DNA of 64,000 nt, from assembly GCA_964543425.1 (NCBI GenBank), contig CAZIYL010000001.1, forward strand, positions 632-64,631. Direction: 5' to 3'. Numbering within the stretch: position 1 is the first letter of the stretch; each line of letters begins with the position of its first letter. The position numbers and the translations under genes are program-made. Shown here piece by piece: positions 1-64,000 of this stretch. This DNA is from an uncultured Deferribacteres bacterium. GTDB lineage: Bacteria; Zhuqueibacterota; JdFR-76; BMS3Abin05. A model generated the notes under the pieces. It was given only the letters and a program-made list of their open reading frames with translations. It was not told where the DNA came from and searched no databases.

Positions 1-767
1 AATATCTTTTGTGCGCCCCCATCCGAGAGACGAAATCCCGTAATAACTTCATCAAAAATCAGAAGGCTTTGGCTTTGTTGCGTAATCGTTTGAAGGTGAT
101 CCAAAAAATCCTCGTCAGGCAAAACCGTTCCCATGTTGCCCGCCACCGGCTCTACAATAATGGCCGCCAAGTCGCTGCCGTACGCCTGCGCCAGTTTTTC
201 TACAGTGCGCCAATCATTGTAAGGTGCCAGTAGTGTGTCAGCGGCCAGACTTTTTGGAACACCCGGCGATCCCGGAATACCCAAGGTTGCCACTCCTGAG
301 CCCGCTTTCATTAAAAACGAATCCGAATGGCCGTGGTAACACCCTTCAAATTTAAGGATTTTGTCTCTCCTTGTAAATCCGCGAGCCATGCGAATAGCCG
401 TCATGGCAGCCTCCGTTCCCGAGCTGACCATTCGAACCTTTTCAACGGAAGGCACCATTTGCACCACTTTTTCAGCCAAGTTAATTTCTGCCTTGGTCGG
501 AGCGCCAAAGCTTGTTCCCTTTTTCAGTGCTTCCTCAACGGCTTCCAAAACCACAGGGGACCGATGCCCCAGAATGAGTGGGCCCCAGGAACTTACAAAA
601 TCAAGGTAACGATTCCCATCCGCATCATACAAAAACTGCCCCTCTCCCCGATCAATAAAAACCGGCGTTCCTCCCACCGAGCGAAACGCTCGCACTGGAC
701 TATTAACGCCTCCGGGAATCACTCTTTGAGCCCGTTCAAACAAAATTTTGGATTTTCCCCGATTCAT
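1..767 (-). CDS. hemL: Glutamate-1-semialdehyde 2,1-aminomutase (N-terminal ~255 aa; gene runs off the window start)
   Basis: The reverse-strand translation from the ATG at 767 reads [28 protein letters not shown]...[17 protein letters not shown]...[10 protein letters not shown]...FDEVITGFR, a typical class-III aminotransferase/GSA-AT N-terminus. Its ATG overlaps the hemC stop (ATGA). It is absent from the ORF track only because it is truncated by the window edge. Confidence 0.85.
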
Positions 768-1702
768 ACTGAATGTTCTCCCTCATTTTCGGCTAAAATT
801 TCCAGAGCACCAAGTCCAATCATTCTATCTGCCAATTGCTCTCCGCAGGATTTTGGGTCAGACGCCCGGCATGCCGCTTGCTCCCTCAGCACGCGTTTAC
901 CGTCAATAGAGGCCACCACGGCCTGCAAAAGCAGATTGTTTTTATCGATTAGCCCAAGAGCACCCACCGGAATATGGCAGCCGCCCTCAATTTTTCGGAG
1001 AAATGCCCGCTCGGCGTTAACAGCCTTTTCTGTTTTTTCATCAGAGAGTGTTTCAAGAATCGCCCGGATGTGCCGATCATTTTTCCGCCCCTCCAGTGCA
1101 ATTGCACCCTGGCCCACGGCAGGCAGGCAGATTTCGATCGGAATGAAATCGCTGACATATTTTCGAAAACCCATTCGCTTTATTCCTGCCCACGCAACAA
1201 CAATCCCCTCCCAATCCGATTCAAGAAATTTGGTCACGCGCGTATCAATGTTTCCACGAAGATCCTCGAATTGTAAATCCTGACGATAGGCCAGAAGCTG
1301 TGCCTTCCGCCGAAGGCTGCCGGTTGCCACTCGCGATCCCATTGGAAGCTCTTTTAACAGCCGGCCATTTTTGGATAACAGCACATCCCTTGGGTCTTCT
1401 CTTTCCGTAAATGCCATTAATTCAAAATCCGCCAGCACCTGTGAAGGCAAATCTTTTGCACTGTGAACGGCAAAATCGATTCTACCATCCTGTAAGGCCT
1501 GCTCAATCTCTTTTACAAAAAGCCCTGTTTTCCCCATCTCTTCCAGAGGGTGAATTTGATCTCTGTCCCCGTGAGTCGTAATAGTTACAATATCAATTGC
1601 CAACCCCGGATTTCTGTTCATCAGCCGCTCCCGCACCCAATTTGCCTGCCAGAGAGCCAATTTGCTGCCCCGTGTTCCCAGCTTCAGCCGCACATTGTTC
1701 AT
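764..1702 (-). CDS. hemC: Hydroxymethylbilane synthase (porphobilinogen deaminase)
   Basis: 312 aa, with [18 protein letters not shown] and a dipyrromethane-cofactor Cys region. It is translationally coupled to hemA upstream and hemL downstream. Confidence 0.9.
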
Positions 1703-2961
1703 GACTCATCCAATTCAAATAACTGTTTAATAATGCTAATCTTATGAATTCCATCCGGATGATCAAAGAGTTTTCTCAATTCCATTGTGGGCGAATGAAG
1801 CATTTTATTCATCATCCTTCGGGTGATTTCTTCAATGATCGGCCAGTCTGTTTGAGGCACTTTATTCCTAAAATGAGTCAATTCCTGTTGACGAATTTCC
1901 TCAAATCGTTTGCGAAGCTGTTGAATGGTCGGATTAATCTGTAAACCCTTCAGCCATTGCAGAAATTCCTGAACCCCCTCCCGGATCAGGGTCCTTGCGA
2001 TTTCTGCCTCCTGCTGTCGAATCTTCTGATTCTGGTTCACAATCTGGCGTAAATCGTCAATATCATAGAGGTAAACACTGTCCAGATCGCGAATCACGGG
2101 ATCAAAATCGTGGGGCACAGCCAAATCGATTAAAAAAATATTTTTTCGCACACGTTTTTTCACCACGGATTTGATATCGGCCTTCGTAAAAATGTGTTCC
2201 GGAGAACCCGTAGCGCTAATCACAATATCTGCCCGCAATAAATAATCAGGCAATTTTTCAAAGGGAACGGCCTTTCCTTCCACTTCTGTTGCCAAATCTT
2301 TTGCCTTTGAGAAGGTTCGATTCGCCACAAGAATTCGGGAGACACCCTTTTCTTTCAAATGCCTGGCAGTTAAACTTGCCGTTTCTCCCGCGCCGACAAT
2401 TAAGATTTCGCAATTGCTTAGAGGATAAAAAATCTTTTCGGCCAACTCAACCGCTGCATGTCCCACCGAAACAATTCCCTCGCCGATACGTGTTTCTGCC
2501 CGAACTTTTTTATTGACCTCAAATGCTTTATGGAATAAGCGATTAAGAATGAATTTCGTCCCCCCGTTTTGGGAGGCCAAACGATAGGCATCTTTGATTT
2601 GACCAGCAATTTGTGTTTCCCCCACAACCAGTGAGTTCAGACCGCTAATTGTTGAAAAGAGATGGTTCGCCATTTGATCACTGGAATGGTGGTAAAGGTG
2701 CCGATAAATTGCGTCTGACGGGGATAAATTAAAAGAATCGCCATAAAATGAGCGCAGCGTTTGAATGCCTTTGTGAAGGTCGAAAACGACGGCATAAATT
2801 TCACTTCGATTGCAAGTGGATAAAATTACCGCCTCGCGAATTTGATCGCGGCCAAGAAGCCTTTGATAAATTTCGGGGAGAGTTTCCGGGAGAAAAGATA
2901 CGCTTTCCAAAAAGTGAATCGGTGTTGTTTTATGGCTAAATCCGACGACAATCAAATCCAT
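1699..2961 (-). CDS. hemA: Glutamyl-tRNA reductase
   Basis: 420 aa with the N-terminal VVG.SHKTTP motif, the catalytic CNRSEIY, the NADPH-binding GAGETA loop and a C-terminal dimerisation helix. It overlaps the 3' end of the upstream sirC-like gene. Confidence 0.9.
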   Translation of the reverse strand: MDLIVVGFSHKTTPIHFLESVSFLPETLPEIYQRLLGRDQIREAVILSTCNRSEIYAVVFDLHKGIQTLRSFYGDSFNLSPSDAIYRHLYHHSSDQMANHLFSTISGLNSLVVGETQIAGQIKDAYRLASQNGGTKFILNRLFHKAFEVNKKVRAETRIGEGIVSVGHAAVELAEKIFYPLSNCEILIVGAGETASLTARHLKEKGVSRILVANRTFSKAKDLATEVEGKAVPFEKLPDYLLRADIVISATGSPEHIFTKADIKSVVKKRVRKNIFLIDLAVPHDFDPVIRDLDSVYLYDIDDLRQIVNQNQKIRQQEAEIARTLIREGVQEFLQWLKGLQINPTIQQLRKRFEEIRQQELTHFRNKVPQTDWPIIEEITRRMMNKMLHSPTMELRKLFDHPDGIHKISIIKQLFELDES

Positions 2962-3575
2962 TCTTGCAGCTCGTGTTTTACCTGATCCACGCTCCCATTG
3001 CGAATACCCGCCAAAATTTTGGGAATGACCACTTCGTCGATTATTTGTTTGCGCTTGTTTTCGTCCGGCACGTCGTGCTTAAGGCGATCCCGAATCTGAC
3101 CCGCAATATTCAACCCTTTGGCATAGGAGTCATCAAACATGTTTTCGAGCATTTTTCGGATTTCGCGTGCCAGCGCCGGAGACTTCCCTGTAGTCGAAAT
3201 TGCCAATTGCAAATCCCCTCGCCGAACAATGGAAGGAACATAAAAATCGCATAATGACGGATTATCTACAACATTGATCAGCACCCCCCTCCTGTGAGCC
3301 TCTTCAAAGATTTGATGATTTACGGCGGCGTCATTTGTCGCGCTGATAACCAGCCGATAGCCTTCCACATCTCCCGGCCTGTACTTCCGATAATGGCAGG
3401 TAATTTTACCACTTTCCCATAACTCAAAAAGTCCCGGGGACAAATCAGAGCTCACGACGGTCACCTGTGCTCCGTAGTTCAAAAGGGTTTTTACCTTGTG
3501 TGCGGCAACTCTTCCGCCGCCAAAAACCACACACTCTTGGTTGTCGAGTTTTATAAAAATCGGATAAAGATTCAT
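2952..3575 (-). CDS. Precorrin-2 dehydrogenase / sirohydrochlorin ferrochelatase (CysG N-terminal domain, SirC/Met8-like)
   Basis: Has the Rossmann motif VVFGGGRVAAHKVKTLL and an overall SirC/CysG-N fold. The ORF track starts at a GTG at 3602. The ATG at 3575 (MNLYPIF) is preceded by GAGGAAGAAGCAG and is the more likely start. Confidence 0.75.
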   Translation of the reverse strand: MNLYPIFIKLDNQECVVFGGGRVAAHKVKTLLNYGAQVTVVSSDLSPGLFELWESGKITCHYRKYRPGDVEGYRLVISATNDAAVNHQIFEEAHRRGVLINVVDNPSLCDFYVPSIVRRGDLQLAISTTGKSPALAREIRKMLENMFDDSYAKGLNIAGQIRDRLKHDVPDENKRKQIIDEVVIPKILAGIRNGSVDQVKHELQEWI

Positions 3576-3608
3576 CTGCTTCTTCCTCATTTGGAGAGAC
3601 ACCGTGGT

Positions 3609-3630
3609 AGTTGTTCAAACTTCATTCCAA
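3609..3630 (-). promoter_or_regulatory. Weak candidate sigma-54 (-24/-12) promoter for the sirC-hemA-hemC-hemL operon
   Basis: The minus strand reads TTGGAATGAAGTTTGAA. It has the TGG-N9-TTG spacing of the TGGCACG-N4-TTGCW consensus, but the conserved -12 GC is GA. The TSS would fall ~45 nt upstream of the ATG at 3575. This is a match by eye only. Confidence 0.2.
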
Positions 3631-3754
3631 AGCTTGTGATTTTTTTATTTTTTGAATAAAGGAGTGTCTTCTTAATTCCTGTAAAATCAAGAAGAAAAAA
3701 GTTAGGGCATTTTTAAATTTGGGCTGATGTGAAATAAAATTAAGAGCGTGTGGC

Positions 3755-3830
3755 GCAGTTTTTCATAATGAAAAATGGGTGTTTCAAAATGAAAAATACG
3801 TGGAGAATTTCATGAATCCCCGGCACTTGA
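3755..3830. promoter_or_regulatory. Array of three TTCAT..ATGAA inverted-repeat elements (candidate UAS/operator)
   Basis: A perfect 17-nt palindrome TTTTTCATAATGAAAAA is followed by TTTCAAAATGAAA (one mismatch) and the palindromic TTCATGAA, spaced ~21-22 nt apart (helical phasing). They lie between the sigma-54 activator stop and the sirC/hemA start. Confidence 0.4.
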
Positions 3831-3852
3831 AATCAGCCAAGGATTTCTTAAT

Positions 3853-5784
3853 CTAAAGCGACTCTTTACTCCGTATTCCGTAGTCTTTCAATTTTCGCCA
3901 GAGGGTGGCCCGGCTAATCCCGAGCATTTCGGTTGCCTTTCCCAAATTCCAATCCACATATTCAAGTGTTTTCAAAATGTGCTGTTTTTCAATATCATAA
4001 AGGGTTGGCCAAAGGGCGGTGCTATTTTGCAGTTTCTCCGGGAAAAATTGAATTTCCTGTGGAAGATCTGTTGGTGTAATGTGCTGGCCGATTGTCATAA
4101 TAACCGCGCGTTCCATGGCATTTTTCAGCTCGCGCACGTTACCTGGCCAGGGATATAATTGCAGTAAGGTGGATGTTTCTTCGGTGATTCCCAAAATATG
4201 TTTTCCATTTTTCTCGCTGTACTTTTCCAAAAAATATTTCGCAAGGTCGGGAATATCCTCCTGACGCTTTCGCAAAGGCGGAACGACAATATGCATGACC
4301 TTCAGGCGGTAGTACAAATCTTCGCGAAATTTATGTTGGCTGACAAGGGTTTTTAGGTTTTTATTTGTGGCAGCAATGACCCGCACATCAACCTTAATGG
4401 TTTGTGTGCTTCCTACGCGGCGGACGTCCCCCTCCTGAATAACCCGTAGAATATTGGCCTGTGTAGCCGGAGACATTTCCGCAATTTCATCCAAAAAAAT
4501 CGTGCCATGATCCGCCTCTTCAAAGAGTCCCTTTTTCTGAGATGTGGCTCCGGTGAAGGCTCCTTTCACGTATCCAAAAAGCTCACTCTCCAAAAGCGTT
4601 TCGGAAATCGCCGCACAATTAACCACGACAAAAGGCTGATTGGACCTGGGACTATTTTTGTGAATTGCCCGGGCAACCAGTTCTTTCCCCGTACCACTTT
4701 CGCCTTCAATCAAAACCGTTACATCCGTTGCCGAAACTCTGGCAATTGTTTCCAGAACCACCTGCAATTTCCGGCTGCGCCCGATAATTCCGGAAAACTC
4801 AAATCGCTCTCGTGAATACTGCCAGGAAATAAATTCCCTCACATCTTTTTCCAAACGTTTTAAAAGTCCCGGAACACTTTTTTCGCGCTCTTTAAAATTC
4901 CTCCGGATCAGTGCCTCAAGGTCGTTACGGGAATAGCACAGGAGGAGATCATTCTTGAGGGGCTGTGTGGCATTTTCAGAAAGATCGATCAACAAAAGAG
5001 GCGCACCGTGGCGCATTTTAAGCTGATCCTGAAGCATTCGGATTAGTTCTTCTGTGCCGGCATTGCAATCAGCCCTAATAAGAATATCCACCTGTTTCGG
5101 TTGCCCGGTTCTGTTTGAATAATCCATTAATGCTTCAGATTCAGGCCCCAATTTTTGAAGGCTTCCAAATTTCATTTGTCGAAAATAGCCGACCAAATCT
5201 TCTACTTCGCTTGATTCTCCCCACAATACCACATGAATATTTCCAACATTCCCAAAAATTTGCTTTCCCAGCTCCGGAATGGCAGTCTTAATTGTTACGG
5301 CACCGGCAAAAAAAGCATCGCTTTTGGATAAATTTTTGTAAATCCTGACGCCAGTCTGGAACAAACGATTGAGAACCGGACCGGCCATTTCAGTTTCAAG
5401 GCTCTGGGTATAGCCCTCTTTTACAGTCTCCAGAAAAATTACGTCTCCGACGATTGGTGTTCCCACACCCAGAATGACCTCAAAAAAATGACGGATGGCT
5501 TCTCCGCGTTCCCAGACAAAGAAAATCTGCCGCGGAAGGTTCTCAAGTGCAGGGAAAAGGGATTTGAATAGATTTTCTGCGGCCTGAATGGTTTGGTCAA
5601 TCGATTCCGAAATGAAAATCGCTTCAAAGTGAAAAGGAGTGCGGAAAATCATTCCCTCTTCAAAAGGAATTTCTGACTTTACCCGCCGGAGAATATTTCT
5701 AAAGTTGTGATTAAAAATCTCTTTTCGACTTGCTTCGTCTTCAATCCAGGGAAGCTTAATTCCAACAACAATAATTTCTGACAT
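3853..5784 (-). CDS. Sigma-54-dependent transcriptional activator (bEBP) whose N-terminal ~330-aa domain is a glutamyl-tRNA-reductase-like (HemA-like, catalytic Cys absent) module
   Basis: The central AAA+ domain carries Walker A GESGTGKE and the sigma-54 contact motif GAFTGA. The C-terminal Fis-type HTH reads [15 protein letters not shown]. The N-terminus aligns along its full length with the HemA encoded at 1699-2961: IIVVG/LIVVG, identical [44 protein letters not shown] and [16 protein letters not shown]. It lacks CNRSEIY and the GAGETA loop. Confidence 0.8.
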
Positions 5785-5836
5785 TTTTTATTCTATCAAT
5801 CCGTTCTATTAAACGCGACGGTACATTTCTGCGAAA

Positions 5837-6658
5837 CTAATACGCGTGCACCTTTGAAAAATAGGTGCTAATAATTAAAAATGAGATGACAATCCAGCTA
5901 AAACCAATAATTGAAACATACGCACATTTTCTGGGATGGGCATTTAAAAACCACCGTATTCCCAGATAAACAGCGTAAATAATCCATGTAATAAAAACAC
6001 TAACGATCTTCAAATCCAGATACCAGGCATGGGTGAGATATTTTGATCCCAGAGAAAGGGCAATCAGAATTCCAACGGTTAGAAAAATAAATCCAACGTA
6101 AATTGACTCAAGGCTCAATTTATCCAGAAGTTCCAGAGCGGGTAATCTGGAGTAAAAATATTTAAGATTTTTTGCTCGAAGCTCTTTTAGGAGGAGCAGG
6201 TACATAACGCTTGCAATAAAACCGATTGTCAATCCCGTATAGGAGAACAGCATAAAAAAAATGTGAATCTGCACGGTTTTATCCTGAAAAAAAGGCGGTA
6301 ACGCTTCATGGTGCGCAGGCAAAATATTCGATACAAAAACAAATATTACAATCAAACCGGCAATAAAAACGCCAAAGGCCTGTTCTTTTAACCGCATTTC
6401 AAGAATCAGATAGAGAAGTCCGAAGAAAAACATCCAGGTAAATGTGGCTTCTCCAACGCTAATGACTGGAAAATGTCCCTCAATTTTCCACTGTCCCAAA
6501 ATAGCTGCAGCCTGTATTAGTACCCCCAGCAGTAAAAAAAATGTGGCAGGTTTTGCAAGATTCTTTCGCTGCTCTTGAAAATAGCGAATGTAAAAAATGA
6601 AGCTGAGAAAATAAGACAGCAATCCGAGCCACCGCAAAACAAGAACAGCATTTTCCAT
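5837..6658 (-). CDS. Polytopic membrane protein, HemX / CcsA-family-like (about 8 TM)
   Basis: 273 aa, all hydrophobic helices, with size and topology like B. subtilis HemX. It sits immediately upstream of the hem regulator and operon. I could not see a WWD motif. Confidence 0.45.
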   Translation of the reverse strand: MENAVLVLRWLGLLSYFLSFIFYIRYFQEQRKNLAKPATFFLLLGVLIQAAAILGQWKIEGHFPVISVGEATFTWMFFFGLLYLILEMRLKEQAFGVFIAGLIVIFVFVSNILPAHHEALPPFFQDKTVQIHIFFMLFSYTGLTIGFIASVMYLLLLKELRAKNLKYFYSRLPALELLDKLSLESIYVGFIFLTVGILIALSLGSKYLTHAWYLDLKIVSVFITWIIYAVYLGIRWFLNAHPRKCAYVSIIGFSWIVISFLIISTYFSKVHAY

Positions 6659-6747
6659 GTTGCCTCTTTTCTTACTTTTTTTAATCTTTAATTCTTGTGA
6701 TTATTGAACGAACAATTCAAATTAAAAATTTATATTGAAGGATGCAA

Positions 6748-6784
6748 TAAAAAAGGCGAAGACAGTAAAATCTTCGCCTTTTTG
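6748..6784 (-). terminator. Rho-independent terminator downstream of nagB (bidirectional hairpin)
   Basis: AAAAAAGGCGAAGAcagtaaaaTCTTCGCCTTTTT: an 8-bp GC-containing stem flanked by an A-run and a T-run. Confidence 0.7.
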
Positions 6785-6807
6785 GACACAAAAATAAATG
6801 AGCTGCC

Positions 6808-7554
6808 TTATCCCGTGTATTCGCCTGTTAATTTGGCACCGGCTTCTTTGTCCACAATGATAGTCGCTTTTCGGTGCATCTGCACGATTGTAGCCGGAAC
6901 CATCGCCGTAATGGGCCCTTCCACCGTAATCCTAATGGCCTCGGCCTTGTTGGGGCCGTTGGCCAACATCACCAATTCACGCGCATCCATAATGGTCCCA
7001 ATCCCCATGGTGATGGCATATTTTGGCACTTGGCTCATGTCGTTGTCGAAAAACCGGGCATTGTCTTTGCGGGTTTTCTCAGTCAGCGTTTTAATGCGGG
7101 TTCTGGACCCAAGAGACGAACCGGGTTCGTTGAAGGCAATGTGTCCGTTTCCACCGATTCCCAAAATCTGAAGGTCAATGCCCCCCGCTTCTTCAATTTT
7201 TTCCTCGTACCACTCGCAAAACGCGTCAATGTCGTCCGCCATGCCCATGGGAATATATACCCTACTGGGATTCAGATTTACGTGTTTAAACAGATTTTCC
7301 CACATAAAATAGTGATAGCTTTCCGGGTGTTCCGGACGCAGCCCCACATATTCGTCAAGATTAAAGGTTGTCAGTTTTGAAAAATCCAAACCTTCTTTCT
7401 TGTGCAAGCGGATTAATTCTTTGTACATTCCGAGAGGGGTGCTTCCTGTGGCAAAGCCAATTACGGCATCCGGTTTTTTTCGAATGAGAGTTGCAACAAT
7501 TTTCGCACCTTCTACGCTCATTTCTTCGTAGGTTTCTTTTCTAACGACTAACAT
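6808..7554 (-). CDS. nagB: Glucosamine-6-phosphate deaminase
   Basis: 248 aa, with GFATGSTPLGMY, the NLDEYVG motif and GIGGNGHIAFNEPGSS. Confidence 0.9.
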   Translation of the reverse strand: MLVVRKETYEEMSVEGAKIVATLIRKKPDAVIGFATGSTPLGMYKELIRLHKKEGLDFSKLTTFNLDEYVGLRPEHPESYHYFMWENLFKHVNLNPSRVYIPMGMADDIDAFCEWYEEKIEEAGGIDLQILGIGGNGHIAFNEPGSSLGSRTRIKTLTEKTRKDNARFFDNDMSQVPKYAITMGIGTIMDARELVMLANGPNKAEAIRITVEGPITAMVPATIVQMHRKATIIVDKEAGAKLTGEYTG

Positions 7555-7654
7555 CTGATGTTCCTCCTTTTTTCTGGTTATTTTTATTTAAACTTTAAAA
7601 AATTACCCACTAAATTTATGAATTAATTTCGTAGAAATTAAACGGACTGTAATC

Positions 7655-7690
7655 CGTGTAATTAGTGGTTTTTAGAATATCCTCATTTAA
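7655..7690 (+). repeat. Copy 1 of a ~35-nt repeated element GTGYAATTAGTGGTTTTTAGAAT..CTCAT
   Basis: 23/23 nt (one Y) identical to 59408-59430. Both copies are preceded by a short hairpin and followed by a CTCAT-containing tail. Confidence 0.5.
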
Positions 7691-8924
7691 GAGATTTTCT
7701 CTCTTTTTCAGTAAGAGCAAACACTTCACGAATGGCTTTTCCCAGCGCCGGAGTAACGCTCTGATTCCGGCGTTTCATAACCTTGTCAGCCGTTTCCAGA
7801 GCCTTTTCCAATTTATGAACCACAAAGCCGTCGGCACCGCCCCAGGAAAATGACGGGATAAATTTAAGAGGAAATCCGGCGCCAAACACATTGGACATAA
7901 TGCCCACTACCGTTCCCGTGTTAAACATGGTGTCAATTCCTGCTTTGGAGTGATCGCCCATGGTCAGGCCGACAAACAGCGAGCCGGAGTCCACAAATTC
8001 TCCGTTTACCCAAACCTTCACATTACCGTAATTATTCTTAAGATCGCTGTTGTTGGTGTCCGAACCCAGATTCACCCACTGTCCCAGGTAGGCGTGCCCC
8101 AGGAAGCCATCATGCTGCTTATTCGAATAGGAATGAACAATCGAGGCTTCCACTTCTCCGCCCATCTTACTTACTTCACCAACCGAAACACCGTCGTAAA
8201 GATAAGCCCCTGTTTTTACAAGGCTTTTATCTCCGATAAATGTGGGACCGTCGATGGTTACATTCGACAGAATTTTGGCGCCCTTTCCAATGTAAATCGG
8301 GCCCTCCTCGCCATCCAGTACTGTTCCCGGTTTTACAAAGGCTCCTTCATCAATAAAAATATTTTCCTTGTTCAGAAGAATAGCTCCGTCGTAAACCTTT
8401 CCCAGAATCTTTCCACCTTTTCCAAAAAGGTTAAATTCACGGGTAATCTCGTCGGCATTCCCCAAAATCAGCTCATAATTGTATTTGAAGAGAGTAGCCG
8501 AAACGGTTTTCTCCGGTAGATCAGGAAAATCGCTTTTCGAAAGCAGCGTTCCCTCTTTCCCCTTTAGTGCGGATAGTTTGTCCCGAGGAATAAAAGCGGC
8601 CACTACGGAATCTCCGGAAACGTACAAAGCCGCTTCTTCGCGAGCAATTTCTTTTGCCAGTTCAGGTGTCATCAGCCCACGGCCATTGACAAACAAGGCG
8701 TCGGCGTCGGGAAACTGATTGACTTTTAGCGAGGGATTTTGTTCCTGTACGAGATCTTTTAAGTATTCCCGGGTTAGAAGGGAAACTCTCGAGCCCGCTG
8801 GAAGAGTTTGCACAATTTTTTCACGAAGTGTGCGAATACCAAAACGTAAATCGTACACAGGGCGCAAATGACTCAATGGAGCAAAATTTTCAGTTAGGCC
8901 ATCTTCAAAAATACAAATGTTCAT
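7683..8924 (-). CDS. GlmU-like sugar nucleotidyltransferase / left-handed beta-helix (hexapeptide-repeat) protein, function unknown
   Basis: The ORF track starts at 9002. The ATG at 8924 (MNICIFEDGL) is preceded by a perfect SD (AAAGGAGGAATCTG) and is the likely start. The C-terminal half is hexapeptide repeats (GAYLYDGVSVGEVSKMGGEVEASIV...). The N-terminal half resembles a nucleotidyltransferase fold without the canonical GxGTR loop. Confidence 0.5.
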   Translation of the reverse strand: MNICIFEDGLTENFAPLSHLRPVYDLRFGIRTLREKIVQTLPAGSRVSLLTREYLKDLVQEQNPSLKVNQFPDADALFVNGRGLMTPELAKEIAREEAALYVSGDSVVAAFIPRDKLSALKGKEGTLLSKSDFPDLPEKTVSATLFKYNYELILGNADEITREFNLFGKGGKILGKVYDGAILLNKENIFIDEGAFVKPGTVLDGEEGPIYIGKGAKILSNVTIDGPTFIGDKSLVKTGAYLYDGVSVGEVSKMGGEVEASIVHSYSNKQHDGFLGHAYLGQWVNLGSDTNNSDLKNNYGNVKVWVNGEFVDSGSLFVGLTMGDHSKAGIDTMFNTGTVVGIMSNVFGAGFPLKFIPSFSWGGADGFVVHKLEKALETADKVMKRRNQSVTPALGKAIREVFALTEKERKSLK

Positions 8925-9098
8925 CAGATTCCTCCTTTTTTTGCAATTATTTTGTGCGCATTCACCGCCATAAAGAATTCCGGTAATCCCATGGCGCTGC
9001 AAGTTGCAATTAAAAAAATTGACGCCACGAATTCACGAATTCTTTTCGAATAATTGTATAATTGTAGCAAAGCTTTTGCAAAACTTACAACGGTTGAC

Positions 9099-10283
9099 CT
9101 ACGGCAAACAGAGAACACCAAGAGTTGTCTCCCGGCTCGCACCGGTCACCGTGGGCAAATTGCCCGGCCGGCCGCAAACCAGTTCATTGGCCAGGATGGC
9201 AAAGGCAATGGCTTCTTTTGCGTCTACTGGAATTCCAACATCGTCTGACAAAATGACATCCGCCGGTTGAAGCTGTTTTCTCAATTCCTCAAAAATCATA
9301 GGATTTCGTGCTCCGCCGCCGCTCACAATCCATTCATCTACTTTTACTCTTGGCTGAATCCAGTGCTTATAAGAAAACACAATTGACTCACTCGTAAACT
9401 GTGTCACTGTTGCTAAAAGATCATATTCATTTAACTCAAATTCTTTTTCCCAGGCTCCAAGTTTCTTCAACACGGCATCTCCAAAATATTCTCGTCCCGT
9501 GGATTTCGGCGGCTTTCGTCGAATGTAGGGATCATCGAGAAGAAGCTTTAACAATTCCCGAGAAAGCTTTCCCCGGCGCGCCAAATCGGCATTTCGATCG
9601 AAATCCTTTTTGAAATATTTCCTTGCCAGGGCATCAATTAAAATATTTCCGGGACCTGTGTCAAAGGCAAAAACATCCTCTTTTTTCGCCCCCGCAGGTA
9701 GGACCGTTACATTGGCGATTCCCCCAATGTTGAGAACCGCACGATTTTTGGAATCGCTGCGAAGAAGCAGGAAATCCACATACGGCACAAGGGGTGCGCC
9801 TTCACCGCCAAAAGCCATGTCCGCAACACGAAAGTTGCCGACCACTGAAATTCCGGTCTGCTTGGCCAGAACACTGGGATCGCCGACCTGAAGTGTGGAA
9901 ATAATTTTTCGTCCGAAAATATTTTCGGAAACAGGCTGGTGGTAAATGGTTTGCCCATGAGATCCGATTAAATCAATGCTGTCCGGTGAAATATGATTCG
10001 CTTTAAGAAACGCAAGAACAGATTCCGACCAGAGATTTGCCAGAAAAAAATTCAGTTGACTGACACAAGGGGTGCTTCCTTTGGCCGGAGCGGCACATTT
10101 CAAAACAAGATCTTTTATTTTTGGGGAATAATCAACGGTCTGGAAAGCTTTCAACGAAAATTTGGTCTGAAGACCAAATCCGGAAATTTGAACATACACG
10201 ATGTCCAAACCATCTAATGAAGTCCCGGACATCAGCCCAATGACTTCTTTTGTGTTTTTTTCAAACCGATTGTAAAGGTTCAT
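9099..10283 (-). CDS. anmK: Anhydro-N-acetylmuramic acid kinase
   Basis: 394 aa, with IGLMSGTSLDGLDIV and an overall AnmK-family match. It overlaps the upstream kinase gene by ~23 nt. Confidence 0.85.
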   Translation of the reverse strand: MNLYNRFEKNTKEVIGLMSGTSLDGLDIVYVQISGFGLQTKFSLKAFQTVDYSPKIKDLVLKCAAPAKGSTPCVSQLNFFLANLWSESVLAFLKANHISPDSIDLIGSHGQTIYHQPVSENIFGRKIISTLQVGDPSVLAKQTGISVVGNFRVADMAFGGEGAPLVPYVDFLLLRSDSKNRAVLNIGGIANVTVLPAGAKKEDVFAFDTGPGNILIDALARKYFKKDFDRNADLARRGKLSRELLKLLLDDPYIRRKPPKSTGREYFGDAVLKKLGAWEKEFELNEYDLLATVTQFTSESIVFSYKHWIQPRVKVDEWIVSGGGARNPMIFEELRKQLQPADVILSDDVGIPVDAKEAIAFAILANELVCGRPGNLPTVTGASRETTLGVLCLP

Positions 10284-11247
10284 AAGATGTCGAAATGTTT
10301 TCCAAAAGTTCTAATGATAATTTGATCTTTTCTTGCTTCAAACCCGATATTGCTGCCCCAATTGCCGGCGGGTATTGCGGGTCTTGAAAAATAACCGAAT
10401 CGGATACCTTGCGCACTTCATTCAAAATATACGGCTCTAAAACCTCTTTCTGATTTTCGAGTACCGAACCAATGGGGGCAATCCGAATGGTTTCTCCAAG
10501 AATTTCAAGTTGCCTCGCAACCGCGACCGCCATTTTCCCCAATTCGCGTCCCGCCCGTTCGATTATTTCCTGCGCAACCGAGTCGTTTTCGACAGCGGTC
10601 TGAAACACCATTGGCGTCAGCCCGGCAATATCCTCTTTTTGAAGATCGCCCTTGTAAATTTTGGGCACCAGTAAATCAATTGTGGAAATCTCAAAAAGCG
10701 ATTCAAATTTTTGCCGCAAAACGGTTTTTTTGCCGCGACCGTCCAGGTCTTTCAGCGCCGCAATAATAGCCTGATTCCCGATAAAATAGCCGCTTCCCTC
10801 ATCACCCAACAAATAGCCCCAACCACCCGAGCGAGCCATGCTGCCATTTGTGTTCAAGCCGTAACAGATCGAACCCGTTCCTGAAATCAAAATAATTCCG
10901 GATTCTCGCACAAAAGCCCCCATCAGAGCAATATAGCCGTCGCTCTCAACGGTTACCCGGCCCTGAAATCCAAGTTCTTCAACCGCTTCCTGAACAGCCG
11001 CTTTATCCGCCGGCCGACCCGCCCCGGCCAGGCCCAGAACCCAGCGTTGAATGGCATCCTCGGAAAGGCCATTTTTCTTAAGCTGATCCAAAATTTGACT
11101 ACAGACCGTTTGAATACCCTTTTTTCCCGCCTGCTGGAAATTGGAAGCTCCGACTGTTGTCTGTCCGAGAATTTTCCCGTTTAAGGCAATAAAAACGGCA
11201 TGGGTTTTGGTTCCTCCGCCATCGATGCCGATTATAAACTTTTCCAT
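10261..11247 (-). CDS. BadF/BadG/BcrA/BcrD-type ATPase, N-acetylglucosamine (or MurNAc/GlcNAc) kinase
   Basis: 328 aa, with IGIDGGGTKTHAV and an actin-like ATPase fold. Confidence 0.7.
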   Translation of the reverse strand: MEKFIIGIDGGGTKTHAVFIALNGKILGQTTVGASNFQQAGKKGIQTVCSQILDQLKKNGLSEDAIQRWVLGLAGAGRPADKAAVQEAVEELGFQGRVTVESDGYIALMGAFVRESGIILISGTGSICYGLNTNGSMARSGGWGYLLGDEGSGYFIGNQAIIAALKDLDGRGKKTVLRQKFESLFEISTIDLLVPKIYKGDLQKEDIAGLTPMVFQTAVENDSVAQEIIERAGRELGKMAVAVARQLEILGETIRIAPIGSVLENQKEVLEPYILNEVRKVSDSVIFQDPQYPPAIGAAISGLKQEKIKLSLELLENISTSYEPLQSV

Positions 11248-11590
11248 CCGGTTATCCTCTGAATTATTTTTTAAAATATTTATTAATTAGCCAAGCAATT
11301 TTAAAATACTTTAAAAATACACGCAATTAATTTAGACAATATTTTTTCAAAATTCAAGGGTAATTTGGCTGTTCACTCAATTAATTTATGCGAGAGTGCG
11401 TTCATTGGCGGGCCGGCTTTTCCGATAAAAAAAAGGACGAATTTTCAACACAACAACTTTTGGCGATTGGTCACGGTAATTAAAGAAAATAAGCCGCCTA
11501 TTTGTACCATGTGTTCCTTGTACAACGAATGGGTCGCACTTAAATATATTTGAAATAATATCAGACTGTTAGATAAAAATCACAGCGGCG

Positions 11591-11629
11591 AAAATAAAAA
11601 CTCCGGGAGCCCTTGAAGGATTTCCGGAG
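11591..11629 (-). terminator. Terminator-like hairpin after trpB2
   Basis: CTCCGG..(17-nt loop)..CCGGAG followed on the minus strand by TTTTTATTTT. It is a weak stem. Confidence 0.4.
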
Positions 11630-11641
11630 CGTTGGAGGATT

Positions 11642-13003
11642 CTAATCAATTTGGGGGACATCTTTCATGGCTTCTTCGATCAATTCTTTGGGATAGGCGT
11701 AGTTTTCCAATTTCCCTGCAAGATAGTCATCGTAGGCCGACATATCAAAATGGCCATGTCCACTAAAATTGAAGACGATGGCTTTTTCTTCACCGGTTTC
11801 CTTGCATTTCATAGCTTCGTCAATCGTTGCCAGAATCGCATGGTCGGTTTCAGGCGCAGGAACGATTCCTTCTGTACGGGCAAAATCAATTCCAGCCTTA
11901 AATGTATCCAGTTGATGGTAGGCGCGCGCTTCAACCAGGCCCAATTTGTTGGTCAGGCTCACAAGGGGTGCCATCCCGTGGTAACGCAGTCCGCCTGCAT
12001 GGATTCCGGGCGGTATAAAATTATGTCCCAGCGTGTGCATCTTCATCAACGGGGTCATTCCCGCGGAGTCGCCGTAATCGTAGCGATAATAGCCCCTGGT
12101 CATACTGGGAGAAGAAGCGGGTTCAATCGCCAGAACCTTCATGTTCTTCTTTTTCCCGCTTATTTTATCCTGCAAGAACGGAAAAGCAAACCCGGCAAAA
12201 TTGCTTCCGCCACCCACACAGCCAATCACGGTATCCGGATAATCGCCAATAAGCTCAAATTGCTTTTTGGCCTCTTGCCCGACGATAGATTGGTGCAAAA
12301 GAACGTGGTTTAAAACGCTTCCGAGTGCGTATTTTGTTCCCGGGTGGGTTACGGTGTCTTCGATAGCCTCACTTATTGCAATCCCCAGGCTTCCCGGACT
12401 GCTTGGATCTTTTTCCAGAACTTTGCGTCCAAACTCGGTGTTTTCGGAGGGACTCGCGTAAACTTCGGCTCCCCAGAGATGAATCAGAGATTTCCGAAAG
12501 GGCTTTTGGTTATAACTCACTTTTACCATGTAAACAACACATTCCATATCAAATAAGCTGGTAGCAAAAGCAAGTGCACTTCCCCATTGTCCGGCTCCGG
12601 TTTCCGTTGCCAATCGATGGTTGCCTTCCTTCATGTTAAAATAAGCCTGTGCCACGGCGGTGTTCGGTTTGTGGCTTCCTGCAGGACTCACACTTTCGTT
12701 TTTAAAATAAATTCGTGCCGGCGTTCCCAGAAATTCTTCTAACCGGTAGGCGCGCACCAGCGGCGTTGGACGCCAGAGTTTGTAGATATCCAGCAAATCA
12801 TCCGGAATGGGAATATACCGTTCCTGAGACACTTCCTGTTTGATGAGCTCCATCGGGAAGATTGCCGCCAAATCCTCCGGGCGGGCGGGCTTGCGCGTGG
12901 CCGGATGCAGCGGCGGCGCTGGTAATTCGGGTAAATCCGCTTGAATGTTATACCATTGCTGCGGCATTTCTGATTCGCTTAAGATGATTTTCGACTGTTT
13001 CAT
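11642..13003 (-). CDS. TrpB-like PLP-dependent enzyme (tryptophan synthase beta-chain paralog, TrpB2 family)
   Basis: 453 aa, with the lysine motif [19 protein letters not shown], and the length and extensions typical of TrpB2. Confidence 0.8.
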
Positions 13004-13040
13004 GGCTTTTTCCCTTTCCTTTTTGGTTCGATGACTTAAA

Positions 13041-13074
13041 ATAAAAAAGCCCGCTAACTTTAGCGGGCTTTTTA
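13041..13074 (-). terminator. Intrinsic-terminator-type hairpin inside the 5' leader of trpB2 (candidate attenuator / riboswitch expression platform)
   Basis: AAAAAAGCCCGCTAacttTAGCGGGCTTTTT sits ~40 nt upstream of the trpB2 ATG. Upstream on the same strand, AAAAGCGGGCGGCC could pair with the 5' arm as an anti-terminator. Confidence 0.45.
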
Positions 13075-13514
13075 AATGGATTGAAAGATTTTAAATAGTT
13101 TTCACACCGAACGGCCGCCCGCTTTTCTATTATAAACGTTCCAACCCCACCACCAGTTGGCGTTCAAAAAAGCGAGAGTTTTTTCGGCATTGTGTAGCAT
13201 TTAAAAGATTCCTTTTTTCTAATTGGTTTTAAGTGTACAAAATATTTTTTTAAAAAGCAAGAACTTTTTTTATTTTCTGAAAATTATTTTTGGTCACTGA
13301 CCGCTGTCGCTGCCAGTTTTCCAAACATTTTCGCAACAAATGACAAACCTCTCCGTACAAAAATTTGGATTCAAAATCACAAATAGCGACTGTTTTGGGA
13401 AGTAATATCCTGTTTTTCTATGTTTTTCTGACCATTTTGTTTAAGAAATTTTTCATCTCAACTGCCTTTGGCGCGTTGGGTTTCAATAAAAACCGCTAAT
13501 AAAAGAAGGTAATT

Positions 13515-14609
13515 ATGATCCGTAAAAAATGGTTTTTTATTGCCGCAGTTGTTTTGATTGGACTCGTTGTTGCGGGAAAGATTTTTTCTTCGTTGGGGAA
13601 AGAAAAAGATCACGCGATTCTCACAGTGAAGGTGAAAAAAGGCACAATTGTGGAGAAAGCTCTTGCTGTGGGTACCATCGAGCCCGTGAGCCAGATTTCC
13701 GTCAAATCAAAAATATCAGGCGTGGTAAAGAAATTGTTTGTGGATGAAGGAGAATATGTTCAAAAGGGAGACCCTCTGTTAAAGGTTCAACCGGAACCCA
13801 CTCCTCTCGAACTTGCTGAGGCCAAGCGCCAGGTCGAACTTGCCAAAATTCAGCGGGACAATTTGAAATTGCAGCTCACGCGGCAGGAAGACCTTGAAAA
13901 GAAGGGATTGATTTCTCTGAAAGATTTGCAATCGGCTCAGGGCGCTTTTGAACAAGCCAATATTCGGTATAAAATTGCCTCCGAAAAATTGGCTTTACTG
14001 GTGCAGGGAAAAATAAAAATCGCCAAAAAATTGATTGAAACCATTATTCGGGCGCCCATTTCCGGATCGGTACTGGAACGCACAATCGAATTGGGAGACC
14101 CCGTGGTTCCGCTAACATCCTACCAGGAAGGAACCGTATTAATGAGAATTGCTGACATGAGCAAGTTGGTTTTCAAAGGAACGGTCGACGAAATTGATGT
14201 GGGAAAATTGAGGCCTGGCATGCGCGCAAAAATTCAGATTGGCGCTCTTCCCAATGCCAAAATATCGGGCAAGGTTACAAAAATCGCTTTGCGGGCACAG
14301 AAGCGGGAAAACGCCACGGTGTTTCCAATAAAAATTGCTCTTGATCAAAAATCGAAAAGCACGCTTCGCGCGGGCTATTCCGCGAATGCTTCCATTATTA
14401 TTCAGGAGCGAAAAGATGTTCCAACCATCCCCGAACGCGTGATTACTTTTCGGGATGGAAAAGCCTTTGTTCGTGTAAAGGGTAAAAACAAACAACCGAA
14501 AGAAAAAGAGATCAAAACCGGACTTAGCAATGGAATCATTATTGAAGTGGTTTCCGGGCTGAAGGAAGGGGATGAAGTACTTGAAAAACCAACGCCAAAA
14601 ATCAAATAG
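13515..14609 (+). CDS. HlyD/MacA/DevB-family periplasmic adaptor (membrane fusion protein)
   Basis: 364 aa, with an N-terminal TM, coiled-coil hairpin, lipoyl and beta-barrel segments, in operon with FtsX-type permeases. Confidence 0.8.
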   Translation: MIRKKWFFIAAVVLIGLVVAGKIFSSLGKEKDHAILTVKVKKGTIVEKALAVGTIEPVSQISVKSKISGVVKKLFVDEGEYVQKGDPLLKVQPEPTPLELAEAKRQVELAKIQRDNLKLQLTRQEDLEKKGLISLKDLQSAQGAFEQANIRYKIASEKLALLVQGKIKIAKKLIETIIRAPISGSVLERTIELGDPVVPLTSYQEGTVLMRIADMSKLVFKGTVDEIDVGKLRPGMRAKIQIGALPNAKISGKVTKIALRAQKRENATVFPIKIALDQKSKSTLRAGYSANASIIIQERKDVPTIPERVITFRDGKAFVRVKGKNKQPKEKEIKTGLSNGIIIEVVSGLKEGDEVLEKPTPKIK

Positions 14610-14694
14610 CGCCTATTGCATTTTTCCAACGACCGGTTTGGTTCAGGGGTAAAAAATCCGGTCATGATAGGGATAAACCGAAATTGCCAACACC

Positions 14695-15933
14695 ATGAAA
14701 TCTGTTTTTATTAGTCTCCAGGAATTTATTCGTGATTTACAAGCCCAAAAGCTCCGTGTGTTCTTAACGGTTTTTGGAATCATGTGGGGCACAGTTGCGG
14801 TTGTGATTCTCCTGTCTTTCGGATCAGGATTCAAAAAGCAAACTGCCAAAAATATGCACGGAATGGGTGAAGCAATTGCAATTGTTTTTCCAGGAAAAAC
14901 AACAAAACCCTATCAAGGATTCGGTATCGGCAGGCCTATCCGTCTCATGGAAGAAGACGCCACTCTGCTTGCACGAGAAATCCCGGGGATTCAAACCATC
15001 AGCCCGGAATTTTCAAAATGGAATGTCATTCTGCGGAATGGAACCAAGGTCAACCGAACGCTGGTAAGTGGGGTTAATCCGGGTTATTCACAAATCCGAA
15101 ACATCATTCCCCTCCCGGGCGGTCGTTTCATCGATTTCCTGGATATGAAAAACAGCCGGCATGTTGTTTTTTTAGGAGATTCTCTGAAATTCCGGCTGTT
15201 TGGCTCCGAAAACGTGGTGGGAAAAAATGTCTTGCTTGATGGGGTTCCTTTCCTGATTATCGGCGTGCTCAAGCACAAAACGCAGAATTCCAGTTACAAC
15301 CGAAGAGATCAGGATCGGGCTTTCATTCCGGCGGCAACGTTTTCCGTTTTTTATGGTGAGAAACAAATCAATGATCTGGTTTACCGGCCGGTCGATCCCA
15401 ATCACTCCAAAGAAATCTCAAAAAGGGTTTACGAGGTATTGGGCAAAAAATACAAGTTCGATCCCACGGATAAAAATGCCATCTGGCTGTGGGACACCTC
15501 TGAAATGGACAAATTGCTTAATCAAGTTTTTCTGGGATTAAACATTTTTCTGGGATTGATCGGAAGCTTCACCCTGTTTGTCGGGGGAATCGGCGTGGCA
15601 AATATTATGTACGTCGTCGTTCAGGAACGAACCCGTCAGATTGGAATCAAGCGGGCGGTCGGTGCCCACCGCAGAGACATCCTGCTTCAATTTCTGGCAG
15701 AAACTTTTTTTATTGTGGGGTTGGGAGCCGCCCTGGGATTTCTTCTTTCCGTAGGAATGATTCGTCTGGCACGCGCATTTCCACTGGGTGATTTTGTGGG
15801 CCAACCAACATTTTCGGGCACGGTTTTTATCATCACAATACTAATTTTGGGACTGGTCGGATTGCTTGCAGGCTATTTCCCCGCTCGAAAGGCATCTCGA
15901 ATGAACCCGATCGATTGTCTTCGATACAGTTAG
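14695..15933 (+). CDS. ABC transporter permease, FtsX/MacB/DevC family (no ATPase domain)
   Basis: 412 aa, with an N-terminal TM, a large periplasmic domain and a C-terminal 3-TM FtsX domain. Confidence 0.8.
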   Translation: MKSVFISLQEFIRDLQAQKLRVFLTVFGIMWGTVAVVILLSFGSGFKKQTAKNMHGMGEAIAIVFPGKTTKPYQGFGIGRPIRLMEEDATLLAREIPGIQTISPEFSKWNVILRNGTKVNRTLVSGVNPGYSQIRNIIPLPGGRFIDFLDMKNSRHVVFLGDSLKFRLFGSENVVGKNVLLDGVPFLIIGVLKHKTQNSSYNRRDQDRAFIPAATFSVFYGEKQINDLVYRPVDPNHSKEISKRVYEVLGKKYKFDPTDKNAIWLWDTSEMDKLLNQVFLGLNIFLGLIGSFTLFVGGIGVANIMYVVVQERTRQIGIKRAVGAHRRDILLQFLAETFFIVGLGAALGFLLSVGMIRLARAFPLGDFVGQPTFSGTVFIITILILGLVGLLAGYFPARKASRMNPIDCLRYS

Positions 15934-17195
15934 CGAGAAAAATTATGGAATATCGCTGGTTTTATATTCGGGAATTTTTTCAGGATCTGAAAACACAAAA
16001 AACACGAGCCTTTCTTACAGCCTCTGCAATTGTCTGGGGGACGCTTGCGGTGGTGCTGCTTCTGGCCTTTGGACAGGGGTTTAAATCAAGAATGGTCAGC
16101 GGATTGCTAAATGCCGGCAATGGCATTTTGGTTATTTATGGCGGACAAACCACAAAAAGCTTTCAGGGGCTGCCCGAGGGAAGGGTCATTCGTTTAACGA
16201 CCGAAGATGAAAAACTGCTCAGGGAATCGCTCCCAGGAATTGGCCGGATTAGCGTGCAATACGGCCATTGGAATACGCAGCTTAGCCACGGCAAAAAATC
16301 GGCTGTTACCTACACCGTGGGTGTGGAACCTTCCTTTGAAATAATGCGAAGAATGTACCCTATAAGTGGCGGCCGCTTTTTAAACGCACCGGACATCCGG
16401 CAAAAGCGACGCGTGGTTGTGTTGGGCGATGAAATTGCAAGTGAATTGTTTGGTCAAGCCAACCCCGTGGGGCAATCTTTGACAATTGACAGAGTGCCAT
16501 TCACAGTGATTGGCATTCTTCAGAAAAAACTCCAAACGTCGATGAACAACGGCCCCGATTCCAGACGGGCGGTGATGCCTGCTTCCACTTTTCAGGCAAT
16601 CTACGGAAGGCGCTACGTGAATCAAATTGTCATTCGCCCCAAAAACCCGAATACGGCCAAAAGATTGGAAAAGCAAATTCGTACCCTACTTGGAAGAAAA
16701 CATTGCTTTAATCCGACGGATTCAAACGCCATTTGGATCAACAGCTTTATTGAAGCGGAAAAAATGTCTCGAAAGATTTTTATGGGAATACAAATTTTTC
16801 TGGGAATTGTGGGAGGCCTGACACTGTTAGTGGCTGGCGTTGGTGTGGCAAATATCATGTTCGTTATTGTTAAAGAACGCACTCGCGAAATTGGCATTAA
16901 AAAGGCCGTGGGGGCGAAAAGGTCACAGATTCTTTCGCAATTCATTTTCGAATCCGTCTTAATTACAATTCTTGGAGGCGGACTCGGATTATTTTTGGCA
17001 TGGGCAATTGTTCAAGCGACGGGATTGCTGCCTTTTGACCAACCTCCTTTTGAATATTTGGGAAGGCCTATTCTAAACACCACCATAATGTTTCTTACGG
17101 TTTTTATCCTCGGATTGATTGGATTACTGGCAGGCCTTTTTCCGGCCCGCCAAGCGGCACGATTGGAACCGGTGGAATCGCTTCGCTATGAATAA
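15915..17195 (+). CDS. ABC transporter permease, FtsX/MacB/DevC family (paralog of preceding gene)
   Basis: 426 aa with the same architecture. It overlaps the preceding gene by 19 nt. Confidence 0.8.
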   Translation: MSSIQLARKIMEYRWFYIREFFQDLKTQKTRAFLTASAIVWGTLAVVLLLAFGQGFKSRMVSGLLNAGNGILVIYGGQTTKSFQGLPEGRVIRLTTEDEKLLRESLPGIGRISVQYGHWNTQLSHGKKSAVTYTVGVEPSFEIMRRMYPISGGRFLNAPDIRQKRRVVVLGDEIASELFGQANPVGQSLTIDRVPFTVIGILQKKLQTSMNNGPDSRRAVMPASTFQAIYGRRYVNQIVIRPKNPNTAKRLEKQIRTLLGRKHCFNPTDSNAIWINSFIEAEKMSRKIFMGIQIFLGIVGGLTLLVAGVGVANIMFVIVKERTREIGIKKAVGAKRSQILSQFIFESVLITILGGGLGLFLAWAIVQATGLLPFDQPPFEYLGRPILNTTIMFLTVFILGLIGLLAGLFPARQAARLEPVESLRYE

Positions 17196-17759
17196 TTACC
17201 AAATTCCCCCGGCGCGGTGTACGGGAATTCTTTGGGTGGCAACAGCCGCAAGCAAAACCTTTAAAAGCTCTCCCGGCAGGAAAATAATCATTCCGGAAAA
17301 AAACAATTCTTTTATCGAAAAAACTGTTTTCAAATAGAGATTTTGAATGACGTAGAGCCCGAAAACGCCCACGCCCAGAATAACAAATGTACCCAGAAAA
17401 TAAACCAGAATCAGAGCCCCCACGGATTTTTTCACATTTCCATGAATAAGGCTGCCGCAGAAAAATGCTGCAAAAGGAAAAGCGAGGAGATAACCAATTG
17501 TGGGGGATAAAAACACCATCAGGCCACTCTCACCGGCGAAAACAGGAAGACCCGCAAAGCCGAGAAAAAGATAAAAAATTTGGCTGACGGCTCCCCAGCG
17601 GGCGCCGAGAAATCCACCAGCCAACAGAACAAATAGAGTTTGTAAGGTAATGGGTATGGGCACCATTGGAATTCGTATTTGGGCACCCACTGCTGTAAGC
17701 GCTGCAAACAGAGCTGAGAGCACCCAAAAACGAAGATTCGAAACGGAAGATGATTCCAA
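17196..17759 (-). CDS. bioY: Biotin transporter BioY (ECF-type S component)
   Basis: 187 aa, 5-6 TM, with BioY-family motifs (AQIRIPMVPIPITLQTLFVLLAG). Confidence 0.75.
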   Translation of the reverse strand: MESSSVSNLRFWVLSALFAALTAVGAQIRIPMVPIPITLQTLFVLLAGGFLGARWGAVSQIFYLFLGFAGLPVFAGESGLMVFLSPTIGYLLAFPFAAFFCGSLIHGNVKKSVGALILVYFLGTFVILGVGVFGLYVIQNLYLKTVFSIKELFFSGMIIFLPGELLKVLLAAVATQRIPVHRAGGIW

Positions 17760-17760
17760 A

Positions 17761-19293
17761 TTACTTCACAAGACTTAATTTTTTATTGAGTTCAATTCTG
17801 CGCTGAATGGCCATTTTCCGTGCCAGCGTTTTGTTGTAGATTTTCATCTCAGGTTCACGCTTAATATCCGTGTTGTCTGCATGTCTTCTGTAGCGGTAAC
17901 AAACTTCCTGCACCCGGTACACATCGTACTTTTCGGAAAATTTCAACACCAAATCGTAATCTTCACCATAATTGCCGAAATGTTCCACATTAAATCCGCC
18001 CATTTCCAGAATTACCTTCCGATGCCAGGTGCGTACCGCACCGGCGCCATCCACGCGGAGAATATTATTCCGATTGTATTCCAAATGCTTGATAATTCCG
18101 AATTCCTCCAGAACCTTGCTGTCTTCATCGATTAATTCATAGTAGGAAATTGCCAAACCGCATTTCGGATTTTTCTCCAGATGTCCGACCATTGCCTCAA
18201 GCGTGATGGGAGTGTACTCGTCATCGGAATCCAACTGAGAAATGTACTTGGCGGTGGAGGCATTGACCGCCAAATTCAACGAAAGCCCAATGATGTTTTT
18301 GTCATTTTTAATTAAGCGAACCCGCGGATCCTTTTTGACGTAGGATTCCACCACCTCAACGGTATTGTCTGTGGAACCATTATCCACAATAATAATATCG
18401 AAATCCTGGTAATGTCCATTTAAAACCGAATCAATCGCTTTTCCGATAAACGAGGCCCGGTTGTACACCGGAATAATGACGCTCACCCTCGGGGAAAATT
18501 TTTCCTCCGGCCCGTAAACCACTTTCTCGTTTTCGTGTGTCAAATAAGCCCCGATTCGCTTCAAATAATCGTAAAAGGCGCGCTCAATTTCCTGTTCTTC
18601 TTCCTTGTCGTAAAACAGGTACGAAAAACCGCCGTATTTGCCTTCACCCGGGTAAAAGAGTTTCGAGGCACCTACGCTCGTTTTTTCTGCCGCTTCTTCG
18701 GTGGAAACAAACACATCGTACACAATTTCCGGCACCCGAATAAAATCAAATTTTTCAGAGAGTTTCAATCGAAAATCATATTCCTCCGCCCGATTAAAGC
18801 TTTCATCGTAAAAACCGACTCCGGCAGCAGCTTTTCGGGCGTATCCCTTAACATAGCCGTAATTTCCTCGCTCAGTAATATCACCGTCGTAATTCCGCAG
18901 CTTCTTCTCTTCGATTTTTCCGTCCGGGTAAACCTCTTCGTAATCCGAAAAAATCATTCCCGGCTTTGGGGATGATTCAAAGGCTTCCTGATATTTTTGA
19001 ACCAACTCCGGTTTCAAACCGATGTTCGGAGGCATGTAAATGAAGACATCTCCCGAAGTTTGTCTAAAGCCAAAATTCATCATTTCCGCAATATTTTTGA
19101 ATTGATTCTCGACCCATTTCACATCCGGGAAAAATTGACCCACACCGGTCTTGAAATCCTCACTTTTCTCACTGCGCTGATCCAGGATTAATAATTCAAA
19201 CGTATTATTTGTTTGATTTTGAACGGTTTTAAGGTCTCGCAAAACTTGCTGTTGGTTACGAAAAATTGGGTACATAATGGAAATAGTTGCCAT
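17761..19293 (-). CDS. Tandem family-2 glycosyltransferase (two GT2 domains)
   Basis: 510 aa. The first domain reads ISIMYPIFRN...ILDQRS and the second VSVIIPVYNRASFIGKAIDSVLNG...IIVDNGSTD. Confidence 0.8.
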   Translation of the reverse strand: MATISIMYPIFRNQQQVLRDLKTVQNQTNNTFELLILDQRSEKSEDFKTGVGQFFPDVKWVENQFKNIAEMMNFGFRQTSGDVFIYMPPNIGLKPELVQKYQEAFESSPKPGMIFSDYEEVYPDGKIEEKKLRNYDGDITERGNYGYVKGYARKAAAGVGFYDESFNRAEEYDFRLKLSEKFDFIRVPEIVYDVFVSTEEAAEKTSVGASKLFYPGEGKYGGFSYLFYDKEEEQEIERAFYDYLKRIGAYLTHENEKVVYGPEEKFSPRVSVIIPVYNRASFIGKAIDSVLNGHYQDFDIIIVDNGSTDNTVEVVESYVKKDPRVRLIKNDKNIIGLSLNLAVNASTAKYISQLDSDDEYTPITLEAMVGHLEKNPKCGLAISYYELIDEDSKVLEEFGIIKHLEYNRNNILRVDGAGAVRTWHRKVILEMGGFNVEHFGNYGEDYDLVLKFSEKYDVYRVQEVCYRYRRHADNTDIKREPEMKIYNKTLARKMAIQRRIELNKKLSLVK

Positions 19294-19338
19294 AAAAAAA
19301 CTCCTTTTTCGTTTTTAATCAATGCGTATAAAAAATTA

Positions 19339-19369
19339 AAGATGGATTTTTGGAGTAAAAATCCATCTT
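19339..19369. promoter_or_regulatory. Perfect 13-bp inverted repeat (AAGATGGATTTTT-ggagt-AAAAATCCATCTT) between divergent GT2 and patatin genes
   Basis: The repeat was seen directly. It lies ~12 nt upstream of an extended -10-like TATAGTATAAT (19380-19390) on the plus strand. Confidence 0.5.
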
Positions 19370-19459
19370 TTCAATGGGATATAGTATAATCAATTTTTTC
19401 CGAAAAATCAACCGCAAAATGTCTTGATTTTAACGTTTAAAATGACTAAAATCTAAATT

Positions 19460-22114
19460 ATGAAAAAGAACCGAAAAATCACATTCTTTACACATAATTT
19501 TTTGCTGCTGAACCTTGTTTTCTTTTTAATTGCCGGGGCGGCATTCCCCCAGAAAAAAGCCGAGTTTCATCTTCAATTTGACAATCTTCCTTCGAAAAAT
19601 CGATTGCGTTTATGGCCGCGCCTTCGGCACACACACATTGGGTTGGCACTTTCCGGAGGCGGCGCACGTGGACTTGCCCATCTCGGCGTATTGAAAGTGC
19701 TTGAAGAAAATCACATTCCTGTTGATGTGATTTCAGGAACCAGTGTCGGATCCATTGTGGGCGGTTTTTACGCATCTGGCTACACATCGGGTGATATTCT
19801 TAGAATAACCCAACATATTCACTGGGAAAATATCTTAACCGATCAACCCCAGCGCACTGCGCTTTTTCTTTCGCTCAAACAAATGAGTGACCGCTATTTT
19901 TTGCGCCTTTATTTAAGGGATTTTAAGCCGGTCATTCCTTCGGCATTTTCTCCCGGGCAGCGTCTTTACGACGAACTTTCCCGGGTCATTCTGCAGGCGC
20001 CATATCACGCCATCCACTCTTTTGATGAACTCAAATATCCCTATCGGGCAATAGCAACCGACATTATCCACGGAAGAAAATTTGTTTTCGATCACGGCGA
20101 CCTAGCGCTCGCGATGCAGGCAAGTTCCACAATTCCTCTCTTGTTTGAACCAGCAAAAATGGATTCGCTTCTTCTGGTGGATGGCGGTGTTGTCGAAAAC
20201 ATTCCCGTAACGGATGCAAAAAAACTGGGGGGTGCTTTTATCATTGCGTCTAACGTAACATCCCCCTTGCGCCAGATTAAGAACATGACCGCTCCGTGGG
20301 AAATTGCCGACCAGGTGACCACAATCATGCAATTTAAACAGAGGAAAGAACAATTGCAACAGGCAGACGTCGTTATTCGGCCAGAATTGGGAAATCGCAC
20401 TAATACCGATTTTTCAAATCCGGACCAAGCCTACCAGGCAGGAGAAAAAGCTGCTTGGAAGGCAATTCCGAAGATTAAAAAGAAACTCCTTCGCCCTCCG
20501 AGAAAGGGCGAAAACCGATTGTTCTTGATTGACAAAATCGTGACAGACATTCAATTGCCATCGGATAAAAAAAACATTCTTTTCAAGCAACGGCTTTGGA
20601 CAGGATTTGAAATCCAGCAATTGATCGAGAATATTTATCGGCAGGGCTTTTGGAAAAATGTGTGGGCAGGAGTGGTTCGTAACACGGATAAAACCCTTCT
20701 TGAAATCCACAGAATTCCAAACCCAATTTTAGTGCGTGTTAAAATCAGAGGGAATCATCTCTTTCCCGACTCAGTGCTCTTGAAACAGGCCAGCTATTCT
20801 CTTCAACAACCCATTAACTGGAAAAAATGGGGAAAAAACTGTGAAAATATCATCCGATTTTATCGACAGAAAAAATTTTCGCTTGCCTACATCGACTCGG
20901 TTCGTTTCGACTCTCTTTCTCATACCCTGCTCCTGTCCATTCGAGAAGGGCGGATTGACACGATCAAAGTCGCGGGAAATGAACGCACAAAGAATTGGGT
21001 TATTCTAAGGGAATTTCCTTCAAAGTCCGGAGATTTTTTTTACGCTCCGACTATTCAGAAGGGTCTAACCAATATCTACAGTCTTGGTCTGTTTAATCGC
21101 GTCCTGATCGAGCATAATTGGATTCACAACCAGCTGCAATTGACCATCCGCGTTCAGGAAAAACCACATTTCCAATTCAGTACGGGCTATCGGTACGATC
21201 GGGAACGTCGATTGAAAATTCTTTTTGAAATCTCCGATCAAAACTTTCTTGGAATGGGAATTCGCTTGTCGGCTTCGCAAATCATCGGAAAGCGCGATTG
21301 GATCACACGGTTTATTTACCAAAACGATCGAATTTTTAAAACATATTTAACTGCAAATACTGATATCCACTACGCAAAATCAAAACATTACACATTTACG
21401 CACGGGGATATTGCAGGAGAATATCAGGAACGGCGAACCGGTATTTATTATGCCTTTGGGCGTCAGGTTAAACGACTGGGGACGGCTTCGCTGGCGTTTC
21501 GCGCCGATGAGATTTCCCTGCGACAAGTTTTTGGGTCCGGCTACCCCATTATTAAAACTCACGAGGTAAGCCTTCGCATGCAAACGATTATTGATGAGCG
21601 AAATAAAATGCCATTCCCCACAAAAGGAAAATATTACAATTTCTACTACGAGGTTTTTAGTCAATTTCTGGGGAACGATATTGCTTTTTCAAAACTTTAC
21701 TCTGTAACGGAAGAATATTTTACATTTCTCCGGAGGATAACGCTTCATCCCAAAATTGCTTGGGGGACGGCCGATTTGGTAACCCCTTTTCAGGAAATGT
21801 ACCGCCTGGGCGGAGAAAATTCCTTCTACGGGTTTCGGGAAGATGAGATTCACGCAAGGCGATTTTTGACTGCATCCCTTGAGATTCGCTATTTTCTTCC
21901 AATCAAAACACATTTAAACACGTATATTCATTATCGAAAAGATGTTGGAGGCTTCTGGAAAAACAGCATGGCCCCAATTAACGGCAGCGATTTCGTTTTT
22001 GGAAATGGCATTGGAATTTCTCTGGAAACGATTTTGGGAAGTTTTTGTTTTGATTACGGAAAAAATTCTCTCAATCAAAAAGCCTACTACTTTTCGGGAG
22101 GGTTTCAATTTTAA
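19460..22114 (+). CDS. Patatin-like phospholipase fused to POTRA + Omp85-type beta-barrel (PlpD-like, type Vd secretion)
   Basis: 884 aa, with a signal peptide, the patatin motifs GGGARG and GTSVGS, and a C-terminal bacterial-surface-antigen (D15)-like barrel. Confidence 0.8.
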   Translation: MKKNRKITFFTHNFLLLNLVFFLIAGAAFPQKKAEFHLQFDNLPSKNRLRLWPRLRHTHIGLALSGGGARGLAHLGVLKVLEENHIPVDVISGTSVGSIVGGFYASGYTSGDILRITQHIHWENILTDQPQRTALFLSLKQMSDRYFLRLYLRDFKPVIPSAFSPGQRLYDELSRVILQAPYHAIHSFDELKYPYRAIATDIIHGRKFVFDHGDLALAMQASSTIPLLFEPAKMDSLLLVDGGVVENIPVTDAKKLGGAFIIASNVTSPLRQIKNMTAPWEIADQVTTIMQFKQRKEQLQQADVVIRPELGNRTNTDFSNPDQAYQAGEKAAWKAIPKIKKKLLRPPRKGENRLFLIDKIVTDIQLPSDKKNILFKQRLWTGFEIQQLIENIYRQGFWKNVWAGVVRNTDKTLLEIHRIPNPILVRVKIRGNHLFPDSVLLKQASYSLQQPINWKKWGKNCENIIRFYRQKKFSLAYIDSVRFDSLSHTLLLSIREGRIDTIKVAGNERTKNWVILREFPSKSGDFFYAPTIQKGLTNIYSLGLFNRVLIEHNWIHNQLQLTIRVQEKPHFQFSTGYRYDRERRLKILFEISDQNFLGMGIRLSASQIIGKRDWITRFIYQNDRIFKTYLTANTDIHYAKSKHYTFTHGDIAGEYQERRTGIYYAFGRQVKRLGTASLAFRADEISLRQVFGSGYPIIKTHEVSLRMQTIIDERNKMPFPTKGKYYNFYYEVFSQFLGNDIAFSKLYSVTEEYFTFLRRITLHPKIAWGTADLVTPFQEMYRLGGENSFYGFREDEIHARRFLTASLEIRYFLPIKTHLNTYIHYRKDVGGFWKNSMAPINGSDFVFGNGIGISLETILGSFCFDYGKNSLNQKAYYFSGGFQF

Positions 22115-22140
22115 GAATTCAAAATGAAAGGAGATTCGCC

Positions 22141-25100
22141 ATGAGAAAAAACCGGTTGATTACCACATTAATTTTTGTCCTTGCTCTGGGCTTTGGATTT
22201 CAAGCTCGGGCCGCTGAACAAGAGGGGCGTTTGCTGCGTTTTCCGGATATTTACAAAAATCAAATAGTTTTTGTTTACGCGGGAGATTTGTGGGAAGTAA
22301 ACGGCTCCGGCGGCGTGGCCCGGAAACTGACCTCGCATCCCGGATTGGAATTATTCCCGAAATTTTCACCCAACGGCAACCGGATTGCCTTTACCGGTCA
22401 ATATGATGGCAATATGAATGTTTACGTTATTCCTGCCGAAGGCGGTGTTCCCAAACAATTGACATTTACCGCTGACGTAACCCACATGCCGCTTCGAATG
22501 GGCCCCAACAATCAGGTAATTGATTGGTTTCCGGACGGGAAACACATTCTGTTCCTTTCCCGCCAGAACACGTTTAACGACTGGTTCGGGCAACTCTACA
22601 AAATAGGTCTAAACGGCGGCCTTCAGCAAAAACTTGCACTCCCCAAAGGCGGATTAACAGCCTTTTCGCCGGATGGAAATAAAATTGCTTACAACCGTAT
22701 TTTTAGAAATTTTCGCACATGGAAGCGCTACAAAGGCGGAATGGCACAGGATATCTGGCTGTACGATTTCAAATCCAATTCCATTCAACGATTAACCACC
22801 TACGAGGGAACCGACACTTACCCGATGTGGCATGGAAATAAAATTTACTTTGGTTCCGATCGCGGTCCCAATCAGCGAATGAATATTTACAGCTACGATA
22901 TGGGATCCAAGCAAATCAGGCAAATTACCCACTTTAAGGAATACGATGTTAATTGGCCCAGCATTGGCGGAAACATAATTGTTTTTGAAAACGGTGGGTA
23001 TCTTTACACGCTTGATCTAAGGACAGAAGCGGTTAAAAAATTAACCATTTACGTTCCGGGTGACCGCGTAGAAAAACGCCCGCACTGGGAAAACGTAAAA
23101 AGCTATATTCATTCCTACAGCCTCTCGCCAAAAGGAAAACGAGCGCTGTTCGAAGCCCGAGGCGACATTTTTACAATTCCCGCAAAAAAAGGAAACACTC
23201 GCAATTTGACCGAATCACCTGGGGTACACGAAAAATTTCCTGCATGGTCTCCCGACGGAAAATGGGTGGCTTACGTCTCAGACCGCACCGGCGAGGATGA
23301 AATCTACATTCAGCCACAGAATGGCGAAGGAAAGGTAATCCGAGTAACCCATGACGGTTGTTGTTTCCGATTCGCACCCGTCTGGTCTCCCGACAGCAAG
23401 AAACTGGCCTACGCCGACAAAAACCACCGATTGTTTTATGTGGACATTACCAGGAAAACACCTATCCTGGTCGATCAGGCTATTGAGTGGGAAATACGAC
23501 AGTACTCCTGGTCACCTGACAGTAAATGGTTAACTTACGCCAAACCGGAGAAAAACCACTTCTACTCCATTTTTCTTTACTCTTTAGCAACGAAAAAAAT
23601 CAGCCTCGTTACGACCGATTTTACGTACGATTCCAGCCCTGTTTTTGATCCGGATGGCAAATATCTGTTCTTTGTATCCCAACGAAATTACAATGCCTAT
23701 TTGGGCAATTTTGATGGAAATTACGCCTACCTAAAAACATCCGGAATCTATCTGGTAACTTTGCAGGCCGATTGTCTTTCTCCGTTTGCTCCAAAGAGTG
23801 ATGAGGCAGCCATTCAAAAAGCAAAACGTGAAAAAGCAAAGAAGAAAAAAGCGAAAAAGAAAAAAGAAAAAATCCTCAAAATTGATCTTGCCGGAATTCA
23901 AAATCGTGTGGTGAATATTCCCATTCCTACCGGGAATATCGGCGGGCTGCGAGTATCAAAAAACGTTGTTTTTTATATGACCTATCCCGCTTCAGGTCTC
24001 TCCGGGCGAATGCCAGGAGAAAAACCCGCGCTTCACCGCTACGATCTTAAAAAACAAAAAGACAGCGTTCTGCTTTCGCCGATTTCCGGTTACGATTTGT
24101 CTACAGACGGATCCAAGCTGATTATCCGGACAAAGGGCGGATACAGCATTGCCAGCGCAAAAGCGGCCAAAATTCAGCCATCCAAAGACAAATTGGATCT
24201 CTCAAAAATGCGAATCAAAATTAACTACGCCAAAGAATGGCGCCAGATGTTTAACGAGGCATGGCGCTTGGAACGGGATTATTTTTACAATCCCAAAATG
24301 AACGGCGTGGATTGGAAAAAGGTTCACGACCAGTACGGCGTTCTTTTACCGTATGTAGCCAACCGGTTTGATTTGAATTACATTATCGGCGAAATGATTG
24401 GCGAACTGTCAAATTCGCACACCTACGTTGGTGGCGGAGAGATGGCAAAAATTGAGCACGTCTCTGTGGGAATGTTGGGCGCCGATTTTCAGATTGATCC
24501 GAAAACGAATCTTTACCGGATACAGAAGATTTACAGCGGCGAAAATTGGAAGAGAAATGTCCGGTCGCCCCTAACCGAACCGGGAGTGGAGGCAAAAAAA
24601 GGCGATTACATTCTCGCCATAAACGGCAAAAAATTGACCGGAGACAACAATATTTTTGCTCTTCTTGGAAATACTACCGATCAATTCGTAACTTTGCTGG
24701 TCAATTCCAGCCCATCAGAAGCGCGTGCTCATAAAGTAACGGTGAAACCGATTTCATCAGAATATGCATTGCACCAGCACGATTGGGTAGAAAACAACCG
24801 AAAAAAGGTAAAACAAGCCTCGGGCGGAAAAATCGGGTACATCTATCTAACTGATATGAGTGCCGACGGACTGAATCAGTTTGTTAAGGAATTCTACCCG
24901 CAAATCCGAAAACAGGGACTTATTATCGACATCCGGTACAACGGCGGCGGTTTTGTGGACGAAATGATTCTTGAGCGGCTGCGACGGGTTCTGATTGGAA
25001 TGGGAATGTCCCGAAATGCAGACAACGGCACCATTCCTGAACGCGTGTTTTACGGGCATATGGTGTGCATTGACAATGCCTATTCTGCCTCTGACGGAGA

Positions 25101-25437
25101 TATTTTCCCCTATTTTTTCAAAAAGTACAAATTGGGGCCGGTGATTGGAAAACGAACCTGGGGCGGGGTTCGCGGCATTCGAGGCTACACCCCCCTATTG
25201 GATGGCGGTTATGTCACCATTCCCGAATTTTCAATTTACGGATTGGACAGCAAGTGGATTATCGAAAACCACGGGGTTGAACCGGACATTGAGATGGACA
25301 ATCGACCGGATCTGGTCGTTCAAGGGAAAGACCCTCAATTGGAAACAGCGATTAAATATCTTCTGAAAAAAATAAAGGAAGAGCCGCGGGTTCTGCCCAA
25401 GCGGCCCCCGTATTTGCCGGCTTACCCGCAAAGGTAA
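22141..25437 (+). CDS. Tricorn protease homolog (S41-family, beta-propellers + PDZ + C-terminal peptidase)
   Basis: 1098 aa, with a signal peptide, an N-terminus typical of tricorn (PDIYKNQIVFVYAGDLWEV), WD-like propeller repeats and a C-terminal S41 domain. It contains a poly-Lys insert. Confidence 0.85.
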   Translation: MRKNRLITTLIFVLALGFGFQARAAEQEGRLLRFPDIYKNQIVFVYAGDLWEVNGSGGVARKLTSHPGLELFPKFSPNGNRIAFTGQYDGNMNVYVIPAEGGVPKQLTFTADVTHMPLRMGPNNQVIDWFPDGKHILFLSRQNTFNDWFGQLYKIGLNGGLQQKLALPKGGLTAFSPDGNKIAYNRIFRNFRTWKRYKGGMAQDIWLYDFKSNSIQRLTTYEGTDTYPMWHGNKIYFGSDRGPNQRMNIYSYDMGSKQIRQITHFKEYDVNWPSIGGNIIVFENGGYLYTLDLRTEAVKKLTIYVPGDRVEKRPHWENVKSYIHSYSLSPKGKRALFEARGDIFTIPAKKGNTRNLTESPGVHEKFPAWSPDGKWVAYVSDRTGEDEIYIQPQNGEGKVIRVTHDGCCFRFAPVWSPDSKKLAYADKNHRLFYVDITRKTPILVDQAIEWEIRQYSWSPDSKWLTYAKPEKNHFYSIFLYSLATKKISLVTTDFTYDSSPVFDPDGKYLFFVSQRNYNAYLGNFDGNYAYLKTSGIYLVTLQADCLSPFAPKSDEAAIQKAKREKAKKKKAKKKKEKILKIDLAGIQNRVVNIPIPTGNIGGLRVSKNVVFYMTYPASGLSGRMPGEKPALHRYDLKKQKDSVLLSPISGYDLSTDGSKLIIRTKGGYSIASAKAAKIQPSKDKLDLSKMRIKINYAKEWRQMFNEAWRLERDYFYNPKMNGVDWKKVHDQYGVLLPYVANRFDLNYIIGEMIGELSNSHTYVGGGEMAKIEHVSVGMLGADFQIDPKTNLYRIQKIYSGENWKRNVRSPLTEPGVEAKKGDYILAINGKKLTGDNNIFALLGNTTDQFVTLLVNSSPSEARAHKVTVKPISSEYALHQHDWVENNRKKVKQASGGKIGYIYLTDMSADGLNQFVKEFYPQIRKQGLIIDIRYNGGGFVDEMILERLRRVLIGMGMSRNADNGTIPERVFYGHMVCIDNAYSASDGDIFPYFFKKYKLGPVIGKRTWGGVRGIRGYTPLLDGGYVTIPEFSIYGLDSKWIIENHGVEPDIEMDNRPDLVVQGKDPQLETAIKYLLKKIKEEPRVLPKRPPYLPAYPQR

Positions 25438-25486
25438 TTTTGAAAAGATAAAATTGCCCACTAATTTTCACGAATGGACACCAATT

Positions 25487-25524
25487 AAAATCCCCGGCAC
25501 TTCAAATGTGCCGGGGATTTTTTC
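25487..25524. terminator. Bidirectional rho-independent terminator between convergent tricorn and secreted-protein genes
   Basis: AAAATCCCCGGCACttcaaatGTGCCGGGGATTTTTT: a 10-bp GC-rich stem flanked by A and T runs. Confidence 0.8.
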
Positions 25525-25616
25525 GCCATCATCGGGGTATCTCAAACTATTCTGTAAATCCTGTCAGCAATTTATTTGAGTCGATGCCAATCGCTCCATA
25601 CGGGAACGCTGTTTCT

Positions 25617-26891
25617 CTACGTTTTTTGCTTCTTCTTTTTAGCTGCCGGAAAAAGTACGTTGTTCAAAATCAAGCGGTAGCCGGGTGAATTCCGATGAAG
25701 CGAGAGCTGAGTCGGCGGATCGCCCACAGCGTGCCGGTAATCTTCCGGATCGTGCCCACCCAAAAAGGTAAATGTGCCCTTACCAAGGTTGCCGTGAATA
25801 TATTTGACCATATTCGTGCCGGGAACTTCCCCCATAATCACCACGTACGGCTTTATTTTTTTGCGATTAAACGCCGTTGTTTGTCCCATAAATCCCTTAA
25901 TCACGTTGACGTGATCTTGTGTTAACATGGTGGGAACCGGATCGTACTTGGCAGAGAAATCAAAAAGTGTAAATGCCTCTGCTTCAGGCCCCCGCAAGGG
26001 AGCGGCATAGCTTGGTGGAATATCGATATCGGAATATTCGTACACGTAGGGATTTAATTCCAACTGAAAATTGGTAAATGCAAAGGTCTTGGAATAGTCC
26101 AGTTTGGCCTGACAATTGGGATCCGGCGGGTCGCCATCAAATACGGCCGGGACAATATCCACATTTTGTGCCGCCAGAGCAATGTCAATGGTGTCTGTTG
26201 CGGAGCACATGGCAAAAAGAAAACCGCCCTTTTTCACGTAATCCTGAATAATCCTGGCAATGAATTTCTTTTCGTCCGATACCTTCTTGAATCCCAATTT
26301 GTGAGCCATGGCTTCATTTCGCTTAACGTCTTCAATGTACCAGGGCGCATTTCTGAAACTGGCGTAGAATTTTCCAAACTGACCGGTGAAATCCTCGTGA
26401 TGGAGATGCAGCCAGTCATATTTTTCCAGGTCGCCGCGCGCCACTTCTTCGTCCCAGATTTTTGTGTACGGGATTTCGGCATAGGTAAGCGCAAGCGTAA
26501 CGGCATCATCCCAAGGGCGCTTGTTGGGTGGGGTGTACACAGCAATCTTGGGTGCTTTCTCCAGAAGCACAACATCCATGTTGTTATTCTGAATTGTATT
26601 GTAGATTTGAGCGACTTCCGAACCACCAATTTTTTTGAACGAAACCCCGCGCAAACGCAACTGCCGTTCAATTTCCGGGTAATAATCGGTCATAAAGGAA
26701 CCGCCCCGGTAATTCAAGAGCCATTCCACATTGATGCCGCGTTCTAACGTCCAGTACGCAACGCCGTAGGCCTTTAAATGATCGGTTTGGGTTAAGTCCA
26801 TAGGAACCAATATCTTTTGGGCTCGAAGAGGGCTTGCAAATCCAATTAAGATTAACATAACCCCCGCAAAAACAAGTTTTAATAATCTCAT
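25617..26891 (-). CDS. Secreted hypothetical protein (possible class-I glutamine-amidotransferase/ThuA-like fold)
   Basis: 424 aa with a signal peptide. The GATase1-like call rests only on the pattern KKGGFLFAMCSATD and is an inference. Confidence 0.4.
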   Translation of the reverse strand: MRLLKLVFAGVMLILIGFASPLRAQKILVPMDLTQTDHLKAYGVAYWTLERGINVEWLLNYRGGSFMTDYYPEIERQLRLRGVSFKKIGGSEVAQIYNTIQNNNMDVVLLEKAPKIAVYTPPNKRPWDDAVTLALTYAEIPYTKIWDEEVARGDLEKYDWLHLHHEDFTGQFGKFYASFRNAPWYIEDVKRNEAMAHKLGFKKVSDEKKFIARIIQDYVKKGGFLFAMCSATDTIDIALAAQNVDIVPAVFDGDPPDPNCQAKLDYSKTFAFTNFQLELNPYVYEYSDIDIPPSYAAPLRGPEAEAFTLFDFSAKYDPVPTMLTQDHVNVIKGFMGQTTAFNRKKIKPYVVIMGEVPGTNMVKYIHGNLGKGTFTFLGGHDPEDYRHAVGDPPTQLSLHRNSPGYRLILNNVLFPAAKKKKQKT

Positions 26892-28807
26892 GGTTGACCT
26901 TCTAATTCCCGCAGCTTGTTTCTCAATTCATCTGCCAAAACACTTTGGGGATATTGTATTAAAATTGCTTCGTACGTCTGTCGCGCCTTTTCGAAATTTT
27001 TAATGTCTTTTTCATAGATTTCACCCACACGATTAAGGGCCTCATCTGCATAAACACTTTTTGAATACGAATTCACCAGCAATTCATAAATCTTAATAGC
27101 TCCGTACCAATCCTTCGTTTTCTCTTTGATTCTTCCCGCTTCCAGCAGGGCTCTGTCCGCCAGCGGTGCACGACTATCTAAACTGACCGCTTTCACCAGA
27201 GAATCTACAGCCGCCGTGTAAAGATTTCTGTTTTTGAGGTACATTCCACCGGCAAATAATCGCAGCGCTTTTTCGTGATCCCGCCTATTTTCCTGAATTA
27301 ACAACTGTAAATCCAGAGCGTCATTCACAAAAGGGCTGTCGTATGTTCCGTTTGAATTTTTTAGAATTTTTTGGATATCCTTCAGGCTGGATTCAAAATC
27401 TTTGTTGTAAAATTGCAACTGCGCCAATTTGAAAAATGCTTCATCCTGAAGGGATCGAATTTTCCCGGACGCCAGAACCGACTTTTCAAGCAAATTTTGA
27501 AGAACTGAAATTGCTTTTCCCAGATTTCCCTCAGCCACGTAACAATCCGTAAGCCGAAATGTGGCAAACACCTTCTGCCGCGAGTTTGGAAAATTCTGAA
27601 TAATTCGCTTAAAATACGGAATTGCTTTCACGGGATCATTCTTCTGATTCAAAAAAATATCTCCCAATCGAAGCGAAGCCTCTAATGACCAATTTGATTT
27701 CGGATATTGTTGGATCACCTGGCGGTACAATTTCCATGCACGGTCAAAATCCCCGGTACTGTACGAAATGTCGGCAAGATAAAAAACTGCGCGATCTTTC
27801 TGCGAAAAATTCGGAAAGTCCTCCAATAATTTTTGAAATGCCTGTTCTGAAATCTTGTATTCCTTTTCACGATATGTGTCCAGGGCAAACTGGTACAAAT
27901 CCATTCCCGGCTTTCTATTTTTCGGCCTGTGGGTACCGGACAATTTTTCAAGCGCCAGAATTTCACTCAACGCCGATTGGTAATCTCCAAAACTCTGGTA
28001 AAATCCTGCCAGCAATTTTCGGAGTGTGTAATTCTTTGGGTATTTTTTTACCCACCCTTTAATCACCTTTTCTACATCGGGAAAGGTTTTTACATCCAAC
28101 GGGAGCCTGGCAATTTGATTCTGTACAAATTGAAACTGGTAGGGCTGCTTTTTCAAGAACCTTAAATATTCTTCCGTTGCTTTTGCGTAGCTTTGTTGAA
28201 AGGTGTAAAGCTGTGCCAATTCCATTGCAAAAAGGGGTTTTCCCCGTGTCACCCTGCGGGCTTGTAAATACACACCGATCGCCTTGTCAAACAGGCGATT
28301 CTGAAGCATCACGCTGGCAACAATTCGATACACACCCTGATTACGCGGATATTTCTGCAAAATTGAATTCCACACCCGATAGGCGTGTACCTCATCTCCC
28401 TTTCGAAAATACACATCACCAAGCTGCGTTTGAAGTTGAATATCATTGGGGTGTTCCCGAAGCCGTGTTTGGATTATGCTGATGAGTTCCGGGTATTTTT
28501 TAATTCTCAGCAAAATCCGGCGAAGACCCTCAAAATAGGTGTAATTCTGCGGATAATTCGCGTACAACGTTTTATAAAGATTTGCGGCCTGCGCATATTG
28601 TCCCAATTGTTCAAATTGACGCGCCAATCGAAATTGGCTGTCCGCCACGCCCGGCTGTTGAGCAATTAAATTATTTGAAAAAATTGCCATCCAGACGCTC
28701 ATTAGAATGAACAAAACTCGCGAGTGAATTATTTTTAAAGAAAAAACAGATTTCATTTGCACATTTCGTTTCTGTTCGTGATTAATTTTTCGCGTGGTTT
28801 TCTTCAT
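26888..28807 (-). CDS. TPR-repeat protein, secreted
   Basis: 639 aa with a signal peptide and many 34-aa TPR-like repeats (W..A...Y..G.Y..A...Y). Confidence 0.8.
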   Translation of the reverse strand: MKKTTRKINHEQKRNVQMKSVFSLKIIHSRVLFILMSVWMAIFSNNLIAQQPGVADSQFRLARQFEQLGQYAQAANLYKTLYANYPQNYTYFEGLRRILLRIKKYPELISIIQTRLREHPNDIQLQTQLGDVYFRKGDEVHAYRVWNSILQKYPRNQGVYRIVASVMLQNRLFDKAIGVYLQARRVTRGKPLFAMELAQLYTFQQSYAKATEEYLRFLKKQPYQFQFVQNQIARLPLDVKTFPDVEKVIKGWVKKYPKNYTLRKLLAGFYQSFGDYQSALSEILALEKLSGTHRPKNRKPGMDLYQFALDTYREKEYKISEQAFQKLLEDFPNFSQKDRAVFYLADISYSTGDFDRAWKLYRQVIQQYPKSNWSLEASLRLGDIFLNQKNDPVKAIPYFKRIIQNFPNSRQKVFATFRLTDCYVAEGNLGKAISVLQNLLEKSVLASGKIRSLQDEAFFKLAQLQFYNKDFESSLKDIQKILKNSNGTYDSPFVNDALDLQLLIQENRRDHEKALRLFAGGMYLKNRNLYTAAVDSLVKAVSLDSRAPLADRALLEAGRIKEKTKDWYGAIKIYELLVNSYSKSVYADEALNRVGEIYEKDIKNFEKARQTYEAILIQYPQSVLADELRNKLRELEGQP

Positions 28808-31800
28808 AAAGCGCTTCGTAATAAGATTGAATAAGATTCAGGAAATCTTCCGAATAGCCCGATTTCTTGGCCCGCAAAATATCTTCCTGCAAGCGATTTC
28901 TCTTTTGAAGTAGGTTGCGCCGCAGCATTCCCGGATTTTTTACCACGAAATTTTTACCTACCTCCGATCTCCGCCTGTTACTGAAATCCCTCTCGCGAAC
29001 CGAGCGCTGGGCGTCCAGCAAGCGAGACAAAATTTTCTGCTGCCGCCGGATGGTCTCCCGATCCAATTGGCTAAGTTCCATCCTCTTGGCAATCTCACCC
29101 ATTTCTTTGGACATTTCCTGCATATTTCCGAGTACATTCGAGTGTTCCCCGTATTTTTGCTGCAAGTCATGCATCATTTTCTGAAGCTGCCGCTGTTGGG
29201 CGGCCAATCGACGCAAGCGCCCCTGTTCGCCCTCCGTTAATCTTCCCTGCTGGGCTAATTTGAGACTGAGTTGCATTGTCTGTTGATTAATGCCCTGCTG
29301 CCGGCCGGCCATTTTCTGCAATTCTTTCAGGTATTCCTCCATTCCCACTGAAGATGCCGCTGAAGTCAGACTTTGCATCGATTGCTGAATATTTAGTACC
29401 GCTTCGTTCAGTGCCCCCATCGCCAGTCTCTGGTGTCCCGAGGCACCGCGGCCGTTTCGTTCCTCCATTTGCGAAAGGGACGTTTTCATATTTCCCATTG
29501 CTTTCCCAATCGCTTTCCCGATTTCCGGGGTAACAAAAAATGTTTTTTGCGACAACTGGTACAATTCTTTGGTAAGCTGGCCCAAATTGTTTAAAAGGCT
29601 CAATTGCTTTTCAGCCATTTGATTAAATTTGGGGCTCATTGATGATAATTTTCCGGTCTGCTGCTGAAGCGCTTCCTGTTCTTTCGAGAGCCGCAGCAGT
29701 TCGGTGGACGAACGCGCGAGCTGTTTCATTACCTGCTTTTTTTGCCCGTTTACCAGTTGATTTTTCATCTGACTCAGCATTTGACTCAACTGCTGAAGAT
29801 TTTGCTCGCTCATCTTTCCAGATTGCTGAGCCTGCTGTTGACTGTTTTCTTGAAGCGCCTGGCTCATCTTCTGCATCTGCTGGGCGGATTCTCCTGCTTT
29901 TTTAATGGGCGCGTTCATTTTTGCCGCCTTCATATCCGGGAACTCTGTCATTTCCTTTTGAAGGGCTTTTAGCTCCTCTTTGAATCGCTGGGTCTCTTCC
30001 CGAATTTTCTTCTCCAATTTTTGAAGCGCTTGCCTTTCCTGAGAAGACGCCTTTTTAAGCGACTTGTTTACCGTTTTCTGCCGCTCTTTCAAATTCTCGG
30101 CCATCTTTTGGGCTTGATCCAATTTTTGCTCAATTTGCAAACGCTTCAATAAATTCAGGGTTCTTTCCAGTGACTGCTGAAAATTATCTTCGCTCATTTT
30201 GAATTTGTTCGCCGCGCGATTCAGCTTTCTGGAATCCATTTTTTCCAGAGCCTTTTTCAAATCCTCCAGAATTTTCTTCATTTCTGGCGTTAGAACTTCA
30301 TTGAATAATTTCTGAATTTTCACATATTTCTGGATGGTCTCCTGGCTGAGCATATTGTTCTGCTGGAGGCGATCCATTACCTGATCCAACTGGTTTTTGA
30401 TCTTTTGCGATTTCTCCGTCAATCGCTGCTGTTTTTCGGCGAGTTCCTGCAATTCCTGTTTCTTTGTCCAATTCATTTCAGGATTGCGTCTCATTTCGCC
30501 AGTAACTTTGCTGACCTCTCGTTTCAACGCCTTGCTTTCGCGAACCAATTCTTCCAACTGTTGAATGGTTTCATCTTGAGCAGAAGTTGTCTCGTGGTAA
30601 ATTTCGGCCATTGAAGGAAAACGCGCCATATAAATTCTGGAAACCGCGGATTTGAATCCGGAAACCGCATCGTTATCGAAAACCTTAACAAAATACTCGG
30701 CATAATCGCCGGGAAGCATTTGTAAATTGCCTAATTGCCACGTGTAATCGAATTCAAGTTTCGATCCGCCGGATGCCGGCATTTGCAGTTGCTGTGAGTG
30801 AAAAGTGGTATCCTGTTCGGTTACCACAACTGCGTGATGCACGCGATAGGAGAGCATTGTGCGCGAAAAGCCAAAATCGTCTTCCGCGCGAATTTGCAGC
30901 GGTAGAATCATTTCTTCATTCAGATCCACATCCTGCCCCGGCTGCGTAATTTCTACAACCGGCGGCTGATCGGGAACGGCAACAATCTTGTAGTGAATCG
31001 GATCGGCATTTCGGTGTCCGACTCCGTCTTCGAGGCGAACAAAATAGGAATCATCCCGAAAAACGCTAAACGCGCCTCGCGCCTCCCGATTTTGGAGACG
31101 TAAATTCAACCGCTTTCGGTGCTTAAAAACAACCCAGGCTTTGGAAAGTGTTTTATTGGCCCTTAAACGAATCCGAACACGCGTTCCCCAGAGCGCAGTA
31201 ATTTCGCCCTGATTTTCTTCCAGCATTCTGGATGTCAGACCGGTGTAAGCGGGAAAAATAAGTTCCGCCCTTAGGCTGCGCACCATTGGCCGCTTTTCAA
31301 CTGTAACGGTAAAATTCCGGGTTTTCTCTTTCCCCGCTTTTACAAAATAAATCAGGTTTTCCTTTAAATTGAACAGCTCAAAGGGGTAAATGCCTGCCGA
31401 ATCCGGGCGAACGATTTTTGTTTGAAAAACCTTTCGAAGCTGCTCTTTCCACGAAATTTGAATAGGTCGCTTAAAGGCCCCCTCTATTGCTACCGTTCCG
31501 CGCAGCGTATCCCCTGTAAGGCAGCTCCAATCGCCGGGTAAAACCTGAATGGCTTGAATTTCTTTTTCTCTAAATGATTGGGAGGGATTCAGGTAATGCG
31601 TGACACTTTCCTCCAACGGGCGACTAAAAACCACAAAGATAACGGCAAATACGGATAAAGCCAAAACAAACTTTTCAAATGCGCGAATGGCCGGTTTTGG
31701 CGAGACAAGCGACAAAATATTCCGCTCTTTTATTTTCTCAAAAACCGTTTTCAGAAAAGCATCTGCCAGGTCTTTTGAATAATTCTCGACATTAATCCGA

Positions 31801-32174
31801 ATGTCGCGAATAATCTGCAGAGTATCGATCAGTTCATCGCGAACCTCAGGAAAGGCATCCCCAATTTCCGCAGCCAGCATTTCATCCGAAAAGGCTTTTC
31901 GCGAGGCAATGAACTGCCCCCCCGGAAAAAAAACAGTCCTTGCCAAACAGACAATCGAAGCAATCCCCCAAACACCGAGAAACGTCTGGCGAAGAACCGG
32001 GGGCATTGTAAAAAGCGCCTCCGCCCCCAAGAGAACAAGCAAAAAAATAGCCTCGCATCCGAGAAATCGAAAAAGTCCTTCCACAAAAAGAGCCAGCCGT
32101 TTCTTTCGGCGGTACGCGTGGATCTTTTTCAGGATTCTTTCGTAATTTTGAAGATTTTTAGGTAGATTCGACAT
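28782..32174 (-). CDS. Large membrane-anchored coiled-coil protein (N-terminal double-TM, Q/K/E-rich ~600-aa coiled coil; DUF4175-like by recollection)
   Basis: 1130 aa. Two TM helices lie near residues 40-100, a beta-rich middle domain follows, and the long C-terminal region is heptad-like and Q-rich. Confidence 0.6.
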   Translation of the reverse strand: MSNLPKNLQNYERILKKIHAYRRKKRLALFVEGLFRFLGCEAIFLLVLLGAEALFTMPPVLRQTFLGVWGIASIVCLARTVFFPGGQFIASRKAFSDEMLAAEIGDAFPEVRDELIDTLQIIRDIRINVENYSKDLADAFLKTVFEKIKERNILSLVSPKPAIRAFEKFVLALSVFAVIFVVFSRPLEESVTHYLNPSQSFREKEIQAIQVLPGDWSCLTGDTLRGTVAIEGAFKRPIQISWKEQLRKVFQTKIVRPDSAGIYPFELFNLKENLIYFVKAGKEKTRNFTVTVEKRPMVRSLRAELIFPAYTGLTSRMLEENQGEITALWGTRVRIRLRANKTLSKAWVVFKHRKRLNLRLQNREARGAFSVFRDDSYFVRLEDGVGHRNADPIHYKIVAVPDQPPVVEITQPGQDVDLNEEMILPLQIRAEDDFGFSRTMLSYRVHHAVVVTEQDTTFHSQQLQMPASGGSKLEFDYTWQLGNLQMLPGDYAEYFVKVFDNDAVSGFKSAVSRIYMARFPSMAEIYHETTSAQDETIQQLEELVRESKALKREVSKVTGEMRRNPEMNWTKKQELQELAEKQQRLTEKSQKIKNQLDQVMDRLQQNNMLSQETIQKYVKIQKLFNEVLTPEMKKILEDLKKALEKMDSRKLNRAANKFKMSEDNFQQSLERTLNLLKRLQIEQKLDQAQKMAENLKERQKTVNKSLKKASSQERQALQKLEKKIREETQRFKEELKALQKEMTEFPDMKAAKMNAPIKKAGESAQQMQKMSQALQENSQQQAQQSGKMSEQNLQQLSQMLSQMKNQLVNGQKKQVMKQLARSSTELLRLSKEQEALQQQTGKLSSMSPKFNQMAEKQLSLLNNLGQLTKELYQLSQKTFFVTPEIGKAIGKAMGNMKTSLSQMEERNGRGASGHQRLAMGALNEAVLNIQQSMQSLTSAASSVGMEEYLKELQKMAGRQQGINQQTMQLSLKLAQQGRLTEGEQGRLRRLAAQQRQLQKMMHDLQQKYGEHSNVLGNMQEMSKEMGEIAKRMELSQLDRETIRRQQKILSRLLDAQRSVRERDFSNRRRSEVGKNFVVKNPGMLRRNLLQKRNRLQEDILRAKKSGYSEDFLNLIQSYYEALYEENHAKN

Positions 32175-32182
32175 AAATTTTT

Positions 32183-32869
32183 TTAATTAAACAATGCCCA
32201 GACAACAATATTGACACCCATTTTCAGGGCTTGAATTCGTACGGGCAGAGGGTCGTGGTGCACATTCGGGTCTGCCCAGCCATCCGAAATGTTTGTATTA
32301 AACGTGTAATAGACGACCATTCGGCCGTTGTAAAAAATTCCGTAGCCATGCGGAGGGCCGGGATAATGCTCATGCGTTTTGGGCAATCCCCTTGGAAAAT
32401 CAAATTGAATGTGGTAAATGTCATGCAAAAAGGGCAACTCAATTAGCTTTTTTTCGGGAAACACCTTCTTTATTTCACGTCGAAAATATTTGTCCATTCC
32501 GTAATCGTCGTCTGCGTAAAGAAATCCGCCATGGATCAGGTAATTGCGCAGGTCCCTGGCCTCTGTTTCTGAGAATACAATATTTCCATGTCCGGTAAGG
32601 TAGAGAATCGGGTACGAAAACAATTTTTCGTCTGTTAATTTCACTCGGGCTTCGGTGGTGGCCACCCGCATTCCGGTTACCTTTGCCAAATAGCTCAAGA
32701 GATTCGGAATGACGCACGGATCGTTGTACCAGTCACCGCCGCCCTGGTACCACACTCTGGCAATTGTGAACGGTTTTGAGGGTTCAGCAGCCCGCAACAC
32801 AGAAATCCATCCCGACAAAAGAATTAGCTCAAAAAGGACAATTTTCCCCGACAAATTAAACTTTTTCAT
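32183..32869 (-). CDS. DUF4159-like exported protein
   Basis: 228 aa with a signal/anchor and the motif YPILYLTGHGNIVFSETEARDLRNYLIHGGFLYADDD. The family was assigned from memory. Confidence 0.5.
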   Translation of the reverse strand: MKKFNLSGKIVLFELILLSGWISVLRAAEPSKPFTIARVWYQGGGDWYNDPCVIPNLLSYLAKVTGMRVATTEARVKLTDEKLFSYPILYLTGHGNIVFSETEARDLRNYLIHGGFLYADDDYGMDKYFRREIKKVFPEKKLIELPFLHDIYHIQFDFPRGLPKTHEHYPGPPHGYGIFYNGRMVVYYTFNTNISDGWADPNVHHDPLPVRIQALKMGVNIVVWALFN

Positions 32870-33373
32870 TTAAAACACCCGAATTACAATGGCGACAATC
32901 ATTCCGATTGCCGCCACAATTTTGAGTATTTTTCCACTAACAGCTCCCAAAAAGGCGCCCCAACCGACTTTCAGCGCACGCGCCACTTCTTTTTCATCAA
33001 GCAATTCCAACAAAAACGCGCCTCCAAATGCTCCTACAAACGCCCCGAGGAGTGTTCCCAAAGGAGGAGCCAGCGGTGTAAACCAAATGGCGCCGAAAAA
33101 TCCACCCAGAACGGCGCCCCACATTCCCCACGAAGAGGAACCAAATCGTTTCGCCGCCCAAGCACCCAGAAAGAATTCAAACCCTTCCACCAAAAGGGAA
33201 AGGGTTAGAAGCGCCAGCAAAAATCCGGGGGTCATTTTTGCAAAATGCGTCAGCAGTCCCAGCACAAAAGCATCCGCAACGATAATAAATGTTCCTGCAA
33301 TACCAAAAGGAATCACAGCTATTCCCAGCAATAAAACAAGCCAGAAAAAAATCATTCCTAAAACTGAAAGCAC
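32870..33373 (-). CDS. DUF456-like small integral membrane protein
   Basis: 167 aa, Gly/Ala-rich, with 4 TM helices. Confidence 0.5.
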   Translation of the reverse strand: MLSVLGMIFFWLVLLLGIAVIPFGIAGTFIIVADAFVLGLLTHFAKMTPGFLLALLTLSLLVEGFEFFLGAWAAKRFGSSSWGMWGAVLGGFFGAIWFTPLAPPLGTLLGAFVGAFGGAFLLELLDEKEVARALKVGWGAFLGAVSGKILKIVAAIGMIVAIVIRVF

Positions 33374-33376
33374 GCA

Positions 33377-34675
33377 CTATTCTTTCATCTTAACATCGAT
33401 GTAGACATTTTTTCGCAGACTCTGAACCCACTTCTGGAGTTCTTCATTTCGTTTTCTGGCGAGTGCCATCTGCTGTAGTTGTTCCCAATCCTTGTCTAAA
33501 CTCCAGGCGCCGCCTTTTTTGCGGTCATCCAGCTTCACAATGTGATAACCGAATTTTGTTTTAAACGGTTCGCTGACTTCGCCAACTTTCAGTGTTTCCG
33601 CAACGGCCCGAAACTCTTTTACCTTTAATTGGCTCAGCTCGAACCATCCCAGATTTCCGCCTTTATCCTTTGTGGTTTTATCGTCAGAATATTTTTTTGC
33701 CAATTCCGCAAAATTCTCACCAGCTTTTGCCTTACGGTAGAGTTCTTTAATCTCTTTAACCGTGTTCAATTCATCTTGCCGGGTTGGAATAACACGAATC
33801 AAAATGTGTCGCACACGAATCTTTTCGCCTTTCCGATCGACCATTTGAATAATGTGGTACCCAAATTTTGTTTCCACAATTCCTGAAATTTGCCCGGGTT
33901 CCAATTTAAATGCAGCCTCTTCAAACTCTTTAACAAAATCGCCCCGTTTGACATATCCAAGGTCACCGCCTTTCGGGGCAGAACCCGGATCTTCAGAATA
34001 TTTTTTCGCCAGTTCTGAAAAATCAGCACCGGCTTTAAGCTGCTTCAGAATTTTTAAGATTTTTTCGTAGGCGCCTTCTTTCGCACCTTTGCCCGCCTTA
34101 ACTGTCAATAAAATATGGCTCAAATCTACTGATGTTCCTCTTTTCGGAAGGCTGTCCTTCATCGTTTTGTAGAATTGCTCTACCTCTGGCCGGGAAATGT
34201 GGATTTTCTGGAATTTTTCCTGTTGAAGTTTATCAACGAGCATCCGATTTTTGATATCCGTTCGGAACTGCCGTTTAATTTTATCGATCGAACCGCCAAA
34301 ATATTTCTGAACAGCCTCATTTGAACCCATTTGCTGAACCCACTGCTTAACCTGATTATCCAGAGCCTGGTCAACCTGACTATCGTCAACTTCAATGCTG
34401 TCCTCCCTGGCTTTTTGCAGCAGGATTTTTTGAACGATTAGATTTTCCAGAACCTGTTTGCGAAGCTCCCTAATTTTTTCAGGATTTTTCTGCAAATCAA
34501 TGCCCATTTGAAGAGCAGTATTAATCGTGTACTGATTCACTTCGGACCGGAGAACAATTTCGTCACCCACAATTGCGGCAATTCCATCAATAATCTGAGG
34601 TTGTTGCGCACGTACACCCGAAACAAATAGCATCAGGCTTAAAAATAAAATGCTTAAACTAAATTTTACTTTCAA
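33377..34675 (-). CDS. SurA-like periplasmic chaperone / parvulin peptidyl-prolyl isomerase (two PpiC domains)
   Basis: 432 aa with a signal peptide, a SurA N-terminal domain and two parvulin domains (FGYHIIQ and FGYHIVK). Confidence 0.8.
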   Translation of the reverse strand: MKVKFSLSILFLSLMLFVSGVRAQQPQIIDGIAAIVGDEIVLRSEVNQYTINTALQMGIDLQKNPEKIRELRKQVLENLIVQKILLQKAREDSIEVDDSQVDQALDNQVKQWVQQMGSNEAVQKYFGGSIDKIKRQFRTDIKNRMLVDKLQQEKFQKIHISRPEVEQFYKTMKDSLPKRGTSVDLSHILLTVKAGKGAKEGAYEKILKILKQLKAGADFSELAKKYSEDPGSAPKGGDLGYVKRGDFVKEFEEAAFKLEPGQISGIVETKFGYHIIQMVDRKGEKIRVRHILIRVIPTRQDELNTVKEIKELYRKAKAGENFAELAKKYSDDKTTKDKGGNLGWFELSQLKVKEFRAVAETLKVGEVSEPFKTKFGYHIVKLDDRKKGGAWSLDKDWEQLQQMALARKRNEELQKWVQSLRKNVYIDVKMKE

Positions 34676-34760
34676 AACAACGTTCCTTCCCTTTGTGTCT
34701 GAAACCGCCTGGTACGGTTTTTTAGAATCTGAACTGTTCCAACTTGCTTAAAACCAATCA

Positions 34761-35624
34761 TCAAAAGCGCGTTGAATCATTTGATGATTTTTCCAATACA
34801 TCCAAATTCATCGCAATATTTCGCTGGTTTTTTAACGAGTTTATGTATTGGTGGTAAATTTCCCTAATTTTTTCCTCTTGAAGCATTGCCAGAATTTTGG
34901 GTCGAACCTCTTTAAGCTTCCGGAAACTACCCGCTTTTTGCCGATCAAAAACCTGAAGAACATAAAACCCGCCCTCTGTTTTTCGGGGACCAACAATCCC
35001 CTTAATTTTTGTCCGCTTTACAATGCCCGAGAGAAACGCGGGTACCTCGCTTTCCGAGATGTAACCGCTGTCCCATTCCTGTGATTGGTGTGTCTTCGGA
35101 AAGGCGACTTTTAGTGCTTCGGTAAATGGCGTTCCCTTTTTTAGGTGTCTGGCAAACGCGTCGGCATTTTTTTTCTGCTGAAATAAAACAAGCCCAAATC
35201 GAACCTCATTTTTATTTCTGATAAAACTATCTTTGTTTTTAAGATAGTATTTTTTGATTGTGCTGTCCGGAATTTCGGGTTTTTGTGGAAATTCTTTCTG
35301 AAGAAGTTTATTAGCAAGGAGAGATTTTTTTACACTTTGCAACTCTCTTTTAATTTCCGGCAAGTGCCCATACCCTCTTTTTTGAGCTTCCTGGTACAAC
35401 ACTTCGGTATTGATCCATCGACGCACATAATTCTTTTTTTCATCCAGGCGAATGCTCTTTGAAAGGCTGCCAGGCACCTCCAGATTAATTTCCGACGCCA
35501 GCAAAACGGATTTTCCAACCCGTGCGACAACCGCATCGTTCTTGTTCTGCTTATGCGTCGATGAACAGCCGATTAAAAAAGAAATAGCTACAATCGGAAG
35601 AATGATTTTTTTACTCAACCGCAT
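34761..35624 (-). CDS. SurA N-domain / PPIase-like lipoprotein
   Basis: 287 aa with a lipobox (LIGCSS) and a SurA-N-like chaperone domain. The parvulin motif is degenerate. Confidence 0.55.
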   Translation of the reverse strand: MRLSKKIILPIVAISFLIGCSSTHKQNKNDAVVARVGKSVLLASEINLEVPGSLSKSIRLDEKKNYVRRWINTEVLYQEAQKRGYGHLPEIKRELQSVKKSLLANKLLQKEFPQKPEIPDSTIKKYYLKNKDSFIRNKNEVRFGLVLFQQKKNADAFARHLKKGTPFTEALKVAFPKTHQSQEWDSGYISESEVPAFLSGIVKRTKIKGIVGPRKTEGGFYVLQVFDRQKAGSFRKLKEVRPKILAMLQEEKIREIYHQYINSLKNQRNIAMNLDVLEKSSNDSTRF

Positions 35625-35631
35625 TTAAACC

Positions 35632-37392
35632 TCAAATTTCATCATCTGTGTATTCTTTGAATGCGTTCTTTAAATTTTTCTCAAAGATAACAACAGGCAT
35701 TTTCTTGTGAAGTTCCTGCATCCACTTTTTTTCTGTCTGTTTAATTAAGCGGGCACGGAGATCTTTTTCAATATCAAAGCGGGCCTCTTTGAAAGTTTTT
35801 TCTCGTTCCGGCTTCCGACCCAAAACCTTGATCACATAATAATTGCTGCCCATTACAATAGGGCCTCGGACCTCGCCTACCTTTGAACGAAAAGCCTCGC
35901 TACCAATTAGACCGTAGGAATTCCGATTAATGTAGCCCAACATTCCCTTATTCTTTTTGCTGATTGCCATTTGATTATATTTTTCTGCCAAACCGGAAAA
36001 ATTAGTTCCCCTTAATGCAAGCCGGTAAATCCTATCCGCTAATTTTTTGTCTTTTACCATGATAGCCTGAACTTTCACTTTCGGGGGGATTTTATAAAGC
36101 CCCTGGTGTTCCTGATAGTATTTTTTTAGCAGGCTATCATTTACCGTTACCTTTTTCAGGATTTCTTTCGAGCGAATCGCCTGGTACATTTGGCGATCCA
36201 CAAAATCCCGGATTTGCTTCTGATAGCGAGGCTTTCGGATCAAATGACGTTTCTTGCCCTCTACTACAATAATTTCTCGCTGCAATTTATTGGAAAGAAT
36301 ACCCCGAATGGCCTTTTCCCCGCGTATCGGCTGCCTGGGTCTGTGGCTGGGCCCCGTGCTAACCATATTTGCAAAATCTTCAATCGTATAGCTTTTCCCG
36401 ATGTATTTTACAAACGGCAATTTCATCTGGGCGGAAGAGAGTTTCTTAAACTGACTGCTGGTATCCGGAGCAAATTTATTGGCTGCCCGCTTGGGCCGCG
36501 GAAAGTAGAGATTGTCCGCCAATAATTTAATATTTGGGTTGTACCAAACAACCTTGTATTTTTTCTGAAGATGTTTCCAATAATTCAAATAAGCATTATT
36601 TAACTGTCTGGTGTGCTGACGCATTAAATCATTCAAGATTTCTGAACGCGCAATATCGTAGGGTTTTCTCGGAAAAATTCGTCTTTCCAAAACCTGAACA
36701 ATTTCCACTCCCTCATTTGTTGGCAAGCGTTCTGAAATTTCGTATCGTTTTAGAGCAAAAATTTTGTCTCTGACCTGTGGATCCAATTGCTCCCATTTCA
36801 CATATCCCTTGTTCCCGCCCAATTTTTTAGATTGCAAATCTCCGGAATATTTTTCTGCCATTTTGGAAAAGTCACTGCCACTTCGAATTTCCTGTACAAT
36901 TTTTCTGGCAAGAACCAGTGTTGAATCCTTCTCCTTTTGGGTTGCGCCCACGGGATATTTGAGAAGAATGTGACGGATTTTTACATCAACATTAGAGTGT
37001 CTCCAAATATTATTAATCTGTGATTCAGGAATCACCTGAGGAATAACATCCGCTTCCATAACCGCCCAAAATGTGACTTGATTCACGAAATCCTTTTTCT
37101 TTTTTGAAAAGTCCGGCTTTTGATCCAAACCCTCAGCAAGAGCCGCCAAATATTGCAGACGATGATTGATCATCCCATCTAATATGCTTTTCTTTTGCTC
37201 CAATGTGGCGTGCTGAGTAGTAATAATTGAGCGTTGTTTAATAAATGTCTCTTCAAATTGGCTTTGCGTGATGGAGCTGTTACCCACGCGAGCAACCGGT
37301 TTGTCGGCTTTTCCACACCCCCCTAACATAATTGCCAGCCCAATTACAATCAAAACACTATTGAAAAAAAATAATTTTTTAAACCTTTTCAT
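35632..37392 (-). CDS. PpiD/SurA-family parvulin PPIase chaperone
   Basis: 586 aa with an N-terminal anchor, two parvulin-like domains and a SurA-like N domain. Confidence 0.7.
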   Translation of the reverse strand: MKRFKKLFFFNSVLIVIGLAIMLGGCGKADKPVARVGNSSITQSQFEETFIKQRSIITTQHATLEQKKSILDGMINHRLQYLAALAEGLDQKPDFSKKKKDFVNQVTFWAVMEADVIPQVIPESQINNIWRHSNVDVKIRHILLKYPVGATQKEKDSTLVLARKIVQEIRSGSDFSKMAEKYSGDLQSKKLGGNKGYVKWEQLDPQVRDKIFALKRYEISERLPTNEGVEIVQVLERRIFPRKPYDIARSEILNDLMRQHTRQLNNAYLNYWKHLQKKYKVVWYNPNIKLLADNLYFPRPKRAANKFAPDTSSQFKKLSSAQMKLPFVKYIGKSYTIEDFANMVSTGPSHRPRQPIRGEKAIRGILSNKLQREIIVVEGKKRHLIRKPRYQKQIRDFVDRQMYQAIRSKEILKKVTVNDSLLKKYYQEHQGLYKIPPKVKVQAIMVKDKKLADRIYRLALRGTNFSGLAEKYNQMAISKKNKGMLGYINRNSYGLIGSEAFRSKVGEVRGPIVMGSNYYVIKVLGRKPEREKTFKEARFDIEKDLRARLIKQTEKKWMQELHKKMPVVIFEKNLKNAFKEYTDDEI

Positions 37393-37417
37393 GCGTCCTC
37401 CTCCTGTAACTTTCTAA

Positions 37418-40400
37418 TTAAGCGGCTTTTAGTGAAATCGTTCTAAAAATGTTTTCAATTTCCCGCAAGCGATTTTCATCGCTTTTATTAAGGGTGAATC
37501 TAAATCCAAATTTATCTCCTTTTAAGAATTTTATATTTTCGGGCGAATAGCTGAGGATTTTACCGACAATTTTTTGTAAAAGTTCCTGATTTCCTTCTTC
37601 ATTAAAAAGCTTATCCGAAAAAAAGGCTGTTAAAACGCCGTTTCGAATACGAACCTTCTCAAGTCCTATTTCGGCAGCTAGAATGCGAAGCTGTCGCATT
37701 TTAAATAGGGTGCGTGTTTCGGGGGGGATCGACCCAAATCGATCCCTTAATTCATCTTCGAGGTCCGCAAGCGCTTCTTGTGAATTAGCATCGGACAGCC
37801 GCCGGTAAATTCCTAATCGTTCCGAATCCGAAGGAATGTAATCTTTTGAAATAAACGCATCATAATCCGAATCGAATTCAACCTCAATTTTTTCCTCTTC
37901 TTTTTTCACCGGTTCTTCCAAAACATCTCGCTGCAATTTTTCAACGGTTTCTTCCAGGAAGCGCGTGTACATATCAAAACCAACGGCATTTACATAGCCG
38001 CTTTGCTGGGCCCCCAGCAGATTTCCGGCGCCGCGAATTTCCAGATCCTTCATAGCAATTTGAAGGCCCGAGCCCAACTCGACGAACTCCTCCAGAGTTT
38101 GCAGGCGCTGAAGTGCCGAGTCCGTAAGATACTTGACCGGAGGAACCAAAAAATAGGCGTACGCCTGCCTATTTGAACGCCCGACCCGTCCGCGAAGCTG
38201 GTACATTTGCGCAAGCCCAAATTTATCCGCTCGATTTACAATTAGCGTGTTCACATTGGGCAAATCCAGCCCCGACTCAATAATCATTGTGGACACCAGA
38301 CACTCAAACTCCCTATTCATAAATGCCAGCATCACATTTTCCAGCTCATGTCCCTTCATTTTCCCATGAGCCACCCTCACACGCACTTCCGGGACCAGTT
38401 TTTGAATCATCTCTGCCACGGCGGCAATGGACTGCACCCGATTGTGAACAAAAAACACCTGTCCTCCCCGGTGCACCTCGTTTAAAATAGCCTGTCGAAT
38501 CAGCCTTTTGTCGAATGGCATGACTTCGGTCATAATCGGAAGGCGATTTGCCGGAGAGGTTTCTATCGTCGACATATCCCTGGCACCCATAATTGAAAAA
38601 TGCAACGTGCGGGGAATAGGCGTTGCCGTAAGCGTAAGCACATCTACCAAATTGAATTTTTCCTTTAGGCGCTCCTTTTGCGCAACGCCAAACCGGTGTT
38701 CTTCGTCGATAATTAAAAGTCCTAAATCTTTAAAAAGAATGTCTTTTGAAAGAAGCCGATGGGTTCCGATCAAAATATCAACGGTTCCGCGGCTGACCTC
38801 CTCAATAATTTCCTGCTGCTCCTTTTTCGATTTGAACCGGGAAAGAAGGGCAGTTTTAATCGGAAATTTTTCCAGTCTCTCGCGAAAGGTGTTGTAATGC
38901 TGCTGAGCCAAAACTGTTGTGGGAACCAAAATAGCCACTTGTTTTCCATCAACGGCTGCTTTAAAGGCGGCACGAAGCGCTACCTCGGTTTTTCCAAACC
39001 CCACATCTCCGCAAACCAAACGATCCATTGGAATAGGAGATTCCATGTCCTGCTTAATTTCTTCAATTGTTTTGAGCTGATCCGGTGTTTCATTATAAAC
39101 AAAAGATGCCTCTAATTCCTTTTGCCACAAAGTGTCTTTAGAGAATTCAAACCCCCGTGAAGCCTTCCGCCAGGCGTAAATCGTAATCAGTCTATTGGCC
39201 ATTTCCTCAATGGCTTTTCGGGTACGATTCTTAATCCGTGCCCAATCCGTGCCTCCCAATTTGTTCAACTGGGGCTGGAACCCCTCACGACCGGTAAATT
39301 TTTTAACCCTGTACAGCTTATCGATGGGAACGTACAATTTATCCCCATTCCGATATTCTAATTGAAGCGTTTCCCTCTGGCTTCCCGCCACCTGAATACT
39401 GGACAACCCCATGAATCGCCCTACCCCAAAATCCTCGTGTACCACGTAATCTCCGGCCGCCAGTGTTTCCAAATTACGAATCGGAGTACCACCCCGATAT
39501 TTTCCCCATCGTTTTCGCCTGGGCGAGCGCCCGTAAATATCTTTTTCCGTGTAGAGAACAATTCCCGCTTCCGGAAAATAAAATCCATCGGAAATTAAAC
39601 CTTTTTTCAGATGAAGCGAATCCGTTGCAAGCAACGATTCCTCGAAGAGTTCTTTGAATCGTTCGATTTCAAACGTTTCTTCCAAAGAAATGAATATTTC
39701 CGGATTCCCGAATTTATTTGAATCCAAATACAGTTGAATCGATTCCCGGAGGCGCTTAATATTTCCCCGAAAGTTCTCGTGGGTTACAATCCGCGCATCG
39801 AGCGCATTTTCTTCTTGAGACAGAAATGTGTTTTGGATAACGATCTTTCCGGTCATATTCCGAAACAGCTCCGGCAAATCAAATAGCTTTTCCGAAGAAT
39901 TCCCTTCAATCGTTTCAGAAAGCAAATCGTCCGGTGAGGCGCTGCCCCCGGACAATGCTTTTTCGTACAACTCCGGCTGATCTAACAAAACAATTCCATC
40001 GTCTTGCAGATAGTGAAACAGCGACGCATTATCCGCCTTGCCGTCCTCACCGCTGTCGGGCTGCAGCAGCGTTATCGTGTTAATCAGTTTTGTCGATCGC
40101 TGGGTAACCACATCAAAATAGCGAATAGAATCCACAATATTGCCAAAGAACTCAACACGAACCGGATTTTTTTCCTCGTAGGGAAAAACATCGACAATCC
40201 CCCCCCTTACACTAAACTCTCCCACACCGCCAATCGTATCTACGCGCTCGTATCCAAAATCAAACAGATTTTGTACAAAAGACTCAAAACCAAATTCCCT
40301 TTTCACTTGAAGGCGGATTTGAGATCGCCGGAAATAATCCGGCGCGGGAATTTTTTCAGAAACCGCTTGTAGGGTTGTTACAAAGACAGAGCCGCTATCG

Positions 40401-40735
40401 TCAAGGAGCATTTCAAGCGCCCGCAAGCGCTGGCCCGTGATCTCAAATTGAATTTGTGAATAATGGGCGTTTCCACTTTGTGTTTCCGGATAATAATTAA
40501 CCTCATTTTTTCCCAAAAGGAATTGAAGATCGGTAAAAAGAATCTCGGCTCTCTGTGCGTTCGGAAGTATTATTAATAATTGTTTTTTAAGGTAGTTATG
40601 CAACAACAACACAAAAAAAGATAAAGAACTCCCCCGCAGCCCTTTTATTGAAAGGGGTTGTTCTTTTGAAATACCCGAGAGTGCATTTTTAAAAAATATG
40701 CTTTTTTGATATTTTTCTAAGAGACAATCAAACAC
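37418..40735 (-). CDS. mfd: Transcription-repair coupling factor
   Basis: 1105 aa, with UvrB-homology, RNAP-interaction and superfamily-2 helicase motifs (GDVGFGKTEVA, DEEHRFG) and a TRCF C-terminal domain. Confidence 0.9.
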   Translation of the reverse strand: MFDCLLEKYQKSIFFKNALSGISKEQPLSIKGLRGSSLSFFVLLLHNYLKKQLLIILPNAQRAEILFTDLQFLLGKNEVNYYPETQSGNAHYSQIQFEITGQRLRALEMLLDDSGSVFVTTLQAVSEKIPAPDYFRRSQIRLQVKREFGFESFVQNLFDFGYERVDTIGGVGEFSVRGGIVDVFPYEEKNPVRVEFFGNIVDSIRYFDVVTQRSTKLINTITLLQPDSGEDGKADNASLFHYLQDDGIVLLDQPELYEKALSGGSASPDDLLSETIEGNSSEKLFDLPELFRNMTGKIVIQNTFLSQEENALDARIVTHENFRGNIKRLRESIQLYLDSNKFGNPEIFISLEETFEIERFKELFEESLLATDSLHLKKGLISDGFYFPEAGIVLYTEKDIYGRSPRRKRWGKYRGGTPIRNLETLAAGDYVVHEDFGVGRFMGLSSIQVAGSQRETLQLEYRNGDKLYVPIDKLYRVKKFTGREGFQPQLNKLGGTDWARIKNRTRKAIEEMANRLITIYAWRKASRGFEFSKDTLWQKELEASFVYNETPDQLKTIEEIKQDMESPIPMDRLVCGDVGFGKTEVALRAAFKAAVDGKQVAILVPTTVLAQQHYNTFRERLEKFPIKTALLSRFKSKKEQQEIIEEVSRGTVDILIGTHRLLSKDILFKDLGLLIIDEEHRFGVAQKERLKEKFNLVDVLTLTATPIPRTLHFSIMGARDMSTIETSPANRLPIMTEVMPFDKRLIRQAILNEVHRGGQVFFVHNRVQSIAAVAEMIQKLVPEVRVRVAHGKMKGHELENVMLAFMNREFECLVSTMIIESGLDLPNVNTLIVNRADKFGLAQMYQLRGRVGRSNRQAYAYFLVPPVKYLTDSALQRLQTLEEFVELGSGLQIAMKDLEIRGAGNLLGAQQSGYVNAVGFDMYTRFLEETVEKLQRDVLEEPVKKEEEKIEVEFDSDYDAFISKDYIPSDSERLGIYRRLSDANSQEALADLEDELRDRFGSIPPETRTLFKMRQLRILAAEIGLEKVRIRNGVLTAFFSDKLFNEEGNQELLQKIVGKILSYSPENIKFLKGDKFGFRFTLNKSDENRLREIENIFRTISLKAA

Positions 40736-40756
40736 GAATAACTGCTTATTTTTATT

Positions 40757-41686
40757 TCAATTAACAAGATCTCCCTCAATCGCTTTCCGAACATGGCCGT
40801 CGGTACGCGCCAAACGTCTTTGCGCCTCTTTCATGGAAACATCTGCTTTAATCATGACAATTGCGGTTTTCACATGGCCTCCCGCTGCTTCCAAATATTT
40901 TGTGGCCGTGTCATAATCAACATCCGTAACAATCATTAGGGTTCGCTTCGATCGTTCAATTAACTTTTTGCTATTCATCTGAAGATCAACCATCATATTG
41001 CCGTAAACTTTCCCAAGTTTAATCATGGCTGCGGTCGTCAGCATGTTCAAAACCAATTTTGTGGCCGTACCCGCTTTCATTCGGGTTGATCCCATTACAA
41101 CCTCGGGGCCCACGACGGGACAAATGGCAACATCTACCGGCACATTCATTTGACTGCGCGGCGTACAGGTCAGATACAGGGTTTTGGCTCCAATCGAACG
41201 GGCATATTCAATCGCTCCGATTACGTAAGGTGTTCTCCGGCTTGCGGCAATTCCACACACCACATCCTTTGGGGTTAAGCCTCGTGCCTTCAAATCACGC
41301 CCGCCGTCCTCCTTGATATCCTCGGCGCCTTCCTGAGCCACAACAAGCGCTTTGTACCCCCCGGCAATAATTCCCTGCACTATTTCAGGATCCGCACCGT
41401 ATGTGGGCGGAATTTCGGAGGCATCCAGAACGCCAAGCCGGCCACTGGTTCCTGCCCCCACGTAAATCAAGTGCCCGCCATTTTTAAAAACCCCAACAAT
41501 AATTTCAACGGCCTGAGCAATGTAGGGAATTTCTTTTTCCACCGCCAAGGGGACTTTTTTATCCTCTTCATTAATAATTTTTAAAATTTCTTCCGTCGGT
41601 TTGGAATCAATATCCATTGAATTCGGATTTATTTGTTCCGTCGCAAGACTCGAAATTTCATCAAACAGGGCTTTTTCAGATTCCAA
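40757..41686 (-). CDS. murQ: N-acetylmuramic acid 6-phosphate etherase
   Basis: 309 aa with a SIS domain. It matches MurQ throughout (GAGTSGRLGVLDASE, catalytic Glu/Asp region). Confidence 0.9.
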   Translation of the reverse strand: MESEKALFDEISSLATEQINPNSMDIDSKPTEEILKIINEEDKKVPLAVEKEIPYIAQAVEIIVGVFKNGGHLIYVGAGTSGRLGVLDASEIPPTYGADPEIVQGIIAGGYKALVVAQEGAEDIKEDGGRDLKARGLTPKDVVCGIAASRRTPYVIGAIEYARSIGAKTLYLTCTPRSQMNVPVDVAICPVVGPEVVMGSTRMKAGTATKLVLNMLTTAAMIKLGKVYGNMMVDLQMNSKKLIERSKRTLMIVTDVDYDTATKYLEAAGGHVKTAIVMIKADVSMKEAQRRLARTDGHVRKAIEGDLVN

Positions 41687-41696
41687 CGGTCTCTCC

Positions 41697-42410
41697 TTAA
41701 TTTAAAAATTCAACATCCACAATTTTCCTTTCCGGTACCGATTGCGCGTCCGTAATAAAATCTATTAAATAATCATAAATTTTCAATCTTATTTTTTTCA
41801 TTTGAACCAATTTTTTAATCGGCTTTATTTCGTCGGAAAGATCGCCCCCCTTAATTAAGAACAAATGCCCGCCAGGCACGAAAAAAGGGCGCGTCCATTT
41901 AATCAGATTGGTCAGCCTGGAAACCGCCCGCGCCGTGCCAAAACAAAATCGTTCGCGATACTCCTTCTGTCTCGACAAAACCTCCGCCCGTTCCCTTAAC
42001 ACAATTGTGGACGTAAATTCCAATTTCTCAACAACTTCTTCCAAAAACAGCGCCTTTTTTGCAATGGATTCCACCAAAGTAAGTCTCATCTCCGGAAACA
42101 TGATTTTCATGGGAATTCCGGGAAAACCGGCTCCCGAACCGACATCAACCCACCTTCCACTCGGCCGGATATTCAAAACCCCTGGCCAGCCGACGGACTC
42201 CAGAACATGCCTGGCCGCCAGACGATTAATGTCATTTTTAGAAAAGAGGTTTATCTTTCGGTTTTCCAACCAAAGCAGGGAAAGATACGTTGAGAAGAGC
42301 GTCTTCTGTTTGTCGTCAACCGCAAGTCCCAATTGTTCCAACCCAAACCACAATTCCTGAAGCTGGCCGGACAACCATTCCTGTGAAGGAGACTGTTCCA
42401 CGTGAAACAT
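41697..42410 (-). CDS. rsmG: 16S rRNA (guanine527-N7)-methyltransferase
   Basis: 237 aa with the SAM-binding DVGSGAGFPGIP motif. Its start overlaps the mnmG stop. Confidence 0.85.
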   Translation of the reverse strand: MFHVEQSPSQEWLSGQLQELWFGLEQLGLAVDDKQKTLFSTYLSLLWLENRKINLFSKNDINRLAARHVLESVGWPGVLNIRPSGRWVDVGSGAGFPGIPMKIMFPEMRLTLVESIAKKALFLEEVVEKLEFTSTIVLRERAEVLSRQKEYRERFCFGTARAVSRLTNLIKWTRPFFVPGGHLFLIKGGDLSDEIKPIKKLVQMKKIRLKIYDYLIDFITDAQSVPERKIVDVEFLN

Positions 42411-44350
42411 TATTTCCCTGAAGCCGCGAGTCGTTCGCGATGAGACAGGAACACCATCAGAACCGAAACATCCGAAACAGAAACCCCTGAAATTCTGGAT
42501 GCCTGCCCAATTGATCGCGGACGGATTTTCTTTAGTTTCTCCCGACCCTCTGACGACAAAGACGATATGGCATCATAATTAAAATCATTCGGAAGCCGCC
42601 TGCTTTCCATTCGCCGATATTTTTCGATTTGTTTTTGCTGTCGCTGAATGTAACCCTCATATTTTACATCGATCTCAACCTGCTCCAGAGCCCCTTTTCC
42701 AACTTGACTATCAACGGGCATATTTTTCAACCAGGGCAAAAAATCAGCAACAGAAACTTCCGGCCTTTTTAGATAGTGATACAAGGAATCGACTTTACTT
42801 GAAGGCTGGCTCCCCCGCCTCCGAAGAATCGGATTGATCTCTTCAGGAGAGACCTTTTTACTTTTTAAAAACGCCATTATTTCCTGAATAAGGTTTCGTT
42901 CGGCTACCATTTTTTCATAAACACCCCTGGGAAGAAGGCCATATTTCCGGCCATATTCCATCAACCGCAAATCGGCATTATCCTGTCGCAAAACAAGTCT
43001 ATATTCTGCCCGAGAGGTGAACATCCGGTACGGTTCGTTGGTCCCCTTTGTTACCAGATCATCAATAAGAACACCGGTGTACGCCTCGGATCGATCCAAA
43101 ATAAACGGCTCTTCATTCCTGATATTCAGAACGGCATTAATTCCAGCCATTGCTCCCTGGGCTGCGGCCTCCTCGTAGCCGGAGGTTCCATTAATTTGAC
43201 CCGCAAAAAAAAGATTCTTAACGAGTTTTGTTTCCAGATTCGGTTTTAATTGGGTCGGTGGAAAGAAATCATACTCAATTGCGTAACCGAGTCGTGTAAT
43301 TTCCACTTTTTCAAGACCGGGAATGGTGCGAATGGCCTGAATTTGTACATCTTCCGGCAGGCTGGTGGCAAAGCCGTTTACGTACATTTCAGAGGTGTCC
43401 CTGCCCTCAGGCTCCAAAAAAATTTGATGATGCTCCTTGTCGCTAAACCGCACAATTTTATCTTCGATTGACGGGCAATATCGCGGTCCTACACCATGAA
43501 TCATTCCTGTATACAGTGGTGAGCGATCCAACCCAGCGCCAAGCACCAGATGGGTTTTAGGGTTAGTGTAGGTCAAATAGCAGGATACTTGCTCAACATC
43601 CAATTTCAGGGTTTGATATGAAAACGCAACAGGTGTTTCGTCTCCCGGTTGGGCCGTTGTTTTTGAAAAATCTACCGTTCGACCATCAATTCTCGGCGGC
43701 GTTCCGGTTTTTAGTCGGCCTGACTCAAAACCAAGCGCGACGAGGTCTTCTGTAATTCCCCGCGATGGAAACTCCCCGGCACGTCCCGCATTCATTGCCT
43801 GAAGTCCGATAAAAATCTTTCCATTTAAAAACGTGCCTGCAGTTAATATCACCGCCCTCCCATGGATTTCTGTTCCCGTCTGAACCTTAACGCCCTTTAT
43901 TTCATTATTTTCTACCACAAGTCCCGTAACCGGCAATTGCTTAATATCTAAGTTTTGTTGGCGTTCCAACGCAAGGCGCATTTCCCAGGAATACGCCAGC
44001 CGATCCGTCTGTGCTCGTGGCGACCAAACGGCAGGGCCCTTTGAGCGATTGAGCATTCTAAACTGAATACCGGTTTTATCGGTTACTTTCGCCATTTCGC
44101 CACCAAGAGCATCAACTTCTTTTACAAGATGCCCCTTTGCAAGTCCGCCAATCGCCGGATTACAGGACATTTGCGCAATGGTAAAAATATTCATGGTAAG
44201 CAAGAGGGTCTTCCCACCCATTCTTGCAGAAGCCAGCGCTGCTTCACACCCCGCGTGTCCCGCACCCACAACAATAACATCATAATCGCCGTAGAGGCTG
44301 CCCGCGGATTGTTTCACGTGGAACAATATATTATTCTTATTGTTTGTCAT
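42410..44350 (-). CDS. mnmG: tRNA uridine-5-carboxymethylaminomethyl modification enzyme MnmG (GidA)
   Basis: Has the FAD motif YDVIVVGAGHAGCEAA and an overall GidA match. The ATG at 44350 gives an ATGA overlap with the mnmE stop. The ORF track's 44362 start is probably 4 codons too long. Confidence 0.9.
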   Translation of the reverse strand: MTNNKNNILFHVKQSAGSLYGDYDVIVVGAGHAGCEAALASARMGGKTLLLTMNIFTIAQMSCNPAIGGLAKGHLVKEVDALGGEMAKVTDKTGIQFRMLNRSKGPAVWSPRAQTDRLAYSWEMRLALERQQNLDIKQLPVTGLVVENNEIKGVKVQTGTEIHGRAVILTAGTFLNGKIFIGLQAMNAGRAGEFPSRGITEDLVALGFESGRLKTGTPPRIDGRTVDFSKTTAQPGDETPVAFSYQTLKLDVEQVSCYLTYTNPKTHLVLGAGLDRSPLYTGMIHGVGPRYCPSIEDKIVRFSDKEHHQIFLEPEGRDTSEMYVNGFATSLPEDVQIQAIRTIPGLEKVEITRLGYAIEYDFFPPTQLKPNLETKLVKNLFFAGQINGTSGYEEAAAQGAMAGINAVLNIRNEEPFILDRSEAYTGVLIDDLVTKGTNEPYRMFTSRAEYRLVLRQDNADLRLMEYGRKYGLLPRGVYEKMVAERNLIQEIMAFLKSKKVSPEEINPILRRRGSQPSSKVDSLYHYLKRPEVSVADFLPWLKNMPVDSQVGKGALEQVEIDVKYEGYIQRQQKQIEKYRRMESRRLPNDFNYDAISSLSSEGREKLKKIRPRSIGQASRISGVSVSDVSVLMVFLSHRERLAASGK

Positions 44351-45744
44351 TTTCCAATACAAAATCTGTTAAAAATATGATTCAAAACATCATCCGGCGA
44401 AGTTTCACCCACAATCTCGCCAAGGGCGTTTAGCGCCTCACGAATGTCCACGGCAACGAAATCACCACTCATTTCCTTTTTGATTGTTTGCCGGGCATCT
44501 TCCAGCGCTGAAATCGTTTTCCTCATCGCTTCAACATGACGCACATTCGTAAGAACCACTTCTTCATTGCTCAGATTTTCATCGGCTAAAATCTGCTTTT
44601 CAATCGCCTCATAAAAATCACTCAACCCCTCACCGGTCTTGGCTGAAATCCTAATTGGTGATAATTGTCGAATGTTTTCAGGTACCTCCGAATTTACTTG
44701 GTTCTTTTTCAGGTCTATTTTATTTTCAACAATTAGAATCACAGCCCTGTTTTTTTCTCGGGCATCCACAATCTTTTCCCATACAAAATCATCCTCCGGT
44801 TTCCATCCGCAAGAAGCGTCAAACAGAAAAACCACCAAATCCGCGACTTCTAAGTGAAATTGGGCAATTTGAATTCCCTTTGCTTCAACGCGATTGTGCG
44901 GCTCTCTGAGTCCCGCCGTGTCAATAATTCGAAACAAAACACCCTTGATGTCCAGTTGAGCCTCCAGTGCATCACGCGTGGTTCCCGGTGTAGAATCCAC
45001 AATCGCACGGTCACTCCCGAGTAATTGGTTTAGCAGGCTCGACTTTCCCACATTTGGACACCCGACAATCGTCATTTTAACACCGTTGTGCAAAAAACGT
45101 CCCTTTTGGTAGGAAGAAATTATTTTCTCCAAGACATCCATAACCGAATCCATGCGAGATAAAATGTCCCCCTTCGGGGTAAGCTCAATATCTTCTTCGG
45201 AAAAATCCAATCCCAATTCAAGTAATCCCAATATATCGATGAGTTCATTTTGAAGGGCTTGAACCCTTTTTAATAGATTACCCGAGAGCTGCTGATAGGA
45301 TACCCGAAGGCTTTTTTGCGTTTGAGCCTGAATAATATCTCCCACTGCCTCTGCCTGAGAAAGATCCAGTTTTCCATTCAAAAATGCGCGTTTTGTAAAT
45401 TCACCCGGCTCCGCCATGCGTGCTCCGGCACGAAGTGTTGCCTGCAACACCTTTTGTGTTACAAAAATTCCACCATGGCAACTGATTTCCACCACATCTT
45501 CTCCTGTAAAAGAATGCGGTGCACGAAAAACCGTAGCTACACCCCGGTCAATGGGCTGATGCGATTCGGGTTCTACAATAGTTCCTACATGAACCGTATG
45601 AGTTGCTGCATCTCCAAGAGAAATGCTTCCTTTAAAAATCTTATCTGAAACGGAAAGCGCCCTTTCTCCGCTGATCCGGATAACAGAAATCCCCCCTGTA
45701 CCAACCGGGGTGGAAATGGCTGAAATTGTTTCTGCTTTTTCCAT
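44347..45744 (-). CDS. mnmE: tRNA modification GTPase MnmE (TrmE)
   Basis: 465 aa with an N-terminal THF-binding domain, a G-domain (GCPNVGKSSLLN, DTAGLRE) and the C-terminal CIGK. Confidence 0.9.
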   Translation of the reverse strand: MEKAETISAISTPVGTGGISVIRISGERALSVSDKIFKGSISLGDAATHTVHVGTIVEPESHQPIDRGVATVFRAPHSFTGEDVVEISCHGGIFVTQKVLQATLRAGARMAEPGEFTKRAFLNGKLDLSQAEAVGDIIQAQTQKSLRVSYQQLSGNLLKRVQALQNELIDILGLLELGLDFSEEDIELTPKGDILSRMDSVMDVLEKIISSYQKGRFLHNGVKMTIVGCPNVGKSSLLNQLLGSDRAIVDSTPGTTRDALEAQLDIKGVLFRIIDTAGLREPHNRVEAKGIQIAQFHLEVADLVVFLFDASCGWKPEDDFVWEKIVDAREKNRAVILIVENKIDLKKNQVNSEVPENIRQLSPIRISAKTGEGLSDFYEAIEKQILADENLSNEEVVLTNVRHVEAMRKTISALEDARQTIKKEMSGDFVAVDIREALNALGEIVGETSPDDVLNHIFNRFCIGK

Positions 45745-45790
45745 AAATAAAAACAGCCCTACCAGAGATTTTGGCAGGGCTGGTAGTTAT
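45745..45790 (-). terminator. Rho-independent terminator after yidC
   Basis: On the minus strand, CTACCAGCCCTgccaaaatctCTGGTAGGGCTG is followed by TTTTTATTT. Confidence 0.6.
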
Positions 45791-45800
45791 CAAATAAATT

Positions 45801-47627
45801 CTACTTCTTTTTCCGAAAACTTCTCTGTTTGTTTGCTTTCTTTTCTACAGGTTTAATTTCCAACTTGTCCGTCTTAACAAAATACTGCTGAGCAATGGTG
45901 AGAATATTAAACAACGTGTAGTACAGGTTCAAACCCGACGGAAAAGAATTAAAGAGCAAAACAAAGAATATCGGCATTAAATACGTTAGAGATTTCTGTT
46001 TTGGGTCCTGCGTTGTCATTTTTTGCTGAAAGTACATAGTAAAGCCCATGATAATGGGCAAAACATTAATGGTGTTTCCATACATTGGAATTGTGAATGG
46101 CAACGACGCAACAGTATCCGGCATGGATAAATCCTTAATCCACCACAGGAATGGAGCACCCCGGAGCTCAATTGTCGATCGAAAGACAATAAACAACCCC
46201 ACAAGCAGAGGCATTTGCAAAAGGGTTGGTAAACACCCGCCCACTGGGTTAACCCCATACTCCTTGTAAAGCTTCATGGTCTCTTTATTCATCCGCTGGG
46301 GATCATCTTTGTATTTTTCTTTTATTTCTGCCATTAACGGTTGAACAAGCTGCATTTTTTTCATTGAAACATAACTCTTATGCGTTAATGGATACACAAT
46401 CATTTTTATAAGTATTGAAAAAACAATGATCACCCAACCAAAGTTCGGAATAAATCTATGGAGGAATTTAAACGAAACCAAGATCGCAATGCTGAAGGGA
46501 CGAAAAAGCCGCTCGTACCACCCCGACGACATAATGACTTTATCCAGCTTAACGCCTAATTTCCGGACGCTCTTATATTCCAAAGGCCCGATATAAACAG
46601 TAAATGTATCCTTTGTCACGGTACCGCTGTTTAAGGGTATTTCAATGGTCATTGAGTAACGCTTTATGACATTTTTCTTTTCCGCACGTATTCCCCTTCC
46701 TTCTACAATTACTCCCCTTCCCGGCTTTTCTTTTGAAATAATTGCAGACGTAAAGTATTTTGTTCGTACGGCTGCCCAGACAACAGAACCCATTATTTTT
46801 TTCTTTTTATATTCCGGTTTGTTTCCAATTGCAAATTCATCGAGTTCTTTGCCCAGCATGGAATAGACTTTGGAGTACCCCTCGTCATCCCGAAGGCGTT
46901 TCTCCGTGGGATTTAAACCCGATTTCCAGGTTACATAATAACTATTATTTTCAACCCAGGAATCAAATCCTTTTAGATCGACAACAAAATCAATATTATA
47001 CTTATCTTTATAAAAAATAAACTTTTTTATAATTTCCCTGCCATTTTTAAAAGAAAGTCGAGCCAGAACCGTTGCAATTGGGTTTCTTTCATTAACGACA
47101 ACAAGGGAGTCTCCTGAACTTTTTTTCTGAATCTCTAAAGTGTAATTTATGTTGCCAAAGTCAACCGTGTCATTGTTGACAAAAAACTGAAGACCAAGAT
47201 TATCATATCCTTTAGCCGATATTAATTGGACGAGTTTGCCGTTATATGTCGTATATTCCTTTAATTTCCAATTTGTTATGGTCGCACCTTTTGAGGATAT
47301 TTTGGCTTGATACAGAGGAGTTTCTACGGTAATTGTTTTTGCTTTTTCCTCAATGGCACTTTTTGGTAATAATTCTTTTAATTGATTATTTTCTTTTTTG
47401 GTAACGGAAAGTTTTACCCGTTGATTCTTTTTTATGGGCGGAGCCACCTCCGATTTAATTGCCCTTGTTTGTTCCGGTTTGTAGGTTTTCCTCAATGTAT
47501 CTTCAACAACCCGGCCCTGCCGCGGCGATTGAGATTTTGGCATTACCAATTTTTTATAATAAGAGGTTTGAGTAAAAATCAAAACAATTCCAATTAAAAC
47601 AAATGCAATTATCGTATCTCTATTCAT
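45801..47627 (-). CDS. yidC: Membrane protein insertase YidC
   Basis: 608 aa with an N-terminal TM, a large periplasmic domain and a C-terminal 5-TM Oxa1 core. It ends in a basic tail. Confidence 0.9.
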   Translation of the reverse strand: MNRDTIIAFVLIGIVLIFTQTSYYKKLVMPKSQSPRQGRVVEDTLRKTYKPEQTRAIKSEVAPPIKKNQRVKLSVTKKENNQLKELLPKSAIEEKAKTITVETPLYQAKISSKGATITNWKLKEYTTYNGKLVQLISAKGYDNLGLQFFVNNDTVDFGNINYTLEIQKKSSGDSLVVVNERNPIATVLARLSFKNGREIIKKFIFYKDKYNIDFVVDLKGFDSWVENNSYYVTWKSGLNPTEKRLRDDEGYSKVYSMLGKELDEFAIGNKPEYKKKKIMGSVVWAAVRTKYFTSAIISKEKPGRGVIVEGRGIRAEKKNVIKRYSMTIEIPLNSGTVTKDTFTVYIGPLEYKSVRKLGVKLDKVIMSSGWYERLFRPFSIAILVSFKFLHRFIPNFGWVIIVFSILIKMIVYPLTHKSYVSMKKMQLVQPLMAEIKEKYKDDPQRMNKETMKLYKEYGVNPVGGCLPTLLQMPLLVGLFIVFRSTIELRGAPFLWWIKDLSMPDTVASLPFTIPMYGNTINVLPIIMGFTMYFQQKMTTQDPKQKSLTYLMPIFFVLLFNSFPSGLNLYYTLFNILTIAQQYFVKTDKLEIKPVEKKANKQRSFRKKK

Positions 47628-47675
47628 GGTTATCCTAACTTTTCACATATAAATATTTATTCTATTTTTGATCCT

Positions 47676-47888
47676 TTATGGCAGCCGGTCATATCCCCCC
47701 TTATTGAAAGGATTGCATCTCAAGATTCGCCAAACAGATAAATAGGTTGCCTTAAAAAAGTTGTACTTTGTGTATGCTTCAATGCTATACGTTGAACATG
47801 TGGGATAAAATCTACAAGAAGGGGGGAAAAACGGTGAAATGAGCATCTTATATAATTTAATCAAAACGATTACGACTTTTCTTAACAT
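47676..47888 (-). CDS. yidD: Membrane protein insertion efficiency factor YidD
   Basis: 70 aa. [22 protein letters not shown] is the signature YidD motif. Confidence 0.85.
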
Positions 47889-47903
47889 TTTCCAATAATT
47901 CCT

Positions 47904-48221
47904 TTAAATCTGAAATCTCATGGCATAAACTCCAATATGTAGGCAATAATTCCCCTGTTTTGCGTACGTAAAAAACAACTTTTTTTTTTCAAACCACACC
48001 TTATTATTCCGATAGATTTCTCGAATATATCGCTTTATACGATTTCGCTCAACAGCTTTTCTAAATTTTCGACTGACCGCAACCCCCATTTTCGGTTTCT
48101 CGGATGAAACAATAAAAAGAGTTACTGTCCTTCCTTTTATCTTTTTTCCATTTCTAAATATTTTGTCGAAAGCCGACACCCCCCGAATGATTTCCTGTTT
48201 TTTTAAGGTCTTAACCGGCAT
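47904..48221 (-). CDS. rnpA: Ribonuclease P protein component
   Basis: 105 aa, basic, with the RNR-like motif AVERNRIKRYIRE. Confidence 0.85.
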   Translation of the reverse strand: MPVKTLKKQEIIRGVSAFDKIFRNGKKIKGRTVTLFIVSSEKPKMGVAVSRKFRKAVERNRIKRYIREIYRNNKVWFEKKKLFFTYAKQGNYCLHIGVYAMRFQI

Positions 48222-48254
48222 GAGCGGTAATTTTCTTCTATAAAATAATGATAA

Positions 48255-48263
48255 TGTGGATAA
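48255..48263. promoter_or_regulatory. Consensus DnaA box (TGTGGATAA) at the rpmH 3' end
   Basis: An exact reverse-complement match to TTATCCACA. Confidence 0.5.
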
Positions 48264-48419
48264 CTATTTTGTCGTATATTCATTACTAACCGTTAGTTTT
48301 TTCCGACTCTTCAAACGCCGCCGCCGTAAGACATCCCGCCCGGCTACAGAAGACATTCTTTCCATAAATCCGTGTTTGTTTCGGCGCTTTCTATTGCTGG
48401 GTTGAAACGTTCGTTTCAT
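48264..48419 (-). CDS. rpmH: 50S ribosomal protein L34
   Basis: Not in the ORF track (<60 aa). The minus-strand translation [51 protein letters not shown] is preceded by GAAAGGAGAATTTTAA-ATG. Confidence 0.85.
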
Positions 48420-48628
48420 TTAAAATTCTCCTTTCATTTGTTTTTGTTTTACTTAGCCTTTTAAATAGTGACGTTAAATATAATATTAAAAAGCATAAAA
48501 AATCAAGTTTTTTTTGGGAAATAAATTACCATTATACGCAGTTCATTTTTCCCTTATTTTTAGACCTTTTGATTTGACTTTGAACGAAATTTTTTTATAT
48601 TTGTTTCCGTAGAGAGTGTTTTATTAAT

Positions 48629-48648
48629 TGTGGATAACTTGTGGAAAA
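48629..48648. promoter_or_regulatory. Two adjacent DnaA boxes upstream of dnaA (TGTGGATAA, TGTGGAAAA)
   Basis: One consensus box and one 8/9 box, ~110 nt upstream of the dnaA ATG. This suggests dnaA autoregulation or part of a split origin. Confidence 0.55.
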
Positions 48649-48758
48649 AGCCTTTTTAATTCTCTGAATCCTTTCTTGTTCAACAAGGTCACGGGCTATC
48701 AAATATGAAGTCCTTTTAATATTTACGATTTTTTCTCTTTCAAAAAACGAGGGTTTTT

Positions 48759-50126
48759 ATGGAAAATGTGATTGGCTCTGTTGAAGAAGCCTGGAATTTT
48801 TGTTTGTCCCGCCTCCGTCCAAAAATTAGTCCACAAAGCTTTAATACATGGTTTAAGCCAATTGTGCCTATTAAAGCAACGGATAGCCAGCTAACAATCC
48901 AGGTTCCAAGCGAGTTTTTTTATGAATGGATTGACGAACATTTTCGGGACATTATTGACCAGGCGCTTTATGAAACATTTAGCAAGCCCATCAAGCTAAA
49001 GTATTCCATTGTTTTGGATGAAAATGCAAAAGTATCTCCCTCAAACGATTCCAGTAGAGGGAAAAAACATCTTCTCTTTTACAATAATGATGGTACGCAT
49101 TTAAATAGTCGTTATATTTTTGAGAATTTTGTGGAAGGCAATAGTAATCAATTTGCAAAGGCCGCCTCATTAGCTGTTGCCGAATCACCTGGAAAAACAT
49201 CTTTTAATCCTTTGTTAATTTATGGCGGTGTTGGATTGGGTAAAACCCATCTGATTCAAGCAATTGGTAATCATGTTCTGACAAAGTATCCAAATAAACG
49301 TATCCAATATGTTTCGAGCGAAAAATTTACGCTTGAATTTATTGATTCTATTAAAAACAATCGGGCTTCCGAATTCAGTTTGCATTACAGAAACGTGGAT
49401 ATTTTACTTGTGGATGACGTTCAGTTTTTTATTAATAAAGAACGAACGCAAGAGGAATTTTTTCACACCTTTAACGAATTGCAACAAAAGGGCAAACAAA
49501 TTGTCTTATCTTCCGACCGCCCTCCGCAGGATTTGGCTGGTTTGGAAGATCGACTTATTTCCCGATTTAGTTCAGGTCTTATTGCTGACATTCAACGGCC
49601 CGATCTGGAAACACGAATCGCTATTTTACAGCGCAAGGCTGAACAAGATCAGATTCAGCTTTCCGATGAAATTACTCAATTTGTTGCGGCAAATATCAAT
49701 TCCAATATTCGCGAGCTTGAGGGTGCCCTCATTAAATTACTCGCCTACGCCTCCCTAAACGGCGAAGACATAACCTTGCGTCTTGCAAAACGGGTTCTGA
49801 AGGATTTAATTAAGAAAAAGAAAAAAACAAATCTCTCAATCGAATTAATTCAACGCGTTGTAAGCGATTATTTTTCGATAAAAGAGGATTTAATTCGTGC
49901 AAAAACAAGGAAAAAAGAAATCGTTGCGGCGCGTCAGATTTCAATGTATTTATCGAAAACATTAACAAACAGCTCTCTCAAAACCATTGGGCTGCATTTT
50001 GGCGGGCGCGACCACACCACCGTCATTCACGCCTATCATACAATCGAAAACAGGCTGACTTCGGAACCTAAATTCCGTGAGATTGTTCAAGAAATTCAAG
50101 AAAAAGTTGATGTGGAGAGCCAATAA
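48759..50126 (+). CDS. dnaA: Chromosomal replication initiator protein DnaA
   Basis: 455 aa with the AAA+ motifs GGVGLGKTHL and DDVQF, and a domain-IV DnaA-box-binding signature. Confidence 0.95.
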   Translation: MENVIGSVEEAWNFCLSRLRPKISPQSFNTWFKPIVPIKATDSQLTIQVPSEFFYEWIDEHFRDIIDQALYETFSKPIKLKYSIVLDENAKVSPSNDSSRGKKHLLFYNNDGTHLNSRYIFENFVEGNSNQFAKAASLAVAESPGKTSFNPLLIYGGVGLGKTHLIQAIGNHVLTKYPNKRIQYVSSEKFTLEFIDSIKNNRASEFSLHYRNVDILLVDDVQFFINKERTQEEFFHTFNELQQKGKQIVLSSDRPPQDLAGLEDRLISRFSSGLIADIQRPDLETRIAILQRKAEQDQIQLSDEITQFVAANINSNIRELEGALIKLLAYASLNGEDITLRLAKRVLKDLIKKKKKTNLSIELIQRVVSDYFSIKEDLIRAKTRKKEIVAARQISMYLSKTLTNSSLKTIGLHFGGRDHTTVIHAYHTIENRLTSEPKFREIVQEIQEKVDVESQ

Positions 50127-50488
50127 ACGTTTTCCACATTTTTTGTGGAAAACGTTGTGAATAGATGTGGAAAAACCCGTGTTTTTCCACACTGTTTTGT
50201 TTGGCTGCAAAATTATTCAAAATACAGGGAATATATAAACAAGTTCTAAACAGTTTTTTCACATAAATAAAAAGTTGTTCAAAATTCTGAATACATTGTT
50301 TTTTATCGAATTATTTTCTCTTACAAAAATGTTTTCCACATATTCACATACATTACTATTACTATTTTTTTATTCTTTTAAAAAAAAATATTAAAGATAT
50401 AATAAAATAATTCCCTTGAAATTATGCGAAAAATTAATTATTTTAATAAAAGTGTAGAAATTACTATTAATTTCACATTCGGGAGGTA
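50127..50488. other. Probable chromosomal origin (oriC): DnaA-box cluster plus AT-rich DNA-unwinding region between dnaA and dnaN
   Basis: At least five TTTTCCACA/TGTGGAAAA boxes lie at ~50130-50341 in both orientations. They are followed by ~130 nt of >85 % AT sequence (50346-50470) immediately upstream of dnaN. Confidence 0.7.
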
Positions 50489-51688
50489 ATGATGAAATTT
50501 TCCGTACCGCGTTCGGAAATTTTTAAAGCTATACAAAGTATTATCGGTGTTGTTCCTCCAAAAACAGCCACACCCATACTGAGTGATGTTTTGTTGAGTC
50601 TTGAGAATAATACTCTAAGATTATACGCGACGGATTTAGAAATTCTGATGTCCACGGAAATCAATGTGGATGGGGTTGAAGATGGGGCTCTGGCGGTGCC
50701 GTCCAAAATGCTGTCCGAAATTCTGCGAGAATTGGGAGATGTAAAGATAGAGGTTCTTACGGAAGACAATTATCGCCTGCGGCTTATTAGCGATCGGGGT
50801 GTATATAAAATTTCCGGAGATCCAAGTGAAGATTTTCCACTGATGCCGGTTTCGGAATTAGTAGAGGAATTCGATATTGACAGTAAGAAAATCTCCCGAA
50901 TGATTGGTAAAACAATTTTTTCGGTTTCGCACGATGAACTGCGCCCGGCGCTAATGGGAGTGCTTTTTCAAATTGACTCAAATGAATTTAGAATGGTTGC
51001 CACGGATGGACACCGGCTGGCACGGATTACAAATGCGGACTTTTCAGCCTCTGTATCTTCAAAAAAATTAATTGTGCCGACCAAAGCATTAAATCTTTTA
51101 TTAAAAAATCTTTCGGATGAAACAAAGGGAATAAAAGTCTCGTTTGGAGAAAATTATATTGTTTTTAAATTTGATCATTCAGAGATTATTTCTCGTTTGG
51201 TGGAAAGCCAGTATCCGGAATATGAAAATGTAATTCCGACAACCAACAAAAGACGTTTACAGATTAATCGGGAATTATTTCACCGAAGCCTAAAGCGCGT
51301 TTCTATTTTTTCAAATTCCATGACGAGGCAAGTGCGGCTTTCCCTCAAACCGGACAAAATTGAAGTTTTTTCTCAGGATTTGGATATTGGTGGTGAGGGT
51401 ATGGAAGTGTTACCTGCGGAATACGAGGGTGAAGAAATGGATATTGGTTATAACGCTCAATATCTGATGGAAATTATTCAACATATTGATACCGAAGATG
51501 TTTTAATGATGTTAGACACGCCGGTTTCCGCAGGAATTGTTCTTCCTTCCGAGCAACTTGAAAAGGAGGATGTTTTGCTTCTTGTAATGCCCGTCCGATT
51601 AACAGAAATGGAAGAAGCAGAGGAAAATTCAGAGGGGGTAAGCGAATACGACAATAGCAGTGAGTATCCGGAAGCTGATGATTATTAA
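50489..51688 (+). CDS. dnaN: DNA polymerase III beta sliding clamp with unusual ~29-aa acidic C-terminal tail
   Basis: 399 aa. The canonical clamp ends near VMPVRL and is followed by TEMEEAEENSEGVSEYDNSSEYPEADDY. Confidence 0.9.
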   Translation: MMKFSVPRSEIFKAIQSIIGVVPPKTATPILSDVLLSLENNTLRLYATDLEILMSTEINVDGVEDGALAVPSKMLSEILRELGDVKIEVLTEDNYRLRLISDRGVYKISGDPSEDFPLMPVSELVEEFDIDSKKISRMIGKTIFSVSHDELRPALMGVLFQIDSNEFRMVATDGHRLARITNADFSASVSSKKLIVPTKALNLLLKNLSDETKGIKVSFGENYIVFKFDHSEIISRLVESQYPEYENVIPTTNKRRLQINRELFHRSLKRVSIFSNSMTRQVRLSLKPDKIEVFSQDLDIGGEGMEVLPAEYEGEEMDIGYNAQYLMEIIQHIDTEDVLMMLDTPVSAGIVLPSEQLEKEDVLLLVMPVRLTEMEEAEENSEGVSEYDNSSEYPEADDY

Positions 51689-51763
51689 TGTTTGATAGTT
51701 TTATTTTTTAATAAGAATTGTTATTTGACAAGAGAAATGCGTTTTTAAAAAGCCAGGAGCAGG

Positions 51764-52896
51764 ATGGTTTTAAAATCAATATATCTTCAACAATTTAGAA
51801 ATTATTTGAAACAAAATTTTGCGTTCGATGATGGGTTAAATGTAATTTATGGCTACAATGGACAGGGGAAAACCAATCTCTTAGAAGCAATTGCGTATAC
51901 GTGTATCACAAAGAGTTTTCGCACAAATTCCGACGCAGAAGTCATACCCTTTCATGCCGATTTTTTTAAGATTGAATCAAAATTTGTTTTTGATCAAGGT
52001 GTGCAAAAAACAGTCTCTTTGGAATATATTCAGGGAGAAGGAAAGCGCGTTTCTATTGATGGAACTCGCACGTCTTCTGCGTCAGAGGTAATAGGTCTCT
52101 TTCCAATTGTTATTCTAACGCCTGAAAATGAAGTTATTGCTAATGGGGGACCATCTGAGCGCAGGCGGTTTTTGGATTTCATTTTATCCCAAACAGACAA
52201 ATCATATTTTAGCGGCATTCAAAATTTTCGGAGAGTACTTCGGCAACGCAACAAAATATTGTTGGATGCTCATGAAAATCGGTTTGGTTTTAGGGAGCGA
52301 ATCGAACCGTGGAATTTGGAAATTTTTGAATTAAACAAGAAAATTACACGCAAACGTAATGAATTTTTAAATGATTTTCAGGAAATATTACAACCCATTT
52401 TTAAACAATTAACGCTGGGGCAGGAAGAAATTTCTATCGTTTATTCTCCGTCTTTCAAAGAAGAATTTTATGATAAGGAGGCATTTTTAGGCGAATTGGA
52501 GAAAAATGTAAATTTTGAGATTATGCGGGGAAACACGCAAATGGGACCTCATCGTGATGAAATTTCGTTTTTAAATAGTGGTTGGGACTTGCGAAAATTT
52601 GGCTCCCGCGGCCAGCACCGGACAGCGGTTATCGCCTTAAAAATTGCAGAATATTTCTACCTGTACAAAATAAAAAGAGAACGCCCGATTTTTCTCCTGG
52701 ATGATGTGTACACGGAAATTGACAAAATTCGGGAAAAAAATATTACGGAATATTTTGCCGAAATAGGGCAAATATTTTTAACCACGAGTGATGTTGATTT
52801 AAAAATCAACTCCGAACTGGAAAAAAACAAAAAAATTTCATATTTTTTTATTGATAATACATATCCGGTTCCACATACGGAGGTTGGACAAAGTCG

Positions 52897-52900
<4 letters not shown>
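51764..52900 (+). CDS. recF: DNA replication and repair protein RecF
   Basis: 378 aa with Walker A GYNGQGKTN, the ABC-type signature and Walker B LLDDVYTEID. Confidence 0.9.
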
Positions 52901-55144
<2,244 letters not shown>

Positions 55145-55193
55145 AATATGAATCTATCGGTTGGAATATAAAATTTAAGGAAGAGAAATAGGA

Positions 55194-57668
55194 ATGGCTG
55201 TAAATCGAGAAAGAGTTGTACCTGTTTTAATTGAAGATGAAATGAGAGGGTCTTATCTGGACTACTCTATGTCGGTTATTGTGGCAAGAGCCCTGCCCGA
55301 TGTACGCGACGGGCTAAAGCCTGTCCATCGCCGCGTCCTTTACGGAATGTACAATTTGGGCTTGCTGCCTAACCGGGCTTATAAAAAAAGCGCAAGAATT
55401 GTGGGAGAGGTTCTTGGAAAATATCACCCCCACGGTGACTCGGCGGTTTACGACTCAATGGTACGAATGGTTCAGGACTTTTCGTTGCGGTATCCGTTAG
55501 TGGATGGGCAGGGAAATTTTGGCTCCGTGGACGGGGATTCTCCGGCGGCCATGCGGTACACGGAAGCCAGACTGTCGCCAATTGCGCTGGAATTGCTGCG
55601 GGATATTGAAAAAGACACGGTTGATTTTACTCCGAATTTTGACGAAACGCTGAAAGAGCCGGTTGTTCTTCCCTCGGTTTTGCCGAATCTTGTGGTGAAT
55701 GGCGCCTCCGGAATAGCTGTGGGAATGGCGACAAATTTTCCGCCGCACAATTTAACCGAGGTCATTGACGGGCTGGTAACTCTCATTGACAATCCGGATG
55801 CGGCGGTTGAAGACATTATGAAATCAATTAAAGGTCCCGATTTTCCGACGGGAGCAATTATCTACGGGGCTGCTGAAATACCGAATATTTATACTACCGG
55901 CCGGGGTAAATTAACGATTCGCGCCCGTGCAAATATTGAGACGCAAAAAAGCGGCAAAGAACGGATTATTGTGACGGAAATCCCCTACCAGGTTAACAAG
56001 AGCAACCTGCTGGAAAAAATGGGAGATTTGGTCCGAAGCAAAAAAATCACCGGAATAAGCGACATCCGTGACGAGTCCGACCGGGATGGCATGCGCGTGG
56101 TAATTGAGCTGAAACGGGATGCTCAGGCAGAAGTGGTGCTCAATCAACTCTACAAGCACACACAGATGCAAACGACGTTCGGTGTCATCATGCTGGCGTT
56201 GGTCAATGGCCAGCCCAAAGTGATGAATCTGAAAGAGGCTCTTAAGCATTTTGTGGATTTCCGCCACGAAGTGGTGGTAGGCCGTACGAAATTTGATCTG
56301 GATAAAGCGGAAAAACGCGCGCATATTTTGGAAGGCCTAAAAATTGCGCTGGATAATATGGATGCCATTATTCACACGATTCGAAAATCACGGGATCCAA
56401 AAACGGCCAAACACAATCTAATGCGAAACTTTAAGCTATCGGAAATTCAGGCTCAGGCTATTTTGGACATGCGGTTACAGCGCCTCACGGGTTTGGAACG
56501 CAAAAAAATCGAAGACGAATATCTATCAATCATCAAATTAATTGCAGAATTGAAAGCTATTCTGGACAGTCGGGCCTTGCGAATGAAAATCGTAAAAGAC
56601 GAACTGCTTGCGTTACAGAAAAAATATGGTGATGAACGCCGAACGGAAATTATTAACAGCGCCGAAGATTTTCAGATTGAAGATTTGATTGCCGAAGAAG
56701 ACATGGTCATCACAATATCCCACAACGGGTTTATTAAGCGATTTCCGGTTTCCGGCTACAAACGGCAGATGCGCGGAGGCCGTGGTTACACAGGTGCTTC
56801 GCCAACCAATGGGGATTTTGTGGAGCATCTGTTTATTGCTTCCACACATCATTATATTTTATTCTTCAGCGACAAGGGAAAGTGCTATTGGTTGAAGGTT
56901 TACGAAATTCCTGAGGGCGGCCGGGCCTCTCGGGGAAGATCCATTGTAAATCTTCTGGCAATTTCAAAAGGCGAAAATATCCGGGCCTTTCTGCCTGTGA
57001 AAGATTTTGATAACGAGCACTACATTGTTATGGCCACAGAAAAAGGTCTGGTTAAAAAGACAAACCTCGCAGCATTTAGCCGGCCTCGGCGCGGCGGGAT
57101 TGTCGCGATTTCCATTAATGAGGGGGATCGGCTCATTGAGGCAATGTTAACCAATGGAATCCAGGAATTGCTTTTGGGAAGCCTTCACGGAAAAGCGGTT
57201 CGTTTTAACGAATCCGAATTACGCGAAATGGGACGAAATGCCGCCGGCGTTCGGGGAATTCGTTTGATGGCAGATGATCGCGTAATCGGAATGGTTCCTG
57301 TTCAACGCGGATCAACGCTTTTGGTACTGACAGAACAGGGCTACGGAAAGCGGAGCAAAATTGAAGATTACCGCCTAACCCATCGCGGGGGTAAGGGAAT
57401 TATTGCCGTGAAAATCACAGAGCGTGTGGGTCGGATGATAGGCATGAAGGTCGTAATGGACAGCGATGATATCATGATTATTACAGCGCTCGGAGTTGTG
57501 ATTCGTCAACCGGTTGAGGGAATTTCGATCATTGGGCGAAATACCCAGGGAGTTCGTCTTATTAAGCTCGATCAGGGCGATCGTATTGCCGATGTGGCTC
57601 GGGTGATTAAAGAAAATAACAATGGTAATGGGAAAGAAGAGGAGCAATCTAATAAAACCAGCGAATAA
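55194..57668 (+). CDS. gyrA: DNA gyrase subunit A
   Basis: 824 aa. The QRDR region reads [15 protein letters not shown], there is an active-site Tyr region, a C-terminal beta-pinwheel and an acidic tail. Confidence 0.95.
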
Positions 57669-57704
57669 AAAAATACGAAACGAAAGGTAATCTAAGGTAA
57701 TCTG

Positions 57705-58478
57705 ATGAAAAACATAAAGCATCTCCGATGGGTTTTGCCCCTGTTCGCCGTACTGCTGTTTGTTCCCTATCTTTTGTTTTCGGAAAAAGTGGAAGAGAAA
57801 GGCGTGGTTACCTACGTTGATGGCAGAGTAAAAAAGAAAACCCCAAAATTGGAAGACTGGATTACTGCTCATAAAAATACGGAAGTAATCGGGGGTGAGA
57901 AGGTTCGTACCTACCTGCGCTCACGGGCGGAAATCAAATTGGCGGGGCTGGACATCGTTCGCCTCGCCCCTGAAACTACGATTGACATCATAAAGCTTTA
58001 CGATGAATCCAAGGATTCTCAGGCCAGAACCACTCAAATTAATGTGGAAGGCGGAGATATGTGGGCTTCGGTTTCCAAGAAAAACAAGAAAGTAAAGTTC
58101 AAATTAGACACACCCGTTGCTGGTACGGCCATAACCGGAACGAAGCTTGAAGTAAGTTTTGGATCCGATTCCAGCTCTGAAGTGCGGGTTTATAAGGGGG
58201 AAGTCAAGGTTTCGAATGCGAAAAAAGATATTGATCGGCTAAAAATAGTACCTAAATTGATCAAACCTCACCAGATCCAAGGGCCGCATCAGATTCAGGG
58301 TCCGCACGAAGTTTCGATGAAAAAATGGCTCTACATTGTGAAAGAGATGCAGATGCTAAAAATAGACAAGCACGGAACGGTAAAATACGCGGGTACCTTT
58401 TCGCTGAAACAAATGAAAAATAAAGCCGATTGGGTGAAATGGAACCTTAAACGTGACAAAGCGCTTGGCGTTAAATAG
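57705..58478 (+). CDS. Secreted FecR-domain-like protein with PHQIQG tandem repeat
   Basis: 257 aa with a signal peptide, a FecR-like beta-sandwich pattern and a tandem PHQIQGPHQIQGPH. Confidence 0.5.
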   Translation: MKNIKHLRWVLPLFAVLLFVPYLLFSEKVEEKGVVTYVDGRVKKKTPKLEDWITAHKNTEVIGGEKVRTYLRSRAEIKLAGLDIVRLAPETTIDIIKLYDESKDSQARTTQINVEGGDMWASVSKKNKKVKFKLDTPVAGTAITGTKLEVSFGSDSSSEVRVYKGEVKVSNAKKDIDRLKIVPKLIKPHQIQGPHQIQGPHEVSMKKWLYIVKEMQMLKIDKHGTVKYAGTFSLKQMKNKADWVKWNLKRDKALGVK

Positions 58479-58855
58479 GCCGTTTGTTGAGAGAGTTTGT
58501 TTTTTAGGATTTGGAGGCTGATTCCTTTATCGCTTATTTAGGGTGTCACAAAATAGTTATTTTCGTAAATAATGTGACGTATTCTACAAGGTTGATGATT
58601 TTGCTGATAAAATAGGTAACATGAGTTAAAATCCAAATCCCAAATCAGTTCGAATGATCGAAATTCAAAACAAAGCAACAGAACCATTTGGTTGCTGTTT
58701 TTGGAAATTGCATTATTTGAATTTTGGATTTGTTTCAAATTTCGATATTCGGAATTCATATTTAATTTGACTCAAGATCGTCCGAAGCCATCTTTTCAAA
58801 ATAGACGTATCAGAATCCATAAAGTAGCCTACTAAGGCCTGAAGAGGGAATAAAA

Positions 58856-59254
58856 ATGCTGAAAACAATTTCTGTTAGTACGCATAATCACACAGAATTT
58901 ATTCGTTTGGATTCGGAGATTCAAAACATTGTTTCAGAAAGTGGCGTGAAAAATGGGATTTGTACAATCTTTTCGCCACACACCACAGCGGCGATTACCA
59001 TTAACGAAAATGCGGATCCGAATGTTGTGCGGGATATTATCGCCGAAACGGAAAAAGTGATTCCCTGGCGCGATGGCTACCGACACGTGGAGGGAAATTC
59101 GGCGGCTCACATTAAGTCCAGCCTGTTTGGGGCATCCGAAACAATTCTTATTCAGGATGGGCGCTTGAAACTGGGAACCTGGCAATCCATTTATTTTTGT
59201 GAATTTGACGGACCTCGCCATCGGAAGGTTTGGGTTCAACTAATCAGCGAATAA
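58856..59254 (+). CDS. yjbQ: Secondary thiamine-phosphate synthase enzyme YjbQ (UPF0047)
   Basis: 132 aa, matching the YjbQ family end to end (CTIFSPHTTAAITINENADP...WQSIYFCEFDGP). Confidence 0.85.
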   Translation: MLKTISVSTHNHTEFIRLDSEIQNIVSESGVKNGICTIFSPHTTAAITINENADPNVVRDIIAETEKVIPWRDGYRHVEGNSAAHIKSSLFGASETILIQDGRLKLGTWQSIYFCEFDGPRHRKVWVQLISE

Positions 59255-59278
59255 GCAAAAAAATGATTGGGTCAACAG

Positions 59279-59306
59279 ATATCCCGTTTTGCGGGATATT
59301 TTTTTA
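59279..59306 (+). terminator. Rho-independent terminator after yjbQ
   Basis: ATATCCCGttttGCGGGATAT is followed by TTTTTTT. Confidence 0.75.
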
Positions 59307-59404
59307 TCTGTGAGTCCAGTCTAAAAAAGATATCTCCCACGAATTTCGCGAATTATCACGAATTGATTTTATGGATGTTAAAAGAATTATATCCCGTATA
59401 ATTT

Positions 59405-59440
59405 GTGCAATTAGTGGTTTTTAGAATGCACTCATCTGTG
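59405..59440 (+). repeat. Copy 2 of the repeated element GTGYAATTAGTGGTTTTTAGAAT..CTCAT
   Basis: See copy 1. It is preceded by a TATAAT at 59393-59398 and an AATTATAT/ATATAATT hairpin. It lies 50 nt upstream of the antiporter gene. Confidence 0.5.
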
Positions 59441-59488
59441 AAAACGGTTTTTATGATGGGCAGCACCCCAAAATGCGACTGAATCAAA

Positions 59489-60676
59489 ATGAAAAATCTT
59501 CTGGCAATTTTTGTTCTGGTAATTGTATTGTTGTTCGGCGTACCGCTTGTCCGGCTTTCTCGTTCAAAGATCGGATTTGAAATCATTCCGTTTTACAGTA
59601 TTCTTTTTGTGCTAATCGGTATTCTTTTTAGCCAATCAGGTTTAAATGTATTTACCGATGCCGTGTTAACTCAAATTTTTCCGCTAATCGGTTTTTCTCT
59701 TGGATGGCTCGGCTTTTTAATGACCATTGATTTTGATTTTCATCTCGTGAGAAAAATCGATTCGCGGGATGTGATTTATTCTCTCGTTTTTTCGGCGGGA
59801 GCATTTCTCTTTGTAGGGATTGGGTTTTTTCTCCTTTTTCGAACGGTTTTTCAACAAATTCCGACGTCAATGGCATGGCTGCTGGCCTCCCTTTCGGTGA
59901 CGACATCTCCGTTGCTTCTGCGGCTTTTGATCAAAAAGCGGCGCAAACGCTCTCCGAAAATTGAACGGCTCTCGTTGATCACTGTTTTGGGGGGGATTTT
60001 AGGCGTTTTAATTTATGGAATTGTGGTAAGCTTTTTGACGGAAAACCCTTGGTGGCGGAATTTAATTTTTACTCTAATTGTGGGGGTTGGCTCCGGGCTC
60101 TTCATTAATCTAATGGTAATGGGTGCCCGCAAGCAAAACGAAATGCTGCTCTTTGTGTATGGCATTATTTTTCTTTCCAGCGGTCTGGCTGGGTTGCTGG
60201 ATATTTCTCCATTGTTTGTGAATGCAATTTCAGGTATAATTGTGGCGAATTCTTCCGTAAAAAAAAGCCGTGTGGCCGCCATTTTGTATGAGGCAGAACA
60301 ACTGATAATTGTGTTTATTTATGTTCTTTTCGGGGCCCTCTGGACGCTTCATCCCGAGGGCTTGGGTCGCCTTTTATGGGTAGCCGGTGTGATTGGCATT
60401 TCTTATGTGGTTCTTCGGCATTCCGGTAAACTTTTCGGAGCATTTGTGATGAAAAGATTCTACCACGAAGACACGCTGTTTTTTGCAAATAACCTTGTTT
60501 GCCAGATTTCCGTACTGCTGGCAATTCTGATTGATTTTCGTCTGATCGCAGGTACAAATCGGGAATTTGTAAATCTATTATTTTTGGCAATGTTTTTTGC
60601 CGTATTGATTTCAATGGTTGTAGCGTCCTATTTTATGAACCGTGCTTTTGGAAAGCTGAACCAGAAAAATGTTTGA
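59489..60676 (+). CDS. Cation:proton antiporter family membrane protein (CPA/Na+-H+ exchanger-like)
   Basis: 395 aa, ~11-12 TM. It is a paralog of the following gene, and the two overlap by 8 nt. Confidence 0.65.
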   Translation: MKNLLAIFVLVIVLLFGVPLVRLSRSKIGFEIIPFYSILFVLIGILFSQSGLNVFTDAVLTQIFPLIGFSLGWLGFLMTIDFDFHLVRKIDSRDVIYSLVFSAGAFLFVGIGFFLLFRTVFQQIPTSMAWLLASLSVTTSPLLLRLLIKKRRKRSPKIERLSLITVLGGILGVLIYGIVVSFLTENPWWRNLIFTLIVGVGSGLFINLMVMGARKQNEMLLFVYGIIFLSSGLAGLLDISPLFVNAISGIIVANSSVKKSRVAAILYEAEQLIIVFIYVLFGALWTLHPEGLGRLLWVAGVIGISYVVLRHSGKLFGAFVMKRFYHEDTLFFANNLVCQISVLLAILIDFRLIAGTNREFVNLLFLAMFFAVLISMVVASYFMNRAFGKLNQKNV

Positions 60677-61949
60677 ACTAATCGGATTCTTACTTATTAC
60701 GGGTGTCGGGTACGTAACCTTTTTTAGCTGTCCCACCTACGATGGAAATTTGATTACCTTCGCGGTTGGGTTTTTGCTGCTGAATGCGTACCTCCTTGGA
60801 AAGCTGCTTCTCAAAATTAAATTTCCAAAAATAACGGGGTACATTCTTGCCGGTATTGTTTTCGGACCCTACCTGCTTGGCTTTCTTACCAACCAGAGCG
60901 TTGAAAAACTTCGCCTAATTGACGATTTGGCCCTGAGTATTATTGCCCTTTCCGCCGGCGGGGAACTTCGTCTTTCCCAAATAAAGGAAGACTATCAATC
61001 TCTGCTGTATATTACAATTATTCAAACGGTTGGAATGTTTGCGATTATCACAGGGCTGATTTATCTTTTTGCACCCGCGTTTGGCTTTTTGCACAATCTT
61101 TCGCAGATACAGGTTCTTGCCATTTCCATGGTTTTTGGGATCGTATTGATTACAAAATCTCCCTCCACTACGATTGCCATGATTAGCGAGCTGAAAGCAA
61201 AGGGAAAATTTACCGAAATTGTATTGGGAATTACGATTCTAAAAGATGTGGTGGTCATTCTGGTTTTTGCAATCGTGTTTTCGTTGACCCGAAAAATTCT
61301 TCAGGTAGAAGGCGGCACGGAAAATAATTTAATGATTGTCCTAATGATTGAATTGTTTGGCTCACTTTTAGCGGGGGGAGTGATTGGTTGGATTTTAATA
61401 AAATATTTGCAAAACAAGATTCCCTACGTTTCTCTGTTTATTCTTGGAATAATTTTTTTCGTTTCAAAATTTGCCCCTTTGATTCATCTAAATATTTTAT
61501 TAATTTTTATTGTGTCTGGATTTTTGGTGGAAAATTTTACACCGCTCGGGGATCATTTGCTTCGGATCGTTGACAGAAGCTCGCTGATTATTTATGTCCT
61601 GTTTTTTGCAGTGGCCGGGGCAGGTCTGAATCTGACGGCGCTCCGCCAAACCTGGGTGCTGGCACTATTGCTTGTTTTAATTCGGATTTTTGCCGTTTGG
61701 AGCAGCACACTGCTTGGAAGTTTGGCTGCCCGAGCCGTGGCTTCGGTTCGGAAATATTCCTGGATGGGATTTATCTCACAGGCGGGCGTGGGCCTGGGTT
61801 TGGCCATTCTGGTGGAACGAACGTTCCCCGGCTGGGGGGCGGATTTTAAAACGCTAATTTTGGCCGTTATTGCGATTAATCAAATAGTTGGTCCGGTTTT
61901 GTTCAAATATGCACTTGTTAAATCAGGAGACGCGCGAGTCCTTCAATGA
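60669..61949 (+). CDS. Cation:proton antiporter (Na+/H+ exchanger family, CPA2-like)
   Basis: 426 aa, ~12-13 TM, with GYILAGIVFGP and SAGGELRL motifs typical of CPA transporters. Confidence 0.7.
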   Translation: MFELIGFLLITGVGYVTFFSCPTYDGNLITFAVGFLLLNAYLLGKLLLKIKFPKITGYILAGIVFGPYLLGFLTNQSVEKLRLIDDLALSIIALSAGGELRLSQIKEDYQSLLYITIIQTVGMFAIITGLIYLFAPAFGFLHNLSQIQVLAISMVFGIVLITKSPSTTIAMISELKAKGKFTEIVLGITILKDVVVILVFAIVFSLTRKILQVEGGTENNLMIVLMIELFGSLLAGGVIGWILIKYLQNKIPYVSLFILGIIFFVSKFAPLIHLNILLIFIVSGFLVENFTPLGDHLLRIVDRSSLIIYVLFFAVAGAGLNLTALRQTWVLALLLVLIRIFAVWSSTLLGSLAARAVASVRKYSWMGFISQAGVGLGLAILVERTFPGWGADFKTLILAVIAINQIVGPVLFKYALVKSGDARVLQ

Positions 61950-62905
61950 AACCAAGAATACTGATTACGCTGGGGGATTTTAACGGTATTGGCCCAGAGG
62001 TCACACTGAAAGCTCTTTTGGATGAGACTCTCTTGAAAGAGGCAACCCCGGTTCTAATTGGCTCCAGCCAAATTGTGAAATATTACGAAAAACGTTTGGG
62101 GCTGCGAATTTCGGGAACGAAAGTAGAGATTGTTGAGTGCGTGCAGGATGAGAAACTCCCGATTGAGCCGGGAAAAATTGTAAAAAAAGCGGGGGAAATG
62201 AGCGCTCGATTTCTTCAATGCGCAGTTGATTGTGTGAAAAAAAATGAGGGAGACGCCATTGTTACAGCCCCCATTTCAAAGGAGGCATTTTGGCTGGCCG
62301 GGTACCGGCAATTTCCGGGTCAAACCGAGTTTTTCGCAACCGGCTTCGGTGCCAAGCGCTTTGCAATGGTACTTATTTCGGGGAAATTTCGGGTGTGTTT
62401 TGCCACCACTCATTATCCGATTCGAGAGGTTGCATCTCGGTTGACAACACAAAAAATTATTGACACATCGCTGGCGGTTGTTCAGGCATTGCAACAATTT
62501 TTCGGGATTAAAAATCCGAAAATTGCAATTTCTGCTCTGAATCCTCACGGAGGGGAGCATGGAAAATTAGGCGATGAAGAGGGGCGTATCATCCTTCCGG
62601 CCATCCGGCAGCTATCGGACCAGGGGATACGCGCAAAAGGCCCCTTTCCCGCGGACACGCTTTTTACCCGCATCGACGAAAAAGATTTCGACGCCTATCT
62701 GGCACAATATCACGATCAGGGGATGATCCCTATTAAAATGTACGGCTTCGGATCGGCCGTGAATTTTACCGCAGGTTTGCCGGTTCCACGCACATCTCCC
62801 GATCATGGAACGGCATTTGACATTGCCGGTAAGGGGGTGGCAAGTGAAAAAAGCATGAAGGAGGCCATTCGGCTTGCTGTACAATTGGCTTCGAAAAAAG
62901 GTTAA
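61946..62905 (+). CDS. pdxA: 4-hydroxythreonine-4-phosphate dehydrogenase
   Basis: 319 aa with ITLGDFNGIGPEV and a metal-binding His region. It overlaps the upstream gene stop (ATGA). Confidence 0.85.
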   Translation: MKPRILITLGDFNGIGPEVTLKALLDETLLKEATPVLIGSSQIVKYYEKRLGLRISGTKVEIVECVQDEKLPIEPGKIVKKAGEMSARFLQCAVDCVKKNEGDAIVTAPISKEAFWLAGYRQFPGQTEFFATGFGAKRFAMVLISGKFRVCFATTHYPIREVASRLTTQKIIDTSLAVVQALQQFFGIKNPKIAISALNPHGGEHGKLGDEEGRIILPAIRQLSDQGIRAKGPFPADTLFTRIDEKDFDAYLAQYHDQGMIPIKMYGFGSAVNFTAGLPVPRTSPDHGTAFDIAGKGVASEKSMKEAIRLAVQLASKKG

Positions 62906-63665
62906 AAAAGCAGCGCCCTATGAAAAATTGGCGCCCATTTACGATTTTATGATGCGTCATGTGGATTATGCAATGTGGGCGGATTATGTGTTGCAGATCT
63001 ACAGGAAGCTCGAATTTCAGCCCGATAGTTTACTGGACACATCCTGCGGAACCGGGAATTTTTTAATCAATATGCGGAAATTTGTTCCCAAATTGTACGG
63101 ATGCGACGGCTCTTTTTCGATGGTAAAACAGGCTCGAAAAAAAGAGAGTCTTGCGGAAATTCCGATTTGGGCGGGTGATATGCGCCGTATCGGATTGAAA
63201 AAAAATGTGGATGCGTTGGTTTGTTTGTACGACAGTATTAATTATCTTTGCACTTCCGACGAAATATTGCTGGCGCTGGAAAATTTTTACGACCTTACAA
63301 ACCCCGGAGGCGTGCTTATTTTTGATATTTGTACCATTCAAAATTCGGAGCTGAATTTTTCGAATTACTACGAGACGAAAAAGGAAAAGGATTTTGCGTA
63401 CACGCGCTGGAGCCATTTCGATCACAAAACGCAAATTCAGTATACGGAATTTCAAATCAAATTCAGGGGCGACGGAACGCTGTACCACGAAGTTCACCGA
63501 CAGAGAATTTATCACACAGAAACTTTTTTCCATCTTATTGAGAAAACCGAATGGAAACTGGTGTTTGCCCTGGATGGGTTCTCTTTCGAACCGCCCAGTC
63601 ACAACTCAAACCGAATTCATTTCGTCTTAAGAAAGCAGGAAGCATCGGATGATTCGCTTTTTTAA
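62874..63665 (+). CDS. Class I SAM-dependent methyltransferase
   Basis: 263 aa with motif I LLDTSCGTGNF. Confidence 0.7.
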   Translation: MLYNWLRKKVKKAAPYEKLAPIYDFMMRHVDYAMWADYVLQIYRKLEFQPDSLLDTSCGTGNFLINMRKFVPKLYGCDGSFSMVKQARKKESLAEIPIWAGDMRRIGLKKNVDALVCLYDSINYLCTSDEILLALENFYDLTNPGGVLIFDICTIQNSELNFSNYYETKKEKDFAYTRWSHFDHKTQIQYTEFQIKFRGDGTLYHEVHRQRIYHTETFFHLIEKTEWKLVFALDGFSFEPPSHNSNRIHFVLRKQEASDDSLF

Positions 63666-64000
63666 TGTCAGTTTTTTTTATCCGCGAGGCGGCGGCGTGG
63701 AAAATGTGAATCTGTTTGTTCACAATGGAGAGTTTGTGTTTTTGGCGGGTCCATCCGGGGCGGGCAAAAGCACTGTTTTAAAGCTGATTCATTTGGAAGA
63801 ATTTCCGGATCGCGGGCACATTTTGTTGGACGGGTACAACACCAGAGAAATTACCAGGGGAGATATTCCTTATATTCGAAGAAAAATTGGAATGATTTTC
63901 CAGGATTTCAAGCTGCTTCGAGACCGAAATGTGTTTGAAAATGTTGCGTTTGCAATGGAGGTTATTGGCGCCCGGCGGTCGAAGATAAACAAGCGCGTAC
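63649..64000 (+). CDS. ftsE: Cell-division ABC transporter ATP-binding protein FtsE (N-terminal part; runs off window end)
   Basis: My own translation from the ATG at 63649 gives MIRFFNVSFFYPRGG...GPSGAGKST...IFQDFKLL, an ABC ATPase of the FtsE type. It overlaps the methyltransferase stop. Confidence 0.8.
   Translation, partial: MIRFFNVSFFYPRGGGVENVNLFVHNGEFVFLAGPSGAGKSTVLKLIHLEEFPDRGHILLDGYNTREITRGDIPYIRRKIGMIFQDFKLLRDRNVFENVAFAMEVIGARRSKINKRV

Follow-up and report, generated by a model that had tools for sequence, protein, structure and literature searches.

The 277-nt gap at positions 3576-3852 of the 64-kb stretch of DNA analysed here (hereafter the window) separates a regulator gene from sirC. 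With a probability of roughly 0.78, it governs the transcription of a sirC-hemA-hemC-hemL(-cobA/hemD) operon, and a sigma-54 promoter in it would be served by an adjacently encoded bEBP that carries a pseudo-GluTR input module and has a HemX-like protein encoded beside it; this reading takes the form of a six-step model. An initial annotation of the gap had proposed that palindromes acting as upstream activator sequences, together with a sigma-54-type promoter, control the hem operon, and conservation, helical phasing and the association of the motif with bEBP genes now support that proposal. The minus strand carries every relevant gene of the locus, and all are co-directional (Table 1).

Table 1 Coordinates of the genes and of the predicted control elements at the regulator-hem locus.
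Feature	Position in window	Strand	Basis and remarks
hemL (glutamate-1-semialdehyde aminomutase), 5' part, runs off the window	1..761	-	translation
hemC, hydroxymethylbilane synthase	764..1702	-	TIGR00212
hemA, genuine glutamyl-tRNA reductase	1699..2961	-	TIGR01035, 442 bits vs cut-off 210
sirC / cysG N-terminal type gene (precorrin-2 dehydrogenase)	2952..3575	-	operon gene 1
Predicted transcription start, ~3603	3601..3605	-	usual -12 to +1 distance
Sigma-54-type promoter core, GGAATGAAGTTTGAA	3614..3628	-	GG at -25/-24 (3628, 3627), GA at -13/-12 (3616, 3615); consensus GC
Conserved middle block, gene strand CTTGATTTTACAGGAATTAAG	3671..3691	-	invariant alignment columns; centre ~-78
Promoter-proximal enhancer site (putative), gene strand TTTCATTATGAAA	3761..3773	.	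TTTCA-N3-TGAAA, core of 17-mer; centre ~-164
Promoter-distal enhancer site (putative), TTTCAAAATGAAA, gene strand TTTCATTTTGAAA	3782..3794	.	TTTCA-N3-TGAAA, exact match; centre ~-185
Regulator gene, 643 aa	3853..5784	-	1-320 pseudo-GluTR, 333-584 sigma-54 AAA+, 595-635 Fis-type HTH
HemX-like membrane protein gene, 273 aa	5837..6658	-	PF01578, E = 2e-25; ends 52 nt 5' of regulator gene

The ATG at 3575, named earlier as the probable start of sirC, is borne out by the N-terminus MNLYPIF and a ribosome-binding site that are both kept in orthologs; on these grounds it was chosen and the GTG at 3602 was rejected. The predicted 5' leader has ~28 nt, with the ribosome-binding site GAGGAAG, and it folds no better than shuffled sequences (z = 0.57). 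Orthologous loci continue from hemL into a cobA/hemD fusion, and in close relatives the complete series sirC-hemA-hemC-hemL-cobA/hemD lies downstream of the regulator. The GyrB protein has 88% identity to that of 'bacterium BMS3Abin05', 77% to that of candidate division KSB1 and 72% to that of Calditrichaeota, which places the organism among the uncultured bacteria of this group.

All the strings quoted in the initial annotation, three palindromes and a TGG-N9-TTG element, were located in the window. Two of the palindromes share the form TTTCA-N3-TGAAA, one of them within a perfect 17-mer palindrome (TTTTTCATAATGAAAAA, 3759-3775). Their centres, 3767 and 3788 (the -164 and -185 of Table 1, counted from the predicted start), are 21 bp apart, and the two sites also make a 21-nt direct repeat. 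TTTCA-N3-TGAAA has just two exact matches in the whole window, both in the gap, against 0.43 expected, while the tandem arrangement has an expectation of 0.05 in the window even when three mismatches are allowed. The third palindrome, TTCATGAA (3809-3816), is built without a spacer, at a distance of 24.5 bp from its neighbour, the second; about one 8-bp palindrome is expected by chance in a 277-nt A+T-rich stretch, and TTCATGAA is missing from every orthologous region compared. For these reasons it is regarded as a chance occurrence and was rejected as a member of the array. The array as described, three palindromes at a spacing of ~21-22 nt, therefore reduces to the rare and conserved pair of TTTCA-N3-TGAAA sites, to which the spacing applies, but not to the third element, which is set off from them. 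Its placement 150-250 nt upstream of the start agrees with the measured centres, 192, 213 and 237 nt 5' of ATG 3575.

Conservation in orthologous intergenic regions had been put forward as a check and was examined through the relatives of the regulator. A full-length protein search returned a small family of the same architecture (P0001-P0017, 92% to 38% identity), the contigs of which were fetched; the N-terminal 320 residues by themselves gave no matches in a word-indexed search, and an exact-pattern metagenome scan added L104, L115 and L137 to the family loci. In 11 of 11 loci that span the same 92% to 38% identity, the regulator gene is followed by the tandem palindromes and a GG-N10-G(A/T) element. 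The distance between the distal and proximal palindromes is 20-21 bp in all eleven, the ten core bases hold in 21-22 of the 22 enhancer sites around a variable central triplet, and a C directly follows the distal site in 9/11 loci. The remainder of the gap diverges and is poorly alignable among the orthologous loci, and in the nagB-hemX intergenic region of the same loci, taken as a control, the ribosome-binding site alone is conserved. The palindrome pair and the promoter element are thus kept while their surroundings diverge, and since the motifs are conserved the comparison does not refute the sigma-54/bEBP reading. The same module was not found in three distant family loci (L090, L091 and L217). 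Among close relatives no conserved enhancer or promoter was found upstream of the hemX-like gene, and hence there is no evidence of autoregulation in them.

The pattern of conservation also bears on the idea that the paired palindromes work as RNA, as a hairpin, terminator or attenuator that ends the regulator transcript. The two copies are mutually complementary (15 nt, 87%), which such a role would exploit, but the stems would be nearly all A-U with no U-tract after them, the ten core bases are kept as sequence and without compensatory change, and the central triplets vary independently and are often unable to pair. No Rfam family matched anywhere in the 64-kb window, the leader included. 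A function at the RNA level is therefore hardly credible, and the palindromes are treated below as DNA sites.

The full promoter element, TTGGAATGAAGTTTGAA, lies on the minus strand 39-55 nt 5' of ATG 3575. It was scored with a sigma-54 matrix built from 29 intergenic sites of Salmonella (PMC3844500 Table 3), a host of a distant phylum. Under this enteric matrix, far removed in phylum from the present host, the element reaches 7.0 bits vs 16-23.5 for the training sites. Ranked among the 127,966 positions of the window it comes 27th, and no other site in the intergenic region scores nearly as well. With 10.1 bits, TGGAATGGCTCTTGAATT at 26728 on the minus strand is the top-scoring site of the window; it is inside a secreted-protein coding region and was judged to be a chance match. 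For the loose pattern GGMAY-N5-TTGMW, 4.65 matches would be expected in the window and 7 occur. The warning that the promoter call is weak on its own was well placed in view of the matrix score and the near-chance frequency of the loose pattern: taken alone the element is not above chance, and its significance comes solely from its conservation.

That conservation was counted in ten full loci, one of the 11 contigs ending inside the promoter. In 10/10 the element is retained, with no change in the GG, the A at -22 or the TTG; AA follows the TTG in 9/10. In the window it stands 5' of sirC, with a GAFTGA activator gene adjacent. The family setting can be written YGGMAY-N5-TTGAA, as exemplified by the strings of the window (TGGAATGAAGTTTGAA), L093 (TGGCATAAAAATTGAA), L089 (CGGCACGGAAATTGAA), L092 (CGGCACGGAAGTTGAA), L087 (CGGCACAAAAATTGAA), L104 (TGGCACAGAAATTGAA) and L137 (TGGCACGGTGTTTGTT). 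The more distant loci have a near-consensus -24 half, TGGCAC, CGGCAC or TGGCAT. Matrix scores are 12.7-15.3 bits for distant orthologs and 2.4-3.5 for some close ones. The spacing is GG-N10-G throughout, and where the consensus has C at -12, 9/10 family loci have A and L137 has T. The GA in place of GC, noted earlier as an imperfect -12, is indeed there, but as a conserved family feature and not as a defect.

Substitution at this position has precedents. Accepted sigma-54 sites of Salmonella include STM0649.S with TTGA as well as pspA and pspG with TTGT (PMC3844500), from which it follows that a GG-N10-GA element can work. In a Caldithrix MAG (L076), TGGCACGGCTTTTGAAAC comes after an unrelated PAS-type bEBP gene and 24 nt before the next ATG, while the KSB1 locus L011 has the canonical TGGCACACCAGTTGCA. 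To judge from these two sites and the GA of the family, the lineage seems to accept both -12 forms. The string TGGCAAGATGATTGAAAA, between hemH and hemY in L217, was not counted as a promoter; it is one arm of a 64-nt palindrome. No rpoN gene was seen within the 64-kb window and the short related contigs.

The low matrix score invites a different assignment, in which the palindromes are operators of some other dimeric regulator, a repressor, and the promoter is used by a housekeeping sigma factor with TTGAAC as its -35 and an incidental GG. TTGAAC is similar to TTGACA, and the palindromes are A+T-rich, with half-sites that resemble those of other regulator families. The assignment is nevertheless very unlikely, since 10/10 loci keep the GG and the A at -22 unchanged and at exactly 10 bp before the TTG, and since the -24 half, where it changes, drifts to TGGCAC and not away from it. 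No conserved -10 box occurs 16-18 nt past TTGAAC, and the gene strand of the gap has no sigma-70-like promoter, all sigma-70-type hits being on the opposite strand. The palindromes, moreover, stand 135-160 bp upstream and in helical phase, as enhancers would, and their motif is strongly associated with bEBP genes elsewhere. We infer that the promoter is sigma-54-dependent and that the palindromes are bound by the adjacent regulator, as the sequences predict.

The geometry of the sigma-54-type module was compared across the family. From the centre of the distal palindrome to the first G of the GG, the distance is 159-161 bp in five loci and 149 bp in three, while L104 has 163 bp and L137 has 108 bp. 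Steps of ~11, 41 and 52 bp, equal to about 1, 4 and 5 helical turns, separate the main classes. Between enhancer and promoter the conserved middle block begins 61-63 bp 5' of the GG in 8/8 close loci, and it is separated from the enhancer by 60-61 or 69-71 bp, so the one-turn difference falls on that side. In nifH-type promoters IHF sits between enhancer and promoter, and a conserved block in this place is a likeness to them. The IHF consensus of E. coli (WATCAANNNNTTR), with at most one mismatch, is found at -75 to -89 in 5/10 loci and not in the window. With matches in half of the loci and none in the window, we would tentatively suggest the middle block as a candidate site for a DNA-bending protein of the IHF/HU type or for a second regulator.

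Insertions respect the module as well. L083 has an insertion of ~900 nt that follows the regulator stop codon and precedes the enhancer; in the leader, L095, L096 and L115 have a repeat-like element of ~200 nt and L087 has ~590 nt. All these insertions of 200-900 nt are confined to the outside of the enhancer-promoter module. The phased distances, the fixed block and the placement of the insertions together indicate a geometry such as is expected, from the sequence comparison, of an enhancer facing its promoter across a bend.

The same loci help to weigh a second arrangement, in which the enhancer is real but hem transcription is mostly read-through from the hemX-regulator operon, with GG-N10-GA as a sigma-54 site that is poised or of minor use. 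All the genes run in one direction, the promoter score is weak, and no terminator is predicted from the regulator stop codon (3853) to sirC, so that read-through could supply some transcription. As the main source of hem transcripts it is unlikely. The module is intact in L083, where the insertion parts regulator and enhancer, and likewise in L095 and L087, where hairpin-bearing insertions of 200-590 nt come between promoter and sirC; obligate read-through is thus improbable in these loci, and the phasing and invariance of the elements argue for selection on the promoter itself.

The tandem palindrome also recurs beyond this family. A metagenome scan with the exact tandem pattern returned at least 80 loci (539 kb). 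Among the matches listed, a sigma-54 AAA+ gene adjoins the motif in 22/80 loci, and in 12 of those 22 the motif is at most ~135 nt from the 3' end of the bEBP gene. Many of these loci have a GG-N10-GC element 50-135 nt past the motif, for example TGGCATTCTATTTGCA in L171, TGGCATTTTTTTTGCT in L119, TGGAACGGAAATTGCT in L113 and CGGCACATCGATTGCC in L108. The regulators linked to the motif in the metagenomes have other sensor domains and other targets: those of receiver type are encoded just before kup or kdpA, and a PrpR-N/PAS sensor occurs in one. By comparison, 843 kb of sequence surrounding 80 other bEBP genes contained no tandem palindrome, with up to two mismatches allowed; these control loci are AAA+ matches to the full regulator in the contig scan, none of which spans its N-terminus. 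The adjacency in 22 of the 80 listed loci and the empty control indicate that the tandem palindrome is, as judged by its distribution in sequence, a type of enhancer that recurs with some of the Fis-HTH activators. Regulators with and without the palindrome are not told apart by their recognition helix (TTLWRK).

The regulator itself combines a standard activator core with an unusual N-terminus. Pfam detects PF00158 (E = 1e-74, residues 333-499 plus lid) and HTH_8 (E = 7e-13, residues 595-635); Walker motifs are present, and GESGTGKE and GAFTGA are conserved in 14 aligned sequences. The AAA+ core has 53-56% identity to the NtrC1 and ZraR structures (1ny6 and 1ojl, TM 0.83-0.84), and Foldseek with the full-length model returned AAA+ structures only. 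GlutR_N is detected at residues 26-151 (39.9 bits vs a cut-off of 27), and a sequence comparison matches residues 1-320 to the GluTR of M. kandleri (1gpj, E = 1e-7). When these residues were modelled with AlphaFold (pLDDT 86, pTM 0.79), Foldseek again placed 1gpj first (E = 3e-15, TM 0.72), followed by all the Arabidopsis GluTR entries and then, after a gap, by non-GluTR structures from E = 3e-3.

Residues 3-320 align colinearly to residues 3-334 in proteins of GluTR length, which corresponds to domains I and II, and the AAA+ module stands where the C-terminal dimerisation domain of GluTR would be. The catalytic TCNRSE has become TPFHFE in the regulator, and the Rossmann/NADPH motif VGAGETA has become LWGESSE. 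Since the catalytic Cys, the NADPH motif and the dimerisation domain are all lost, the N-terminus is, by its sequence, not an active GluTR but a catalytically dead copy. A search of 1.84 billion representatives gave 1,647 hits; the best 150 of these 1,647 are nearly all of GluTR length, and ~6 of the best 150 have the fused length, so that the GluTR-bEBP fusion is rare. With a dead glutamyl-tRNA reductase fold as its sensor, the regulator is no generic bEBP.

The product of the gene that accompanies the regulator scores 104 bits on the CcsB model, below the cut-off of 188, and was therefore named HemX-like. The HemX-like gene is directly 5' of the regulator gene in 12/13 family loci, L104 being the exception. 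Even where gene order changes, heme genes are close by: in L091 the regulator is beside hemL-ahbAB-radical SAM-hemB, and in L217 hemE-hemN-hemH-hemY-hemB-hemL lie upstream with the regulator at the end. To judge from these gene neighbourhoods, the regulator family is always found among heme genes.

As a cis-element architecture alone, the module is textbook. It shares with NtrC-glnAp2 and NifA-nifH the paired dyad sites on one helix face, 100-200 bp upstream of -24/-12, and with the NtrC and NifA activators the GAFTGA AAA+ core followed by a C-terminal Fis-type HTH. It differs from these systems in its half-sites, TTTCA-N3-TGAAA, and in a -12 of TTGAA, not TTGC; further, the input here is a dead GluTR with no receiver or GAF domain, and the pathway is heme synthesis. 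LuxO-type enhancer sites have the form TTGCA-N3-TGCAA, and LuxO itself, a phosphorylated response regulator, has small RNAs under its control. The present sites resemble them as 13-bp inverted half-sites of 5-N3-5 geometry that would be bound by a Fis-type bEBP HTH, although the half-site bases differ.

With regard to the promoter, Salmonella STM0649.S (TGGCACGCCTTTTGATTA), pspA (..TTGTATT), pspG and glnH likewise have the -12 C replaced, giving GA, GT or TC (PMC3844500). Those sites have a perfect TGGCAC/T, whereas the -24 of the window is TGGAAT, and they are single exceptions, in contrast to the GA kept here across a regulator family. What is new is not the layout of the cis-elements but the sensor domain, the controlled pathway and the conserved GA at -12.

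Heme synthesis is known to be controlled through HemA proteolysis and HemX, which act on enzyme stability, through feedback inhibition and through the regulators Irr, Fur and HrrSA. Literature searches, which had incomplete coverage, found no report of a sigma-54-controlled hem operon and, within the same coverage, no report of a regulator with a glutamyl-tRNA reductase-fold sensor. A counterpart is the HemX-GtrR (HemA) pair of S. aureus and B. subtilis, in which a PF01578 gene is likewise beside a GluTR-fold gene in a hem cluster (PMC5801465). There, HemX keeps glutamyl-tRNA reductase low in heme-replete cells by a mechanism that is undefined, and the purpose of the Firmicutes pair is to match heme synthesis to heme status (PMC5801465). 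In HemX-GtrR the partner is active as an enzyme, and its abundance is the output; the HemX-like protein here would be paired with a dead copy carried on an activator, with transcription as the output. The gene order also differs, HemX-like before GluTR-like here and hemA before hemX in Firmicutes.

In the preferred model, sigma-54 RNA polymerase would bind the promoter through TGGAAT at -24 and TTGAA at -12, with a start near 3603, and the complex would remain closed until remodelled by the AAA+ regulator encoded immediately upstream. The Fis-type HTH of the regulator would dock on the two TTTCA-N3-TGAAA sites at -164 and -185, two helical turns apart, giving rise to an active ring that may reach the promoter via DNA looping, probably aided by a bend at the -78 block. 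The input module would be the dead glutamyl-tRNA reductase, co-encoded with the HemX-like membrane protein. In the most likely logic, heme/tetrapyrrole status would act via the pseudo-enzyme and the HemX-like protein on transcription of the early heme genes. The signal sensed, we infer, is probably heme status, and by analogy with HemX the simplest guess is that activation occurs under heme shortage.

A broader evolutionary account may be offered tentatively, at somewhat worse than even odds. A GluTR would have been duplicated, lost its active site and become fused to a sigma-54 activator, so that together with the HemX-like protein it forms a dedicated heme/tetrapyrrole sensor by which heme synthesis is turned on at its first steps. 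The HemX-GluTR couple of Firmicutes would then reflect an ancient signalling pair that is wired here to transcription, and the conserved TTGAA at -12 would be no weak site but a working form of the sigma-54 promoter that this lineage tolerates.

If the logic of the preferred model holds, an enzyme of the pathway has been turned into the transcriptional sensor of its own pathway, and a reporter placed on the promoter would provide a tractable read-out for the undefined HemX-GluTR mechanism. The family-wide GG-N10-GA would also mean that matrices trained on enteric sites under-call sigma-54 promoters in KSB1/Calditrichota.

The tandem TTTCA-N3-TGAAA palindrome, the predicted enhancer of the hem operon, also occurs on unrelated metagenome contigs, where it lies 3' of genes for receiver-type sigma-54 activators and 5' of potassium-uptake genes (kup or kdpA). 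The promoter-like elements at these kup and kdpA loci carry odd -12 boxes, TGGCACAACAATAGAA and GGGCACATCATTTGTT. On metagenome contigs L098, L156 and L176, the tandem palindrome is located ~10 nt 5' of the start codon of a sigma-54 activator (bEBP) gene rather than 3' of such a gene, which suggests autoregulation there. The N-termini of these three bEBPs appear, by eye, similar to the XylR/V4R type.

A near-copy of the enhancer half-site, TTTCA(T/C)(T/A)TTGAAG, is present inside the regulator's own gene and recurs on L081, L083 and L085. This near-copy is one site alone with one mismatch, and it encodes the pseudo-active-site peptide of the regulator, PFHFEA; it is probably a coding coincidence. 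In a family member with 41% identity, on contig L090, one perfect TTTTTTCAAAATGAAAAAT is found ~40 nt 5' of the start codon of the hemX-like gene; it is divergent from an iron-transport cluster and the gene of an iron regulator of the DtxR family.

In one close relative (L095, L096 and L115), the hem-operon 5' leader between the promoter and sirC is extended by an insertion of ~200 nt that has the inverted repeat GTCATTCTGAG...CTCAGAATGAC at its ends and on which a 71-aa ORF is called in L096. The insertion looks like a miniature mobile repeat.

In a Caldithrix MAG contig (L076), TGGCACGGCTTTTGAAAC lies 24 nt 5' of the ATG of a gene for a small TPR protein, itself directly 3' of a PAS-type sigma-54 activator gene. 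This gives the group of phyla a second GG-N10-GA promoter candidate, independent of the first. The hem cluster of the distant family member on L217 contains, between hemH and a hemY-like gene, a near-perfect 64-nt palindrome with 32-nt arms that are 91% complementary, and a sigma-54-like string lies within it. The window's best match to the enteric sigma-54 matrix falls inside the gene of a 424-aa secreted protein and was judged to be a chance occurrence. This protein has no match in Pfam, and its gene lies 3' of those for a large TPR protein and a DUF4159 protein.

Locations of the features discussed
Feature	Contig	Position	Strand
Leader insertion	L095	8250-8440	
Leader insertion	L096, L115		
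Intragenic near-copy	window	5622-5634	minus (gene)
Intragenic near-copy	L081	6151	
Intragenic near-copy	L083, L085	6154	
TTTTTTCAAAATGAAAAAT site	L090	5133-5151	
TGGCACGGCTTTTGAAAC string	L076	7148-7165	
64-nt palindrome	L217	2919-2980	
424-aa secreted protein	window	25617-26891	minus
kup, 3' of tandem enhancer	L118, L121, L169		
kdpA, 3' of tandem enhancer	L127		
Replication origin region	window	42410-57668	
mnmG, mnmE, yidC	window	within 42410-57668	minus
dnaA	window	48759-50126	plus
dnaN, gyrB, gyrA	window	within 42410-57668	plus

The window also includes the region of the chromosomal origin of replication. The cumulative GC skew is lowest at ~48-50 kb, where the G+C content falls to 36%. 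This places the hem locus ~45 kb away from oriC, in the same orientation as replication.

Follow-up and report, generated by a model that had tools for sequence, protein, structure and literature searches.

Sigma-54 enhancer-binding proteins (bEBPs) of the NtrC/NifA/NorR/XylR-DmpR/PrpR/TyrR type share a central AAA+ domain with a GAFTGA loop, a Fis-type HTH_8 domain and an N-terminal regulatory module, and act from tandem upstream sites ∼150 bp from a -24/-12 promoter. In the PspA-PspF and NifL-NifA systems, the bEBP activator is antagonised by a second protein, encoded with it, that does the sensing.

Glutamyl-tRNA reductase (GluTR, also HemA/GtrR; PDB 1GPJ, 4N7R, 5CHE, 5YJL) is under the control of HemX in Bacillus subtilis, Staphylococcus aureus and Bacillus anthracis. 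HemX keeps GluTR in check when cells are replete with heme, and across phyla it co-localises with gtrR (PMC5801465, PMC10991733, PMC12153329). The lowering of GluTR abundance is post-transcriptional, and how HemX achieves it has been an open question since 1994, still called undefined in papers from 2018-2025 (PMC5801465, PMC10991733). No direct contact between HemX and GluTR has been reported in the literature, even in Firmicutes. Transcription of hemA is heme- or redox-responsive through the ChrSA/HrrSA two-component systems in Corynebacterium and through PerR in B. subtilis (PMC10991733).

The locus described here encodes a protein with the bEBP domains listed above, and candidate tandem sites lie ∼150 bp from a -24/-12-like element. 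However, its sensor is a GluTR fold rather than a REC, GAF, PAS, V4R, ACT or PrpR_N domain, and it joins the AAA+ domain through the former GluTR spinal helix. Unlike GluTR itself, the protein has no catalytic Cys, intact NADPH site or dimerisation domain, and its GluTR-like part is attached to a transcription motor. As in the Firmicutes HemX-GluTR systems, a PF01578 membrane protein is encoded beside a GluTR-fold protein in a hem context. Here, in contrast, the GluTR-fold partner is a transcription factor, the predicted output is hem or uptake gene transcription instead of enzyme abundance, and the HemX-like partners form a divergent subgroup in which the WWD motif is degenerate. The predicted transcriptional control of the first committed heme gene is shared with ChrSA/HrrSA and PerR, but those regulators belong to quite different classes and activate or repress promoters of the sigma-70 type, without a sigma-54 activator or an enzyme-derived sensor. 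By pure analogy, the proposed logic would be that of PspA-PspF and NifL-NifA, although the partner here, a polytopic membrane protein, is unrelated, and an ex-enzyme domain would serve for docking. The best overall explanation, to which we give somewhat more credence than doubt, is that the protein is a sigma-54-dependent activator of heme (tetrapyrrole) supply with a non-catalytic GluTR-fold input.

Architecture of the fusion protein and its gene neighbourhood

The gene and its domains are located as follows in the window, which is the whole 64-kb stretch of DNA that was analysed.

3853..5784, minus strand: GluTR-like sigma-54 enhancer-binding protein gene, 643 aa, whole gene
5320..5784, minus strand: sensor domain I (residues 1-155), a homologue of the catalytic domain of GluTR, with the catalytic Cys replaced by Pro (RTPFHFE)
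4930..5307, minus strand: degenerate Rossmann-like domain (residues 160-285), which in HemA is ∼20 residues longer
4789..4929, minus strand: linker helix (residues 286-332), corresponding to where the GluTR 'spinal' helix begins
4033..4788, minus strand: AAA+ sigma-54 interaction domain and lid (residues 333-584), with Walker A GESGTGKE and the GAFTGA loop
3880..4002, minus strand: Fis-type HTH_8 DNA-binding domain (residues 595-635)

The protein is a complete sigma-54 bEBP, the class to which the earlier note had assigned it. Sigma54_activat (PF00158) was matched at residues 333-499 with 249.9 bits against a gathering score of 20.2, covering profile positions 1-167 of 168, and was followed by AAA_lid_14 (residues 505-584, 94.6 bits) and HTH_8 (48.5 bits). 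The Walker A and GAFTGA motifs, at positions 4704 and 4563, were the only such motifs within the window. None of the NCBIfam equivalog cut-offs was reached by the protein, the best match being NifA with 379 against 528.85. The N-terminal part contains a GlutR_N match at residues 26-151 (39.9 bits, gathering cut-off 27, E 4.6e-10). The linker helix ends in the junction W-x-[YFL]-[SRHF]-x-x-R-[FY]-x-[FY], which leads into the AAA+ domain and is common to all of the fusion lineages.

The neighbouring genes are all encoded on the minus strand, and the note's description of a bEBP beside sirC-hemA-hemC-hemL and a HemX-like protein was accurate.

5837..6658, minus strand: HemX-like membrane protein, 273 aa, PF01578, 52 bp upstream of the bEBP gene
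2952..3575, minus strand: sirC (precorrin-2 dehydrogenase / sirohydrochlorin ferrochelatase type), with NAD_binding_7 and Sirohm_synth_M; first gene of the putative target operon
1699..2961, minus strand: hemA, genuine glutamyl-tRNA reductase, 420 aa, with STCNRSE, GAGETA and three Pfam domains
764..1702, minus strand: hemC (porphobilinogen deaminase), assigned by Pfam
1..767, minus strand: 5' part of hemL (glutamate-1-semialdehyde aminomutase), partial, running off the window start

The likely start of sirC is ATG 3575 and not GTG 3602, with an N-terminus (MNLYPIF) that matches the 207-aa orthologue of locus L001. The hemL translation aligns with the HemL of the same locus (Aminotran_3). The window HemA scored 155 bits for GlutR_N, 151 bits for Shikimate_DH and 89 bits for GlutR_dimer.

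A word-indexed homologue search with a single N-terminal sequence revealed no relatives of the fusion, nor did the first scan of genome contigs; relatives surfaced only by an exhaustive HMMER search and by profiles. In the metagenome scan, profile A1 was too diverse and profile A3 added two loci only. The resulting survey of the fusion and of its synteny with hem genes gave at least eight deep lineages of Calditrichaeota-like and KSB1 metagenome-assembled genomes. Public sources label the members generically as 'sigma 54-interacting transcriptional regulator', and we found no literature description of a GluTR-domain bEBP or of sigma-54 control of hemA, which is consistent with the view that this architecture had gone undescribed.

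A chimeric assembly, or a decaying pseudogene derived from a hemA duplicate and a bEBP, could produce such a gene, and one member (P0002, 371 aa) does end just past the junction. This explanation is effectively refuted, as intact ORFs of 626-680 aa with the same junction recur in many independent assemblies and samples, the at least eight lineages being drawn from independent NCBI, ENA, JGI and Logan assemblies, and the AAA+ motifs are intact. Within the window clade the whole sensor is 54-91% identical, and its constraint is domain-specific: the linker helix is the most conserved segment (98/83/77% identity), followed by domain I (74/74/59%) and then by the Rossmann-like domain, the least conserved part (56/53/40%). 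The fusion is a real family and not an assembly artefact.

Homology to glutamyl-tRNA reductase and the lost catalytic residues

The hemA model TIGR01035 (NCBIfam) is colinear with the fusion protein, residues 26-324 corresponding to model positions 24-335 of 416 (E 1.6e-19); the score of 70.1 bits is far under the equivalog cut-off of 209.55. Against the window HemA, BLASTP gave 54 bits (E 5e-12) with 24% identity over residues 99-329, and the Smith-Waterman score was 144 compared with 36.3 +/- 5.2 for 1000 shuffles (z = 20.9; highest shuffled score 65). An exhaustive phmmer search returned 1887 matches, nearly all of which were HemA-sized. These comparisons bear out the proposed colinearity of the ∼330 N-terminal residues with the HemA encoded 1 kb away. 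At the level of Pfam domains the agreement was partial: GlutR_N was above its gathering cut-off, while no match to Shikimate_DH or GlutR_dimer was obtained at E <= 1. The MAFFT and BLAST alignments likewise placed most of the blocks that had been listed as shared in register (IIVVG, IVGD/VVGE, LNRLF, ELGKQIF/ELAEKIF, WGESSE/GAGETA, LLIDLS/FLIDLA and REFISWQ/QEFLQWL); the 'RAD' block alone was not positionally equivalent, with an offset of ∼5 residues in MAFFT. A recent local duplication of the neighbouring hemA was rejected as the origin of the sensor, which is ∼19-24% identical to the local HemA and 24-30% identical to the HemAs of other organisms.

A single-sequence AlphaFold model of the fusion protein had a pLDDT of only 37 and was replaced by an alignment-based AF2 model, built on an alignment that includes HemAs. 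In this model the overall GluTR fold was kept in the sensor, domain I had a pLDDT >90, and the linker region formed helices at residues 286-302 and 304-322.

The residue census separated the two groups of proteins. The catalytic Cys was present in 55/55 HemAs and in none of the 15 fusion proteins, STCNRSE reading RTPFHFE in the window fusion; this position is Pro in 11/15 fusions. The Arg of the CNR motif, found in all 55 HemAs, is replaced by His in 11 of the 15 fusions. The second Gly of the NADPH loop showed the same split (55/55 versus 0/15), with WGESSE in the window fusion instead of GAGE(M/T)(G/A) / GxGxxA, and the N-R-T motif was also lost. The NADPH-binding signature is therefore gone from the sensor and, because there is no Cys, the protein is unable to form the thioester. 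The GluTR dimerisation domain has been replaced by the AAA+ motor at the conserved junction. Both replacements named in the earlier note, of the Cys motif and of the NADPH loop, were thus recovered across the family, and its reading of a pseudo-enzyme in place of a second reductase gains support, a separate intact hemA lying 1 kb away. As judged from the sequences, the sensor is confirmed to be a GluTR fold that is enzymatically dead.

The substrate pocket has been remodelled rather than erased. T49 was kept in 12/15 fusions, E54 in 14/15, H99 in 13/15 and G113 in 13/15, and the window sensor keeps T49, E54 and H99. One could suppose that this domain-I pocket binds heme or a pathway metabolite (glutamate-1-semialdehyde, ALA or porphyrin) and gates the AAA+ domain directly, the HemX adjacency being an ancestral gene order. 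The retained residues, the patterned change of Cys to Pro and of Arg to His, the good conservation of domain I and the reported heme binding by genuine GluTRs (PMC10991733) all favour direct sensing. However, the Cys-motif region varies among the deep lineages (RTPFHFE, NTSTRFE, IGPRYAE, YNYDFAE and RTPSVRE), so that no universal ligand-binding signature is visible, and the sensor contains no CP-type heme motif. We consider direct sensing rather unlikely.

It is much less probable that the dead module, by still recognising (glutamyl-)tRNA-Glu, matches hem transcription to the supply of charged tRNA-Glu. The module does derive from a tRNA-binding enzyme, and its overall fold and some glutamate-pocket residues are kept. 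Nevertheless, the CNR Arg is replaced in the fusions, as are Q116 and Q120, residues that vary little or not at all among HemAs; the fusions have a shortened NADPH domain; and the dimerisation domain, which reportedly contacts the tRNA anticodon region in the model of Moser et al. (2001), is missing. Such recognition would also leave the TonB receptor targets and the HemX pairing unexplained.

Palindromes, a promoter-like element and putative target genes

Three elements were located between the bEBP gene and sirC.

3782..3794, no strand: palindrome 1, TTTCAAAATGAAA, candidate enhancer (UAS) site for the bEBP
3761..3773, no strand: palindrome 2, TTTCATAATGAAA, 21 bp (two helical turns) from palindrome 1
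3614..3629, minus strand: -24/-12-like promoter element TGGAATGAAGTTTGAA, ∼40 bp upstream of the sirC ATG

The palindromes form a TTTCA-N3-TGAAA pair and are the only two exact matches to TTTCAWWWTGAAA in the window, while the promoter-like element reads TGGAAT-N5-TTGAA. Together they stand out as conserved islands within diverged intergenic DNA. When the otherwise diverged DNA of five lineages was aligned, GG and TTGAA, spaced 12 bp apart, did not vary. In the window the -24/-12-like element lies ∼140-160 bp downstream of the two palindromes; this spacing is ∼100-180 bp across lineages and ∼140-160 bp in five of them. The equivalents in L006 and L012 read TGGCAT/TGGCAC-N5-TTGAA, and locus L010 has a canonical TGGCAC-N5-TTGCA ahead of sirC.

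The palindrome pair is conserved in orthologous and distant loci, where the cassette follows the regulator. In the window, and in orthologues whose sensors are as little as ∼38% identical, it stands ahead of sirC-hemA-hemC-hemL, and in L003/L005 the elements stay with sirC despite a 0.9-kb insertion. The same elements recur with bEBPs of only ∼25% sensor identity, ahead of different genes: in L024 and L011 they precede a TonB receptor, in L012 a small ORF and then a TonB receptor, and in L010 sirC. The best NCBIfam match of the L012 and L024 receptors was the heme/hemoglobin receptor subfamily, followed by B12, below curated cut-offs. The paired palindromes thus track the bEBP gene and not any particular target gene, and the hem cluster L023, which has no bEBP, lacks them. 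Rfam gave no match to a riboswitch or other RNA element in the window, so RNA-based hem control in the 250-bp leader is not supported.

Several observations would fit a bEBP that is not a hem regulator at all, its position being incidental, the palindromes belonging to another factor or the conserved elements arising by chance. The window-clade -12 element is non-canonical, reading TTGAA instead of TTGC (GC to GA). The relaxed -24/-12 motif alone was not enriched in the window (7 matches, 6.8 expected), and the strict TGGCAC-N5-TTGCW with <= 2 mismatches was not enriched either and missed the candidate element; support for this element comes from cross-lineage conservation and not from motif counts. 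There is no rpoN in the window, and no target promoter was found for P0017 and L022. On the other hand, coincidence would have to account for palindromes that accompany the bEBP across lineages with ∼25% sensor identity, that have no further exact copy in 64 kb, that are lacking where the bEBP is lacking, and that lie ∼100-180 bp from the promoter-like element across lineages. An incidental position is accordingly very improbable, slightly more so than tRNA recognition. A link of the fusion bEBP to the hem genes that goes beyond adjacency is supported by this sequence conservation.

In the activator model that we prefer, the bEBP would very probably bind the two palindromes at 3761-3794 and, by looping and ATP-driven remodelling, activate the putative sigma-54-type promoter at 3614-3629 driving sirC-hemA-hemC-hemL. 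In other lineages, the same palindrome/promoter cassette would very probably drive heme/B12-like TonB-dependent receptors. Whether the targets are hem synthesis genes or receptors, the common output would be to 'get more heme', which suggests a protein that is active when heme is scarce.

The HemX-like partner and the proposed circuit

The product of the gene at 5837..6658 matched Cytochrom_C_asm (PF01578) with 90.5 bits against a cut-off of 29.9. In 7/8 lineages the gene immediately upstream of the fusion bEBP is of the PF01578 type, with gaps of -1 to 118 bp, and the window gene is probably co-transcribed with the bEBP gene as its partner. As a PF01578 membrane protein of ∼270 aa in a hem cluster, the window partner fits membership of the HemX family. 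The earlier note had mentioned this protein only in passing.

In the seven aligned partners, H132, H271, D215 and K217 are invariant. Their WWD motif is degenerate (HAWYLDLK in the window versus YWSWDPKE), and they do not have the His of L-H-x-R that ResC-type proteins keep; on these residues, heme binding by the partners is uncertain. A CcsA/CcsB(ResC) cytochrome c synthase role was rejected, given a TIGR03144 score of 104 against 187.6 bits, the degenerate WWD and the lack of a ResB neighbour, which is present, by contrast, in L025.

The gene order itself can be read in two ways. In L023, a canonical hemX-hemA cluster without a bEBP, hemX directly precedes the true hemA, and that HemX is 29% identical to the window partner. 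Because hemX followed by hemA is the ancestral order, the HemX-like adjacency could partly be a relic of hemA duplication. This order would suit direct sensing by the pocket, as would the single exception, lineage P0013 (locus L012), which has no HemX-like neighbour. Against a relic, the HemX-like/bEBP pairing persists at L009, L011, L022 and L024, where no hem genes are nearby, which would be unexpected at ∼25% sensor identity. Furthermore, P0133 is a natural HemX-GluTR fusion protein; this protein and the conserved pairing of HemX-like and GluTR-like-bEBP genes speak for HemX and GluTR being directly linked in function. The mechanism probably hinges on this gene pair.

Heme or a tetrapyrrole is inferred to be the signal of the fusion sensor. 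Within the activator model, the HemX-like membrane protein, probably co-transcribed with the bEBP gene, may be what relays this heme signal. At sufficient heme levels, the HemX-like protein might hold, inactivate or destabilise the GluTR-like module, and the conserved linker helix could pass the state of the sensor to the assembly of the AAA+ hexamer. A post-translational HemX-GluTR circuit may in this way have been converted into transcriptional control. A broader and more tentative proposal, which we regard as possible but with less than even confidence, is that the HemX-like protein together with the GluTR fold makes up a portable device of two parts for sensing heme, in which the HemX family recognises the GluTR fold directly and the dead-GluTR/sigma-54 fusion exploits this recognition. 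If true, the HemX brake on heme synthesis would become a transcriptional switch for sirC-hemACL or for heme-type uptake. The fusion would then allow the unsolved HemX-GluTR mechanism to be followed simply, through transcription, and the constrained domain I and spinal helix would mark the GluTR surface that is read by HemX.

The pseudo-GluTR sensor adds an enzyme-derived module to the known set of bEBP input domains and is an example of a regulated enzyme recruited as a sensor for its own pathway. The proposed sigma-54-dependent heme-supply circuit, with its candidate operator (TTTCA-N3-TGAAA, two copies) and promoter, has no literature description that we could find. Through the HemX-like/bEBP pair, the HemX-GluTR question becomes a reporter-gene experiment. 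For the uncultured Calditrichaeota-like and KSB1 bacteria, the family would offer a regulon handle on heme synthesis versus uptake.

Architecture of the regulator and homology of its sensor

The only sigma-54 enhancer-binding protein (bEBP) of the 64 kb window contains both GESGTGKE and GAFTGA in its AAA+ core. Its gene and Pfam domains were located as follows.

3853..5784, minus strand: bEBP gene, ORF of 643 aa
Residues 26-151: GlutR_N (39.9 bits vs a curated cut-off of 27)
Residues 333-499: Sigma54_activat (249.9 bits)
Residues 505-584: AAA_lid_14
Residues 595-635: HTH_8

Against NCBIfam the protein fell among the bEBPs, with no equivalog cut-off reached (best NifA, 379 vs 528.85). The hemA equivalog model TIGR01035 (glutamyl-tRNA reductase, GluTR) was colinear with residues 26-324 (model positions 24-335 of 416; E 1.6e-19), scoring 70 bits against a cut-off of 209.55. 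By BLASTP, residues 99-329 aligned with the HemA whose gene lies 1 kb off (1699..2961, minus strand; 54 bits, E 5e-12), and the Smith-Waterman score of the pair was 144, compared with 36.3 +/- 5.2 (maximum 65; z 20.9) in 1000 shuffles; the earlier note had named this comparison as one that could refute it, and it did not. An exhaustive phmmer search of residues 1-330 against 1.84 billion representatives (E <= 1e-3) gave 1887 matches, nearly all of HemA size, while the sole match in a PDB sequence search was the Methanopyrus GluTR, 1GPJ. AF2 produced no usable sensor model from the single sequence; from a 70-sequence alignment a confident model was obtained (pLDDT 87.9, pTM 0.83), for which the top seven Foldseek matches were all GluTR (1gpj, E 6.5e-15, TMq 0.69) and the eighth reached only E 2.5e-3. 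The GluTR-like sensor described in the earlier note was thus confirmed by Pfam, TIGR01035, BLASTP, shuffles and Foldseek; the shared blocks listed there all fell at aligned positions except 'RAD', which was offset.

Elsewhere in the window, positions 44347-57668 span the region of the chromosomal replication origin, above all in the intergenic stretches 47628-48758 and 50127-50488, which places the hem cluster ∼45 kb from oriC. The gene order is mnmG, mnmE, yidC (minus strand), then dnaA, dnaN, recF, gyrB, gyrA (plus strand). GC content falls to 0.36 in this region, which also holds the minimum of the cumulative GC skew. Clusters of DnaA boxes lie at 48255-48648 and at 50130-50340, the latter with five TTTTCCACA copies; in all, the window held 34 matches vs 14.9 expected, a count reached in 0 of 100 shuffles. 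The gene at 19460-22114 (plus strand) encodes an 884-aa protein in which POTRA and Omp85 (BamA/TamA-like) domains follow a patatin-like phospholipase at the N-terminus, a PlpD-like surface lipase architecture unrelated to the bEBP finding.

Loss of catalytic residues in a family of fusions

Residue census in a single alignment of 15 fusion proteins and 55 HemAs
Catalytic Cys, S-T-C-N-R-x-E: HemAs 55/55; fusions 0/15 (Pro 11, Ser 2, Gly 1, Tyr 1)
Arg, S-T-C-N-R-x-E: HemAs 55/55; fusions 1/15 (His in 11)
Gln, column 120: HemAs 55/55; fusions 2/15
Second Gly, NADPH loop: HemAs 55/55; fusions 0/15
Asn and Arg, N-R-T motif: HemAs 51/55 and 54/55; gone from fusions

The census bore out the suggestion of a pseudo-enzyme, and Pfam detected no GlutR_dimer domain in the window bEBP. 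A separate hemA, intact in all three Pfam domains, is present in the window; the sensor module is therefore a paralogue and not the cell's reductase. That a complete bEBP is here joined to a GluTR-fold sensor devoid of catalytic capacity is, in our judgement, practically certain. Pocket residues T49, E54, H99 and G113 were mostly kept in the fusions, beside the losses tabulated; direct ligand binding in this remodelled pocket is a rather unlikely reading of the sensor, and sensing of tRNA-Glu by the dead module a quite improbable one.

Within the window clade, identity to the orthologues P0156, P0157 and P0158 was 98/83/77% in the linker (ex-spinal) helix, 74/74/59% in domain I and 56/53/40% in the Rossmann-like domain, the pattern expected with lost cofactor binding and preserved signal transmission. 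The decay has been progressive, since P0003 and P0017 still match Shikimate_DH and P0017 retains most pocket residues.

The chance that the fusion is an artefact is negligible; the fusions share their architecture and a junction, W-x-[YFL]-[SRHF]-x-x-R-[FY]-x-[FY], leading directly into the AAA+ domain, across the following lineages.

Window clade P0151-P0158: 54-91% sensor identity
P0001: 39% sensor identity
P0003, P0008, P0013, P0017: about 25% sensor identity
Further fusion lineages: metagenome locus L022; locus L024

In their sources the fusions bear no more specific name than 'sigma 54-interacting transcriptional regulator'; one of them comes from a candidate division KSB1 MAG. MAGs related to the window lineage stem from marine and hydrothermal samples and carry the labels 'uncultured Deferribacteres bacterium', 'Bacterium BMS3Bbin03' and 'Calditrichaeota bacterium'. 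Searches of the literature yielded no account of a GluTR-AAA+ bEBP architecture, in agreement with the earlier note. One family member, P0002 (371 aa), stops about 30 residues past the sensor/AAA+ junction with an out-of-family tail; it is probably due to a frameshift, pseudogene formation or faulty assembly and not a dead GluTR standing on its own.

Candidate enhancer cassette and its predicted targets

The 250 bp between the bEBP stop and sirC contain two palindromes; TTTCAWWWTGAAA has no further exact match anywhere in the window's 64 kb.

3782-3794: palindrome TTTCAAAATGAAA, candidate enhancer
3761-3773: palindrome TTTCATAATGAAA, candidate enhancer, 21 bp from TTTCAAAATGAAA
3614-3629, minus strand: -24/-12-like element TGGAATGAAGTTTGAA, about 140-160 bp downstream of the palindromes

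The element lies about 40 bp ahead of the sirC ATG at 3575; its -12 part reads GA, not GC, in the window clade, and no rpoN was found within the window. A mechanical ORF call starts sirC at a GTG at 3602 (216 aa), which would overlap the predicted transcription start. The 207-aa orthologues, which begin with MNLYPIF, and a ribosome-binding site (AGGAAG, 3582-3587) point instead to the ATG at 3575 as the likely start.

This layout recurs in orthologous loci (L001/L014, L006/L016, L021) and in the P0001 clade (L008/L015), where cGGCAC-N5-TTGAA precedes sirC. In a five-lineage alignment, conservation was confined to the palindromes and GG...TTGAA. Halfway from the palindromes to the -24/-12 element, the four lineages with a linked sirC share a third, moderately conserved AT-rich block, CTTGATTTTnAAGnAGTTAAGAAG (3686-3711; alignment columns ∼121-146). 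Sites for DNA-bending proteins (IHF/HU-like) are often present at sigma-54 promoters, and the block could be one, or its conservation could merely reflect shared ancestry. In the P0156 lineage (L003 7945-8880, L005 4906-5840), about 0.9 kb of extra DNA separates the bEBP stop codon from the palindrome pair, which keeps its usual place on the sirC-proximal side; the insertion holds short ORFs only, one with an apparent signal peptide start, and at the end of the L003 contig the first bases of the -24 element (TTTGGAATG) can be read.

Cassettes and neighbouring candidate targets in other lineages
L012 (P0013, ∼25% sensor identity): two palindromes; TGGCAC-N5-TTGAA; 161-aa ORF, then TonB receptor
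L024: two palindromes; TGGCAT-N5-TTGTA; divergent TonB receptor
L011 (P0008): one palindrome; TGGCAT-N5-TTGTC; TonB receptor
L010 (P0003): TGAAAC repeats 20 bp apart; canonical TGGCAC-N5-TTGCA; divergent sirC
L022: paired sites upstream of its own hemX-like/bEBP operon; no -24/-12 element found

Across these loci the cassette tracks the regulator, not the target. Neither palindromes nor a -24/-12 motif were found in L023, a canonical hem cluster without the bEBP. The L012 and L024 receptors scored best with the heme/hemoglobin receptor subfamily, then with B12 receptors, and the L011 receptor with FecA/siderophore types, all below curated cut-offs. The predicted outputs are heme synthesis or heme/tetrapyrrole/iron-type import, which speaks for a protein that activates under heme demand. 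We consider it likely that the bEBP controls the hem operon; that it lies there by incidental adjacency is very improbable. The conserved cassette ahead of hem or TonB receptor genes supported the hem-regulator interpretation of the earlier note; heme sensing we only infer.

In the P0017 lineage (L009 8083-11525), a QueE-type radical SAM gene and a PBP_like_2/BPD_transp/ABC-TOBE transporter (molybdate/tungstate-like) take the place of hem genes after the hemX-like/bEBP pair; no palindrome or -24/-12 cassette was found there.

The HemX-like protein as a likely partner, and a proposed heme-supply circuit

A 273-aa PF01578 (HemX-like) membrane protein is encoded directly upstream of the window bEBP gene, with a 52 bp gap (5837..6658, minus strand). 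It was rejected as a bona fide CcsB/ResC given its sub-cut-off score (104 vs 187.6), the lack of a ResB neighbour, unlike locus L025, a degenerate WWD motif and one missing conserved His. H132, H271, D215 and K217 were invariant in all seven aligned partner proteins. A PF01578 gene precedes the fusion bEBP in seven of eight lineages (gaps -1 to 118 bp), the eighth having no HemX-like neighbour, and it is kept even where hem genes are not nearby (L009, L011, L022, L024). In L023, a 29%-identical homologue lies directly before the true hemA, in the order sirC-hemX-hemA-hemC-hemD-hemB. The adjacency could also be an ancestral relic.

HemX, itself a PF01578 protein, holds GluTR at low abundance in S. 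aureus, B. subtilis and B. anthracis when these are heme-replete, and it is encoded together with gtrR across phyla; its mode of action and the GluTR surface it contacts are still undefined (PMC5801465, PMC10991733, PMC12153329, PMC12670364). The proposed partner of the window's HemX-like protein is the GluTR-like bEBP module. A natural fusion, P0133 (687 aa, from a 3-kb Logan contig), joins a Cytochrom_C_asm (PF01578, HemX-like) membrane domain to a complete three-domain GluTR, and its N-terminal part matches the window's HemX-like protein by BLASTP (E 5e-7); such a 'Rosetta stone' points to a functional or physical HemX-GluTR link. A further protein, P0143 (582 aa), carries a C-terminal hemerythrin (HHE cation-binding) domain on a complete GluTR; with this appendage the control enzyme of the pathway may sense O2, iron or NO.

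In the proposed circuit, when heme is scarce, the bEBP would bind the tandem palindromes and activate a sigma-54 promoter of sirC-hemA-hemC-hemL, with the conserved ex-spinal helix coupling the sensor state to AAA+ assembly. When heme is sufficient, the HemX-like protein would act on the GluTR-like module as HemX does on GluTR, silencing the activator; such HemX-mediated heme sensing is a tentative reading to which we give slightly less than even chances. Beyond the earlier note, the analysis adds a family, a candidate regulon with its cis-elements and a likely partner protein. We found no description of either a bEBP with this enzyme-derived sensor or a sigma-54 heme-supply circuit, and the question of how HemX acts becomes directly testable.
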